Source: Craspedostauros australis (taxonomy: Eukaryota). Taken from it: 64,000 nucleotides of DNA. Below are positions 1 to 64,000 of the stretch, piece after piece. The stretch's first letter is position 1. Every line of letters starts with the position of its first letter. The position numbers and the translations under genes are program-made. The DNA lies in NCBI GenBank assembly GCA_030167865.1, contig JALAGF010003940.1, positions 1-64,000 on the forward strand, given 5' to 3'. The notes beneath the pieces are model-generated. The model was not told the DNA's origin and did not search any database. It was given only the letters and a program-made list of their open reading frames with translations.

Positions 1-3000
1 TCTGAAGATCGGCGCGGCTGCTCGGCCACGCCAACAGCTGCGTTTGGTTGATGACGCAAAACCTTCACGCGAGTTTTTCCATATTTGTGTGTCATCGCTC
101 CGTCGCTGTGGAGGTTTTCCAATCTTGCCATGGTCCCCGCAAGTAGACGCACGTTATCCACAGGAAGCGATTCGACAGGGATTCGCGCGTCTTCAAGCTG
201 TGGTGCTTTCGGGAAGCTGATGGATCGGCTCGAAACACAGTAAAGGCGATGCCGCCCAAGCTCTTCGTCCAGGATTTCGTTGTGCACATTGTTCATGTTC
301 AATTCAAGGTCCGCACACGACACCGCTCCGACATAGTCTTGGGATTGGTTGCAAATGGTGAAGATATCGAGGTCTTCGACCCGTAAGATCTGCTTACCAT
401 CTTTTTCCTCTTGTGTTATTTGGACACCAACACAAGACACGTATCCGTTGGCAAGGTTGCTGGTCCGAGTCGGAAGGGTTGCGATTGGCGGAAAGAACTG
501 CTTTGTGGCAGGCCCGTCCAACCTAGGCAGCTTGAAAGTCCTTGCTTTGACACGCTTCCGATCTTTCTTCACGTCCCTCAACACCTTGCGCATGTTGTTC
601 GATAGATCGTTGTCGATCGTCAAGATGGCTGTCTTCTGCCGAAGCTCGAGACGAAGCCGATCATTCACACGTTCGATCGCTCGTAGTTGGGGATCTCCCT
701 CATCGTTCGGCGTCAGCTTCAGCTTCTTGATGATAACTCTCGTATCCCTTTTCGTTGGATCCTCTACTTCCAAGTTGAAGTTAGACTTGTGGTGGTAGGA
801 ACCTTGGAGAGCTTGGGGGATGCTGTACGAAATTGGCACGAAGTGAGCAAGTTTCTCCCATACCTCTTGGATTCTTTCATTGACAAGCAGAGGTGTGCCT
901 TTGGGATGTTTCTCCGTTGTCTTGCCCAACCTGTCGGTGTAAATCTCCAGGTGTGTCTTCAGGATGTGTTGAAGGTTGAGATGGAGTCGTTCCTCAAGTT
1001 TGACTGTCATGGCAGCGGCAATGGCGCAGTTGATCAGCTGAGTTGACATCATCTCAATGGCGAAGGGTGTCGTCCCCGTGAAGGCTTCAATCGACATTGC
1101 AGCCTCGCGCCCTGACACCATGTAAAGTGACAAGAGCAACATTGCCTCGTCGACTTCGAAAGGCTTGGGGATTGAATTGGTCAAGACTGTCTTGTGTCCT
1201 GCCTTGGCATCTTCTTCGTTGGTAGTTGGTGTCACCAGACCAAACTTCGCGACGAGTAACCACATCAATATTTTCTTGCTGACCTTTCTCTCGTCGGTTC
1301 CACCTTTCGAAGACTTGGGATCAGTCTCGAAATTTTCGAATTCCAGGCCATAGTCGATGTCTGCAAACTTGCTTGTTGCGACTTCCGCTTCGAGCTCTTG
1401 GGGATGGAACGGTGATTGGTAGAGGAAGACAGCGATCGCCCTTGCTCCTGTCAGCATCATTTCGGATGGAGAATTCTCAAGCGTTCGCATCGAATTGCTT
1501 GCGATGAACGCATCAAAGACCCAGATCAAGAGTCTGGCCTCCTCATGTGGATACTTGGGAGAGAACGGGGTGGCGTTCATCTCCTTCAACAAGATCGATG
1601 TCATCCTCGAATTGTTGTTGACGATGGTATGAAGAAGAGGGAAGTTGTCGAAATCAGCATAGTTAGGGAGTGGATATCTTTTGGCATATGAATACGCATA
1701 GCAGCTGTATTCGTGACACAGGACGTTGTAGACATTCTTTTTGTGATTCGGATTTTCTGCGATCGTCTTGACGAGCTGGTAGTTGTCATGCTGAGATCCA
1801 ACAGCAATCCCGTACACACCCGTCCCTGCGATGGAGAAGACGACGTGGACTCGGAATAGGTCGTTGGGATTCTGCTTTGCCTCGCCACGCACACACCGGT
1901 TCATGAAGACTTTCCCCAGGCGCTCTCCAAAGCTCGTGTGGTGGCGAATAATGGACTGAGACATATCTTTGAGGAAGGATGCTTCATCGATGGCCACGAC
2001 CACTCTGATCACCTTCTTTGCTGCTTCGGTGAGCTGAACACGCGGGTTTTTTGCTCGATGGTATTTGTTCATCGTCTCGATGAAGTCGACAACTTTGTCA
2101 ATTGCTGCCTTCGATCGTGCGGCCGTTTGCACCATGGCCTCCTCGAGCACATTATACGCCGATCTCTTCCGAATCTCTGTCGCCACTTCGTGGACCGTTT
2201 TGGTTGCATCCGGCGCTTGGTTTGCAGCTTCCTCCATTCCGTCCGAAATGTCGTCATCGATCTTCAGTACCATCGTGAGAGCAGCCTTCCTGGTCACAGA
2301 GCTTGCTGCGATATCCACCGTCTTGCCTTTGCCGCTGCCCGAGTAGTACACAAGGACCAGATCGCTGCTTCCAGCTTCGTTCTCACCATCTGGAACATAG
2401 GCTGTCCCGAGGGCGTTGGTGTTGCCCTTGTGTCGAAAAGCCAGATCGCCGATGTAGAATGCCGAGAGCTTCTGGTTGTTGGCGTGGCATGGATCGCAGA
2501 ATAAGCGATGAAGATTGTCCCTGGAACTACTCGCATAAACTTGATCCAATTTGGTTGTTATGACCGGGAGCGGCGCGTCGAGCACGGCGTCGTTTATCTC
2601 GGAAAAGGGTCTGAGGGTGCAAACGATCTTCACATTATGGGGGTCGGTGAGCCATCGGTGCAGTGGATTGGAGGACTTCATCTCGACTACAAACCCAATA
2701 ACCTTGTTCCATAACGCCTTGGCGGCCCCCTCATCAGGGGGGTTCGTCATGACTTTGATTGTCTCCATCCTGGCGTCTTCGATGTCGTTGATGGTCTTTT
2801 TATCTGCTGCGCTGATGTCTTTGCTTGATTTGATCGCCGAAGTTATCATTTTTCGCACCTTGCGTAGCTTCAAGTCTCTGTCCCAGAATTTGGAGTCGTT
2901 GAAGAGTGGATCAAGCTTGATGGCACGGTAGATCGCCGCCAATATCTGCAACATCCACGCATTCTCGTCTTTAGACTTATCGAAGCGTTTTTTGTTACCC

Positions 3001-3239
3001 GAAGGATTCTTCGCGAACGTGAGTGCTTTGTTGAGCGCATCCTTGAATTTAGCATCTTTATCACACAGAGACCTCATCTCTTCCTCAAAGGCCTTGAATT
3101 TCATAGGTTTGGAGGTCTTCAGGACCTTCTCCCGCAAATCCATGAACCTTTCGTTCTCGGCATTAGTCTTCAGGAACCAGAACTCGGTGTATGGCACTTT
3201 CTCAGAGGCTCCGCCGGCCCTGATTGCACTGAATGACAT
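1..3239 (-). CDS. P-loop NTPase + degenerate PD-(D/E)xK nuclease-like protein (Crinkler/RHS-type-like); >1079 aa, 3' end runs off the window
   Basis: Hand translation from ATG at 3239 (MSFSAIRAGGASEKVPY...) is open to position 1, with an in-frame TGA just upstream at 3243-3245. It is absent from the ORF track because it has no stop in the window. Motifs: Walker A DLVLVYYSGSGKGKT, Walker B VVVAIDEA, VVFSIAGTG, VYNVLCHEY, NNNSRMTS, TTPFAIE, SNLANGYVS, TICNQSQDY, RLYCV. All are collinear with the 14508-17111 protein. Confidence 0.9.
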   Translation of the reverse strand, partial: MSFSAIRAGGASEKVPYTEFWFLKTNAENERFMDLREKVLKTSKPMKFKAFEEEMRSLCDKDAKFKDALNKALTFAKNPSGNKKRFDKSKDENAWMLQILAAIYRAIKLDPLFNDSKFWDRDLKLRKVRKMITSAIKSSKDISAADKKTINDIEDARMETIKVMTNPPDEGAAKALWNKVIGFVVEMKSSNPLHRWLTDPHNVKIVCTLRPFSEINDAVLDAPLPVITTKLDQVYASSSRDNLHRLFCDPCHANNQKLSAFYIGDLAFRHKGNTNALGTAYVPDGENEAGSSDLVLVYYSGSGKGKTVDIAASSVTRKAALTMVLKIDDDISDGMEEAANQAPDATKTVHEVATEIRKRSAYNVLEEAMVQTAARSKAAIDKVVDFIETMNKYHRAKNPRVQLTEAAKKVIRVVVAIDEASFLKDMSQSIIRHHTSFGERLGKVFMNRCVRGEAKQNPNDLFRVHVVFSIAGTGVYGIAVGSQHDNYQLVKTIAENPNHKKNVYNVLCHEYSCYAYSYAKRYPLPNYADFDNFPLLHTIVNNNSRMTSILLKEMNATPFSPKYPHEEARLLIWVFDAFIASNSMRTLENSPSEMMLTGARAIAVFLYQSPFHPQELEAEVATSKFADIDYGLEFENFETDPKSSKGGTDERKVSKKILMWLLVAKFGLVTPTTNEEDAKAGHKTVLTNSIPKPFEVDEAMLLLSLYMVSGREAAMSIEAFTGTTPFAIEMMSTQLINCAIAAAMTVKLEERLHLNLQHILKTHLEIYTDRLGKTTEKHPKGTPLLVNERIQEVWEKLAHFVPISYSIPQALQGSYHHKSNFNLEVEDPTKRDTRVIIKKLKLTPNDEGDPQLRAIERVNDRLRLELRQKTAILTIDNDLSNNMRKVLRDVKKDRKRVKARTFKLPRLDGPATKQFFPPIATLPTRTSNLANGYVSCVGVQITQEEKDGKQILRVEDLDIFTICNQSQDYVGAVSCADLELNMNNVHNEILDEELGRHRLYCVSSRSISFPKAPQLEDARIPVESLPVDNVRLLAGTMARLENLHSDGAMTHKYGKTRVKVLRHQPNAAVGVAEQPRRSS

Positions 3240-6200
3240 CTTTCAGGATGGCTTACTTGTATGGCAGGTATTGTTCGTCTGGAGTTGTTTGTTGGTGGTG
3301 GTGATGGTGATGGTGGTGGCGATGGCAGTGTTTGATGGGCGAGTGATGGCCTCACTTCCTGTGGTTGCTCGCACCTGCGTTTCGGGTTTGCCGTTTGTGC
3401 AGATTATGAGTTGATGATTGAAATGAGTGTGCCTATGATTACGTCCTCCATGCTTGTTCGATTGTGGTATGGTGCACCCCTCTTTCCGTTCGCATTCGTA
3501 CTCGTGCTCAGACCATACGCATGGTTGTGTTTGATTCCTTCGCATCAAAGCCTGATGTTGAGAGGATCACAACAAAACCCCAACTCCTCTTGAGGTCGGG
3601 ACACTTGGGTGGTCCATCATTGATGCGGTTGGTCAGAGCGGAGATGTGTGTCTCATAATCTGGTCTTGACGCAACTTGGGTGCTGAACGGCATGGGTGAT
3701 GCGGCCATCACAAACGGCTTAATGCGCCTTCAGTATTCGCACCCTCGCGCAGGGAAGGCCACGTTGATGACAAGAACTGTTCCATCCATCGTTGCCTATC
3801 ATCGTCGTCTCCTTCATCGCGTTCATCTCATGTCATGTCATGTGGTGCCGTTGCGTTGGCCACCAACCTCCAAACCTCTCCTTCGTTGATGGCAACGATG
3901 CTGATCACCAAACGATGTCGAAACAAGTTCGTCAGAATCGACGAATTGACACCATTGTGAAACACGATTGGAATCCACTCCCGTGACTGAACCTATCTTC
4001 GATGATCTTTCGGAAACCAAACAAAATACGAAGAAACACGACGATGGCATCATCATCACACAAAGCGACAGATCCGTTGATGAACGGAACAAGATGGGAT
4101 GGCAAATGGATGGAATGGCAAATGAGGGAAGCAGCATGCGCGAGCCAACGAACTTAGTGGTTGCAACACAGAGTCGCACGCAGTTCAAGCCCAAATCCAA
4201 GTTCAACCCGATGTGGCCAAACATTTCGCCATGATATACGATCGCATTCGCTGCTGTTGATTCCATTGGCCCCTCTTGGATGGTGTACTAGTCCATACTC
4301 GGCAAGCAACGCGTTGCCTTCATGAGAGACACTCGTTCCGGCGCGGTCCAAAGGCGAGACAGCGCCATTGACATCACTCCACTCCTCAACGATCGTCGAC
4401 ACGCACCATACCATACTGCAAGCATCACGCATCCTGCCCTGGACGAATGAAAGAGGCACCCGTAACAAACGCTATGAACGGGCAAACTGTGAAACGAGGG
4501 CCACTTTTGCCGTTCATTTCAACCGACTCCACTCCTCCAGGTTATCTATTATACGATCTATTCGGACATTCATTTGCGCGATGTGATATGCTGTGGCCGC
4601 CGTTGTCCTCTCACAAGTCGGACGGCTGGCTGTCCCTGTCTGAGTCTGCTCTTGTCTCAACAGGCAGAACCATAATGTTCGCGACGCCGTGTTGATGAGC
4701 GCTCGCGTGTGCGCTGCGCCGTTCATCAAGTAGAGACATTGAGCCTGCCAATAAAGCCGCATCACCAACCGAGAGCGAGGCAAAATGATGTTATCAATGT
4801 CGCTTTGGGGAAGTTGAGTGATTGACTCGAAACGCAGCACAACCAATTCTCATCGTGGGATTGATGCAACACTTGCACGAGCAGAGTGCGGTGGAGCAGA
4901 GTGGCGTGGCGTCTAGAACCACGGTCGTGAGTAGACGAGCGCAGTTCTTCAAGCACTCACATCCACGAAAAACGCTTATCGTGTGGTATCGCGCGTGAAC
5001 CCTATCGTGGCTGGCCCGATGACGAGCACACCGAAATCGCCTCTTTCAGCCACGATTGGGCAGGTGCAGCCACACCTTCGGTCTCTCGGGATCGAAAGAT
5101 CATGCAAAAGCAGACTGACAAAGTGGTCGAGCCCCAGCGCCAGAAATTGTGGTTGTTGCGCAATGTGCTGAACAACCGAGACCGTATCTCCAGCCACAGC
5201 TTCTTGAATCTGTTCTGCGGATGCCCCAGATGCATGTAACTCCCACGCTTCGATCAGTTCATCGTCGTCTGCTCCGCCGTCCTTCTTCTGCAATGTCCAA
5301 CACACAAGTCCACTGTCCAACATCCGATATTTGTCGCCCGATGCCATCCAACGCATCCGCATCACACCAACGCGCAAGCGATGTGTTGGCAGGTTGGTGG
5401 GTGGTGAGGTCATGTTGACATGTCCATTATTGGCGATGGGCTCTCGTATTCGCCTCGCTTCACGTCTCGGCTGATATCCACGACTCAAAATCTCTAGTTT
5501 TTCGTCGACCAGATCGACCAATGTCGCCACAACATGGACGTCCGCCACCAAGAAACGAAACTTTGCGAAAAGAGGCACCAAAATTGAGACAAGAATGAGT
5601 GGTGAATGCATTGGTACCGAACGACCAGTGGCAGAGTGCAAAGATGGGAGGACAACCAGAAAACCCTTATCTGTACGACTACGTGAAGAGACCAGCCTGG
5701 CGGGAGCCGATCACAACCGCGAGAATGACCAAGTGGGCAGCAGATGATGCCTGCTTTGTTGCAGTCGAAACCTCCACTCTTCCGCCTCAGGACAAAGAAA
5801 CCGCGGTTCTGCTTTCTTATCAGACACTCGAGGTCCTTGACCCTCCGCTAACTTCGATGCGGCATTTGTGGTCTTGGATTGGAACGCCCAATGCCCTGTG
5901 TGAAGTCCTCTCCAGACAGACAAGTCGATGGTGCTGGAATCTCCGGAGTACCTCTCTATGAATACCTCTACACATGCCCATGCCTCCATCACTTGCGCTT
6001 GAATTCATGGGCGCGAACACATACCCGCGGACACAGGAATTACTTCTCTCGATCCAATGCCACAGCCAACCAATCTCCAGCGAACTAAAGCCCACGAAGT
6101 CCCTTCTCCGCCAAGACAGGAAGGGGAGAGGACTCATTCATCAACAATCTCTCTGGAGAGAGGGGGCAATGATCGCATGCAATGATCGCATGCAATGGTA

Positions 6201-7640
6201 GCAAGCCATGGTGGTAGAAGCTGTGGTAGCGGTGCCATGGCCTCGTTTCTCCGCACGCCGTTTGCTCCGAGGAGCTCCTGCCTTGCGCTCGTGGATCATG
6301 TTGCACGATCGTCTGCTAACTCGCCCACCCAGCGAGACGAGGGACTCTTTCCGTGGTTCGCTGTTGTTGTCAAATTACCGACCATGGAAACTCTTACAAA
6401 TACGGGGCGGGACTTGCTATGTGATTCAGTGCGCAAAACCCGAGGCAATTATTCACGCACGTGCACCCGATCATCCATTCATTCATCCCTTCGCCCGCCC
6501 TGTTCGCCTCATCGTTTTCCCCCGCACCGCACGAGGGACTGGCCAGTTTTTTGTTCCAAGTGCCGATCGTTTGGCAGCACCAGCAATCTTGGGAATGTGT
6601 GCTATCCGATTCGCATCGGTGCAGAGTAGTGGATTGAAGAAATGACGGTATTGTGTTTTCGCCTCAGCGTGGAGTATCATTTGGTACCTTCATTGACATT
6701 TTTTGTGATGAAATCTCAGCACGCCCGGCGCGTCATGTTCTCATTTTTAGCAAAACGGTGACACCTCCATCACCATACAACACACAGAAGTGAAGCGCCT
6801 CATTAAATTCCACTTGGACGCTGTCCCAGAGAAAGTGTCATCTCGTGCAATGAACTGTTGTGCTTGGTCTTGCCAACAACCACCTTCCTTTCGCTGATCC
6901 GCTGTACTTGTTTGTCTCCTCCGCTTCGCAGAATGGTTGATTGGCAAAATCGTTCGCCACTCCGAACCTCAACAACTCCAGCGCCAGCAAGGGTCACCCA
7001 CGCGCGTGCAAGCATTGGTGCTCGTAGTTGTGTGGTGGTTACATGAGCCAACAGCACAAGAGATGCAACGCAAATGTCACAAAGCGAAGTCGGTGAGGTG
7101 TTGGAGTGATACGGTTATTGCGGTTAGAGCAACACGAACGACACGAACGAAACGAACGACAAAGAGAGCATTGAACCTCCTCCACTCGCACGCCTCTCCA
7201 CTCGTGTCATCGGCCGCCGCGGGTTGCTCACCTTCGTGGGATCGCGAGCGCGGTGTCATCGAGACCTGAGCATCTGTCCACCACTTCTCTCTCTGTCTGA
7301 TTCCTGTTTCGTTCACAGTGCACTCGTGTCTCTGGCACTGGGCAAGACTACACGTACAAGGTACTACTATTGGTGCCCCCTTGCTCACCAATCCCCATTC
7401 TGGAACGTCTGATCGTCTCAAGACGAAACATCACGACGAAGGGAGCATCAATCATTTGTTGACACCAATGCAATCACAAAACGAGAATCCTTGCCACCGC
7501 ACCAACAGCGAAACGACGAAGGCACGCAGTGTCACACGAGTACGAGTACGAACACAAGAACAACCAAACAACGAAGAAGAAAGCAAAGCCCTCGATACAT
7601 CACAGCGCAATACAGCGCAACGCAACGAAATACCCGTACC

Positions 7641-8903
7641 ATGCAGAGCACTCTCCAGTACACGGCAACAATGAACCGCAAGGACAGTTTCAGCATGATT
7701 GATGGGTGTGAGGTCAGCTTCGGTGCAGCGAAAAACGCACAAGCGTGTTCGCCTCGGTTGCTATTCATGACAACACCTCAGCCATTAACATCTGCTCCTG
7801 ACATCCAAACACGGCGCCACCACGACAACATGGGCATGTTGAACGAAACAAGGCTGCAAATGAACCAGCAGCCGCTTCCTCGCTTTCCGAGGCTGCTGCA
7901 CCGCAGTGGTCCGCCCAGAGAGGTCGCACAGGCACCCTTCATTTCAACGCCATCATCCATGCCAACACCAGCACTAACACCTTCACGCTCATCTACGGTC
8001 TCATCCGCACAACCACCTGCAAGTATCAGCATCACCAGCCCCGCGGGCGTTGACCGCATTTGCGACTTCTGCGAAACAAACATGGACGCATCCGCGGACA
8101 TGGATCCTGCACTCCTGATGCCCGCACTCGGCCCTGCACCTGAACAGCGCTCGAGACCAGCAACCCCGCCACCGCCATTGATAGCATCGGTATCATTGTC
8201 CAATGATTCGCCCCAACATCCATCGCCAGTTTTCACGAGCAGTTACTCATCACCAAGTTCCACCCCAACGGTCAGCTTTCAGCAATGTCAAGAATCAGCG
8301 CCTATGCCAAGGTCCAATCGGCTGCACGGGAATGCAAGCATCCAGTATCCAACACAGATAGTCGCACCCGTTGCTTTGTACCCGAGGAATGGAGCAACGC
8401 CAGCACCAGCATCATCATCATCATTGTCCGTATCGACATCGATGTCCTATCATCCTCATCACCGACAAACGTCGTACGAGTATAGACATCCGGCAGGACT
8501 ACACAAGTCTTCTCGAACATCCACCGCTTCGCATAACAACGGTGCTGCTGTGAAGGTGCAGACTGTCCGCCCAGCTCCGCCGTTGCCGATGTTTGCTCCC
8601 ATACCATCAGCACATCCAGTGGAACCATTGTCGACAGCATCTTACAGGACGGAGCGGAAGCTTCAACCCAAGGACGTTCCCATCCTCAAGCTATCGATGC
8701 GACCGACTGCTTTTCCCTTGTGCGATTACAACGGTTCAGCATCCTTGTCGGCGGTGAGATACGGATACGATTGCTGTCGAGGTGATCTTCATCGATCACT
8801 CCACGGACATCTGTATTCGCACTCAGATTCGCAAGGAATCACATCCACAATGGCGCAGAGCTTCGAAGACCTTCCCCCAGCCGTCTTCATGCCAACGTTA
8901 TGA
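7641..8903 (+). CDS. Ser/Pro-rich hypothetical protein, probably disordered
   Basis: Long ORF (7491-8903) with a likely ATG at 7641 after a CA-rich leader. Low complexity, no recognisable domain. Confidence 0.55.
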   Translation: MQSTLQYTATMNRKDSFSMIDGCEVSFGAAKNAQACSPRLLFMTTPQPLTSAPDIQTRRHHDNMGMLNETRLQMNQQPLPRFPRLLHRSGPPREVAQAPFISTPSSMPTPALTPSRSSTVSSAQPPASISITSPAGVDRICDFCETNMDASADMDPALLMPALGPAPEQRSRPATPPPPLIASVSLSNDSPQHPSPVFTSSYSSPSSTPTVSFQQCQESAPMPRSNRLHGNASIQYPTQIVAPVALYPRNGATPAPASSSSLSVSTSMSYHPHHRQTSYEYRHPAGLHKSSRTSTASHNNGAAVKVQTVRPAPPLPMFAPIPSAHPVEPLSTASYRTERKLQPKDVPILKLSMRPTAFPLCDYNGSASLSAVRYGYDCCRGDLHRSLHGHLYSHSDSQGITSTMAQSFEDLPPAVFMPTL

Positions 8904-9318
8904 ACAAGCTCAAGCCAAGCACGCATCGCATCGTATCAAGCAGCAGCAGAAGTTTCCTTCGTCTCTGCGGGAGACAGGTGGAGATGCATCTGCATATCAC
9001 CATGTTCGGAACATGCTTCAAGTTGTGATTCATACTGATAGTATCATAGTATCCGTAAGAGTGTAGCCATACATATCATTGACAGTGTACTTTGCATTGT
9101 GTATTATGAGTTATGGATTTTGTGCATATCAGCCGAGCACTTACTCTTCTTTCGCTTCACGGAAGGGGAGGATCGTACGAACACAGTCCCGATCGCCATT
9201 GTGGTTGCAACGCGCGAGGTACAATGTGAATCCAAGGAAACTTCTTCCTTCACTCAGTAAGACTGTCATATTCGTCAACCGCACCCTTCATCTTTGGCCT
9301 GATACAGAGCTTGCCTTT

Positions 9319-12300
9319 CTAGAACCGATTCACGGCGATGAGAGTGATCTTGCGTTCCCGCTGTCTGGACTTCTTTGCGAGCATGCGGGTGAGCGCAGCC
9401 GCAGTCATAGACCGCGTGTCCTCGTCATCCAATGAGACGATCAAGTCGCCTCGGTTGATGAGACCAAGAACGGGGGATGTGGACTTGATGGAGTGCACCG
9501 CTGGGCCGTATTTGGTGGTGTCGACGACAATCCCGATGGGACCAGATGGTGCGAAGATGTCGTACAGGTTCTCCTGGTGTGACAGCGAGGCTGGGACAAT
9601 GTCCTCGCCTGCCTGCTCCTGTTGCTGCTCCTGTTGCCGTAGCTGTTGCTGGTACTGACGGTATCTGCTTCCGCTGGCGTTGCTGCTGTGGTCCGAACCA
9701 CCTCGAGATTCCCGGTTCTTGCTCTGCGCGTCGCCTCCTGCGACATTTAGCTTGTCGTGCTTGTAGTACTTCTTCTCATGATCGTTCATCGGGCGAGCAC
9801 CGAGAGAAAAGGTGGACCGCGCTTCTTCCGACAGTCGTGGTGATGGATTTGCGGCGCCGTGGCGATCTGGCTGACTGTCACTATTTCTACTGTACCGATT
9901 GTTGTGGCTGGTGCTGTTGCTTGCACCGCCGTTGCTATTGCTGTGGGTGTGGGTGTTGGAGCGGGTGCCGTACGTGTCGCTGTTGTAGTTATGGGTGTTG
10001 CGGTTGTTGTAGTCGTGGCCGTTGTAGTTGTGGCTGCCAGTATTGTTTCCGGTTTGGAATGCGTACTGAGCATATCCGGATCTGCCACCGTCGTATTCAC
10101 TGTCATCTTCGCTGGCGCTGCTGCTGCTGATGTAGCTGATGCGAGTACTGGCGTATGCTGGCGTCTCCCGTTGACGTTGGCGTTGCGGCTGGTCTCGCTT
10201 CCGCTGTCTTGTGGGATGTTGATAAGCGATGCTTGGTTGTTCTTGATTGTTGAAGTTGTGGAACGAGGACGGCCGTCGGCCTCCCGTGACAGAGCTCGGT
10301 GGGTTTGCGTTGGTGCTGAAGTATGAACTCTTTTCGAACATGGAGGACATGGGTGTGTCTGGCTCCATCGTCGGCATGGTTTGGGTTCTAGAGGCAGCAT
10401 CCATCGTCTTTGCTGGTTTGGACTGAACGACTGAGAGTCCGCCCATCGCCGTCTCTTCCCAATTGCCCAGACGAGGTTCCTTGGCGATCTCTAGGCTGAA
10501 ATCGGATCGGCGGCTGCCAAATTCTTCAACGTCGTTGCGATTGTCGTCATCGTCCCAGCCGACTTCGGTCGCCGTGTCGAACAATGGGCGTTGATTCCAC
10601 TTGGCGGGACTTTGAGGTTGGCGCTGCTGTTGCTGCTGCGTTGCCGTTGCAGTTGCAGACGATCCATACTGTTTGGTACCACGATTCTTTTCGTCGACGC
10701 TTGGGGCCTGCTGTTCGTGCTTGTTCATACTTGGACGGTGCGGATGAGTCCGCGGGTAAAGGCTGGAGCCAGAGCTTGCCTCGCTCTTAGTGCCTTGCTT
10801 CACGTTCACCTTCTGTTGTTGCTGCTGTTGCTGCTGCTTTTGCTTTGCTTGCCAGTAGCTCGAGGTGGTTTCAGACCCAATGGCATTCACCTTCGTTGCA
10901 CCGTGCATCGCGCTGTGCTGGGACAGTGCGGCTTCGGACATGTGCACATATTGCTTTCTGCCATTGGACGATCCGTTGCGGTGGGTCTGCTTGCTGTTCG
11001 TATTGCCACCGCTACTGCCGTTGTCATCACGACGGCTTGTGTTTGTGGGCTTAGTCGATTCGTTCGCGCCGACGCCCTCGGCGTTGTTGGCGTTGGAGAA
11101 CATGCCGAAGAAGCTGTTGGCCGTGCTGTTTACGACACTTCCAAGCGGCGTGTTGGCAAATGCCTTTGGGACGAAAGAGACGGACTCGGACTGTGTCGTC
11201 GTTGATGTTGTTGCTGCTGCTGCTGCTCTGTTTGCGGGAGAGCGACGCTTGTTGCCGTTGCCACTACTCTTGTTGTTGAAGTATTGGGCGTCATCGTCCT
11301 CCTCGTCGTCATCGCCGTCTTTGTTTTCGCCGTACCGATCGCTGCTGGTTCGTCGTTTGTTCTTGTTCGAGAGCAGCTGGACGCCATCGTTGTTCCCTGA
11401 GTCTTCTGAGTCTTGACTGCCGATGCCATGGCCATCTTGGCGAGGGAAGTAGGGTGGCGCAAAGTCTGCGTCCGGGTCCAGCGAATGTCTTCCTGCCTTG
11501 TTCAAGGCGGCGAAGTTCATCGAGTCCATGTGCTGGGGAGGGTCATTGTTGCTCTCGGTATCAAAGCCATCCACGCTGCCTCTGCCGAATCTTGGCGTCA
11601 TCCATTTCTTGTTCATCTTGATCTTGTTGCTTTCGTTGGTGTTGTTGCTTGCGTGGACGTTGCTGTTGACATTGTTGTTGACGTTGCTGTTGATATTGCC
11701 GCCCATGTGACCACCATGAGCGTTGTTGGCGTCGTGGATGCCGTATTGCTCGTTGGATCCCATGGAGAGGACGCTCGGCGAGACGGACTTGCGCTTTGCT
11801 TCGGATCCGCAAACGCTCATGCCGTGGATGGGATCGTCCTTGCTCGATGCATCGCCATTCTCGATCTGCAGCTGCAGCGGTTCTGGTGGCGTGTCAATGG
11901 TCTCGTGGACATCATCGAACGGGATGAGTCCATCTCCGCTGCCTTCCTCCGAGCTGGATTCGCTTCTAGTCGCCTGGTTGAATGGCTCCCAGCCGATCTC
12001 CTTCGTCTTGCGTCGTAGTCGCTTCTTGATGGCGTAGTACGATGCAAGCGCTGCCACCAGCAAGGCGAAGAAGGAGCAAACCAATGCGAGCGCCACCTTG
12101 AGCGTCTCGCTGGAATCTCCTTGTTGTACGCTAGCCTTGGGATTATCGTCTTCGTTGAGATGCTCGAAGGTCGTATCAATTTGGGACAGACGTTGCGTGT
12201 ATGCTGCCCAGTTGTTTTCAAACGTCTTCGTCAGGTAGTCCTCGAAGGAAAAGTGCTTCGGAGCGACGCCACGTACAACATCACCGACAACCCGCACGAA

Positions 12301-13293
12301 AAGCTCGAGATTGGTAGTCTTGGTTGTTTCCAATGATCGCTGATTGCGTAGCAGGCGACGTCCGGAGATATCCGAATTCTCGGCGCTGTCCGCGGTGAGC
12401 TCCTGTCCCAGAACCGTGACGGCGAGCATCTCCACATCGTGCATCTCGCCAGGAGGTGCGTAGTCTCGCAAGAAGTCGAAGGTTTGGGTCTCGAACTTGC
12501 GTTCCGCGTCTTCGTTCAGCTTCTCCTCGAAGCCTTGCAGCGTCAGGACGATGGTTGCGGTCTTGGTCTTCATGATTTCGATGGAGGGCGACGAAGATGG
12601 CAGGACCGAAGGTGAAGCTGATGGCACCATGGACGGAACTGTGCTGGGATGATTGGATGGCTGTTGTGTGGGGTCTGTTGAAGGCATAGCGCTGGGAGTT
12701 GTGCTCAGTTGGATCGTCGGGTGCTGCGTTGGGCTCTCGGATGGGGAAGTCGTCGGCGTAGCTGTGGGCGCGGAACTGGGAATGACAGTGGGATGAACGG
12801 AGGGAGATCCTGTGGGGCTTGTGGTGGGTGCTGAAGTCGGCGAGTTCGATGGGGAATCGCTTGGCGCGTTTGTTGGCGCTGCTGATGGCGTCGGGGTCGG
12901 CGAGTTCGATGGGTGATCGCTTGGCGCGTTTGATGGCGCTGCTGATGGCGACGGGGTCGGCGCCAATGTTGGGCTCGCCGTGGGGTGGCTGGTCGGTGTT
13001 TCCGATTCAATGAAAGATGGATTTGCCGACACTGTAGGCTCGCTTGTTGGCATGATGGACGGAGCTTTCGACGGTTGATTTGAAACGCTCGGGGCCGTCG
13101 TATCCGGGATAAAGAAGAGCAAGCGTTTGGCACCCAGGCGCCTGGCAAATCGGCGTGTCTTCTTCTGGAATCTGTTCTGATTGGATTCTTTTCGCGTGCC
13201 GCGCAACTTTCCCAGGGACGGTGTGTTGGGCCAGGCCGCGACATGCGACACAAGCATGAGCAACCATAGCACGTTGCTCGCAGACTTCATCAT
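9319..13293 (-). CDS. Type I membrane protein: signal peptide, PS/PT mucin-like stalk, SEA-like module with RRL, TM, long disordered tail, C-terminal PDZ
   Basis: 1324-aa ORF with hydrophobic N-terminus (VLWLLMLVSHVAA), PSxxPT repeats, SGRRLLR and TM VALALVCSFFALLVAALASYYAI followed by KKRLRRK. PDZ signature APSGPIGIVVDTTKYGPAVHSIKSTSPVLGLINRGDLIVSLD. Confidence 0.85.
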   Translation of the reverse strand: MMKSASNVLWLLMLVSHVAAWPNTPSLGKLRGTRKESNQNRFQKKTRRFARRLGAKRLLFFIPDTTAPSVSNQPSKAPSIMPTSEPTVSANPSFIESETPTSHPTASPTLAPTPSPSAAPSNAPSDHPSNSPTPTPSAAPTNAPSDSPSNSPTSAPTTSPTGSPSVHPTVIPSSAPTATPTTSPSESPTQHPTIQLSTTPSAMPSTDPTQQPSNHPSTVPSMVPSASPSVLPSSSPSIEIMKTKTATIVLTLQGFEEKLNEDAERKFETQTFDFLRDYAPPGEMHDVEMLAVTVLGQELTADSAENSDISGRRLLRNQRSLETTKTTNLELFVRVVGDVVRGVAPKHFSFEDYLTKTFENNWAAYTQRLSQIDTTFEHLNEDDNPKASVQQGDSSETLKVALALVCSFFALLVAALASYYAIKKRLRRKTKEIGWEPFNQATRSESSSEEGSGDGLIPFDDVHETIDTPPEPLQLQIENGDASSKDDPIHGMSVCGSEAKRKSVSPSVLSMGSNEQYGIHDANNAHGGHMGGNINSNVNNNVNSNVHASNNTNESNKIKMNKKWMTPRFGRGSVDGFDTESNNDPPQHMDSMNFAALNKAGRHSLDPDADFAPPYFPRQDGHGIGSQDSEDSGNNDGVQLLSNKNKRRTSSDRYGENKDGDDDEEDDDAQYFNNKSSGNGNKRRSPANRAAAAATTSTTTQSESVSFVPKAFANTPLGSVVNSTANSFFGMFSNANNAEGVGANESTKPTNTSRRDDNGSSGGNTNSKQTHRNGSSNGRKQYVHMSEAALSQHSAMHGATKVNAIGSETTSSYWQAKQKQQQQQQQQKVNVKQGTKSEASSGSSLYPRTHPHRPSMNKHEQQAPSVDEKNRGTKQYGSSATATATQQQQQRQPQSPAKWNQRPLFDTATEVGWDDDDNRNDVEEFGSRRSDFSLEIAKEPRLGNWEETAMGGLSVVQSKPAKTMDAASRTQTMPTMEPDTPMSSMFEKSSYFSTNANPPSSVTGGRRPSSFHNFNNQEQPSIAYQHPTRQRKRDQPQRQRQRETPAYASTRISYISSSSASEDDSEYDGGRSGYAQYAFQTGNNTGSHNYNGHDYNNRNTHNYNSDTYGTRSNTHTHSNSNGGASNSTSHNNRYSRNSDSQPDRHGAANPSPRLSEEARSTFSLGARPMNDHEKKYYKHDKLNVAGGDAQSKNRESRGGSDHSSNASGSRYRQYQQQLRQQEQQQEQAGEDIVPASLSHQENLYDIFAPSGPIGIVVDTTKYGPAVHSIKSTSPVLGLINRGDLIVSLDDEDTRSMTAAALTRMLAKKSRQRERKITLIAVNRF

Positions 13294-14507
13294 TGCTACT
13301 TTGGTCGTTGGTGGTTGCTCGTTCGTTTCCAGTGGTGTCGCTTGTTGCGTATGAGATAGAATCGGTGTGCCTGGTCTGTTGCTGTTGCTGTTGCTGTTGT
13401 TGATTGGCGGATGTGAATGCGGAAATCAACGGCGCCACCAAAGGCTGCTCACGAGATTGCTGTCGTTGTTGGTGGCTGTAGTTGATGGCTGTGCAAACTT
13501 CAGGTGCGTTTTTTGAATTGTGATGTGAGGTGGTGTGTGTATGGCAAGGGGTGGCGGCTGTATGAAGCCTGCAATAGTGAACGCTCACTGTTGTGCTTCA
13601 GCTCTCTGTGCACTTGCTTGTTCAAGCATGAGCGCGTCGGAATAGGATTGCATGAACGGGGTGTGGGTGGACTGGTGCGCCTCATTTCGTCGTTGTTGCT
13701 GGGGAATTTGTGAGCTCGGAGCAAACGGCTAGTATTATCCTCAGCGTTCAATGGGAAAAAGTTGGATGTGCAGCTTTCGAAACGTTGAGATCGACTAAAC
13801 GCTGGGAATATTGGCCATGCGACACAAAAAGAGCCGTTTCTCACGTTTGTCCAATCAACGGCACGCATGTCGACGCGACGCAGACAACGACGACAACCAA
13901 ACACATGAAAGGCGGTGGCAAGCTAGCAGAGGATATCTAGACAGTTTCATGGAGGTGTTCACGTTCGCGGCAAAGGTTCAAATCATCATCGCAGCTGCGT
14001 CCCAATAATACGGATGTTGTGAATGAGCAATTCATGGAGGAGGCAGCATATTTATGTATCGTTCGGAGTCGTTGGGGATACACAATGGTCGCACAGGAAC
14101 AAATCAAGAGCAACAACAGGCCAACCCTGGCTGGACGGTGACAGGATGCACTGCACAGAACAGCAGCCTGTTCATTGTGAACCGCTCTCCACGAGTAACA
14201 TCACAACTATCAGAAATCTGCCATGTTACATATATGGCACACATGACACAACATGGTTTGATGACGGTTCCTTGTCGACTTCCGAGATGCTGTGCCACAT
14301 CACTCCACTGTCATGGACTGTCATGGACCGCCCCTCTGTCGCCACATCTTCAACCCTCTTGCATCACCCATTGTGGACGTGGTCGGATCAGCTGAGCGGC
14401 TTCACTTCCACACCGTCCTGCATGCAGTCTGCGTTGGCGCTGGTTCTCACCACATCCACATTCCACCACTGTTGCCTCCAGCCACCTCCCGTTCTCTATC
14501 GTTCCGC

Positions 14508-17111
14508 TTACTTCGATGATGTGTGTCCGAAGTCGGTTCGAGCTGAAGAGTACTTCAACTGGACACCGAAACTCTTAGTCTTCCCACACCCGCCACAGTC
14601 AATACCCACGTCCAACACCGCCTTCCAAGCGGTGGACTTACCGATCGGCATCGTGATGTATGGCTCAAGGTGGGTCTCATCAGCTTCTGCTTCTGCTGTG
14701 GCTGCATTTCTGGCTTCCTCTTCGATTGCTTCCAGCTTTTGTTCGATCATGGCTTCGAATTCTGCGACAGCACGATCACCAGCAACTCTTTTTGCGTCGC
14801 TTTTGGCCGCATCAGCATCGGCCTGGCTTATCGTTCGATCCACAAGGCTTTCTGGTCTGCCTGCTACGCAATACAAGCGATCGTTGCCAAATGGAATGTG
14901 GAGGAGCTCGTGAAGGACCTTGTTCTTGGTGTCGCGGATGGATTCGTTGGAAATCTTATCGATTGTGTATTCCATTACCTGGATGCAGATGGTGACGAGC
15001 TTGAGGTTCTTCCACACGATCTTGTTGCCAACCTCTTCCTTTTGAGCAACCACGACGGACACGTATCCGTCTGCCAAGTTGCTGTTGCCTTCTGCGACGC
15101 TTGCGATTGGAGGGTGGAACGCCTGTGTCCCTTCCTCCAGTGTCGGTCTTTCGATGATGGCGTTTCGCAGGTCCCAGAGTCCCTTGAGGTAGTCCTTGTC
15201 GATGGTGAGCGTTGCTTCATCACTATGCAGGAGAGGGGCATACTTCTGGAGTTCATCAGTGTTGTTGGGGGGATCAGGATTGCTGAGTTCGACCATCCAA
15301 CCTTCCAGGTCACCCCAGTAGGTTCGGTTCTGTCGCTGCTGTACTTGTTGCTGCTCCTGTTGTGGATGTGTTTGCCCCAGCGACAACTGCATGGGTGACT
15401 TCTGGAGGTACATGCCCTTCATGGCAAACTCTGATGGAAAAGCAACAGGGAACCATCCGCGAAGCCCTTCCCACGATTCTGCAATGTCCTTGTCCACGAA
15501 TGGAGATGTGACAGCATCACCATCTCTCACTTCGGGTGCGTACATCGCAGCGCCATCCTCGAGCATCGATTTCAGATCCTTTCGATCTGTTGCCTCAACG
15601 GTCGTGGCTGCAGCTGTCACGCTGGAGATGAATTGGACTGTGAGCGCTTCATATGCGAATGGTGTCGTCTCCAAACCTTCATCGAGATGTGCCATGGCTT
15701 CTCCACCAGCGATGATCCAGCTACAGAGTCGCTGCATGGCAGGATCCATGAGGAAAGGGTACATCTCAACTCTCCCGTCCTCCTGTTCTGCCATCGTGGA
15801 GAGATCTGCGAATGATTGGATAGTCAGGAGCCCATACTCGCCAATGAGATCGTGTATCTCGACGCGGTCCTCACCAAAGTGTTGGAAGTGGATGGAATCG
15901 TTCAGAACCTTCTCTCGGATGGAATGGGCATCCTCACCAGGTGACACCTTGATCTTTTGCTGGAAGACGAAGGCAGCGTAAGCACTTGCCGCAACCTGCT
16001 GGCACGCGTGTGGAGACTTCCACAAGGACTCCATAGCATGGCTTTTGCAGAAGTCCTTGAAAACAGCCGTGGCAACCTTGGCTTGATGGCGGGGATCATA
16101 ATACAAGAAGTTGTTGGTCGCAAGTTGGAACACCAAGGCAGAGGTCATTCTTGAGTTGTGATGGACGATATCGTTGAGGAGGGGATATTCTGGAAGCTGT
16201 TGATAGGGTGGAAATTTGTTCTGACTGTCTGGATACTCTCGGCAGAGAACGTTGTAGACCTCCTCAACCTTCCTTTGGGCAATTGGTTGGAGTTGCTTGA
16301 AGTTGTTAGGCAAGCTTCCTTGCGCGTCACTCTGGAAGCATGTACCTGCAATGGAGAACACCACCTGCAGTGATTCCTTCTGCGTGTTGATCCACTTGAT
16401 CTCATCGTGACATTTTTCACCTTTGTCTGGGTTGTTGCATCCCGTCATGATGAATGCGGCAAGATCCTGACCAAGATCTTCGTCGTTGCGAATGATCTCA
16501 TTGATGAGGTTGGGTTGGGATCCTGCTTCATCGATGGCGACGACGATTCGCACCATGTCTTCCTTGGTGCGGTGGTGCTTGATCATGTCAGCGATCTGGG
16601 CAAAAAGAGCTCGGATGCTCTTGTCTTGATCCACGAGCTTGTGAATACTTTTCTTGAGACAGATTCGTGCTTCACGTCGTCGAGCAGCGCCGCGCTTAGC
16701 AGTAGGAATGTCCTCGTCGACAACCAGTTGGATGGAGAAGGCAGCATCTCTTGAGTACGCGCTCGCTGCGAGTTCGGCTGTCTTGCCGGTCCCGCTGGCA
16801 GAGCAGTACAGCAGCACCAGATCACTGTCTGCCTTTTCCATGTACAGCTGCTGGGGCGATCTTCCATGTCTGGCTTGATGTCGGAACTGAGGGTTGCCAA
16901 TGGAGAAGACCTGGCGAGAATGATACCAATCGCCGTGTCTGGTGCAAACTTTCACTTGATGGAGTGTTGGTGTTGTCTTTTCACGGATGGCATTGTGCAA
17001 CTTGTTGATGATGGCATCTTGGAGTGGCACCGGTGGGCTTTCGTTGAGGGTTGAGAATCCTGTGAATGATTGCTTGCTGCTCTTGCTCTTGAGCTTGTTG
17101 TTCTTCCCCAT
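14508..17111 (-). CDS. P-loop NTPase + degenerate PD-(D/E)xK nuclease-like protein (Crinkler/RHS-type-like), 867 aa
   Basis: ORF 14508-17216 with first ATG at 17111 (MGKNNKLKSK). Motifs: SDLVLLYCSASGTGKT, IVVAIDEA, VVFSIAGTC, VYNVLCREY, HHNSRMTS, TTPFAYE, SNLADGYVS, TICIQVMEY, RLYCV. Clear paralog of the 1-3239 gene. Confidence 0.88.
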   Translation of the reverse strand: MGKNNKLKSKSSKQSFTGFSTLNESPPVPLQDAIINKLHNAIREKTTPTLHQVKVCTRHGDWYHSRQVFSIGNPQFRHQARHGRSPQQLYMEKADSDLVLLYCSASGTGKTAELAASAYSRDAAFSIQLVVDEDIPTAKRGAARRREARICLKKSIHKLVDQDKSIRALFAQIADMIKHHRTKEDMVRIVVAIDEAGSQPNLINEIIRNDEDLGQDLAAFIMTGCNNPDKGEKCHDEIKWINTQKESLQVVFSIAGTCFQSDAQGSLPNNFKQLQPIAQRKVEEVYNVLCREYPDSQNKFPPYQQLPEYPLLNDIVHHNSRMTSALVFQLATNNFLYYDPRHQAKVATAVFKDFCKSHAMESLWKSPHACQQVAASAYAAFVFQQKIKVSPGEDAHSIREKVLNDSIHFQHFGEDRVEIHDLIGEYGLLTIQSFADLSTMAEQEDGRVEMYPFLMDPAMQRLCSWIIAGGEAMAHLDEGLETTPFAYEALTVQFISSVTAAATTVEATDRKDLKSMLEDGAAMYAPEVRDGDAVTSPFVDKDIAESWEGLRGWFPVAFPSEFAMKGMYLQKSPMQLSLGQTHPQQEQQQVQQRQNRTYWGDLEGWMVELSNPDPPNNTDELQKYAPLLHSDEATLTIDKDYLKGLWDLRNAIIERPTLEEGTQAFHPPIASVAEGNSNLADGYVSVVVAQKEEVGNKIVWKNLKLVTICIQVMEYTIDKISNESIRDTKNKVLHELLHIPFGNDRLYCVAGRPESLVDRTISQADADAAKSDAKRVAGDRAVAEFEAMIEQKLEAIEEEARNAATAEAEADETHLEPYITMPIGKSTAWKAVLDVGIDCGGCGKTKSFGVQLKYSSARTDFGHTSSK

Positions 17112-17755
17112 TGTCGCAACAGTTCTTGCAGAGTGTGGTGTTCCAACTCTTGGGGGTGTCGTCTGTTGTATGGTGTGGGTGGATGGTTGCAGGCTTCCTG
17201 TGACGTTGGAAAGCACTGTGGGATATGCGCTGCACGTCTTGAGGAATCAGTGAGAATGGTCATGAGAGAAAACGCGACAGAGACGACGGAGATGACGAAG
17301 CTCAGCAACAAGCAACAGCATACGACGAGCAGCAGGTACAGTTCAAAAAAGAGCGGTAAGAGAAAGACAGATTGTGAGAGATGGATGGAAGTTGGTTGGA
17401 TTTGGAGTGGGCACGATCAACCCCCTTCTCACAATGGATGGGTCTACAGTACAATGCAATGCAATACAACGCAATGCCAACATTCCATCCTCTGGAATTG
17501 AACGGGCCTGACACAAGGGCAAGCACCTGCACAAGCACAATCTCCATCACAACGAGGAGACACTGTCATGCACCTTCCTTGTCATTGGTAGTGTCAGTGT
17601 GGATGTGAATGTTCGTTGGTGGAGTATCGATTCGTTCTCTCAGTTTGACGAAGTTGGAATGGTTCGAAGTGCAATACGATGTCACGCCTGCATCCAACCA
17701 TATCCTTACCTTTGATCTCTCCCAGAGACTTGTGTTTGCTGCTTGTGCTGTCGGT

Positions 17756-17939
17756 GTTGTGGCCAGCACCGAGGCTCGCGTCTTTGCTCGCTTCAAGTGC
17801 GGCAGAAAGCGCCGACATCCAATCATATCGTTGCCTTTGTTCTTTCCCGGAGCCTTGCGTGTGTTGCTTGTGTTGTCGGTTGTCAGAGTTGTGGCCAGCA
17901 CTGAGGCTTGTTTGTTTGCTTGCTTCAAGTGTGGCAGAA
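17756..17939 (+). repeat. Imperfect 52-bp direct repeat, two copies (17756-17807 and 17888-17939)
   Basis: gttgtggccagcaccgaggctcgcgtctttgctcgcttcaagtgcggcagaa vs gttgtggccagcactgaggcttgtttgtttgcttgcttcaagtgtggcagaa; 7 mismatches. Confidence 0.85.
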
Positions 17940-19199
17940 CCGTGCCAAGATGCGGACTTCGTGGTTGCCACGCCAAGAAAGGAATCAAGGCAGTGGATTG
18001 TCCTGTCTTGTCGTTGTCACGATGGTCGTCTTGTTGGAGGAGTTGGTGCTCTGTGGATGCTGGCGATCCTTTCGCTGCTGATTGCGACTGTCGTTGTCAC
18101 TGGCGACAATACAGATGAAGATGCAGATGAGGATGGAGATGCAGACAAAGAGGAAGATGGCCTTGGTTCTGAGGAAGATTTGATGTTTGTGGTCCTGTTT
18201 GATCGATGTGCGCAATTGTGTTTGATTGCGTTGTTGTTTCTTTCGCTGTGCCGAAACTCTGTGTAGTTCTGAGGCGTTCTGTGGTTCACGGGTTTCCATT
18301 TCTTCGTTGTTGGAACTCGTCAGGTTTTGCTGCAACCGATTCAAACTCTGTGTTAGCTCAAATTTGATTCCGACAAGAAAAAGACAACGATTGACCCATG
18401 CGACCAATTGGTTGATCGAATCGTGTGATTGACTTGCACGAATAAAACAGTCTTGTTGTGGACTTCAGAGAGCACTCTAGGGATTTGAATATAGAGAGAG
18501 AGCGACAGAGAGTCGTCTGGAAGCGCATTGTATCTTTACTATCGTCTCCTTGTGATTTGATCGATGCATCTAACGCCATTCATCTGACCCATGGCTACAT
18601 TTGAGTCGAGATCCAGCTCCAAACTCATGCCACCTCCATTCACACGAACATGCTGGCAGGAGCATGTTGCGCACAGCGACAGAGGAGTTGCAACGTGCCA
18701 CGCGAAGTGCCGTTTGTGTTGTGTTGTGCTCTCCTGTGTTGTTTTGTGCTGTGCCATCATCCAACGTCTGTGCTCGACCAGGTCCATTCTCGCGTGTTCG
18801 TCAACCAATGGAACCAGTAACAAACAGGGCAGGGCATCGTCGAATAGAATGCAGGATCGTTCGGTTTCGTTCTGGCTCTGGAGGAGTCATCCACTCGAGG
18901 CGACAGTGTTGGGACCAGGTGCAATGCTCGCTCGTGTAGAAAAGTTATACCACACTATACCATACTGCACTGAACTACACTACACTACACCATAACATAC
19001 TCTGCAATGCAACACATTCCGATGCAGCTCCATATCTACAAGCACAAGAATCAATGCAGCAGAGTACTCCAAACACACACGTCGAGTCGTCCTATATCAG
19101 TCCACACAATCGACTCTGTCTACTCTACTCTGACCCACTCTGCTCTATTCTATTCTATTCTATTCCATGCCATGTTATGCCATGCCATGCCGTTCCATT

Positions 19200-20036
19200 C
19201 TACGAATCAGAATCCACCACCGGACCATCAACTGCTGGACCACCAACGATACTGTACCCACCATCCACATAGATCGTCTGACCTGTGATTCCCGTCCCAC
19301 CCATCGACAAGAATGACACCGTGTCCGCAACCTCATCCGCCGTCACATTGCCCAACGGTGCACGCTCCTGCATCTCCTGTCGCATAGCTCCAAAGTTGGT
19401 GATGCCACCCTTGGCCGCCACCGTGTTTAAGGGACCCGCGCTGACCGCGTTGACGCGCACAGGTGCCATCTCCAGTGCCAGACCGCGCACGATGGATTCC
19501 AGGCTGGCCTTGGCCGGTCCCATGACATGATACGATGGGATGGCGCGCACGGCTCCCAAGTAGGTCAAGGCTGTGATGCCGGAATGGTGTTCCATGTGAG
19601 GTTGTGCATGTCGTGCCAGTTCGATGAGGGAGTATGCTGAGATGGCATGGGCCTCTTGATAGTCTTCGAAGGTGGTATTCAGCAAGGGTCGGTGCAGGTT
19701 GTTGGCAAATGCCACGGAATGCACGATGGCATGTAATGGACGATGGTCTTGTGACACGTGTTGGAAGAGTCTTGGGATATCGCATCGGACATCGCAAACG
19801 AGGCCTGTCAATGATGGATGTTGCTGTTGCTGTTGTGTCTCATGTTGTCGTTGCTGCTGTTCGATGTGCTTGTGCATCATCCGTTCCACCTTGGCGCCGA
19901 TCTTTTCATTCTGATACGTGAGGATGACATCGTAGTTGTTGTTGAGAAAGGAGCGGACGCAGCTCCATGCGATGGATCTGGCATTCGCAACACCCAAGAT
20001 CAATGCGAGCGGTCGTTGAGCTTGTTGGATGCTCAT
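19200..20036 (-). CDS. fabI: Enoyl-[acyl-carrier-protein] reductase (FabI-type SDR)
   Basis: LILGVANARSIAW, VHSVAFA, ISAYSL, LTYLGA, catalytic YHVMGPAKASLE, VRVNAVSAGP and GITGQTIYVDGG. Confidence 0.9.
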   Translation of the reverse strand: MSIQQAQRPLALILGVANARSIAWSCVRSFLNNNYDVILTYQNEKIGAKVERMMHKHIEQQQRQHETQQQQQHPSLTGLVCDVRCDIPRLFQHVSQDHRPLHAIVHSVAFANNLHRPLLNTTFEDYQEAHAISAYSLIELARHAQPHMEHHSGITALTYLGAVRAIPSYHVMGPAKASLESIVRGLALEMAPVRVNAVSAGPLNTVAAKGGITNFGAMRQEMQERAPLGNVTADEVADTVSFLSMGGTGITGQTIYVDGGYSIVGGPAVDGPVVDSDS

Positions 20037-20186
20037 TGTTGTGGTGTGCTCTTCTGAGACAGTTGCGGATGCAGAGCGATTCTCTCATCTGGAGTGCTTC
20101 GTGATGTGGTCTCCATTGGGGATGATCACCCTTGCAGCCATGTCCAACGCAACTCCGATCTCAGTCACAACCACGAAGATCGCAGA

Positions 20187-20223
20187 GGTGTTGATGGTGT
20201 TGATGGTGTTGATGGTGTTGATG
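20187..20223. repeat. 9-bp tandem repeat (GGTGTTGAT)x4
   Basis: Read directly from the sequence. Confidence 0.85.
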
Positions 20224-21117
20224 GCTTGGTTGGAGCCGAAAGATCTCATTTTCTGAGATTGTCCGATTTCGCCAAAGTTGTGTGTGACTCGTGAATGGAC
20301 CCATCGGAGTAAATGTGAGTCCGGCGATGAACCCGACGTCATCATTGACAGACCACGTCATGGATCCTTGAATCCCCATAAGTAAGATGACGTCGTGTGA
20401 TTTGGTGTTCGCATGTTGAGAAAGAACAATCAGCGACAGTTGGGAACGAAATGGTTCTTGTGTCGGAAAGAACTGACGTGTGCGTGTCCATGGTTGGGGG
20501 AACAACGAAGCACATCGATTCCGATCAACGAGGGAGGGAGACAACGCGAAAGACCAGATGGCGCTGTTGCAGATTCTTGAGGACCCCGCGATCCGCGTGG
20601 AACAGTTGAAGACAACCGACACTCAGACAACAAATCAGATTGGATGCAGAGGAGCATTGGAATGAGAAGGAGCGTTGCGGCATTCCCGGGAGTCTGAGGT
20701 GTTGGCCCAGTTGGTGGATTGGGACATGGCCTCGCCATTTTCTGCTGTGGGTTGTTGGTACCTTGTGGACGTGGCTGATCGAGCGATCGTTGAAGTTATG
20801 CAAAGAGAGTGTTCTTTGTTACTCTCTCGCTTTCTGCTGATCTGCTCAGCTTTGGAGAGGAGGGAAGGGAGACAGAGATTATTAGAGCTAAACTATTAAC
20901 TATCTTAGAGAGGGACACTATGAACCACTCAACTTGTCTGCAGTCCAGTTGATCGAATACATGCCTCACCTGCACCCATGTTTGGGGATCAATCCAGACC
21001 ATTGAAGCAGATCTTTGGGACCCATGATATCAGCACAAATACGCATAGTGAAAATTATGTTATTCCTGCAGCCCCCACTATCTATGAATTTCACTTGTGT
21101 TCAGATCAGCAATCGCA

Positions 21118-21187
21118 ATGCCTGTAGCTCAATGGTAGAGCACCAGGAATTCTCACTGAGGTTCCAAGTTCAAATCCTGGCATGGTA
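21118..21187 (+). pseudogene. Degenerate tRNA or tRNA-derived (SINE-like) head with Pol III A and B boxes
   Basis: TAGCTCAATGGTAGAGC forms a D-arm/A box with a GCTC/GAGC stem. CCAAGTTCAAATCCTGG forms a T-arm/B box at tRNA-like spacing. The acceptor and anticodon stems pair poorly and the region is CpG-depleted. Confidence 0.6.
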
Positions 21188-21229
21188 CTTTGCTTTTGCT
21201 TTCCCCTCGTGATTTTTTGATAGTGCTCT

Positions 21230-21930
21230 TTCAGGGCGTATGACCTCAGCATGCCAAGCCAAGGCATCTACATGAGTGCATCCACAGGCAGGCAAGCCCA
21301 ACTGGCCATCACCAACCCCAGGTCGGCATCCAAGTACCTGGGAATGACATCGCGTTGAGACAGGCAGCAGACAGAGCATGCAACATATCTACTGCAGAAA
21401 TCAAGAGCATGGGCCAAGTGGATCCGGACGTCACAAATTCTCAGGCAGGTCGTAGAGATTGCCATCAAGTTGGTACTATGGCCTGCACTCACATAGTCTG
21501 CCCCCCCCCCCCTGGCTACTTCATGATTGGCCTGCCAGCATCACCAACCTCATGTGGCAATCGGCACTGGCACAATGGCAGGACCAGAACGAGGTCAAAG
21601 TGTCCCAGACTCCTGATGTCATGCTGCCCGTACTGATCCAATATTTTCAGACGCTGCAAACATGCCCACCAACCACCATCCCTACAGTCCTGCACTCACT
21701 TTTGGAGCATCCTCCACTCACTGAGCAGACCGCCCAGCTCATTCCGTGGGTCCAAGCCATGCGCCAAGGCCTCAGAGGCAACGCACCACCAGCTGCGGTG
21801 GAACTTGTGAACTGGATGCGGAACTACAGGCGGAAGGATCGCAACCGAGCCGATTCCCCCACCGCCGCAACACCGCCAACGAACCGACCAGCCCGACAGC
21901 CACAGCCCTCTCTCACAACACGATCATAAT
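21230..21930 (+). mobile_element. Probable decayed 3' fragment of a non-LTR retrotransposon ORF (Ambal-like)
   Basis: CpG-poor, TG/CA-rich. The broken frame reads ...GRHKFSGRS*RLPSSW...ITNLMWQSALAQWQDQNE..., recalling the GW..F..GR...W / LW......W..RN C-terminal motif of diatom LINE ORF2. No RT motif is visible. Confidence 0.35.
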
Positions 21931-22144
21931 ACCGGCACAACCGTTCCCGCTGCGTGCAGACATGTAGAATAAACGAGGCGGAATCAAAGTGCCCCTGGCG
22001 CATGACTTAACCGTTTTAATCAGTGAGGTACATATATTTCAACACACCAATACAGAAGTGTAATAGAAGGTGGGGTGGCCACTTCGTTTGACTGTGCCGG
22101 TTGCATTGTCCAGTTGGGTTGAGATCACTCGACTCATAGCTCGC

Positions 22145-23481
22145 TCACAACTTGCCGGCTCTGTGGTTCTGCAGCAGCTGGATGAACTCACGCTTTTCCA
22201 TGAAACCGATCGCCTTCGATGCCAGTCCAGCTTTTCGAATTGCCGCCTTGAGCTCCTTCACAGACATCTCCGACGGATCCTTGAGCTTGATGGTGCACGT
22301 GTCATCGGGAGGCAGAACCTTCTGGATGAACTTCAAGACGTCGGCTATCTCGGAAGGGCTGACGCTGTGCTGGATTGGATACGCCTTGAGCTCGTAGTTG
22401 GTGAGGCCAGCGTCCTGCAGTCGCTTCTGCGTCTTCTGCGCGTACGAGAACTGCACCATGGGGTCCATCTGACCGTGCCCATGGAAGATGGGAAGATCCT
22501 TGAGCTCCGGCGTCAGCGTGAACTGTCCCGCCGCCGCCAAGTATCCGCTCATGACAACGATGCCGGCCGGCCTTTGCTCGGCGGGTAGCTGCAGTCCCGT
22601 CCACAACGACAAGGCACCGCCCTGCGAGAATCCAGCCAGGAGCATGCGCGCGAATGGCAATCCGGTGGCATCGTGCTCGTCCTTCATTATCTTCGTGATG
22701 CGATCGCGCGATTCCACGATGCCCTTGCAGCTCTCGTTGGCGCGTTCGTCGAGTCCTTTGATGTCGTACCATGCCGGCATGGACATGCCCATGTTCATCG
22801 TCACTGGTTGCGTCGGTGCTGTCGGCAGAATGAATTTGGCGTACGGCATTTGACCGGCGAGTTGCTGTTGGAGATGGAGATAGCGTCAACGTGGCCGTTC
22901 ACTCCAGCGCAATCGACGATGTGGGATGGGAGAAGTATGATAGAGGAGATGGGTAAGTCAACAAGCAAGTACAATATGCAGAATGCAGCATGCAGAACGC
23001 AGTATACATTACTTAGCACAGCTGAGCACAACAGAGCAGAGCAGATAATCCTCGAGTACAGCACCCTATAATGATCGAGACCGACTGTACTCTCGCTCAA
23101 CATGAACCACATGATGTATACTCCCATTTGCACACTCACTTCCGCAACCGGCGCAAAGCCTTCTGCCGAGTCTCCGAGACCATGGCAGATGATGATCAAT
23201 GCCGATTGGCTGGCCTCGTTCTTGGGCGACACCACGATGGTGCCCTTGCCATCACGCTCGGTCGAGTGGGTGGACATGGCTCTCGCAAAGATCGTTGTCG
23301 TGGTGGTTGCTGCGTGTAGCAAGGTGGATACGACCAGGAATGTCTTGAGCGGAACGGCAACCGAACGGTGAAGTCTGCTGCGGACGAATGACTGGGTGCG
23401 GATGGTTGGATTTTTGGATCGGAAGACACACGTTGCCGCTACTGCTTGGGGTTGCAGTTGTCGTCTCGCAAGGTGGAGCAT
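22145..23481 (-). CDS. Acyl-protein thioesterase / lysophospholipase-like alpha/beta hydrolase; exons 23481-23140 and 22864-22145
   Basis: ICHGLGDS, PTAPTQPVTMNMGMSMPAWYDI, nucleophile GFSQGG, HGQMDPMV and IQHSV. Phase-0 intron GAA|gtgagt...ccaacag|CAA. Arg-rich N-terminal extension. Confidence 0.9.
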
Positions 23482-24153
23482 TCGAACTTGTAGCTGCTTG
23501 GGCTTTTGCTTTGCTATGATGTGGTATGGTTTCACTTGGTCTAATTGAATGGATAATCTCCTATGCGTCCAAGTGAATGATACGAGGAATGGCTGAATGG
23601 GTTGTTGGATGGTGTTGAGAATTCCGCTTTGATCGGCTTCGGACTCCTTCTCACTCCTTCCGTCCTTTTCGCCTGTTCTGGCGATCTCGCATCTTGGTTT
23701 CTTTGGCGAAACACGCACCGCTTTGGCGCGTTTTCCCAACCGATCATTTCATTGTACTCAGACCTGAATAAATTGGAATGATGGGGAAACTACTATGAAG
23801 ACGAATCTAGAAAGAAGCTGGGAAAATCGTTCATCTGGCTTCCGAGTAACGTGCGTGGCGAGAACATTGGTGTTGAGCTCATGCGGAGTGGACATGGTGA
23901 TAGTCTTCAACTGTAGAGAATTCTATCATAGATTACATAGTGGTGATGTATTACATAATATTATACAATGTACCGGTTGCCCCTTGCATCCAAGTGTTAT
24001 ACTCTATTTTGTGTTCTCGTTGGCGGAGTTTCTTCTCGTTCCCGTGCCCCAAGTGTTCAAAGATGGACAAGGCTCGTTTGCTTCTTGATATCTTTGTCCC
24101 TTCGATCATCTCGTCTCTCCAGAGTGTCGTAATCCACTCCAGAGTGTTGCGCT

Positions 24154-27100
24154 CTACAACGGCTGATCTTGCAGGTTGAGAAGGTACGTCCCGGTTTCCC
24201 CAGCATTCAATGGATGGATGAAGATGTAGTACGTCTCGCCGCGCAACGAATCCCACCACACCAATCCGCACGGCGTGTCGTTGCCGGCGATGCATTCCAG
24301 GTTGCCACACAGATCGTTGCTGGGCAGTTCGCGGAATACGGTGATTTGAAGGTCCAGCGACGTCAATTCGGAGCAAGTGTCGATGGCGGTGAGACGGTTG
24401 GTACCTTCCATGCGGTACCAGTCGCCCCAGGGCGAGGCGTAGGCCGACCGGCTGCAGGTGCCCTGGAAGGTGTTGAAGTCCAAGGCCATGTCGGTGGGGT
24501 ACGGCAAGATGACGCCGACGTCGTTGGACCCGTCGACGGTCAACGTGCCGGCATCGGCGCAGGCATCCTGGACACGGAACAGGTCGGTCGGTGATACGCT
24601 TGGGGACAGTGTCGGCGCGGACGTCGGTTGTGCCGTGGGTGCTGATGTGGGATTGCTGGTTGGCTTGCTTGTCGGCATTGTTGTGGGTGTGCTCGTTGGT
24701 TTGCCTGTCGGCATCGTCGTGGGTGCGCTCGTTGGCATCGATGTTGGATTGCTCGTTGGACTGCTGGTCGGCACCGACGTCGGGGCTGCAGTGGGACTGG
24801 AAGTTGGAGCGACTGAAGGTTCCGAGGATTGCAATCGAGTGGGAGTCGCCGTGGGCACAGAAGAAGGTGATACGGACGGCGATGCGGAAGGTACAGAGGA
24901 AGGTGACGCAGACGGCGTTGCGGTGGGTGATACGGACGGCGATGCGGAAGGTATGGAGGAAGGTGACATAGACGGCGTTGCGGATGGTACAACGGTCGGC
25001 GAAGTGGAAGGTGCCCCGGATGGTGCATTGGACGGTTGGAAGGTGACAGTTGGTGAGATGGAGCCAAGATGGGATGGTTGCATCGACGGCACAGTGGTGG
25101 GTGGGTACGTACTTGGCTGGGATGACGGCGATAGCGTGGGTGATGCCGTGGGCGCTGTCGACGGCACCGTGGACGGTGTGTCGGACGGTGCCACAGACGG
25201 CAGGGACGTCGGCGAAAACGTCAGGTCGGTCTCGACCGTCAAGACGAAGTTGCCGACTCTCTGTCCGTATCCATGCACGAGAATGCGGTAGACGACATCG
25301 GGTTGCGTTTGCCACATGACGAAGGATGCGGAACCGCAGGCGGATTGGTCGTTGCCAATCACGCACGTGAGGGCGCCCTGGCAATCGCCGGAGAAGACGC
25401 TGATCTGCGTGTCGAAGTTGGTGCGGTTGTCGCACGTGGTGGCGGAAATGGCGGCGCCGTTGCCCACGACCTGGTACCACACTCCGGGTGCTTCGCTGTA
25501 GGTGGCGTCACCGCAGGTTCCGCCGAAGGCATCGGTATCGTTTGGCGCGGTGACTGGTGGGATCTTGCGGATGCTGCCCTCGACTGTGACCGAGGTGGAC
25601 GTGCTGAAATCCAGCATGGATGCGTTCTGGCAGAATTCGCGCGGGTTGTAAAGGTACTGCCCTGGCGGCACGTCATCGGCAATGATGAGACCAAATTCAA
25701 ATTCATCCGCCAAGCGTGCCGTTGTCACATTAGCGTCCGCTTGTAACGTGCGAGAACTCTGCTGCTGCCCACGAATGTGACGAAGATCGCCACTGATGCC
25801 ATTGTCAGCGTTGATTGGCACGGGGGACTCGAGCAATCGCCGGGACGTGGTGGACGTGGCATCGTCGTCCTCCTGCGGACCATGGATGATGGCGCTGTAC
25901 GACTGATTCGTCATGCTCTGAAAACTGATGATACGTCCCTTGCCTGTGGGACACAACTCTTCCTCGAAGGCCACACATTGCAAGACACTGGTTGCATCGC
26001 CATCATCGCCGCCGCACTTGCTGGTGCTGTTGTTGATTGCAGTGTTGATGGTGACGACGGAAATGCGAGCATCGTACTTGGTGGTGTCGCTGCACGTGGA
26101 GAGGGTGATGCGGTTGCCCGTTCCCGTGAGGTCGTACCACAGACCGGGCAATGGGTTCTGCGTGTCCAACTCGCCGCTGGGCAGACAGGACAGTTTTGGG
26201 ATTGTGGAATTGGATCCATCATTCGCCGCGCGCAACGCCTCCTCCATTTCGTAGGACGAGCCGATGGCCTCATTCGAGGAGGACTCCTGCTCCTTGGCCT
26301 TGTCGCACGAGAAGTGATCCTGCGGCACGGGGTGCATCTTGATGTTGAAGACGCCGCGCTGTTCACGATATCCGTGAATGTAAATGTAATAGAGCTTGTC
26401 GACGACGGACGTGAAGGTGACCTGGCTCTGATCGTCGCAGAACTGGTCGTTGGATGCACGGCAATCGAGCTCTTCGCAGGCATTGTTGGTGATGGAGGTC
26501 TGGAACAGGGTGAGCTGCGAGTCGAACGTGGTGGATGGCTCCGACGGCGGCGCGTCGGGGTCGTTGCACGTGGAGATGGTCCACACGCGGTTGTCCCCGC
26601 TGAATCTGTACCACATGCCGAGCCCGTTGCTGACGATCTCGGGCCCGCACACGGCCGTGTCCTCCGAGACCGTTGCCAGAGCAGCCAGGGTGGTGCCGAT
26701 GACTTTGATGGGATCGTCTTGCGTGACTGCGGCGCTGGTGGTGATGGGTGTGGAAGGATCAGTGTCGATGGGAATGGCGTTGGGACAATCGACGTTGGTG
26801 TCTGTGGCGTTGAATGACTCTGTCGGCGACGTGGAGGGCATGTCAGTGGGTGCGCTGGTGGGCACCGAGTTGGTGTCGCCGATCGATCTGCTGGTGCTGG
26901 GACCGTCATCGTCATCATTGCCGAGCAGGAAGACGAGGGAGACGACGATGCCGACAATGATGAAGATGACGATGCAGAGCAGGATGAGGACCCATCGACG
27001 TCGCCTCCTTCGCACTTTGCGGTCGGCCATCTCGCGCTCGAAGGTGACATCGTACTCCTGCGCCTTGATGGTGTTGTTCTGCGCCTGCTGCTGCACCGCC

Positions 27101-27621
27101 TGCTCTGCTTCCTCCTTGATGTGCTCCACCTCCCACAGAGCCAGCTGGTGTTCCTGCGTCCCGTTGGTGAGCATGTTGCCGTTGCTGGGGCCGTTCCCGC
27201 TGCCGCTGTTTCGCAACACCACGGGCTTGGCCTCCGCCAACCCGGTCTGCGAGGCCGGCAGGAACATGGTGCCCTCGCCCGGCGCTTTGGGCACTATGGC
27301 CGATTGATTGCGCGCAGCAGCGTCATACTCACGATCACCATCGTGCTCGCTGCGGCTGGTGGCATCGAAGCGCTGGATCTGCCTCTCTTCGCCATTCTCT
27401 ATGCGATTGCCGTACTGATCCTCGTCGACCACCTGCATGCGCTGTTCCTCCTGCTCGAGATACGGGCTGTAGTTCTCCGACGCGATCTGAGGCCGCTGCC
27501 TCGTGCGTCCGTCCTGCACGTGGAAGGCTCCGGGCACGACGTCGCCCGTGAAGGCCACGCGGGCGCTGGCTGGTGCCAACCGCAGATGGTCCTTCTTGTG
27601 CAATGCCTTTTGTCGCGACAT
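24154..27621 (-). CDS. Type II membrane protein with four Cys-containing PPC-like beta-sandwich repeats and a PS/PT stalk
   Basis: 1155-aa ORF. RRRRRRW followed by a hydrophobic TM near the N-terminus. Four copies of C..A..I...G.WY...G......TC.....D..(I/L).(V/L)F...C..L.C...ND..C. RRLL and RTLQ motifs. Long PSxxPT tract at about 24590-25220. Confidence 0.85.
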   Translation of the reverse strand: MSRQKALHKKDHLRLAPASARVAFTGDVVPGAFHVQDGRTRQRPQIASENYSPYLEQEEQRMQVVDEDQYGNRIENGEERQIQRFDATSRSEHDGDREYDAAARNQSAIVPKAPGEGTMFLPASQTGLAEAKPVVLRNSGSGNGPSNGNMLTNGTQEHQLALWEVEHIKEEAEQAVQQQAQNNTIKAQEYDVTFEREMADRKVRRRRRRWVLILLCIVIFIIVGIVVSLVFLLGNDDDDGPSTSRSIGDTNSVPTSAPTDMPSTSPTESFNATDTNVDCPNAIPIDTDPSTPITTSAAVTQDDPIKVIGTTLAALATVSEDTAVCGPEIVSNGLGMWYRFSGDNRVWTISTCNDPDAPPSEPSTTFDSQLTLFQTSITNNACEELDCRASNDQFCDDQSQVTFTSVVDKLYYIYIHGYREQRGVFNIKMHPVPQDHFSCDKAKEQESSSNEAIGSSYEMEEALRAANDGSNSTIPKLSCLPSGELDTQNPLPGLWYDLTGTGNRITLSTCSDTTKYDARISVVTINTAINNSTSKCGGDDGDATSVLQCVAFEEELCPTGKGRIISFQSMTNQSYSAIIHGPQEDDDATSTTSRRLLESPVPINADNGISGDLRHIRGQQQSSRTLQADANVTTARLADEFEFGLIIADDVPPGQYLYNPREFCQNASMLDFSTSTSVTVEGSIRKIPPVTAPNDTDAFGGTCGDATYSEAPGVWYQVVGNGAAISATTCDNRTNFDTQISVFSGDCQGALTCVIGNDQSACGSASFVMWQTQPDVVYRILVHGYGQRVGNFVLTVETDLTFSPTSLPSVAPSDTPSTVPSTAPTASPTLSPSSQPSTYPPTTVPSMQPSHLGSISPTVTFQPSNAPSGAPSTSPTVVPSATPSMSPSSIPSASPSVSPTATPSASPSSVPSASPSVSPSSVPTATPTRLQSSEPSVAPTSSPTAAPTSVPTSSPTSNPTSMPTSAPTTMPTGKPTSTPTTMPTSKPTSNPTSAPTAQPTSAPTLSPSVSPTDLFRVQDACADAGTLTVDGSNDVGVILPYPTDMALDFNTFQGTCSRSAYASPWGDWYRMEGTNRLTAIDTCSELTSLDLQITVFRELPSNDLCGNLECIAGNDTPCGLVWWDSLRGETYYIFIHPLNAGETGTYLLNLQDQPL

Positions 27622-29285
27622 GTTGTGTTCCTTCTCTTGTCTTCACGTATCGCACTATAATACTATTCTATGGAATAGTACAATGGTATAATATGATAGT
27701 GTCTTGGTACTGATTGCTGTGGCGTCGCCCTGAGTATTGGTATTGTATGGCAGAGTAGAGCACGGCAGAATGATGGCAGAGGTGCTGTCGATAATTGTGG
27801 TCCTTGTGTAAGTATGAGTATGAGTATGGATCGCTGTTGCTGTTGTGGTTGCTATGTTGCGGTATGGCTGATGAGGAGATGGTGATGAAGAAGCAGACCA
27901 AACGAGTGAGTGCTTGGTTCGTCTGCGCACTTTTTATGACACCTCTCTGCTTTGGAGCCGTTGGCGTCTTTGCGACTCCTCCTGTTCTTGGTCGGTTGGT
28001 TGATTGATGACTGGTTGACAAGTTGTTGCCTTGTGTTGTGTGGCCGACTGGCTCTTCTTGTTCGTCCACCGAACGGAAAGAATCAATCGTGTGTGGCAAT
28101 GCTCTTCCGCTGATGCACACAGGGGGGCCTCTCTCGACGTGGTGGAGGTGCCGCAGCAGACGGAAGGTGAAGATAGAGTATGCACGAGAGAAACCCAGAC
28201 TCGATTCCTTCACTTTGACTCTTGATCCGAATGCTTGGCGCCGTGGTATCTATCTGCAGTTCCTGCCTTGTTGTTTGGCAATTGGGGCGAAGCAAGATGA
28301 TGATGATGATGGAGACGGGAGTGAGAGCTGTTGAGCTTCCGCTCGTTCAGAGTCCGACAGATCGTTCTCTTTTTCTTCCCACCAACGCTTTGTCCACAAC
28401 TTCGACAACTCGTGTGCGTTGCAAACCCATGTGGCGCATGTCCGTCCAGAAAATTGGCCACCAGCGATCGTTGCACGCAAGCGCGCCGGCCGGTCCGGCG
28501 ACAATTGCCAGTCACGAATATTCATTCGTGAGAGCGGAGAACTTTCTCCTCGGAGTATCAGTCACTTCTCTTGTTCTTTCGTTTCATGAACTCGAAATGG
28601 CGGTGTTTCTTGCCTGATGCCGTTTTGCAAAATCCCAAATCCAACGCGTTCGAGCAGAAGGGAGGTGATTCACTCTTTGAATCCGAAGAAGCTTCCGAGT
28701 TCCTGTGTCACATGTTGCTTCACGATCGGACTGGTGGGAACTCCAGCCATCACATGTTCGCAAGGCAATCACCTGCAGATGTCGTCCCAGTGATGCCATT
28801 GCGGATCAAGATCAACGGATCTTTTGTCTCCTTGTTGGCTGGCTGCATCTGCTCGTGATCTCTCTCGATCATCGCACATCCCATTCCACTCGACGTGAGC
28901 AACCATCTCTTGCCGACTGTTCCGACACTCACCCAATCTCGACCAAGGCTTTCACGACAACATTCACAGTGGTTCGTGCGATACCGCTATACTCGTGTAA
29001 CATTATATAATAATGATGTGTTTGTGTTGATTGTTACGTATAGTATGCGTGGGAATATATACAAAGTGAACCGCCGTCATGCCTCGCATGCGGCAACGAT
29101 CCCCATTCCAATGCACCTACATTATCCGTGTGTGCATGTCCACGTCCATGTGCGCATTGTGTTGTGTACCATATTGTGTATTGTGCATGTGTGTTGAGCA
29201 TATAATACCTCGCTGCTCGTACATATAATAGTCGCAGAGACAATGCTTCCCCATCCATTCCAGAGACTGACTTCTCTCTCTCTCT

Positions 29286-32200
29286 CTAGAATTCCGGCAC
29301 CTCATCCGGACCAGCGTTGAAGCACGAGATGGTGGGCTCAAGGACCTCCTTGGACCAGACCGTCACACCCGTCGTGTCGCTCACGGCATGATCCCGCGCA
29401 GTCGCTGCGTCCGTGTTGAGCACCAGAATGCGATCCCCCATCACGATGCTTTGCCCGATCAGCTTGGACAGCTGCTGGCGGAAGTGCGTTGTGGCGATGC
29501 GGGCGATGTGGGCCTTCTTGATGTCCCGCACGCGCCCCTTCGAGCTCGTGCCCCACGACTTCAGATCCTCCAGCAGCTCCTTCGTCTCCTCGATGTCCTT
29601 GCGGATGTCGCCGGTGCGGAACACGCTCGTGTCAAACCTGTTGTTGGCATTCTCGGGGTCGAAGCCTGCGACGGTGCCGCGCGACGTCACGGCGCCGAGG
29701 CGGGACACCATCTCGTTGACGTCCTTGTTGCGCAGGTCGCTGTAGTTCTTGACCTGAACGATGTCGAGGCGGTACAGGTTGTGCTCCGGGTCCTTCACCA
29801 GGACGAACAAATCCGGTCCCTCCGACAGGGGCACGCCCTGCCGGATGACGATGGAATTCACATGCTGGCGACGCTCGTTACGCATCAGCTCGGCGATGTT
29901 GGTGAGGTCGGCCTTGTGCTCTGGCGTGGCCAGATTGAGGCTGTGCTTCAGCGTGTAGTTGGTGCACTTGAGCGCCCACGGTGCGGACAGGACGTACTCC
30001 TTCGCCGGGGTGCGGTCGTCGGCAATCTCGAGCATGCGTCGCATTTGGCACGCCACGATGTTGTTGAAGACGGTGCCCTCCGTGGGGAAGTGGCTGATAC
30101 CGCGGCATGCCAGCATCTTCATGGCGGCCGAGGCTTCGATAGGGTCCTTCGTGTTGATGCCGGCCTTGAAGATGGTGCTGTTCGTGCTGTCTTGTCCCTT
30201 GTACGCGTTGTTCAGAAGCGGGCTGGTGGTGATGTCCATCTTCGTGGCTTCGATCATCTTGTGGAGGGAATGGTGGAAGAAGTGATGGAAGGACTCGTCG
30301 AGCAACCTTGACGGCTGATCGGCCTGGATCGTACCCAATCCGCTGATGCGGGCGAAGCGACGGACAACGTAGTCCATCAGCAGGCTGCTGTCGAATGTCT
30401 TGACCAGACGCATGGCGTACCCGTCCTCCTCGTAATTCGAGTTCGGCCTGCTGTAGCTGGTCGGGGCTGCGAAGTTGTTGCCCAACGTGCTGGTGGCACC
30501 ACCTCCGAAGCCGCTGTAGGTGTCGTTGCTGCCTGCGAAGGAGTTCCTGGTGACCTTGACGACATCGAGCTTGAGGGGCGTGCCCTCCGATTCTGGGACC
30601 GGTCTGAGCATGTCGCTGTTGGCAATCTTGTGAATGCCGAGCGACGCCATCCGGGCGTTTTGGGACAGCGCCGCCGAATAGAGGCCTTGAGCAAGGAGGC
30701 CGGAGTATCGGATGTTGTCCAAGCGAACCTGCTCCGTCTTCATGATAGTCGTCTTGGATGGATCCGTGTTGAGGAAGTCGACATCGTCCGGCATCTTCAT
30801 GTGATCCAACGCGCTGCCGACGAAGACGAAGCCGCAGTTCTTGGCCATCTTGCGTTGCTGCACGAGCTCGAATTTGAGGTCGCGGTGGATGTCGACCAAC
30901 GCCCGTGCAGCGTCCATGTTGCGGTTGGCGTCGTCGATGATGACGATGAGGTCCTTGGGCAGCATGACGTCGTTGTCCTCGAGCCAGGCTTCGGCGGGAC
31001 CGGACAGAGCCTCGCGGATCTGGTCGAAGAAGACCGTCTTGGCCCAGTCGTTGCGACCGGTGAAGCTGTCCGTCTTGATCTTGCGCACGACCTTCATGAT
31101 GTTCTCGATGCCAGGCTGCGTCAAGATGTCGTTGGTGTCGACGTACTGGAAGACCTCGAGGCACAATTCCCTGCACAGGGCATCCTCCTCGGACATTTCG
31201 AATTTGGGCGCGGGACCATCTGGGAGCTTGATGTAGAGCTTGGGCACATCCGGCAGGAGCTTCTTCGTGGCGTAGACCGTCTTGCCGCTGCCGCTCTCGC
31301 CGGTAAGCAGCACCGCGCTGGACTTGTCGGGCTTTTCCATCATCTTGCTGACACCATCGCGTGCAGCAAAGACGGTGACCATCTCGGGATCGTACGGCAA
31401 TCCATCCTTGAGGATGGTGGTGGCATTCTTGAGGATGCGCTCGAGCTTCGTCTCCACCATGCGAACGGGATCATGGATGACGCCCGGGAGGTTGTCCTGG
31501 AACATGGCCTTCCATACGTCCATGTTGGCGACGCCCTTTGCGATTTCGTTGATGGAGACGGCCCATCGATTGTCATGATGCTGGATGACGATCTCGGTGA
31601 CATCGTGCTCCAGCATGACGTGCTTGATGTCACGCAAGCAGATTGGCTTGGACGACTTCGTGTTCGGCAGGCAAACGGTGTGGGGTTTGTCCTGGATTCC
31701 CTTGTAGTGAAAGAAGAAGAAGACGTTGCCCCAGGCGTTGTCGTTGATGAGATTTTGGACGGTGTAATCCAGGAGGTACATGATGTCGGACTCGATGCCG
31801 CCGCCTTTGGGAGGTCTGGGCTGCGCCGCCGAAAATGGGGAACGGCCGGTCCTGACCTGCTGACGCCCCGGTCGACGTCCGAAGGGCATGAGCTCGGCTT
31901 CGACCTCGTCAGAAGCGGTGCGTTCTGGCGCTTTGGCGGTGGCCCACGTCTCGATGGTCTTCTTCGTCTTGAGGTAGCTCTGCAGGAAGGTGCGCTTCTG
32001 CACATCGCCCCAGCCGTACGCCTCGAAGACCTTGGTGAAGAAGGCGATCTCGTTCTCTTCGAACGGTGGCTTTTCCTGCTGCTGCTGAGGGTTGCGGTTG
32101 GGCTGTCCTGGGTGTCCTTGGCCCATGCCCCCGCCGACGCCTCTGGGAGCGGTGGCCCGGGATGCCGCGATGGATGATGGAGAGGTGTGGGCGTTGTGGG

Positions 32201-32291
32201 CGGCGCGTCCCATCTTAGTCAGAGCAGGCGTGACAAACCCATTTGTCATCACCAAACTCGCAGCGACGATGGCCGCAGAGAACAACTTCAT
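29286..32291 (-). CDS. P-loop NTPase + intact-looking PD-(D/E)xK nuclease (Crinkler/RHS-type-like) with predicted signal/plastid presequence, 1001 aa
   Basis: First ATG at 32291 gives MKLFSAAIVAASLVMTNG|FVTP. Walker A LLTGESGSGKT, Walker B LIVIIDDA, FVFVGSAL, SQNARMA. Nuclease-like EGPDLFVL...IVQVKNY. Strong C-ending codon bias. Confidence 0.88.
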   Translation of the reverse strand: MKLFSAAIVAASLVMTNGFVTPALTKMGRAAHNAHTSPSSIAASRATAPRGVGGGMGQGHPGQPNRNPQQQQEKPPFEENEIAFFTKVFEAYGWGDVQKRTFLQSYLKTKKTIETWATAKAPERTASDEVEAELMPFGRRPGRQQVRTGRSPFSAAQPRPPKGGGIESDIMYLLDYTVQNLINDNAWGNVFFFFHYKGIQDKPHTVCLPNTKSSKPICLRDIKHVMLEHDVTEIVIQHHDNRWAVSINEIAKGVANMDVWKAMFQDNLPGVIHDPVRMVETKLERILKNATTILKDGLPYDPEMVTVFAARDGVSKMMEKPDKSSAVLLTGESGSGKTVYATKKLLPDVPKLYIKLPDGPAPKFEMSEEDALCRELCLEVFQYVDTNDILTQPGIENIMKVVRKIKTDSFTGRNDWAKTVFFDQIREALSGPAEAWLEDNDVMLPKDLIVIIDDANRNMDAARALVDIHRDLKFELVQQRKMAKNCGFVFVGSALDHMKMPDDVDFLNTDPSKTTIMKTEQVRLDNIRYSGLLAQGLYSAALSQNARMASLGIHKIANSDMLRPVPESEGTPLKLDVVKVTRNSFAGSNDTYSGFGGGATSTLGNNFAAPTSYSRPNSNYEEDGYAMRLVKTFDSSLLMDYVVRRFARISGLGTIQADQPSRLLDESFHHFFHHSLHKMIEATKMDITTSPLLNNAYKGQDSTNSTIFKAGINTKDPIEASAAMKMLACRGISHFPTEGTVFNNIVACQMRRMLEIADDRTPAKEYVLSAPWALKCTNYTLKHSLNLATPEHKADLTNIAELMRNERRQHVNSIVIRQGVPLSEGPDLFVLVKDPEHNLYRLDIVQVKNYSDLRNKDVNEMVSRLGAVTSRGTVAGFDPENANNRFDTSVFRTGDIRKDIEETKELLEDLKSWGTSSKGRVRDIKKAHIARIATTHFRQQLSKLIGQSIVMGDRILVLNTDAATARDHAVSDTTGVTVWSKEVLEPTISCFNAGPDEVPEF

Positions 32292-33796
32292 GGTGCCTGA
32301 TGCGAACTGTCTCTCGTTTTGTGTTGTTGATTGCTTGATTGATCTTGACCCTGAGTCGATCTGGATTGATCTGAATTGAATTGCAGGATGAGAGTCTGCG
32401 TCACTCGAGAGGATGTTTGTTGATTTGGTTTTGTGAGTGCCAAAGTTGTACTCGTCGTTGCCCTTTTTATGATATGTCTCCAGCAGCAGCTGCGACGAAT
32501 GGTGCAAGTGCAACTGCAACTGCAACAAATGAATGAATGGCCCAGTGAATGAATGAGTGTGTTGTCACCTGGATACCTCTCTTTGCTGTCTCCGTATTGG
32601 CAGCTTGAAGTGCTCAGCTCTGCTCAGCTCTACGATGGTATGCGTACAGTGACGTACTATACTGCAACTCTTGGTTCAATCCAATGCGATCCAGTCCAAT
32701 GCCACGGAACGCAATGCGATACTCGGCTCTCTCCAATGCGATGCTGCGATGTGATGTCATGCGATTCAACGCAACGTAATGTGATGAATGCTGTCTGGTG
32801 ATGATTTCTTTGGCGCTGGCGGATGCAGATGCTGTTGCCGCCAATTCTGTTGCCTCTCCCGCCACTTCGATGTGCGCCATGTGACTGGCCTTTGTCTGTT
32901 GACGTCGCCCGCCTGGTTGGCGGGTGGGTGCGTTTGCTGTTGCTGGCTTTGGCTGTTGATGTTTGACAGGTGTTGTTGCCGTTCGTGTTCGCATGGGTGT
33001 TTGGTTTCTTTGGTGGTTGGTGCGTTGTCTCGTTCATTTGTGCGGTGTTGTTGTATCTTTGTCACCCGCGCGTGTCGCGTGTGGGGTATCTGTTGATGTA
33101 TCGGATCTCATTTTTGGGTCATCTTCGTTTTGATTGGTCGACACTCAATCCATCCTCACACCATCAATGACGTCAGTTGTCGTCAATCGCGACATTCGCC
33201 GAACGCGCGCCGGGTTCAGTCTCAACCTCCAGTTTAACCTATTTATAACGGTCGAGTACAACACGCGCCACTCTTCGTACGACACAGACGCTACGTGGAG
33301 GGAAGATTCGAAAACAAACATCGGTTCGAAATCAAATGGCAACAAACAGATGGCGACAGATGACGAGAGAGAAGAAGAACAGCAACACTCCAATCACATC
33401 GAAAGAGGAGGCCGTAGCCGTGAACTGCTCATGCCAAGGCTTCTGCAGGAGCATCATTGACCAGCTTCAGCTCGAGTTGCATCTCCAGCCATTTGCACGA
33501 GGCAAGAGAGTGCTACTGTCCGAGTATTGGTACTCTGGTATACGAGTACTCTATTCGAACAATCGTCGTCGTCGTCGTTGTTGTTGTTCTCCAATTCAAC
33601 AGCGACCCATCTACAGTCCACCGGCCGTTCATCACCATCGCAGAGCGCCCCGAGCTTGCCTCCGGGTCAGATCGAATCGGATCGCACGAGACGTCCGCAG
33701 TCGAGAAGGATTGAGCTGATGCTGGGATTGTCGCTCGTCGAGAAAGCAAACTGACTCAATCATAAACCACACCGAGCAAAGGATCAACGCTTGACG

Positions 33797-35931
33797 ATGG
33801 CAGGCAGGAAGGCAGGTCCAGGTGGCCTGCGGGCCGCATTCGGCGCGACGCCGCAGGCACTCAGCATCTACCGCATCAGCCTGGGGATGCTGCTCACCTC
33901 AGAGCTCGTGCTCAGGTTTCAGTTTCTTCATGCCTTCTACACAGATGAAGGGTGCGTTTCATCAATGTCCGATCCGTCATGCTTATCAGGCATGCATCCG
34001 GTGGACCTGTGCATGCGCTTGCGTTTGCGTTTATATTCATCTGTTCGATTATGCTTTGAAGAGCGTTGCTCCAAGTGGCGGCCACCAACAAATGCCCTAC
34101 GCTGACAGTACTTTTGCATCTGCAACATTCATTATTGTGTATCACCACGTTCCCTCAACGCAATCAATTGTCGACCGTCCATCCACCAACGAATTCATCA
34201 ATCTGTACATCCATACACAACGGCGTGCGTGTGGCGACATGACCACTCCACCAACGCACGTATCACGCATTCCACAGAACGATGCCGCTTCATTTGCTTC
34301 TGCCAAGAATTGACACGCTATATCGATGGTTTTGTATCCACTGCCATTTCGGGACGTTATTCCAACAGCAGGTGCTGCTGGCGATTCAGGTCATCTTTGC
34401 GGTCATGTTCACGCTCGGTTACAGGACGAAGTTGGCGTCAGTCGTTTCGTGGTACATGTACTCCAGTGCCATCTTGCGAAACACATGGCTGTATTTTATC
34501 CTGGATCGCTACTTCTTCTACCTGCTGTTCTACGGAATGTTCCTCCCGCTCTCCCAGTGCTGGAGCGTCGATGCTTCCATGTCGAAGTCACCGCAGTTAT
34601 CGAACTCGCCACCTTCATCTGCATCAATGGCGTCATCAAAGGACCAAGGCCAGATGGCCGGCGAATCCAAAAGCAACGACCCACAACCAACAGTTTCGAA
34701 GGCAGGAAACGGTGAACCGAGCGGAGTCTCTGTCATCGTATCGCCCGCGACTGTGACACTCAAACTGCTGGTGCTTTGGATCTACCTGGATGCTGGCGGC
34801 GGCAAGTACATGGACCCGCTGAAGGGCTGGACCTTTTACGCCGATCCACTCCCAGCACTGGATACCTACTGCCGCCACACCTTCATGGCGAGATGTCTAT
34901 ACGCGATCCTGGGTCCGATGGGCCTGCGGTTGCTGACGCCCACCGTGGTGTGGGTGGAACTTCTGTCGGCTCCATTAGCATTCGTTTTCAGCTATGTGGG
35001 CAACGCGAAGATGACCTACGCTATGATTGGGATCATTTCGTCGTTGCATTTCGGTATCTCCCTCACCATCCGAAATGCTGTGCTGCTGAGTTTCGTTGCG
35101 ATTGTCTCCTGGGCTATCTTTCTGCCAGTTGGTTGGAAGGAGTCGACCACATCATCAAGCAGTTCGGCAAGACCGCAGTCTGATGACGCCGCCGATGATC
35201 ACTCTCGGTCTCAAATGACACCATCAACCACAACAGCAACTGCGTCAACCACGACCACCACGACAACGAACCAGCTTGCTCGTAGTCTGATCAATCCTTC
35301 AACACTGATCATTGTAGCCATGATATCGGCCAACGTCTGGTTCGAGACTGTCGGTGATTGCACATCTGGACTGAAACGCAACATCTTCGCAACTCTCTTG
35401 CAGAACAGATGGAACGTGTTCATCGGCGCAGAGGAGTACGTCACGTGGGAGATTGCGCCAGGTCGTCTGGCGGATGGCTCCATCGTGGACGTTTGGGGTC
35501 GACGGGATGAAGTCGAGTGGACGATGCCGGGAACTGGGGCACCGTGCACTTCCACGGCAAGGCCCGGCCGTTGGAGATCGTTTCCGTACCTTGCTGAGCT
35601 CGACGAGGAAGACAACCACATCCTGTGGGAGTATCTATGCATGCAGTGGGATGCCGAGAACCTGGTCGATGATCCAAAGAATCCGCATCCCGAACGACGT
35701 TTGCTGCGCTACAACTTCTTCATGCTGCAGGCGGATGTGCTCCCGAACATGGGGTTTTCATCGACCAAAAAACGGCTCGTCCATTCTCACGAGTGCGGGC
35801 AGACCTGGCAAGATGTGGTGAATGAAAGACGGCACCAGGCTGGGAATGAAAACGAGGACGAAAAGCAGCGACAACAGCAGGAGCAGTTTGGCAGCATGCT
35901 GAGCAGCGGTGATGGCGGCGGCGACCTGTAG
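33797..35931 (+). CDS. HTTM-domain polytopic membrane protein; exons 33797-33951 and 34278-35931
   Basis: ALSIYRISLG...FYTDEG|TMP joined across a GG|gtgcgt...ccacag|A intron. Also LGYRTK, LRN, multiple TM helices, LHFGI, LQNRWNVF and GRWRSF. Confidence 0.8.
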
Positions 35932-37045
35932 ACCGGATTGAAGCCTTGACGTAGGTATTCTACGAGCCTACTCGTACCATGCTTGCAGTAGTAGGAATGA
36001 GCGTTGCGGTTCCGCTGCTTCTCGGCTGACTCGCCCGAATCGTCACTTTGGGCACGTCAGGCGAAGGCAGTTTCATCAATGTTCTACTTATTGTCGCGAG
36101 ATGCATGGTCCAATCGAATGAACCTGTTGATATCTTCGTACCAATAGCATGTGCATACTTGCAGGGTGCATTGATGCATCGTGCGACTATGTGAGTAGCA
36201 CGAACACGAAGATTGGATGCGCTGCCTAGGTGCACCTCCCATACACGCAACGAAAATCAGAATAACCACGCACAATGCATCGATTCAATTTCGCATCAAG
36301 GATGGATGCGATCAAGGGTGGTGCAAAGGACTTGCTTTTGTCCGTGTTGCAAGAAAGCTTAGACAAGCGATGGCACACAACAAGATAACTCCCACACCCA
36401 CTTTTTCGGATTGTCTGTGCGCGTTGTTCGTAACGGATGCAGCACAATACATTCGGCTTTGCTTCGCCAACCAATGCATGCTCTGCGAAGTGTTCGGGAT
36501 TGTGACAACTTGAGAGGACAATTATTCCAACCACGCCAGTACGTACTCCACGTATTGATCGTAGGTCAATAAATCTCAGCCTTGGTTGCCGTCAGAGAGT
36601 GATCACACATCAGGCAAAACCTCCACAAGTTGTGGTTGTGGTGTGGTGGCAGAGTTGTTGCCAAGATGACGACTACAACTACAATGCGTAGGAGTACGCT
36701 TGGGAGGATAGTTGTGGAGACGGGAGACAAGATACTTTGCTCCGATTCTGTTCTCTCGGCAGTGAACGCTGGAGCCGAACAAGAAATCCGGGCTGTTCAA
36801 AGTATTATACCACAAACAAGTGCTGAAGCGCCTCGCGAGAGAAAAAGGTTTTTGTTTGGGAGAGTTGAGAGCGTTGCTGTTACGTACTATTCACGCATAT
36901 TCTGCCACTGTTGCTTCATTGCTTCCGGTATCATGTGCCCTGTACTACCCACAGCTGTTCCCACCAACTTCAAGAGAGAAAGAGAGAGAGAGTGCTCCAC
37001 TGCAGTGAAAGGGCCATCATGGAGTACAAACACAATGGCATTCGA

Positions 37046-38570
37046 TCAACACCAGCCCATGAACAGGGTTTGGTGAGCTCTTACTTAATGTAGCAAATCT
37101 GAGTGCGATTATACAAGGCAGATGGTCCACATAGACTTCAGCAATGTCGATGTCTCAACGGCACCTGACAGAGTAGAGTCCTTGCTCCCTCCCTCTCTCT
37201 CTCTCTCTCTCTTTTGCGTTCGTACCCATGCTTGCAGACTCGACACGGAACTCCCGATCAATTGACATACCTCACTCGCGGCATCCTGTCTCTCCTTTCT
37301 GAGATGTCAAGCGCCCCATCAGTCGCTCTTGTGTCTGAACTGAACTTTGGCGAAGACCTCAGCTGGGAGTCGGTCGGTATGTAGAGCACGATGTTCGTGC
37401 ATGAGGCACATCTCGAGAGATGTGGGCAGTGCGCGAGAATGACGCTCAACCAAATTTTCGGAACTTATGGGCGGCAATGTCAAACATCTCTTGACTCGGT
37501 GTGAAGTGTGCAGCACATCCACGAGCGACAGATGTGAAACGATACTCGCATCCATGGAGCTACGATGCAACAAGAAGGTTTCTGAGAAGATACGTCGAGA
37601 AGAAGCGAATTGCGTGTGTTTGCGGTGATGGAAAGTCACAGAAATGATGACAACTGCAACCAACGGACCGCCCTCTTCCAGTTTCTTCTCTCCAGACAGA
37701 GGACATACGAGCACAATCTTCGCACCACCGACAGTTGGTCCATTTAACTAACCGTACTCTCCACAAGAGCCAAAGAAATGATATTTGATGATAAGCGAAA
37801 TGCCATCCAATCAACATCAGCCCACGGACATGGTTTGTTGATCTCTTACTTAATGTAGCAATTCTGAGTGCGATTATACAAACGGATAGTCCACATAGAT
37901 CCTCAAAATGTGAGTGCCTCGACGGCAAGATCAGTGAACGCTACCGGCATGAAGAAGACAGCTCAAACCTTGAGGATGATGTCATGATCACTCCTACTCT
38001 CATCTCGAGTACTAACGTACTATGACACGGCATCCATTCTCTCTGGAGAGCAGCACCTGTGTACGAGTAGACCCCACTTTCCGCAGTTTCTCTACTGAAT
38101 AATACTGTCGCGGAAGGTCTCAATCGTGATGCGTACACATGTTGCCGACTGGGGCAGAGCACGATGCATGGAGCTGACTCGGAGAGGTACAAGCAATCTG
38201 CCACTCTGGGCGAGAATGGAGCCCCGTAAATCGCTGCAGCTCATGGGGCAGCGATGTCAAGCACGAGCACAAGTACAAGCACATGCAGAGCGAAAGTGCA
38301 TTGAGATACCTCGAGATGCAAAGCCATTGGAAGGATGACTATTCTGGAGCCTGAGAAACTCAACCAGGCTACCGTTGCCTAATCCACTGCTTGCAATGGA
38401 GCATAGTATTGTCTTTTGTCCCAGCAGCTGCTCCAACATCAACCAACGAGTACTCTGGACTACCGTGGCAGCCGGTCATTCAATCCACACTCTTCCACGG
38501 TGCATCTCTCATTGCTCTTCTACTTAATGTCGCAATATATGGTGCGATTATACAAGCGGATGGTCTGCAT
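37046..38570 (+). repeat. Dispersed ~120-bp repeat; copies at 37046-37163 and 37811-37927, diverged core at 38515-38570
   Basis: Shared core TACTTAATGT(A/C)GCAA..(T)..GTGCGATTATACAA. A 16-bp exact remnant AGCAAATCTGAGTGCG also lies at 39712-39727. Confidence 0.8.
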
Positions 38571-40266
38571 ATCCTCCAAGAAGGCCAGTGCCCTAGTAGA
38601 ACACGCAGTGGAACACAACGAGCGCTTTGGCGAAACACGTTGCAAACCAATGGTTTGCCATCGTACGTGCGTCACTTACTCGCTCACTCTCTCCACTCAC
38701 AGAGATGCGTTGCCCGTTTTCTTTTTGCGGAACGCAACAATCGCACCATTTCCTTCCGTATCGGTATGCAGAGAACTTTAGCAGGCAAGTCCACGAGCAG
38801 GGCACAAGTACGAACAGAGAGAGAGAGAGAGAGAAACAGGGACGTGAGCAGGAATGACGTACGGCTAAGTCTCTTCTGAATCATAGCTGGCGATGCCAAA
38901 CATGTCTGGGTTTTGCGCGAAACAACATTTGTGGCCGCCCAGGCCAATGATGAAAAAGTGAGGCGATGCCAACTGCGACCTCGTGGACGGAGATGCAAAA
39001 AGACGACCATCACAACACGTCTCTGGACGCAAAATCGCAGAGATGGTGGTTCATCGGCACCACGCTCGCGTAGGCAGACAGAGGATCGACTGCCTGCAGG
39101 AATCCTTCCGTATTGCCAGTGTGTGAGCACATACCAAGGAGTAGTATTCGAACGAGTAGAAGGAGGAGGTGCACGATACTGCTGCAATTCCACTCGAGCA
39201 TTGCTTGGAGAATGTCTAACGTACATGCTCGGCGGCTTCACTAATCCATGGCCTGGAGCTTCGGCTATGGCATTCGGTCAAGTCGCGATCAGCCATTGCA
39301 AAGAGCGGATCTATTTCATCCATGCTCCGGCTAGGGGAAGCGACTATCAAGAGACAGAGAGCCAGCCAATCAATGGGCGGCAACCGCTGTGTCTCTTCAA
39401 TACATCTACATAATGATGGTAAACTCAGTGCGATCAAGCGAGCGGTTCCAATGTGTCTTCATGTCCTGTTGTGTGAGGGTTGCAGTCGTCATACCAAACA
39501 TACCATTGACCGTGCATCGTGGCCGGGGTTGTTCTTCTGGCGGCTTCGTCATGAGGTGGGATGGCATACGTACTCCACCGATACTGCACTTCAGAGAGTG
39601 GTTGGGGCTCATCTTGTGGAGCTTCCGACTGGAGGGATCGCATTTTATTGTCTAGTATCGGTGGCACGACTCAAAGCACTTCCGATCCATCCATATTCTG
39701 TCCGTGAGAACAGCAAATCTGAGTGCGGACAATATTTTATCGGACAATTATAATCGAACGGGTCAAGGTATCGTGACATTTGTTCATGCAAACGGCTTCA
39801 TGGTAACCGTTTCAAAACGCTCATATAACGCTAAATGTCACGTAAAAACAACATCTTGCGGTGCTTGCTCGGTGTCAGAAACGGTCACTTTCATGATTTT
39901 GTGTCCACATTTTCAGTGTCACGTGTCGAATGAACACGATGTGGAGAAAACAGTGGCAACACAAACGTCGTATTGCTTGTTTGGACCTGCGAAAGGTCAT
40001 CAACCACCTCCCTTCTCCGCAATAACGTGCAGGGTGAATGAGGTTGGTCGGAAGTCCAAGCTGGTGCTCAACCATCCCAAAGACACACAACGATACTTTT
40101 ACAAGAAGCTCTGCCTTACATTGCAGGAACAGCAGAACTGCAACCAGAAGTTGAACCCAGCAGCAACAACAGCAGTAGCAACAGAAGCAACAGAGGGAGC
40201 AGCCTGGACCTGCACAACTATCCACTTGACGACCAACAGCAAGCAACCAGTCTCCTCTTTCTGACC

Positions 40267-43200
40267 ATGGTGAAGCGCAGCGTGGCGTGCGGCGGACAGC
40301 GCCGCTGTCCACGCAGTGCTGTGATAAGCGCCATCGTACTTCTCGTTGGCTGGGCGGTGCCATCGGCAATTGCATCGTCGATTGATCTCAACGAAGCTGT
40401 TACCAAGCCAGGGCATGAGAGATTCGCTGTCAAATTCATCAAAGCCAACGAAGTGCCATCGGTCTTGTCATCACGAGGGATAATGGAAATGAATGAGACC
40501 GCCAAGAGTTCCGCCAAGAGTCCCGCGAGCAATCAGACTGGCGCTCCCAGCGGCAATGTGACGGATGAGTCAGAATCATCAATAGGGGAAGAGACAGCAA
40601 CCAACACAACAGCCGACGGCCCATTTCCAACAGAAGATAGTGATGGAGTGGAGGAGGTCAACCACAATTCTACAGCATCCGCGCAGCCATCGGCGGGAAG
40701 TGCGAGCCGCTTTCCAACTCAGCTACCAAGCAACCAGTCGCACAGTCCAACTGGGAACGCCACGGCAGATACAACTCGGAGCACGAATGCGACCTCAACT
40801 CCCACCTTGAGAACCTCTACAACTCCTACAGCGATCCCCACCGCACAACATGGCACAAACCGGACGGCAGGACCGACAGTTGGCATCGACATTCCCTCGG
40901 ACCTGCCATCGGACATGCCGTCACTGGTGCCATCCCAGATACCGTCCACCAAGCTCGGTGGGATTGGCGCGCGCCCTGACGACCCTTCGTCGACATCATC
41001 GTTTCCACCCACGATGGCGTTCCGAGCGCCGCGATCGCCCACCGCTGTGCCGACTCTATCATCGCGGCCGTCCAGCCTACGATCTGCGTTTCCATCGCAG
41101 GGGCCGTCGTCGACACCCTCCGTGAGTGGCCAACCAAGTTCCTCTCTGTCGTCAGGCCCATCAATACTCCCGACAGAGAGCATAGGCCCGAGCGGCGTGC
41201 CATCTTCGTATCCATCACAGTCGCTGAATCCCTCTGCCAGTTCACAGCCAAGCACGCTGCCTAGCATGGCACCGTCCACGAATCCTTCCGCGAACCCGTC
41301 GTTGTCTGCGCTGCCTTCGACATCTCCAAGCGCGCATCCTTCCACATCGCCGTCACGGTCGCCGTCTCAGTTCCCTTCGTGGCATCCGTCGAGCACACCT
41401 TCGATGCTGCCGTCGGCCACGCCATCATCCGACCCAACGATGACGCCATCTTCACCCCCATCGGTGTCGCCATCGAAAACGCCCTCCGAGCATCCCAGTG
41501 CATCTCCATCGGTGATGCCATCGTCAGTCCCGTCGTCGACGCCAACTCTGACATGTCACGATAACTCAACGTATTCAAGTCCAATCATTGGGAAGCTGAA
41601 ATGTGAGGATCATGGCGACATACCGTGCTTCATGTGGCGCGAACTTGGCATCCTCAACACGGAGGAGCTGGGTGATCTGATCAACAGCTGTCCCGAGTCT
41701 TGCAGCATCCCCTGCGGCGCCTTCCAGAAATACTCCATCTCTGTCGGGTTCCACATCTCCGGCGTTCCTGGATTGCTCAGCCCAAAGTCGATGCGGGTGC
41801 TGGAAGAGGTGTCCTTCAAGTACATGACCAACTTCATCCAAGGCTCGGAGGCCGATGGAACATTTGGACTTGACGCGGTTGAACTCAAGGCGCAGAGCCT
41901 TCGTGAGCAGTCTTCAGCAGGACGCCGTCTAATGCACGATCCCGCGACCGTCGCCACGCAGGCCGAGATGAAGATCGCCGCACATTCTGCTCGCAGTACG
42001 TCAGTGAGGACACGGAGACGAACGCAAGAGGAGCTTCTTTGGGTCAACTGCCAATTCCGAGGCTTCTCGATCGGGCTCTCAGACGAATCGCTCACCGACG
42101 CACTTGTGAGGGGGATCGACAGTCCTGGTTACGAAATGGCCATCCAAAACTCCAACGATACCGCTTTCGTGCAGGCGCAAATCTTTCAGCCATCGCAAGA
42201 TCCGACGTTTGATGCCGACGATAGCTCCTCCAACAGAGATGGAGCGAGCACCGCGACCGTCGTGGTGGCAACGCTGGCATCCATCAGCATCTTTCTGATT
42301 TCGATAGTCGTGGTGCTCTATCACAGAAGGTCCGGCAGATGGATTCCACCGCTGAAGGAGCCACCGAGCATGGATTCTGAGATTGGGTTGAACAGCCCAG
42401 CGAGCTTGTCCATGGAGAGATGGATAGGAAGCGTGTCGCAAGAATCGGACAGCATGCTGTCATTCCAGGAGTCACCCGCAGTCCAATCGAGCTTCAGCGG
42501 ACGGCGCTTGCTCCGGATACTGAGCGGAAGCGCAGGCCGCAGCCAGTCAGACACCGACAACGACGATTCCGACAGCCATGTGGACGCAATCGAAGAGTCT
42601 GCAGCCGCCATCGTCATTTCGCCCATGAGCGACAGCAGCGACGAGACGGCAGCGCACAACAGAGGGAGACATGATACCCACACCGTTGCCAACAGCAACA
42701 GCAACAGCAGGAGAAGCAGCGGCAATATCAACATCACCATCCCCGCTGTGATCGCCAACAGCAACAGCGCCAGCAGCCATACGAGGAATGGAATGCTGGT
42801 GGAGAGATATGATATTGGAAAGAACGAGGATGCGCGTCGCGACGGCAACGATCCCAATGTCGTCACCCGTAGCAACAATGTGATAAGCTGGGATGCCAAT
42901 GCGGGTGCAACCACCAGCGGACCCGCTACTTTGTCTACCATCATCCCTCCCATGATCGTCATTGACAACATCGAGAAGAAAACGGCTGATGCAAGCACCC
43001 GTCCGCAGGTGGATTCGGCTGACGAGCAGAAGGGAGGCTCATCCCAACGCGCCGAAGCATCCACCGAGCTGCTCTCGGTTCTTGCACAACCCAATCCGGG
43101 CATGCTTCTGTAAGTCGTTCGTACGGGTTTGTTCTGTATGTTTCCCGTTGGGCTTGCGGTTGTGTTTGCGCTTGCGCTTGAGTGTGCGCTGGTTCATGTG

Positions 43201-45137
43201 GCCATGAGGTTGCGATGCATTGCAATGCACACATTGTCTTGCTTGGACTGCTGCATTGCTGCATTGCTCCGTCAGCGCATTCTATCATCCCACAACGTTG
43301 CTCACTTTCATCCCCTTCAATACTTGGATTCTGTGAACACTTTCCACGCATCCATGCTACGTACAACATTCCACCTTCACTTCGTCGCAATCATTGTTCC
43401 GTGACGAACAGAGATCCTCAGATGTTCGATCCTTCGTTGAAGGCGGCCAACCAACACTGGACGCCCGTTCGCTACGACAGCCAAATTCCAGGACGCCCCG
43501 TCCTGTCCTTCGGCATCAATGACTCTGGCTCGTCGGAGGAGGAAGACGGCGAGGACGGCAGCAAGAACTCCGTGGCGTCAACGCCGGTCAGTTCCGCAAG
43601 CACCGCAACTCCGTTGGTGCATCGGCGATCGCAGAGCTCTGGAGATGTTGAAGACACTCCCCAGCAAGGCGCGAAAAGAAATCTGATGTTCTCGCAGATG
43701 AGCATATTAGATCTGCGGCCTGACGCTGCTCCCATGCCATCGTATGGAATGGAGAATCAGCACACGAACGCAATCACGAAGACAGGCACGATCCCACCTC
43801 AATCGCAGGAGTACGCATGGGCCTACGGTATTGAGGACGATGACGACGAAGACGACTACGGTGACAACAATGACACTGACAAATATGGCCACATTGGCAG
43901 CCCCACCAACAATGATTCATCGGAGCACAGGTCGGAACCATTTGCAGAGAGGTCTCCGGTGCAGCTAGAAGCACGGGAGGTCCCGGCATCTGTTCTGAAG
44001 GATAGGGTGGCACCGAACATTGCCATCGACGTGGCCCAACCTTCCCTGCAGTCTTCTTCTTCAAGACAGGCTGCACATATCCCTCCAACGACGCCCGGCG
44101 AAAGCAAGGAACCTCGTCGTCTGATGCAGAGCGTGTGGAACCTCAGTCCCATCTCGCTAGTGCGGAGGGAGAGCATCACCGGTGGGCCAACGAAGAGCCT
44201 CAAGCTCCCCAGCCTGCCCAAGAGCATGCAATGGAAGAAGACGTCGGCCTCCTCGTCGTCATCATCATCCCGCGAGAGCAACCACCGGAGGTTCGGCAGC
44301 GGCACGATCGACGTTCAAACCAGCGACGATGATGGAGATCAGTCGTCCGGCGCTGTCACCCGTCATGAATTCACGGCACCGAGAAAGGGACAGCTGGGAT
44401 TGGTCATTGAGATCGATCCCATGATCGGACCCGTGGTCAGCGCGGTGAAGGACTATTCTCCGTTGTTTGGAAAGATCAGGAGAGGCGATGAGATCGTCGA
44501 GGTGGATGGGAAGGACACATCTCACAGCCTGCTGTCTGAAGTCACGAAGCTTCTCAGCACGCGTCCGGGACGCCGCAGCAACACTGTCCGCATCGTCGTG
44601 GCGCGCCGAGCTCGGCCCTCACCGACGACTATGGGAATCTCATCTGCATCTGTCTCCACTCCAGGCATGGGAGCACCTGTATCTTCATCCACTGGCATGG
44701 GCATGGCGATGGCCACAATGGCATCGGCAACAGCAACAGCAACAGCAACATTTCCCAACGGGGAAGGTATAGATGGTGGCGGAGTCGTGCCTGCGTACGA
44801 TAGTCATGCAGGTTCTTCCAGCCAAGGCCGCCACGACAGAGACAACAGCTTGGGCAACAGCACGATCGGAAGTGCTGGTGAATTGCAGAACTACCAACCG
44901 CATCCACATCCGCATCAGCATTTTCACCAACATCATCAGGGTCACGGTGCGTCCATGACAATCGATGACGCCAATCCTAACAACCGCAATGGGAGGGTTG
45001 GAACGACAGCGACAGCACCAACAAGTACATTGGGAACAGCACCACCAACAGCATCATCGTCATCGTCATCTTCGTCGGCGTGGAAGTTCTTGCGGCGCGG
45101 CTCCTTCTACAGCGACAGAAACACCAGTGAATGTTGA
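40267..45137 (+). CDS. Type I membrane protein: signal peptide, PS stalk, Cys module, SEA-like/RRL module, TM, disordered tail, PDZ; exons 40267-43109 and 43412-45137 (~1522 aa)
   Basis: The intron CT|gtaagt...gaacag|A joins the 948-aa and 651-aa ORFs in frame. Features: PSxxPS repeats, CHDNSTY...SCPESCSIPC, GRRLM, TM VVVATLASISIFLISIVVVLY, and PDZ APRKGQLGLVIE...VKDYSPLFGKIRRGDEIVEVDG. Confidence 0.82.
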
Positions 45138-46709
45138 GCCACCAAGCGCAGTGCATGGGCATGGACATGGACATGGTCAGGGTTGGGCAGGGGCCGACAA
45201 CCCTATTTTATTCCATCATAAGCTAACCTGTTTTATCATTTAATATGATTTATTATTGCTTTGCAATACATACAAGCGCGATGCTGTATCAGCCATCACT
45301 CTCTTCGGCTCAAGTCGCATATGTTTGGTTCCCCAGACGATTCCGCAAGAGGGGCATCGGGCTACCAACATGGCTCCAAGAGTCAATGGGATGCCGCGGT
45401 TCCGTTTTCACTACCACTACCATTTCCATTTCATGTGTCCAAAAGCGGCAGCTCTTGGATTGGATCCAACCCAGTTGATCGCATTCAACACATCGCAGTC
45501 TCTGTCTCTACATATCCGCGCAGAGTTGGGGAGAGCAGCGGATGCGGTCCATGCCAAACACTCTGTTTGGAACGTGTGTGCCATCCAACAACATTATTGG
45601 GCGGTGTCACGGATAGCCTGTGGAAAGGCGAATGAATATACAGAAACGTTGTTACTTGTGGTTGTGGTTAAGTGCTTGCCCTCTTGTCACACAGGACACG
45701 TGCTCCTTCTCCGCCTTGTTGTTGCTGTTACTGATAGAGATCGGTATTGCTTTGCGTTTGTGGTGTTTGTTGGTTGTGGTTCCTTTCGGCGCTTCAAGTC
45801 CAGCGCGCGTCCGTTGATGGTTAGTTGTTGATTTTGCCGTGGTTGTTGTTCATGGTTGGTAGTTCTTGGTTGGTTGGTTGCATTGCGGATATGTCTCGCA
45901 TCTTGCGACTTGCGTTGCCTCATGGGCAAGGGCAAACGGTTGGTTGGTGTGATAGCCCGTTCAGCGCCGCTCGTCGTGCCGATTGCAGAGACCCCTGAAT
46001 CCGGAATGCTTGTTTTCGAATCTGAATTCGCGAACTCTCTCCTTGTCTGGAGAAGAAGAGTCGCATTGACTGTTAGGTTCTTTGTTTCGACGAAGCTGTC
46101 GAAGGTGGTCGGTTGTGTTGGTTGTTGGTTCATCATGGTCGAGTGAAAGAGGGAAAGGGAGTTTGCGATGGTCTTGTGTCTTGTGGATGGATGATGTGAT
46201 GTTCGAGGTCTCACCGTGGTCAGCGAGAAGGGGAATGCACCAAGAGAACTTGGGCAAACCCCCTCCCACTCTCATGAGCCCAAGCACGCACGCACGCATG
46301 CATACACACCACGCACAGCCGTCTGTTAAAAGGAAAGCATGGCATCCGGAATGCCATTGGCAAAGTTGCCTCGCCACGCTTTGTAGGACAGCGCTGGGGT
46401 GGATGTTGCAGTGTGGTGCATGTGAGCACATGCTCTCAAGGGGAGTTTGTTGTTTGGACACCTCGGACGCATCCTTGAATGTGCGACCATCGCATGTTCC
46501 TCTACCGCGTTCTTCTCGCCAAATCAGACCTCCAATCCTCTGCGATCGCCCAAACTGAAAGCTTGTCGTTGTGTTGGTTGCCTCTTGCTGCCGCTGTTCT
46601 TCTGGGTGCTGCTGTGATGGCGTAGCCGCACGTTCGCGGCGTGGACATGATTGGTATCCTGCTTTCGCGTCAGATCAGAGCATCAGAACGGCGGGCAAGC
46701 GGGACGCGC

Positions 46710-49081
46710 TTAGTATCGGTTGTCCTCCATGGCATCCACCCGCTCTCTTCCGTCTCCAGATCCAGCCTCGTGGCGGTTCCAGTCCCAGTCGAGGCTGCTG
46801 TGGTTGTTCGTGTAGCCCTGGCTTCGGAAGAGGTCGCGGAACATTCCTCGCAGGTAGGCGATGTTTGGCTTGGCCTCGAACTTGAGGGATCGGCAGTACG
46901 CCAGGTACTCGGCGAACTGCGATGGGCAGCCCTGGCACAGGGCTGGGATGGTGATGCTCTGCTTCTTCTCCATGATGAGCTTGTACTTCTTGGTGGCGGA
47001 CTTGGCCTTGAGTCCCTGCCATGGGAGTCCTCCCTTGAGGAAGTAGACGAGGACGTACCCGATGGACTCGAGATCGTCACGACGGGACTGCTCCACACCC
47101 AAGTGATTGTTGATGGATGCGTAACGTGGGGTTCCTGTCAGCGAACGTCCCTCGCGCTGTGGGATGTGCTGCAGTGTTCGGGGGTGACGGTATCGCTTGG
47201 AGAGACCGAAATCGATACAGTAGATGAAGTTGCCGTTTCCACGGCCACCGTCTGTCACGAAGTTAGCTGGCTTGATATCTCTGTGAATCAAGTGACGCGA
47301 ATGCATGAGCTCCACACGCTCGAGCATCTGATCGGCAACCATGAGAACGGTCTTGAGGGAGAATCGTCGTCCGCACTTGTTGAACTGGTCCTCGAGGGAT
47401 GGTCCGAGCAGATCCATGACCATGAGGTTGTAGGAGTCCTGTGTTCCGAAGTAGTGGACCTTGGCGAAACCTGGCGCATTCTGCAACTCACGGTACACCT
47501 TGTACTCGTGACGAAGCTGAGGGCATCGTGCTCCGTGCTTCTCGAACTTCACAGCGACCTGTCATTTGAAGTGTATTGTTGTGTGTTGGCATCATACGAG
47601 AGAGATAAACATAGATCAAATAGAGAACCAGAACGAGCGTGTGAGGTTTCCCGCGCTGGAGCTGTTGAGTGTGGATGTATGCATGGAAGGTAGACGCAGT
47701 GGGTGCGTGGTGGGCTTTGGAGCTGTTACAGGTCCCTGCTGGTTGTTGCGGGGGGACTTGGATTTGGGAACTGGTTGGAGTGACCTTGGTCATTGTCGAA
47801 ACATCATGAGGGACAAAAGCGCGCCATGGGGAAAGGCTGCTGTTTGCGCCGCTTCCAACAGTGTCGATCGACTCCTATTCGATCATGTTGACGCCGACAA
47901 GAAGGGAGCGGCGCATCGGGTGGTAGAAATGGACCGACCTGCATGCCAGGTGCTTTTGAACCGCAGGATGGACGCTGCGGTACCAAAGGTCGCCGATTGG
48001 GTTCTTCGCTGATCGTCGCAGCAGCTGCCGGGCCTCCGTGTGCGTATCCTGCTTCGACTGCAAGTAGACACACGAATGCCTTGTCGCCAAGACGGGTTGA
48101 CGTTGGCGAAGAGGTTCTGGGCACAATCACACGCAGAGATTGTCGCTTGATCGATGGGTCTGAGAGTGCCCACCGAACCTGATCGCGCTTGCGTCGTTGT
48201 GTCTCTTCGTAGTCGCTCCGAGTTGCGGGATGACCGCCTAGCCGTGTGCGACCTCGAGAGCAGACGCTGCGAAAGGGAGTGCACATGTGTCTGGCGCAAG
48301 CTGCTCAGTCGATGTCGCTGCCGTCGTTGTCCTTCGCTCGCTCCCTTTTGCACAAGCGTCACCATGGCCATGGAAAATCTGTATCTTTGTTTGTTGCTCT
48401 TGGCGATGCCAGCTCACGGAGTTTTTGACGGTCTGTTGTCCACACGACACAGCTGGCAAGCTCCTGGAGCAAGACGACAGCAGAGGCAGAGCACATACGA
48501 ACAAACCCCAAGCCTACAGCCGTCCAGAACAAGAATCTAGTTGCAAGTCTACGCACCTTTTCGCCGTTGGCGCCGACACCAAGGTAGATGTCTCCGAAGG
48601 AACCTCCTCCGACACGCTTGGTGATGCGGTATTTCTGTTGTGATCAGTCGTGCCCAAATGCAGCAACAGATACGGAAGAAGGCGTGTGCCGATGCAGACA
48701 AGTAGAGTGTGACGAGTGAATGGAGGGATATGGGTGGGCATGTCGGTGTGAGTTTGAGGGAGTGCGTGGGGTGTTGTTGCTGATGATGAAGCGAGATTAC
48801 TCAAGTCCGTTGCTGATGTCCTTGCTGCTGCTCTTGTTGCTTTTCGTGCCCGCTTGCAGATTCCTGCCTCGCAAAACACGCGCAGAGCCGCGCAAAAAGG
48901 CAGCAACAACGCTCCGCGCAAAAGCCACCGTCTTTGTCGTCGGCTTTGTTCGCGCCTTTGTCAAACACGGCAAACAATCTCCGTTCCAAAACAAATCCAC
49001 GCCATGGTCGGCGCAAACGCTGCACAGTTATCGCCGTCGGTGTCGTTGTCGTCGTGGACGTACAGAGATGGATGATTGCAT
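46710..49081 (-). CDS. CK1: Casein kinase I; exons 49081-49064 (tentative), 48634-48557 and 47558-46710
   Basis: Spliced product MQSSIS|KYRITKRVGGGSFGDIYLGVGANGEK|VAVKFEK...HRDIKPANF...IDFGLSK...LTGTPRYASINNHLGVEQSRRDDLES. Both introns are phase-0 GT-AG. The first exon is less certain. Confidence 0.93.
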
Positions 49082-50223
49082 CTTGTCGGTCTGTGTTGTT
49101 GGATGATGCTTTGGGTTGTGTTGCAAGTGTGCTGAGTGGGGAGGTGGATGCCTTCTTTGCTCCTCCTTCCTTGTCCTCTTTTTTTGGGGGTCCTGTCCGT
49201 CTGTGTCTGTGGCTGTGTTGTCTGCCCCTTGCTTTTCTCTGTTCGTCGGATTGTGTCCTCGCACAGATCTACGTGCAAACAAGCAAGCGACGCAAAAAAC
49301 TCTCCAACAGCGAAAGAGTGCACAGTTGTGCGTGTTGCTGTTTTTTCTGCGTGCTTTGTCATACACGCAGAAAAGACGTGCAACTGCACGCAGATGTCAC
49401 CTTTTCGCGATGACACACACAGGCACAAGTCCGCGTTACTGGGCAAAAACTCTGCTTTGAAAACACTGCATGCAAGGAAGGATCGGGCGGTCTTTTGGGC
49501 GCAGTGTCCCTTCCAGGTTTGGGCGAGAGACGCTTGACGATTGGTTGTGGGTGTCTGCTCTGTGTGACAGCTAATTTTATCCTTATTCCGATACTAATCG
49601 TAAAAGTGCGACATCCGGTGTTCTCAACAGAGCCAGAAGGCTGCATCGCCAAAGACCGCATCTACGCAGCAAGACAACCCGGATTTCGCTAAAACGATTC
49701 AAGATAATTTTCATTGTCCAATGCACGTCTTCTATTTGTCGCAAATGACGTCACGTCCTGTTTTCTTTCGGGTTCGATCTCCTTCATCTTCGCCAAACGG
49801 TCTCCGAGACATGCCATTCCCTTTCGCGGTCACAATCCCCTGTTTAGGAATCTGAAACGGATTCTTCGCCCCCGAATTAGTATCGGCTCTGCGTCTGTCA
49901 TGTGTACGCAAAGCAGGCGACCTGGCGAATCTGCTCAAAACAACCAACAAACCAAACGAACCAACAAACAACCGCCAAACCAGAGAGAAATGCGAAAAAA
50001 TGAACTCGACCATGGCGCTTGTCTGGTGGGATGGCGAACGGCATCTCTGATCGTCGTGGATGAGTGCTCGCGGAGTACCAATACCAGCTACTTGCGGAGT
50101 ATCTGTCTTGGAAGCAAGCCAATGAAATCAACTTTCGACTCCACCAAACACACCCAGTGCATTATTCAGCGTCATCAACAACGAGGATAGCGATAGCTGG
50201 AGGCACAACCGCGTGGAAACACG

Positions 50224-52008
50224 ATGAGGGAGATACCCAAGCTGCAGACTTTGTGCTTGCGCGTCGTGGGTTCGCAGGCATGCAGCGCGGAGAAGACGTT
50301 CGCGCGCAAGGCAGATGGCACCCTGAGTTCGGCATCCAAGCTCCTGCGCAGCTTCCACAAACGGCCATGTCCACGCAATCAGCTCAGGTCCAAAGTGACA
50401 TCATCAGACGGCAATGCCGAGCATGGTGAAAGTTTTGGTTACGGCAATGAAATTGATGTTGGAAATGAGGGGGGCAATGGCGACGATAGCCATCGCAATC
50501 AAGATGGCGCATCTGCATCTGCCAATCAAGGTCCTTCAATGAAACAGGAATCGTCGTCGTCACCAGCAACATCTTCCGCAACATCTGCTACATCACCAGC
50601 GGATCAGGTCATGATGAACCGCACTCCTTGCATCGGAAAAGGATCCGCACGACGCGAGCAGGCCAACGAGGTGGATTTGAACCATCCCATCATCGGAACG
50701 CGCTTCATTCCCAACTACGACGCCATCGATCCGGAAGTCCGGGAATTGAACCAATCCAACATTCCATCCCAGAATGGCGGCAGCAACAGCAGCAGCAACA
50801 GCAAGGACCACACCCTCGTCATGGAGTACGGCAACCCGGTCCTCGATTGCTTGCAATCCTTCATCGATTCGTTGGTGGAATTGGGACGCATGGACGATGC
50901 GAGGCTGGGCGTCAACTTCTGCAAGGAGTGGAAGGCCAACGTCATGCTGGCGCATGGTCACAAGCTTCCGCTGCGATTGGCGGGCGTCGTCGAGGAGACG
51001 GAAGACAGCAAGGGTGGAAAGAAAAAGAGCAAAGCCCAGGCCGCAGCCAGCGCCTTGTCGCGGCCCATTCGCAAGAAGAGACGCAGAACCCCAACGGGAA
51101 CGGACGCCACGCCCTCTTCACCTGCCAACATGGGCGGCATCAGCAACAACGCCATGGTCACGTCGCCGATATCGCCTGACAAGAAGGACGACTCCAGCCG
51201 CATCGAGGACATCGATGCCAAGGGTGCCTTCGGTGCTTTGTCGTTGCACAACTGCACGCTGCAACGCGACACCATCAATGCCATGGTCGCCAGCGGGATG
51301 GGCATCAACCTCACCGTCATCGACTTCAGCGGCGTCCAGGGCCTCAGCGATGACATGATGAACCACCTGCTGCCCCACTGCTCCAACCTGCGTCGCCTAT
51401 CCATCAAGAATTGTCGCAGACTCACGAAGGAGAGCATCGCGTTGATGGGCATCTACCAAACCCAACTGCAGTGCCTGGACATCGGCGGGTCCTACAACAT
51501 CCTCCCGGTCGATCTCATCAACCTCTGCGTCGCCACGCTGCCGCGCATGGAGGAACTGCACGCCAGCGGGTTGGCCTGGACCAACCCGCTGGTGCATCGG
51601 CTGTGCGGTCTGCACCCCTGGAAGGCGCTGAGCCTGGGTTTCACGCAATTCCTCACGGCGGGACCCTTGCGCGATGCCCTGCTGCAGGTCGCCAGCTCCC
51701 TGCAATCCATCTCGCTGCCGTTCTGCGAGAAGCTCGTCGACAATGCGTTGATGGGCGTGCTGGGGCGCAATCTGCCGCACGTCGTTTGCTTGGATGTGCG
51801 CGGCAACAGCAATCTGAATTCTCTGACGGGATGGTACGATGGACGTGCCTCGGCGACCATGAAACCGCAAGCCTTGTCAGTGCTGGCGCGGTATTCCAGC
51901 ATCACGAAGCAGTCGGTGGAAGAGACGAAGCGCATCCATCCCATCGAGACATCGACGTTGATATGCTCGTTGGATGGGACCGGCATAGGGATTGGGGTGT
52001 TGCGGTGA
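50224..52008 (+). CDS. Leucine-rich-repeat protein (cysteine-containing, F-box/AMN1-type LRRs)
   Basis: 594-aa ORF with LTVIDFSGVQGLSD, LRRLSIKNCRRLT, LQCLDIGGSYNI, LQSISLPFCEKLVD and LDVRGNSNL. Basic NLS-like RKKRRR. N-terminal IPKLQTLCL is BC-box-like. Confidence 0.82.
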   Translation: MREIPKLQTLCLRVVGSQACSAEKTFARKADGTLSSASKLLRSFHKRPCPRNQLRSKVTSSDGNAEHGESFGYGNEIDVGNEGGNGDDSHRNQDGASASANQGPSMKQESSSSPATSSATSATSPADQVMMNRTPCIGKGSARREQANEVDLNHPIIGTRFIPNYDAIDPEVRELNQSNIPSQNGGSNSSSNSKDHTLVMEYGNPVLDCLQSFIDSLVELGRMDDARLGVNFCKEWKANVMLAHGHKLPLRLAGVVEETEDSKGGKKKSKAQAAASALSRPIRKKRRRTPTGTDATPSSPANMGGISNNAMVTSPISPDKKDDSSRIEDIDAKGAFGALSLHNCTLQRDTINAMVASGMGINLTVIDFSGVQGLSDDMMNHLLPHCSNLRRLSIKNCRRLTKESIALMGIYQTQLQCLDIGGSYNILPVDLINLCVATLPRMEELHASGLAWTNPLVHRLCGLHPWKALSLGFTQFLTAGPLRDALLQVASSLQSISLPFCEKLVDNALMGVLGRNLPHVVCLDVRGNSNLNSLTGWYDGRASATMKPQALSVLARYSSITKQSVEETKRIHPIETSTLICSLDGTGIGIGVLR

Positions 52009-52654
52009 GACACATATGTACTGGAATATAACATAATACAACAATACTCTCTCTCTCTGTCTGTCTCTGTCCAGAGAGAAATAGTAGAATAGTATCATAC
52101 TACCCATGGCAGACATAACGATGCGCGCTCGCAGCTCAGTCCCAGGAGTTCCTTTGGTCCATTGGATGAGACTACTCCAGGCCGCATGACGGCTGGCCAT
52201 CGCCCTTCCGTGAAGCATTGCTTGTTTGTACTCAATGATAGTCCGCAAAGTACAACACGATCCAGGGCGTACAATCCATCATCACTGGCTGATGACGTTG
52301 TCGTGAGCACATGAGTCACGTTCCCTACCAACCAACCAAAGAAATGATTTTATCGACGTCACGTTCCCGTGAGAAGCCCAAGATTCGATTGCGTGGTTCG
52401 TTGCTTCGATCCACGCGCCTCGTCACTCGAAAGGGAGAACCGGGCCAAGACGATGCGCTTCCACAAGGGCTCACATTTCTCCCGGCGTGCACTTTCACAA
52501 TAATATTGTATTAAAATAATATTACAACAAGAGTAAACAAGCTCGATGATCACACTCGCTGTCTCCATTAGCACATAAAATAAACCAGACGAAAGGCATT
52601 GCCTTCAACACCAAGAGCACCAACGTCACAAAAAGCATAATCACAACCACCAAG

Positions 52655-54979
52655 ATGATGAATCTTCGTCATCCTTTGGCACTGCAATTGGCCCTCATCC
52701 TTGCGGGCCGGTTGTGCTTCTCTGCCCGTACTGCACAGGCAGCCGCGTGGATGCCTGCGTCCACCCAACACAGACTTCGAATCCAACCTTTCGACACTGC
52801 ACCGCGTCAGACAACCACAACGCACGGCTCGACAGTTGAAGCCATTCCCACCATCGCCACCATCACTACACTCACACCTGCAAACGATCCCATTGCTCAC
52901 GACCCCATTGCTCACGACCACCACAATTCGCCCTACGAGTACAGCGCGGAAGTCGTCGGAGGAGGACGATTCGGTTCCTTCTGGTCGTGCTACGGCACCC
53001 CTGATACCGACGAGGACTTGGGCATGGGCCTGCCCATCGTTACGCCGCGTGGCGTCGCTCCCGGTTCTCAAACGGCCCCAGGATGCCCCATCTACGTTGC
53101 CACACCCGGAGGCGACGCATGGGAAGATGTCTACGCAAACACGGACGCGTCGAGACGCGAGGATCTCGTGTTGCTGGGCAACGGGATCGCACCGTGGAAG
53201 TTCGCCGACGCCACCGTTTGCATCCCGCATTACGCGGTCGTGCAGATTTGCAACACGACGTCGCATCAACATTACGGCGTGGGCCATGAGCAGTACATGG
53301 TCGGGACCAGCCCGGTCTCGCCGCCGACCTACGTCTACGGCAAACACGCTGACGCTGTCAGTGCCGTGCTCAATCGCCATGGCGTTCGGACAGAATCCAT
53401 TCAGTGCTTCGATGACGTGCGCGTGGCCGCCGCGGTCAAGCTCATGTGGGCATCCCTCTTGTGGATATTCTGCCACCTCACGACGCCCTCTTGCACCATC
53501 GGCGAGGCTCATGAAATCCATCGTGATCAGATCGAGCAGGTCGTGGAGGAGCTCCTTCCTGCTCTCGATCTCTGGCATCGACTTCGCTCGGAGGAAGACG
53601 GTGACGGTGACGAAGGCAGCGACAACCAAGTGCAAAGCAAGGAGGCCATCATTTCCTACCTTGAGGCATATTCCAAGTCAGTTGGCAGCGCAGTGCAGAA
53701 ACTGGATCTGGATGCGGTGGAGATTGCATCGCGCAACGGATTCTGGTTGAAACACCAGGCGCTGCTGCAGGAGGAGGCTCGTAAGAATGGCGATTCAAGC
53801 GTGAAGGATGTCCGTCAGACTCTCCACTTCCAGCTTGTCGAGCAGGTGGCCGGAAAGGAAAAGACCGATCTGATCATGAAAGAAATCGGCCTGGATGCCG
53901 ACAGCGCAAACAACAACGATGCCATCGCCACAGCCGTCCACGACACCCCCTCTCGGATGGTGAAGCTGCCAGGCACACAGTTGCGGTTGTCAGCAACATC
54001 AACTCCAGAAGCAGAACATACCAACGGTGATAGTCCACAACAGGATTCGCATCCTACACCACGGAACATTGTCGTCGTTGGTGGCGGCATCATGGGAGCT
54101 TCTGTTGCCATGCAGCTGGCTCGGTTGACCGCGACTGCAGAAGCCGGAACCAACTCCATCGGCAACGTGCGCAAGACCACGATCACAGTCGTCGACCTTG
54201 CACCAACCACGCAGGACCACGCCACGGTCGGACGCCCCACACGCGCATGGCTCCATGCCAGCGGCAAGACCACCAAGCACTACCAGCGGATGAACCAGTG
54301 GGGATTGCAATCCTGGAAGGAAGATCCGGCGCTGCGCAAGCTGCCATCGTGGACCGGCAGTCTCGCCCGATTTGCAACCCCCAACGATGACCAGACCGAT
54401 GCGGATGGCTCCTCCGCTGGCCCTTTGCCAGCATTCCTCACGGATGGTGGATACGCCGTCGAAGGCCCGCTGACAAAGGAACGGTTGCGAGAACTGAAAC
54501 CAATCGCGGACTGGAACATGTCAGGACAACAGGAAGTCTCTGCCACAGACGAGACAGACGTCTACTACTTCGCCGACGAAGGTACCGTCGACCCAGATGC
54601 GGCCGCTCGAACGTGCCGCGACGAGGCCGAATCCTTGGGCGTCGTCTTCCTGAAGAATTGCGACGCCACAGGATTGGTGTGGAGCGACCGCATCGAAGGC
54701 GTGCAGTGCGGACCCTACGATCGCGTGCTGCCAGCTGATGTGGTCGTCGTGGCCGGTGACGCGGCTGGTGCCCTCGGCGATCTCCCTCAGGATGGATTGC
54801 CCGTCGTCGGCTACTTGTCCAATGCAGATGGCTCCGGGAACAGCGGCGTGTATTCGTTGGTGAACCATTCCGGCGTGACGCTAGGTCCGTTGTTGGGTTC
54901 CATGGCCGCCGTCGAAATCCTGCGCAACGTCCAACTGGATGTCCTGAAAAAGTACCGGCCATCGCGCTTTGGCAAATAA
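52655..54979 (+). CDS. Fusion of a ketopantoate-reductase-like Rossmann domain and a FAD-dependent oxidoreductase (DAO family), with signal peptide
   Basis: N-half: VVGGGRFGS, PIYVATP, RREDLVLLGNG, KLMWAS. C-half: NIVVVGGGIMGASVAMQLA, DEGTVDP, ADVVVVAG, DGLPVVG, HSGVTLGPLLG. N-terminus LALQLALILAG...AAA|W. Confidence 0.78.
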   Translation: MMNLRHPLALQLALILAGRLCFSARTAQAAAWMPASTQHRLRIQPFDTAPRQTTTTHGSTVEAIPTIATITTLTPANDPIAHDPIAHDHHNSPYEYSAEVVGGGRFGSFWSCYGTPDTDEDLGMGLPIVTPRGVAPGSQTAPGCPIYVATPGGDAWEDVYANTDASRREDLVLLGNGIAPWKFADATVCIPHYAVVQICNTTSHQHYGVGHEQYMVGTSPVSPPTYVYGKHADAVSAVLNRHGVRTESIQCFDDVRVAAAVKLMWASLLWIFCHLTTPSCTIGEAHEIHRDQIEQVVEELLPALDLWHRLRSEEDGDGDEGSDNQVQSKEAIISYLEAYSKSVGSAVQKLDLDAVEIASRNGFWLKHQALLQEEARKNGDSSVKDVRQTLHFQLVEQVAGKEKTDLIMKEIGLDADSANNNDAIATAVHDTPSRMVKLPGTQLRLSATSTPEAEHTNGDSPQQDSHPTPRNIVVVGGGIMGASVAMQLARLTATAEAGTNSIGNVRKTTITVVDLAPTTQDHATVGRPTRAWLHASGKTTKHYQRMNQWGLQSWKEDPALRKLPSWTGSLARFATPNDDQTDADGSSAGPLPAFLTDGGYAVEGPLTKERLRELKPIADWNMSGQQEVSATDETDVYYFADEGTVDPDAAARTCRDEAESLGVVFLKNCDATGLVWSDRIEGVQCGPYDRVLPADVVVVAGDAAGALGDLPQDGLPVVGYLSNADGSGNSGVYSLVNHSGVTLGPLLGSMAAVEILRNVQLDVLKKYRPSRFGK

Positions 54980-55278
54980 TGACATGGATGGTGCTGCAGA
55001 GTGTGTCGTAAAGTATTATTACGCTACAATAAAAAATAGAGTGAAGTATGCATGTTATGTCATTTCTGTAGAGTTGAATGAAATGAGCCAATGGTATTGC
55101 GGATGGAGGCTGTTGCGAAGAAAAGAAGTACAGAAATTGAAATTTGCTATTTTACTGTGCGTGGCATCGCGAGGGCGGCGCTGGCGTGCCGGATGGTGCG
55201 GCTACACCATGTTGAAAACAATTGTGGCAATATGATATATGTATGCGAAGGTACGCGACTGGACTATCCCCGTGGTTT

Positions 55279-56607
55279 TTATACGGATGGATTGGTTTGA
55301 CCATCGTCGCCCTCCATGATGTCATCGACGGCATTCTGCAGCTCCCTCATTTCCTCCTCGCTGAGCGCTTCCGGATCCTTGATCTGTCCGTTGATGGGTC
55401 CCACAGGGTATCCCATCTGCGTGGGACCTCCGCTGAGGCTTGGGGCGTAACCGTCCAGGGAGTAACCGTAGGAATCCATGGAGATCATGCTGGCGGCGTC
55501 GTTCGGCGCGGAGTCGTTGGTGGTGGGCGTGTAGCGCTTGGTTGGTTGTATCCCCGTGCTCTGGTTGTAGTAGGCCGTGAGGCTGGTGGAGATGTCCTCC
55601 GAGATGACGGACTCCGGGTAGTCCGCCGTGGGGCGGATCTCGCGCGGTGGTTCCGCCGTCTGGTCATCCGCGACGGGCAGTCCGATCTGATCCGTGGCGC
55701 TGACCTTCGGCTTGGAGGGTGATCTGCCATCGAGGTCGTCGGTTTCGCTGCGCGTTCCGGAGCTGGTCTTGTTGTTGCTTCCGTCGCTGCTTCTGTTGCG
55801 GCCGCGCGCTGCGACGAAATCATCCTGACGTCGCTGGTCGGAGCGGTAGGCCCAGAGCACGGCGAAGAGGAGGAGGGCGAAGGCGAGGCAGGCAACGACG
55901 ATGGCGATGATGATGATCATTTCGAGGTTGTCAGAATCGGAGGCTGGTTCGGATGTATCGTTGTCGCCGCCGTTGGCAGGAGTGATGAAGGCTCGCACGT
56001 CCACGACGGCTGGGCCCAGGCCGGTGTCGAGCGATGCGGCCTGCAGCAGGGACAGCAGCTGCGAGTCGTCGAGGAAGGTGGCGCGCTGGATGACCTCGAC
56101 GAGCTTGGGATCCACGGGGTCCGCGTTGTCCTTGCGATTCCAGAGGGTGGCGCCGGTGAAGGAGGCCACGTAGAGCTTGGCCCTGTCGGAGCCATCGCCC
56201 TGGAGTCTTCGCTGCGCATCGCTGTGGCGGTCGCTGTGGCGCAACCTCCTCCTGGAGGCGACGGGCTTGTCCAAGGCGACGGCCTGGAACTCCACCTCGT
56301 CGGGGGAGATCTGGTTCTTCGCCTTGGCCCTGAAGCTGTCATCCATCCAGTCGCTGACGATGTCGCCCAGCGTGATGATGCTGACATCGTCCCTGTCCGA
56401 CGTGATGGCCAGCTGCACATCGAAGGGGACCAGGTCCACCAGCGCTGTGCGCACTCTGCCGCTCTGCAGGTCCCGCGTGGCCGTCTGGCTCTCCACGTTG
56501 GTTTCGACATTGGTTTCAACGTTGGCGTTCGCATGTGATGCGGCGCTGCTCATTGACGGAGCAACGGCAACCGCCAGCAAAGAGGTCATCCAGCTGCGAA
56601 TCTGCAT
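55279..56607 (-). CDS. Secretory single-pass membrane protein with RxL motifs (diatom-type)
   Basis: Signal MQIRSWMTSLLAVAVAP, motifs RDLQ, RRRLR and RRLQ, TM IIIIAIVVACLAFALLLFAVLWAY, and a Ser/Asp/Tyr-rich cytosolic tail. Confidence 0.82.
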   Translation of the reverse strand: MQIRSWMTSLLAVAVAPSMSSAASHANANVETNVETNVESQTATRDLQSGRVRTALVDLVPFDVQLAITSDRDDVSIITLGDIVSDWMDDSFRAKAKNQISPDEVEFQAVALDKPVASRRRLRHSDRHSDAQRRLQGDGSDRAKLYVASFTGATLWNRKDNADPVDPKLVEVIQRATFLDDSQLLSLLQAASLDTGLGPAVVDVRAFITPANGGDNDTSEPASDSDNLEMIIIIAIVVACLAFALLLFAVLWAYRSDQRRQDDFVAARGRNRSSDGSNNKTSSGTRSETDDLDGRSPSKPKVSATDQIGLPVADDQTAEPPREIRPTADYPESVISEDISTSLTAYYNQSTGIQPTKRYTPTTNDSAPNDAASMISMDSYGYSLDGYAPSLSGGPTQMGYPVGPINGQIKDPEALSEEEMRELQNAVDDIMEGDDGQTNPSV

Positions 56608-58746
56608 CTTGCGTATAATATAAAATGTGTGACTGTGCTGAGTGGTATGCGCTCCGAATCGATCTCCGAAATGAAGTCAAAGGCGAAGAAAAGCAGAGTG
56701 AGGCTTTTCTGGTCGGCGAGTTGCGAGTTATGATTCCTCGGATGCAAGTTGGTCTTGCTCGCTCTTTTTGCTCTTTCGCTGTCCAATGTGCGCAGAACTG
56801 CTTCGTGTTTGTGGCTGTCGAGATTGGTCCAACGCAAGTCCTTGCGCTATACTCTATTCTGGAGTAGAATCTCGAGGGGCAACGAGAGAGTGCTTGTATG
56901 GATGTTACGGAGCTTTCGGCGCTTCGTTCGATCGTTCGTTCGTTCGATGGCACGTTCGATGGTTCGTTGGTTCCTTCCTTCGCTCAACTCGGTTGTGCTG
57001 TGTCAGTGTCTGCAGTTGTGCTCAACTTTCTCTCTTGTGCGCTTCGGAGTCGTTCGTTCACTTTCGGAATGCTTGTCGATGTCGTTCTTGTTGGAAAATG
57101 GCAATGACGATGGTGGATGGATGGGTGGATAGAGATGGATGGATGGAGATGGATGGATGGGCAATGCCTCGTTGGATGGTGGTGTGTTGGTGTTGTGATC
57201 GATCGTGCGTTGTGGCTGCTCACAGTCCAAATGTCCAACTTTGGTGCCTGTCAAGTTGCGGAGTGTGTTGTGGCGTCGCGATGTGTGTTGCGTTGCGTTG
57301 TGTTGCATTCCGTTGCGCACTTCGCTCTGCTCTCGCCCTGTCTCGTCTTGCTTCTCCCATCGGTTTCTGTTGCGCTTGGATCGCGCTGTTCGTTGTTTCT
57401 TGTGTTTGTCTGTCGCAACGATTCAAATGCGAAAAACTTTCCGCTTCCATCCCACTGGCATGCCACCAACAACGGTTTGCGCAACTCACAAGATCCGTGT
57501 GGTTGGGTCCAACGAATTTGGCAGGCATCCACAACCTTCACACACGAATGCAACATAAAATGTCACATAGGTGATGCTCCGCGCGTTCCGCCACAAAGTT
57601 GGTGCTGCTCAACATGTGGGTTGGACATGTGCATCCAATGCACCATTCATGACTGAAGCCACATTTGCGCGACTATCCATGTGACACAAAGTTTTACACA
57701 TGTTTCTCGGCATCTCACTTGTGGGGCAACAAATCTGTCCAAAAAATTTGGTTTGGAGAATTTTGGGGATTGTCGTAAATTGTTGGTAGTCGCACGAAAC
57801 TCCTCGACTGAAACGATGAATTTGGTTCACATGTCTCTTGATTCAATGGGATAGACTTGTTGAACGCGTATCGCAGATGGACACATCGGTTTGAGGAAAG
57901 AAAGGAGGCAACACCCAGAATCTATATCTACCATAGTAATTTTATGTCTCAAAATAAGTTTAACTTGCTTTCCATTTCTCTATTACTCTCTATGGCGAAC
58001 TCTCTGTCTAGAGAGGGCGATTGCGTGGTCACGAATGATGCGATCACTCCATTCCCGTGTTTTCGACAACTGTGATCAACTTTTTCATGTGTTTCAATCA
58101 GTCCCGAGAATTCCGATCCATTCACAGATCATCGATCCCGTTGATTGATTCGCTTGATTAGATCCATCTAAGTGACAGAAACTAGAATTGGAAGAAACCA
58201 CGCAGGCGACGAGAATATGACATTGCACCACATCCTACAACGAGAACAAGCTTGGCGATGTTCCATGCTGTATTACGGCTTGGAATGCACGTATTGGTGT
58301 CAATTCGTCCTTCTCGTTGCTGTGGAACATGTCGGGGAAGAGCGATTTCGGTCCCTGCGATTCGTATCGCTATGTTGAACTTCATGCAGAGGTCTTGTGC
58401 CTTGCAGCAGAGATCTCGTTCACACTCGCTTGTACGGCGGAGGTCTTGACACATCATGATTGGTGGTTCGGGGCATGTGTATGGCTTTGTATGTGCGACT
58501 TTGTGTCTGTATGTCTGAAAGCACGACAGAGTGCAGGCGTTTGCCGCATCCGAAAGGGACAATGATCAATTTTGGTGCGCCCTCCATACCAGTATTCATC
58601 TTGGTTGCCGAATCCTCTGTTCTATCTTGTCTCCCATTCGTTTGTGTGAATGGTCGGCATTCAATGGTGTTGTTGAATGTGGATGAGTCGCAGCCATGAG
58701 CAATCGTCGATGACCACCAGTCCATCATGAAGTGCCGTCCGTTCGA

Positions 58747-58750
<4 letters not shown>

Positions 58751-58780
<30 letters not shown>
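58751..58780. repeat. (TC)15 microsatellite
   Basis: Read directly. Shorter GA/CT tracts occur at about 36973, 37193 and 38815. Confidence 0.9.
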
Positions 58781-58784
<4 letters not shown>

Positions 58785-60420
58785 GACAAGACACGTGATC
58801 GATGGTTCGAGACATGCAGACAAGACATCATTGGGTGTGTTGAGCATCCGATCATGTATGGCAATCGAGTTGCGGAAACCTGTGGCATTCGATACAATGT
58901 CAGGTAGCCAGAGATCTTTGTCTGCTCCCAAGGCAGATCTCTAGAATCAGTCACCTCTTGACGTTGAGAGGAAACGAGGTTAAAAAGAGCACAACGGGTA
59001 TGTTGATGTTGATCGGATCACTGCACAGGTCCGATGATTGAATGCTTGTATCGCTGAAACAGGCACAACTTCCTTGGCACAAGAAAGGAGATAGGTGCAT
59101 CTTAATAACGTTGCATGTACTCATACTACTTAGGCGAGTGCAACAAGAAGCCTTCAGTCTGGCGTGGAGGATCAAATGGGTGGCTAAGATTAACCGTGCC
59201 GGCATCGTGAACACGTCTTTTTCGCAAGAACTTGCTTGCTCCCTGCATGCTTGGCAATATCCCATCAGATTTCTTGTGATGTCATCTTGGGTGGACTGTC
59301 TGAACAACACTTTGCAACAAGACGGTCTTGGTACTATTAATAGCTTGCTCCTGACATACGAAGACTACGACTACTCGTACTGGTAGTTCTCACAACTATT
59401 GTGCGTCTTGACGCTCAGGACACCCATGGCATTCATCCCCGTGAGGTCAAGATGATGGTGGTACCGATGCATATATATTTGTATAGGTTCGTATGTGTTC
59501 GTTGGTGAACCGGTCAATCAGCCATCATCTGCATTCACAACATCGTCTGACGAACTCCGCAAGATGTCGTTGATGTCAGAGATGACTCCATTCTTGACGG
59601 ACTCGTCTGTACCCGCGCAGCCCGCCAAGCGATGAAGGTGGATACTGGTGAAAAGATGAATCGGTGGCGATGTGGAGCAGAAAATCGAGACTCGTGATTC
59701 CAACTCCTGTGTTTCATCAATACCATCTTCGTCTGCGGCCATCGCCTCATCTCATGTCTGTGACTCTGTGCGAGGAGGTGGATCCATCAGCTCACCTGCC
59801 GTTGATCATCAGGTTCCTGTTCGTGGCTCGCACAGACGCAGACATCCATTGTTCTCTCTCGCCATCGTCGCTTTGGCTGGCGGTGATCGCGAAAGGTAGA
59901 AAGACGCTTTGAGCAGTCTTCGTTGAAGTGTTTACTGCACGAAGCGTTGTGACATGAACTGTGTGAGGATAGAATTGTCATTCGGGAAAAAACGGTACAG
60001 GCTTGACGAACGCGACAGTATCAATTATGAATATCGTTAAGTAACACAGTCTTGATGATTCGACCTTTGGTAGTCACAAACTGCACGGTTTTGGCACCTA
60101 CAGCCAATCAAAAAGTGCTCAGCGTCGCGCAACCATAATCTCGGCTATTGCTTGTTGTGCACATCCCTTGTCCACCAGATAGCGTTTGTCGCTCGTGGTC
60201 GCTTGTTCCTCACTTTTGTTTCCGTCGTTGTCCTCTCGACCCGAAACACCGTAAACCATCTCACATCAAGCGCACGAGCGTGGTGCCTGTCCACAGAAGT
60301 CTCTCCTTCATCCCACAATTTCAAAAGCCGAGCAACTGAAACCGCAACAAATACCAAGACAACAATCCACAGCAACTTACATCAACTCACAGCATTACAA
60401 TAACTCACAACATTACGACA

Positions 60421-61056
60421 ATGCCAGCCGCACGCAATACCACACAGTTCGAACAGATCATGATGCCCACCAGCGAAGAGATGCCACTCCCAAAGAACTT
60501 CGCACCAGGCCCAACCCACGTGGTCTGCATGAGAGGCAATCTGTTCTGGGAACACAAGGGCAACCAGCTGTACCGCAACCTCATCAAGGCAGCGATCCCG
60601 CAGTACAAGCTCGCGAGAAACCGCATCGAAAAGAGCCGCATCGTCTCGCAGATCATCGAAAGTGTCTACTGTGGCATCACGCCCGGCGGATTCATCAAAC
60701 GATCGCGCGATGGCATGTCTTGGATGGCGTGCACGAACGACTTCGTTCGGGAGAAGATCGGCCAGAGTCTCAGAGATGGCCTGCACGGACGCTACAAGTC
60801 CAGCACAAAAGCCAAGAAGCGCCGTTGCAAGGAGCTCAAATTGAAGCTGAGCTCCAACTTGGAAACGATCGTGAAGTCCAGACAGTACGTCAGCGACGCG
60901 ATGAAGTTCCTGTCACGAAAGGTCGAGATCGAACAGCCAGCAAACGACGACGATTTTCACAAGATCTTCCTGCAAGCAAACAACTGCCTGCTGCAATCCA
61001 TCAAGTCGGACACCACGATACTTCCCGAATACACATCGCTGTGCTCGAACAAATAG
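60421..61056 (+). CDS. DUF6824-domain protein (diatom-expanded family)
   Basis: VVCMRGN...HKGNQLYRNLI...Y...EKSRIVSQII...GGFIK...W...VREKIGQSLRD followed by a basic KAKKRR. Confidence 0.82.
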   Translation: MPAARNTTQFEQIMMPTSEEMPLPKNFAPGPTHVVCMRGNLFWEHKGNQLYRNLIKAAIPQYKLARNRIEKSRIVSQIIESVYCGITPGGFIKRSRDGMSWMACTNDFVREKIGQSLRDGLHGRYKSSTKAKKRRCKELKLKLSSNLETIVKSRQYVSDAMKFLSRKVEIEQPANDDDFHKIFLQANNCLLQSIKSDTTILPEYTSLCSNK

Positions 61057-61914
61057 AGCGGCAGCCCTTGCGCGCTTGTGAAGGGATCAACCGCAGGCAG
61101 CGAAGAGGACTCATCAACCATTGAACATAGCTAGTATATTATACATGATTGTACCATTAACACACACTGTATTACTACACATACTCCAAAGCGTACCCGT
61201 CCAATGATCGTAAAGCTTGCAGAGTAGAGTACAGATGTGCTCCGAACACACCGCGACACGGCAGCGCACTGCATGATCGAAAGCCCTGCGCGCCTTCATT
61301 CATGTCATCTTGCGCTGTCGTCGTCGTCGACATCGTCGTCGTCGTCAGCACCATTGCTCAGATGTTGCCCCGCCGAGCAGAGGTATCTTTCCATCATCGC
61401 AGTCGCCAACGTCAAGATTCGATCATCAATGTCGTGACGCAGGAACATCAACGAAAGATCCAAAAGAGATGGGAATCAACAACGCTGCACCTCTTTCATT
61501 CGTGCGGATGGATGCTGGCATTGGTGAATGAGGGGTGTTCTTCTTCTCACAAGAATGCACTCCCATTGCGCCCCTTGCGTATCCAAACGACTCGTCATAG
61601 TCGCCATTGCTTGCGATCGTATCTTGTGACCGGCGATGAAATGCGATCCAGTCTCACTGGTACCACCTGAAAAATTGTCGTCATCGATTCCCGTGCAACG
61701 GATCCCGTCATTCCTACGCGTACGTGCTCCTCGAAATGGTTGATGCTGCAGATTGCTCACTGGTTCTGCGAGTTTGCGGGTGGTAGCGATTCAACAGCAC
61801 GTGTCCGAGTCCCAACCCAATGGAGTATGTAGCGATTCATTGACGGTTCAGCGAGAGGTCCTCCTTCTGAGATCCACAATCAGACGTGGGTGATCTTCAT
61901 CGACGTTCCACAAG

Positions 61915-62877
61915 TCACAGACTCCGGTCGACGTCCACGGGTCCACGCAGATCGCCGCGAAACTTGCCCACCACCCGGTCATTCCCATTCCCACCATCGT
62001 TGACCATCCACACGACTCCAGAGATCTCTGCCGCAATGACGCCATCCCGGCCACGCGTCGGATCGGCCTTGATGAAGCCCTTGTAGATGTACCTGCTGCC
62101 GGCCTCCTTGATCTTCCATCGCGCAGATAGCTGCACGGCACCGCGGCGGATTTCGGATGGTTTGGTGAGCCAGCGTCCGGAGGATCGGTTCGTAACGATC
62201 GTGGTCGGTACGGACGATTCTCTTGCGACGCTGCCCCGGGCGTCTTGGAATGTGCACGTTGTTTCGATCGCCATCGTGCCCTTGTTCGGTTCATCGGCGA
62301 ATCCAGAAAAGGTGGCGATGGATGTGCAAAGCTGCGTGGTCTTCTCTGTCACCTTGGGCCGTTTGCCATTCGTGCCGACCGCCATTTCGGACAGCGCTTG
62401 CTTCACTCTGGGATCGTTGACGTCGCGTTCTTCAATGATCCGCCATTGCGTGCCTCTCATGCTCTTCAGCACCATCGCGTCCGACATTTGTTGAGCCTGC
62501 GTTTGCATTGGCATGTTCCCAGAGACTGCCGGAGACGAAGCTGCGTCAATATCCGTGCTCACGCTCGAACTCGTTGCTGCATTTCCGCTGATGCCACCAA
62601 CATCTGGAGATATCAGCATCGACGATCCAGCCAAAAGCCGCATCAACGACTCGCTTTCGTCCTGTGCGTTTGGCGAATGAAGATGATGTTCGAAACCGCT
62701 GAACGCAACGCCGCGACGCAGGGTGGCATGGTGTGACTGCAGCTGAACCCGAGCGTATTGCGGCAGATCTCCATGGACAACCGCGTCGTGAATCGGTAGC
62801 GCGAGCCCGTCGCAACAGATGTGCCGCGGCGATGCCAGAAGAGTCGCGATCACGACGGTGACGACGACCAACTTCAT
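61915..62877 (-). CDS. Hypothetical protein with signal peptide, possibly plastid-targeted
   Basis: Likely start MKLVVVTVVIATLLAS within the 368-aa ORF. The C-terminal half looks globular and beta-rich (GTQWRI, SGRWLTKPSEIRRGAVQLSARWK, VVGKFRGDL). Confidence 0.65.
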   Translation of the reverse strand: MKLVVVTVVIATLLASPRHICCDGLALPIHDAVVHGDLPQYARVQLQSHHATLRRGVAFSGFEHHLHSPNAQDESESLMRLLAGSSMLISPDVGGISGNAATSSSVSTDIDAASSPAVSGNMPMQTQAQQMSDAMVLKSMRGTQWRIIEERDVNDPRVKQALSEMAVGTNGKRPKVTEKTTQLCTSIATFSGFADEPNKGTMAIETTCTFQDARGSVARESSVPTTIVTNRSSGRWLTKPSEIRRGAVQLSARWKIKEAGSRYIYKGFIKADPTRGRDGVIAAEISGVVWMVNDGGNGNDRVVGKFRGDLRGPVDVDRSL

Positions 62878-63270
62878 GAATTTGATTGGCATGCAACACA
62901 GATCGACATGGTCTTCCATCCTGCTGGGCTCTTCATGTTTAATGCCGCTCAAAGGGGATCTCGGACTGCGTTGGTGCGTGTCCTTGGTTGGTGGAGGAGA
63001 GGAGATGTTGATCACATCCAAGGGGAGACATGGCGTTCACAATTTCTCGCGCGCAGTTGTCTACCACGAATGATACAGAGAGTCGACCAATCCGACCACA
63101 ATCTCAAGAGACGCGCCAAATCCACCAGGATCGATGTGCCTGACGTAAGTTCGTTGTCAACAAGAGGGAACCACAATGCTCATTCTCTGCCAAGAGACAT
63201 ACTGCCACCGCAATCGCAATCAAGCATCGCAACCATCTTGCGAGGACAGTGCCACAGCAGCAGCCAAATC

Positions 63271-63630
63271 ATGCTCTCCAACCTCGCAGCCTCCACATTG
63301 CGCAGGAGCGTGACATGCGCCGCGCGACGATGCGTCGTGACACGCAGCCTGCATGTCGAAAAACGGCTGAAAGAGCTCGGCATCGAACTGCCCCCACCGT
63401 CGTCGCCGCGCGCTAATTACAACATCGTGTGCCATGCTTCCGGTAACATGATGTACGTGTCGGGCCATCTGCCATTCCAACCGGATGGTACCTTGATGAC
63501 GGGACGCATCGGAGAGGGCGGTCGCGACAAGGATTATGGATACGAAGCGGCCCGGCATGCTGGCCTCAACATCATTTCGACCTTGAAGGAGCAGCTGGGG
63601 GATCTGGACCGCGTGGAGCAGGTCGTTAAG
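63271..63630 (+). CDS. RidA/YjgF/YER057c family protein, first exon; continues beyond the window
   Basis: Mitochondrial-type MLSNLAASTLRR presequence, VEKRLKELGIELP, ANY, YVSGHLP and LGDLDRVEQVVK, then donor AAG|gtgcga. Confidence 0.85.
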
Positions 63631-64000
63631 GTGCGAGATTGTTGATGCGTGGGCTTGTGAAAGAGCGTCATCCTCACCAGCGCATGGGTGGAGTTGCACC
63701 GCGTTGGATGGATGGAACGTGGTTGGCCTGAATCGGATCCAACCGAACTGGTTTCGGAAACAGATGCAGAGAAGCTGAAGAAACAGGACATCAAGATTTG
63801 CAACTCAGCTGGGTGTGGGTGGACTGCCATGGATGGATGCTGCCAGGTCGTCAATGTGACTGGATGTGGATGCGAATGTGAACAACCGGAAGGAATGATT
63901 TCTGAGCAATGAAGCTCTGGTCAACTTACAAGTGGCAGCTCACATTGCGTCCCATGCTACTGCATCCCTTTTCTCCACTCCCACGCTCTATCTTCTCAAA

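Follow-up and report, generated by a model that had tools for sequence, protein, structure and literature searches.

The open reading frame at 29286..32291 on the minus strand of the window (the whole 64,000-nucleotide stretch of DNA that was analysed) is best explained, with a probability of roughly 55%, as encoding a plastid-addressed member of an NTPase-nuclease family, its localisation, substrate and activity being predicted. The protein, designated P0001, would be nucleus-encoded in an alga, most likely a diatom, whose plastid is of the complex red type. In the family core, an AAA+/STAND-like NTPase would be joined through a helical linker to a restriction-endonuclease fold with the residue pattern E...H..R / D / QxK, preceded by N-terminal 'heads' that appear interchangeable across the family; the head of P0001 opens with a predicted bipartite presequence. 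Under the diatom targeting rule, this presequence would route the protein via the ER into the plastid stroma, where binding and hydrolysis of NTP by the AAA+ domain could drive DNA engagement or oligomerisation, and this step could gate the C-terminal nuclease domain on plastid DNA. Cleavage by P0001 itself may be weakened, altered or lost, because N743 and Q749 replace the E and H typical of the family; in that case the main role of the protein may be to bind nucleic acids in an NTP-dependent manner.

Gene and protein family

The frame is a complete intron-free coding sequence of 1001 codons plus a stop, and both its limits and its start agree exactly with the earlier sequence-only reading. 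The ATG at 32291, in the context caccATGA, is the first in-frame ATG downstream of an in-frame stop. Two further in-frame methionines, M27 and M56, are possible alternative starts. The GC3 of P0001 (0.838, with a C3 of 0.504) is the highest among 14 ORFs compared; the corresponding values are 0.596 and 0.350 for ORF 14508-17111, and 0.621 and 0.330 for ORF 3-3239. The stronger codon bias claimed for P0001 relative to the other two ORFs is real, while the 'long domestication' read into it is not upheld; the bias does argue for a live gene. Along the sequence, GC3 is lower in the presequence (0.69) than in the rest of the gene (0.82–0.86), which counts against the plastid-addressed reading, although it exceeds that of the upstream DNA (0.55).

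A phmmer search revealed 68 distant relatives with 25–32% identity to P0001 at E <=1e-3, including 28 at E <=1e-10; these family representatives (P0004–P0071) result from clustering at 50%; their sources are ENA, JGI/IMG and Logan assemblies and, in addition, a single MMETSP transcript that contains a complete ORF. An HMM of the family from which P0001 had been left out matched it in hmmsearch with an E-value of 4.4e-114 (376.5 bits) in two domains, covering HMM positions 41–404 and 409–752 and ORF residues ~131–996. Generic AAA models are the only Pfam families that any family member matched above the cut-off, as in the case of P0013, which passes AAA_22 with 33.6 bits. On the basis of these sequences, P0001 belongs to a previously unnamed and undescribed protein family of marine microalgae and microeukaryotes, multi-copy and fast-evolving. 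Its C-terminal half is not covered by any Pfam model, and the family is a ready annotation target with testable predictions.

The sequence-only reading had P0001 as the sole carrier of GESGSGKT together with PD...QxK, which turned out to be wrong, as GESGSGK[TS] and D...QxK occur family-wide. The 'unique intact copy' was an artefact, because the family cannot be seen from one window, and it may serve as a warning of what missing family context does to conclusions drawn from a single window.

Domain architecture and the putative active site

All features described below lie on the minus strand. The variable head (residues 73–294; 31410..32075; pLDDT 55–72) has no Pfam match, and the secondary structure of its model includes an alpha + beta-beta-alpha-beta-beta unit at residues 166–251 (31539–31796). 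In 67 of the 68 relatives the best-scoring match starts at query residue 275 or later, the exception being P0062, where it starts at 219. The head is followed by an AAA+/STAND-like P-loop NTPase domain (residues 295–560; 30612..31409), modelled mostly with pLDDT >85. Its Walker A motif GESGSGKT (331–338; 31278–31301) and Walker B motif IVIIDD (449–454; 30930–30947) conform to the patterns GxxxxGK[ST] and hhhhD[DE] of AAA+/STAND P-loop NTPases. In the family alignment Walker A is found in nearly all members, Walker B is conserved as hhhhD[ED], with DD in P0001 versus DE in the family, and N545 of the NARM motif (30648–30659) is near-invariant. Among the structures retrieved by VIA-align with the NTPase model were NLRP3 (Z 9.0; 237 aligned residues, rmsd 4.4), MuB (Z 8.8; 210, 4.4) and TnsC (Z 8.0; 220, 4.8), and the best Foldseek match was CED-4 (E 1.2e-3). 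The Pfam matches of P0001 in this region remained below the curated cut-offs (AAA_22, 15 bits versus 27; nSTAND3, 15 versus 27.2), and AAA_22 was matched at E <=0.1 by 31 of 69 family members, with a best E-value of 5.7e-8.

A disordered G/S/N-rich insert (residues 578–617; 30441..30560; pLDDT <50), specific to P0001 according to hhalign against the family profile, separates the NTPase from an all-helical linker (620–735; 30087..30434) with near-invariant S/M/Y/F/G/S/A/L columns, which occupies the place of the HTH in the NTPase+HTH+REase scheme. The C-terminal part was modelled as a restriction-endonuclease-like alpha/beta domain (residues 740–990; 29322..30074) with a pLDDT of 83.6 and a pTM of 0.87. 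Its predicted elements are helix alpha1 (741–757; 30021–30071), carrying N743, Q749 and R752, strands 764–768, 813–818, 828–834 and 839–848, helices, and strand 949–958; an EPTIS motif lies at the C-terminal end of the domain. The prediction contains an alpha-beta-beta-beta-alpha-beta core in which a D precedes strand 2 and a QxK lies on strand 3. The former is D827 of the GPD motif (825–827; D827 at 29811..29813), which occupies the 'PD' position directly before strand 828–834 and is D in 51/59 aligned sequences. The latter is Q846-V-K848 at the end of strand 839–848 (29748..29756), the Q variant of the '(D/E)xK' position (Q in 54/59, K in 55/59). In the secondary structure taken from the models, D827 and QxK belong to adjacent strands of one beta-hairpin, and its 4-residue turn would place D827 opposite Q846. 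The clustering of PD and QxK in a structural model, on which the sequence-only reading depended, is thus seen as one shared hairpin, the register being deduced from the models.

About 24 of the 50 rows listed by VIA-align for the C-terminal domain were nucleases with Z of 4.3–6.1, including HamA (6.1; 170 aligned, rmsd 4.5), Cdn1 (6.0), N.BspD6I (5.7), Card1 (5.6), SduA, AF1548 and FokI (5.5 each); these are middling values, since all rows scored <=6.3, below the VIA-align caution level of 8, and the top one was the protease RavZ (6.3). Foldseek returned nothing at E <=1e-3 for this domain, its best rows being Ulp1-like proteases, and sequence methods, including Pfam searches with P0001 and the family, did not link it to known nuclease families. 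Taken together, the models and the fold searches support the predicted architecture of an NTPase joined to a nuclease fold that had been claimed for P0001.

The residue set E743-H749-R752-D827-Q846-K848 is complete in 41 of the 59 aligned sequences. P0001 reads N-Q-R-D-Q-K and is the sole one of the 59 with both alpha1 changes; the family has E in 52/59 at the position of N743, and H in 55/59 at that of Q749. Where the metal site of PD-(D/E)xK enzymes has an acidic residue on helix alpha1, P0001 has N743, and the family E at this position is presumably catalytic. The 'intact catalytic motif' of the sequence-only reading holds for D827, Q846 and K848, but not for the two alpha1 positions. Because P0001 deviates most at precisely these two additional conserved positions on the putative active-site helix, its catalytic integrity is in doubt, and the nuclease activity of its predicted domain is uncertain. 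Other subfamilies, represented by P0047, P0049 and P0053, have lost D and QxK, so inactivation does occur within the family.

One could hypothesise that P0001 is a degenerate non-catalytic relative, in which the scaffold has been kept and the nuclease is dead, and whose sole function would be NTP-dependent binding or regulation, unless it is on its way to losing function; we regard this as a real possibility, albeit somewhat short of probable. It would agree with the combination of N743 and Q749, with DD instead of DE in Walker B, with the losses elsewhere in the family, and with the terminal branch of P0001 in the tree, which at 1.53 is one of the two longest (P0010, 1.57) versus a median of 0.73. 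P0001 departs from the family at E743N, H749Q, S634D and P773A, and its long branch and these four substitutions fit a relaxed or shifted function. However, D827, Q846, K848 and R752 have been kept, no disruption interrupts the 1001 codons, whose GC3 bias exceeds that of all other ORFs among the 14 compared, and N and Q are still able to ligate metal or to form hydrogen bonds.

Localisation and remaining alternatives

The N-terminus of P0001 contains the hydrophobic signal, the F at +1 and the acid-free stretch that the sequence-only reading had described. The signal-peptide-like segment comprises residues 1–18 (MKLFSAAIVAASLVMTNG; 32238..32291), with T at -3, G at -1 and a Kyte-Doolittle 11-residue maximum of 2.28 at residue 4; it forms a lone helix in the model, with pLDDT <50. 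The following transit-peptide-like segment (residues 19–72; 32076..32237), likewise with pLDDT <50, begins with F19, is rich in A/G/P/Q/S/T and comprises 54 residues without D or E, the earliest acidic residue being E73, while K/R are present five times (K26, R29, R45, R50 and R66). The ASAFind matrix (supplementary Table S2 of PMC4329603), applied as the matrix step alone, placed the best site within residues 10–45 at G18|F19, with a cleavage-site score of 5.55 and a transit score of 4.71 versus a cut-off of 2; to this extent the proposed ASAFAP-type match is borne out. The single F at +1 dominates, contributing 3.25 to the transit score, and a loose scan with the matrix is unspecific, since 14 of the 33 window ORFs whose N-terminus is hydrophobic score >2 owing to a nearby F. 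A strict rule of our own, combining an h-region, the -3/-1 rule, F at +1 and 25 acid-free residues with at least two K/R, was passed by P0001 alone among 136 window ORFs of at least 100 aa. Signal+F presequences with scores of 4.3–5.4 were detected in five other family representatives (P0004, P0007, P0027, P0033 and P0049), which together with P0001 are scattered over the family tree; four of the five keep the full catalytic set. On the basis of these sequence features, plastid targeting of P0001 is plausible as a prediction.

If, alternatively, the domain plan holds and plastid import does not take place, the N-terminus would be an ordinary secretory signal with a coincidental F19, and the protein would either be secreted or stay behind in the ER or the periplastidal space; it could, for example, be a nuclease toxin that is exported to act on competitors, grazers or parasites. 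We consider this unlikely. It is in line with the dominance of a single F in the matrix score and with several long window ORFs having signal-like N-termini without F at +1, which suggests that secretion is common in this genome. A further point in its favour is the likeness of the family to NTPase+REase modules of Crinkler/RHS-type (CR) proteins, described as effector or conflict proteins in PMC5289972. Yet the same combination of presequence features recurs in the five other representatives, and the 54 acid-free, net positive residues after the site correspond to the transit-peptide signature described in PMC4329603, which also presents a signal followed by F and a transit-like sequence as the experimentally derived rule for stromal targeting in diatoms.

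A lower probability still is assigned to the framing of the sequence-only reading in which P0001 and the other two ORFs, P0002 and P0003, are copies of one family; the three would be tandemly scattered, and P0002 and P0003 would have decayed. All three are long intron-free minus-strand ORFs that contain a P-loop and lie in a 32-kb span, and the other two retain a Walker A GK[T] and a Walker B hhhhDE. The family profile aligned by hhalign to P0002 and P0003 gave a probability of 49% (E 1.7e-4) over 66 columns near Walker B, a 29-column match spans the N-x-R-M motif, and among 264 ORFs searched with the family HMM P0003 came second. However, BLASTP of P0001 against them covers the P-loop only (E 0.082 and >2), the family HMM gave non-significant E-values of 0.19 and 2.6 among the 264 ORFs, and the C-terminal parts share no profile similarity, so paralogy could not be demonstrated; between P0002 and P0003, by contrast, paralogy is clear (28% identity, E 6e-70), and the two form a separate orphan family.

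It is very improbable that the C-terminal domain is a cysteine peptidase like those of the Ulp1/CE clan, or some different alpha/beta enzyme, which would make P0001 an NTPase-peptidase: VIA-align lists RavZ (6.3, the top row), RickCE (5.0), Lpg1148 (5.0) and OtDUB (4.6), Foldseek ranks the poxvirus protease I7L, SseL and SENP2 highest, though without significance, and H749, D827 and Q846 with C847 (29/59) loosely recall an H-D-Q-C set, but C847 is unconserved (V in P0001, A/S/I/G/T/M in others), K848 is kept in 55/59, the beta-hairpin positions of D827 and QxK are the canonical ones of PD and (D/E)xK, and about 24 nucleases stand against about four CE-clan peptidases among the 50 listed VIA rows.

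Comparison with known systems

Read as a plastid-addressed NTPase-nuclease, P0001 combines features of several known systems. Its NTPase resembles the AAA+ transposition and STAND ATPases (MuB, TnsC, NLR/Apaf-1/CED-4) in fold, with Z of 7–9 over 200–280 residues, and in the sub-threshold matches to AAA_22, AAA_16 and nSTAND3 in P0001 and the family. It differs from these ATPases in having neither a NACHT or NB-ARC match at the Pfam cut-off nor a repeat sensor domain, and in being fused to a nuclease-like domain instead of a death-fold or TIR effector.

The active site of Mrr/TnsA-type PD-(D/E)xK nucleases is of the D...QxK type. The family of P0001 likewise has a D where one strand begins and Q-x-K on the strand that follows, and most members have an acidic residue on the preceding helix, whereas P0001 has N. 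With the C-terminal domain, VIA-align gave Z of 5.5 for the Mrr-like AF1548 (1y88) and 4.6 for the LlaBIII nuclease domain; Mrr_cat was absent both from the listed Pfam matches of P0001 at E <=1 and from the 25 most-matched of the 52 Pfam families in the family search.

With ASAFAP presequences, as characterised in PMC4329603, P0001 shares the hydrophobic signal, small residues at -3/-1, F at +1 and a hydroxylated, positively charged, acid-poor transit region. The motif reads TNG|FVT instead of ASA|FAP, and the cargo is a predicted conflict-type NTPase-nuclease, not a protein of metabolism or photosynthesis.

In CR effectors, the C-terminal module seen most often is NTPase+HTH+REase (Zhang et al. 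2016, as summarised in PMC5289972), and the family of P0001 shows a matching predicted order of P-loop NTPase, helical region and restriction-endonuclease fold. As in the CR effectors, its members are eukaryotic, multi-copy and fast-diverging, with variable, swappable heads; a bipartite plastid-type presequence serving as a head does not figure in the description of CR heads in PMC5289972. The likeness is one of domain order and language-model neighbourhood. The neighbours, which are leads only, included clusters named 'Crinkler family protein' at 0.90 and, at 0.86, a bacterial cluster of the Atlas with AAA_22+Mrr_cat. The CR header PF20147, RHS_N and RHSP PF07999 were not found in P0001 at Pfam E <=1; PF20147 and PF07999 were also absent from the 25 most-matched of the 52 Pfam families in the family search, and 44 relatives contained no CR header, RHS_N or RHSP at E <=1e-3.

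Since six family lineages with signal+F presequences are scattered over the tree, a Crinkler/RHS-like conflict module could have been re-addressed to the complex plastid repeatedly and independently in diatom-like algae, although we consider this rather doubtful. Were it true, these algae would have a nuclease system that is encoded in the nucleus, controlled by NTP and directed at plastid DNA, with possible roles in surveillance against foreign or damaged organelle DNA or in regulated plastid-genome degradation during uniparental inheritance or cell death, or it would be a selfish toxin exploiting the plastid. To our knowledge, nucleases acting on plastid DNA in algae with complex plastids are poorly known. 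Literature searches whose scope was Crinkler with plastid and diatom with endonuclease returned no nuclease of this kind. If its presequence works as predicted, P0001 would bring into the plastid a protein class that is elsewhere treated under effectors, toxins or selfish-element proteins.

The P0001 gene and its putative presequence

The reverse-strand ORF at 29286–32291, encoding the predicted NTPase and nuclease-fold protein P0001, is real: its 1001 codons run uninterrupted, and its translation starts exactly as quoted in the sequence-only reading. The ATG at 32291, in the context caccATGA, is the first in-frame ATG past an upstream stop. The third-position GC content (GC3) of 0.838, with a C content (C3) of 0.504, is the highest GC3 among the 14 ORFs compared, and the codon bias is indeed stronger, as had been claimed, than in the ORFs of the supposed other two copies, P0002 and P0003 (GC3 of 0.596 and 0.621, respectively). 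Since GC3 in codons 1–75 (0.69) is intermediate between that of the upstream DNA (0.55) and that of the remainder of the gene (0.82–0.86), translation probably, though not certainly, begins at the first ATG. Antisense ORFs of up to 307 aa across the gene (e.g., 29388–30311 on the forward strand) are most simply regarded as a by-product of extreme sense-strand GC3, not as genes. No direct or inverted flanking repeats of at least 25 nt were detected around the gene in 27600–34300, so nothing suggests a transposon boundary here. Run X1, the kind of which was guessed, contributed a single 160-base contig at 29101–29260 with one differing letter, 26–185 nt downstream of the P0001 stop codon, and had no match to the coding sequence itself; it says nothing firm about transcription or the 5' end of the gene. 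The sole Rfam match in the window, a tRNA at 21123–21182 of the forward strand (29.6 versus a gathering score of 29 bits), lies far from the P0001 gene.

The hydrophobic signal, phenylalanine at +1, and acid-free stretch previously described for P0001 are present in residues 1–72. Residues 1–18 are hydrophobic (Kyte–Doolittle 11-residue maximum of 2.28), the −3 and −1 positions being T and G, respectively; F occupies position 19, and residues 19–72 include five K/R and zero D/E, E73 being the earliest acidic residue. With the ASAFind matrix alone, as tabulated in supplementary Table S2 of PMC4329603 (transit-score cut-off of 2), the best site within residues 10–45 was G18/F19, with a cleavage-site score of 5.55 and a transit score of 4.71. 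Because F at +1 supplies 3.25 of this matrix score, and 14 of the 33 window ORFs that have a hydrophobic N-terminus scored above the cut-off of 2 in a loose scan with the same table, the matrix on its own is weak evidence for a plastid address. A stricter rule, adding the −3/−1 rule and 25 acid-free residues holding at least two K/R, was passed by P0001 alone among 136 window ORFs of at least 100 aa. In the AlphaFold model, residues 1–75 (pLDDT <50) form a lone helix followed by disorder, which fits a cleavable presequence. The same features led us to reject the idea that the hydrophobic N-terminus is the first strand of a ubiquitin-like (Ubl) header, a view that has been argued for oomycete CRNs (PMC5289972).

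We propose that P0001 would be nucleus-encoded and imported into the plastid, the import having a probability of roughly 0.55. Secretion in place of plastid import is a less likely alternative, for which the dominance of the single F in the matrix score speaks, and against which stand the acid-free, positively charged stretch after the site and the recurrence of this combination in five other family representatives.

Signal-like starts also occur elsewhere in the window. An FAD-dependent oxidoreductase (DAO) domain occupies residues 472–704 of the 774-aa ORF at 52655–54979 of the forward strand. The hydrophobic N-terminus of this ORF is followed by possible RLC/F or AAA/W sites, so its product, too, could be routed to the plastid or the secretory pathway. 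Three very long ORFs, at 9319–13293 and 24154–27621 of the reverse strand and 40267–43113 of the forward strand, combine signal-like starts with long Ser/Thr/Pro-rich repeat tracts (PT repeat in the second, Pfam E 2.4e-10), and their products look like mucin-like or cell-surface proteins.

Relatives, conserved motifs and predicted folds

An exhaustive phmmer search revealed 68 cluster representatives related to P0001 at E ≤1e-3, including 28 at ≤1e-10 (best 2.8e-28), with identities of 23–34%, mostly 25–32%, spanning query residues ~295–560 and 620–995. A profile built from these relatives, with P0001 left out, matched its ORF at E 4.4e-114; judged by these alignments, P0001 belongs to a family and is not an orphan. 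The origins of ten relatives (ENA, JGI/IMG, and Logan assemblies, and a single complete-ORF transcript from MMETSP) fit marine microeukaryotes. On the family tree, P0001 clusters with P0005 and P0030 (SH-aLRT 95), and its terminal branch (1.53) and that of P0010 (1.57) are the two longest, the median being 0.73. Pfam at E ≤1e-3 returned only generic P-loop models, in six of 44 relatives; at E ≤0.1 over all 69 members, AAA_22 was matched in 31, AAA_16 in 14, and nSTAND3 in 10. NCBIfam gave scattered P-loop matches and nothing else, and PDB sequence searches with P0001 and the family profile gave generic P-loop matches only. The PADLOC model mad8 was matched by 10 of the 69 members, in four of those (seen among 25 members scanned individually) through the P-loop part of its profile only. 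The word-indexed protein search, the index of which is too coarse for ≤30% identity, found no relatives of P0001 and a single marginal match to the family profile.

The Walker A motif GESGSGK[TS] is present in nearly all aligned members, and Walker B reads hhhhDE, but DD in P0001. Conserved features of the C-terminal half, in P0001 numbering, are a helix F-E-x5-H-x2-R, Q818, G-x-D827, Q846-x-K848, and a terminal EPTIS. Among 59 aligned sequences, E743 is found in 52, H749 in 55, R752 in 57, D827 in 51, Q846 in 54, and K848 in 55, and the complete E-H-R-D-Q-K set in 41. Walker A and PD...QxK, supposed to be exclusive to P0001, are thus family-wide, and the catalytic motif described as intact is so only in part: R752, D827, Q846, and K848 are kept, but E743 is replaced by N and H749 by Q. 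With its N-Q-R-D-Q-K set, P0001 is the sole sequence of the 59 carrying both helix changes; further departures are S634 to D, Y646 to F, and P773 to A. A subclade of three relatives (P0047, P0049, and P0053) has lost the acidic pair of Walker B (VVDG/VLDG) and both conserved residues of QxK, with D missing too in P0049, and looks from these motifs like a branch retained though inactivated. Even so, the signal+F presequence of P0049 remains strong, and this relative was found on five contigs, the longest being 24.5 kb.

The full-length P0001 model has a mean pLDDT of 73.7, with both cores mostly >85. VIA-align matched the NTPase region to NLRP3 (Z 9.0; 237 aligned, rmsd 4.4), MuB (Z 8.8; 210, 4.4), and TnsC (Z 8.0; 220, 4.8), with many NLR, Apaf-1/CED-4, ORC/Cdc6, and RFC chains in further rows; a Foldseek search of the PDB with the full-length model gave nothing at E ≤1e-3, the best row being CED-4 at 1.2e-3. 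On the strength of these rows, the N-terminal core is predicted to be an ATPase of the AAA+/STAND class.

Modelled separately (pLDDT 83.6, pTM 0.87), residues 620–1001 comprise a helical domain (620–735) and an alpha/beta domain with a helix at 741–757, strands at 764–768, 813–818, 828–834, and 839–848, helices, and a strand at 949–958. D827 stands immediately before strand 828–834, and strand 839–848 ends in Q846-V-K848; from this secondary structure we infer that a four-residue turn puts D827 opposite Q846. The PD and QxK residues would therefore cluster on adjoining strands, as the nuclease proposal anticipated, in a classical PD...(D/E)xK arrangement with Q replacing D/E. This D...QxK variant is presumably that of Mrr- and TnsA-type enzymes.

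A VIA-align comparison of the C-terminal model with 48,161 chains gave 17 at Z ≥5 and zero at Z ≥8, values of Z <8 possibly meaning no more than a shared arrangement. The rows include RavZ (6.3), HamA (6.1), Cdn1 (6.0), N.BspD6I (5.7), Card1 (5.6), and SduA, AF1548, and FokI (5.5 each), then R.BspD6I, Can2, MspJI, NgoMIV, PaqCI, Cap4, AspBHI, and LlaBIII, followed by EcoT38I, Can1, MunI, NucS, and SgrAI. By title, ~24 of the 50 VIA-align rows listed are restriction or defence nucleases and ~4 are CE-clan peptidases. As every C-terminal Z is below 8, the nuclease fold is probable, not established.

Nuclease chemistry is a fairly probable property of the family, whereas for the P0001 copy itself activity is a tentative proposal. 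P0001 may instead be a dead-nuclease binder, a reading favoured by N743 and Q749 and disfavoured by the retained R752, D827, Q846, and K848. A peptidase fold, an unlikely reading, could be suspected from two of the three best Foldseek rows of the C-terminal model against the PDB (poxvirus I7L protease and SseL, listed with HamA, none at E ≤1e-3), but just 29 of 59 sequences have C at position 847, where P0001 has V, while K848 is conserved.

The idea that P0001, P0002, and P0003 are three copies of one gene was not borne out, since BLASTP aligns the P-loop alone, the family HMM run on 264 ORFs gives E 2.6 for P0002 and 0.19 for P0003, and hhalign finds no match when the C-terminal parts of the P0001 family alignment and of the P0002+P0003 alignment are compared. 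The last result also removed a by-eye equation of ADGYV...IQVMEY in these two proteins with GPDLFV...VQVKNY; with the family profile set against the P0002+P0003 pair, hhalign aligned 66 columns around Walker B at a probability of 49%. P0002 (14508–17111, reverse strand, 867 aa) and P0003 (3–3239, reverse strand, >1079 aa, running off the window) are intron-free mutual paralogues (28% identity over ~830 residues, E 6e-70) with the motifs S-x4-GKT and VVAIDEA. They had no Pfam match, nor relatives in the word-indexed search, which is coarse at ≤30% identity. So they appear to form a separate orphan P-loop family, which may share the NTPase class of P0001.

Putative plastid address across the family

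Among 60 M-starting representatives, our rule found signal+F in P0033 (VRS/FAP), P0049 (GSA/FVV), and P0007 (TTA/FLP), and inspection added P0027 (VSS/FSL) and P0004 (VDA/FTV); the presequences of P0007 and P0004 were read from an internal Met. Transit scores of the five, on the tabulated ASAFind matrix, are 4.3–5.4. When the six presequence bearers are mapped on a tree of 41 full-length-like members, six changes are needed, and shuffled labels need no more, which indicates, as far as the sequences tell, that the plastid-type address was gained or swapped repeatedly, in agreement with interchangeable heads. The full catalytic set is present in four of the five other presequence bearers, P0049 being without D and QxK; even if P0001 is impaired, the family thus probably includes members that combine a plastid address with a complete site. 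Inside the plastid, P0001 would act on nucleic acid as an NTP-gated nuclease-fold protein.

Comparison with known NTPase–nuclease modules

The NTPase–REase (restriction-endonuclease-fold) module type and the plastid-targeting rule are already known. Among the hits listed by full-text searches of bioRxiv and PMC, judged by titles and abstracts, there was no diatom plastid-targeted Crinkler-like or NTPase–nuclease protein, and neither the combination of module and plastid address nor the P0001 family itself.

The language-model neighbours of P0001 are leads only: eukaryotic hypothetical-protein clusters (Rhodophyta, Mucoromycota), Crinkler-named clusters (0.90; PF20147 in 45% of members), an RHSP/RHS_N cluster (0.86), and a bacterial AAA_22+Mrr_cat cluster (0.86). 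According to the review PMC5289972, which reports on Zhang et al. 2016, an NTPase, a helical region, and an REase make up the commonest C-terminal architecture of Crinkler/RHS-type (CR) effectors. The review attributes toxicity, as a probable function, to the REase and its regulation to the NTPase, and derives the module from transposon-linked prokaryotic NTPase–REase pairs. P0001 resembles the CR effectors so described in its predicted order of NTPase, helical region, and REase, but differs from them in having no Crinkler header or RHSP match (Pfam, E ≤1). P0001 is therefore described as having the build of the CR module, and is not classed among the CR effectors.
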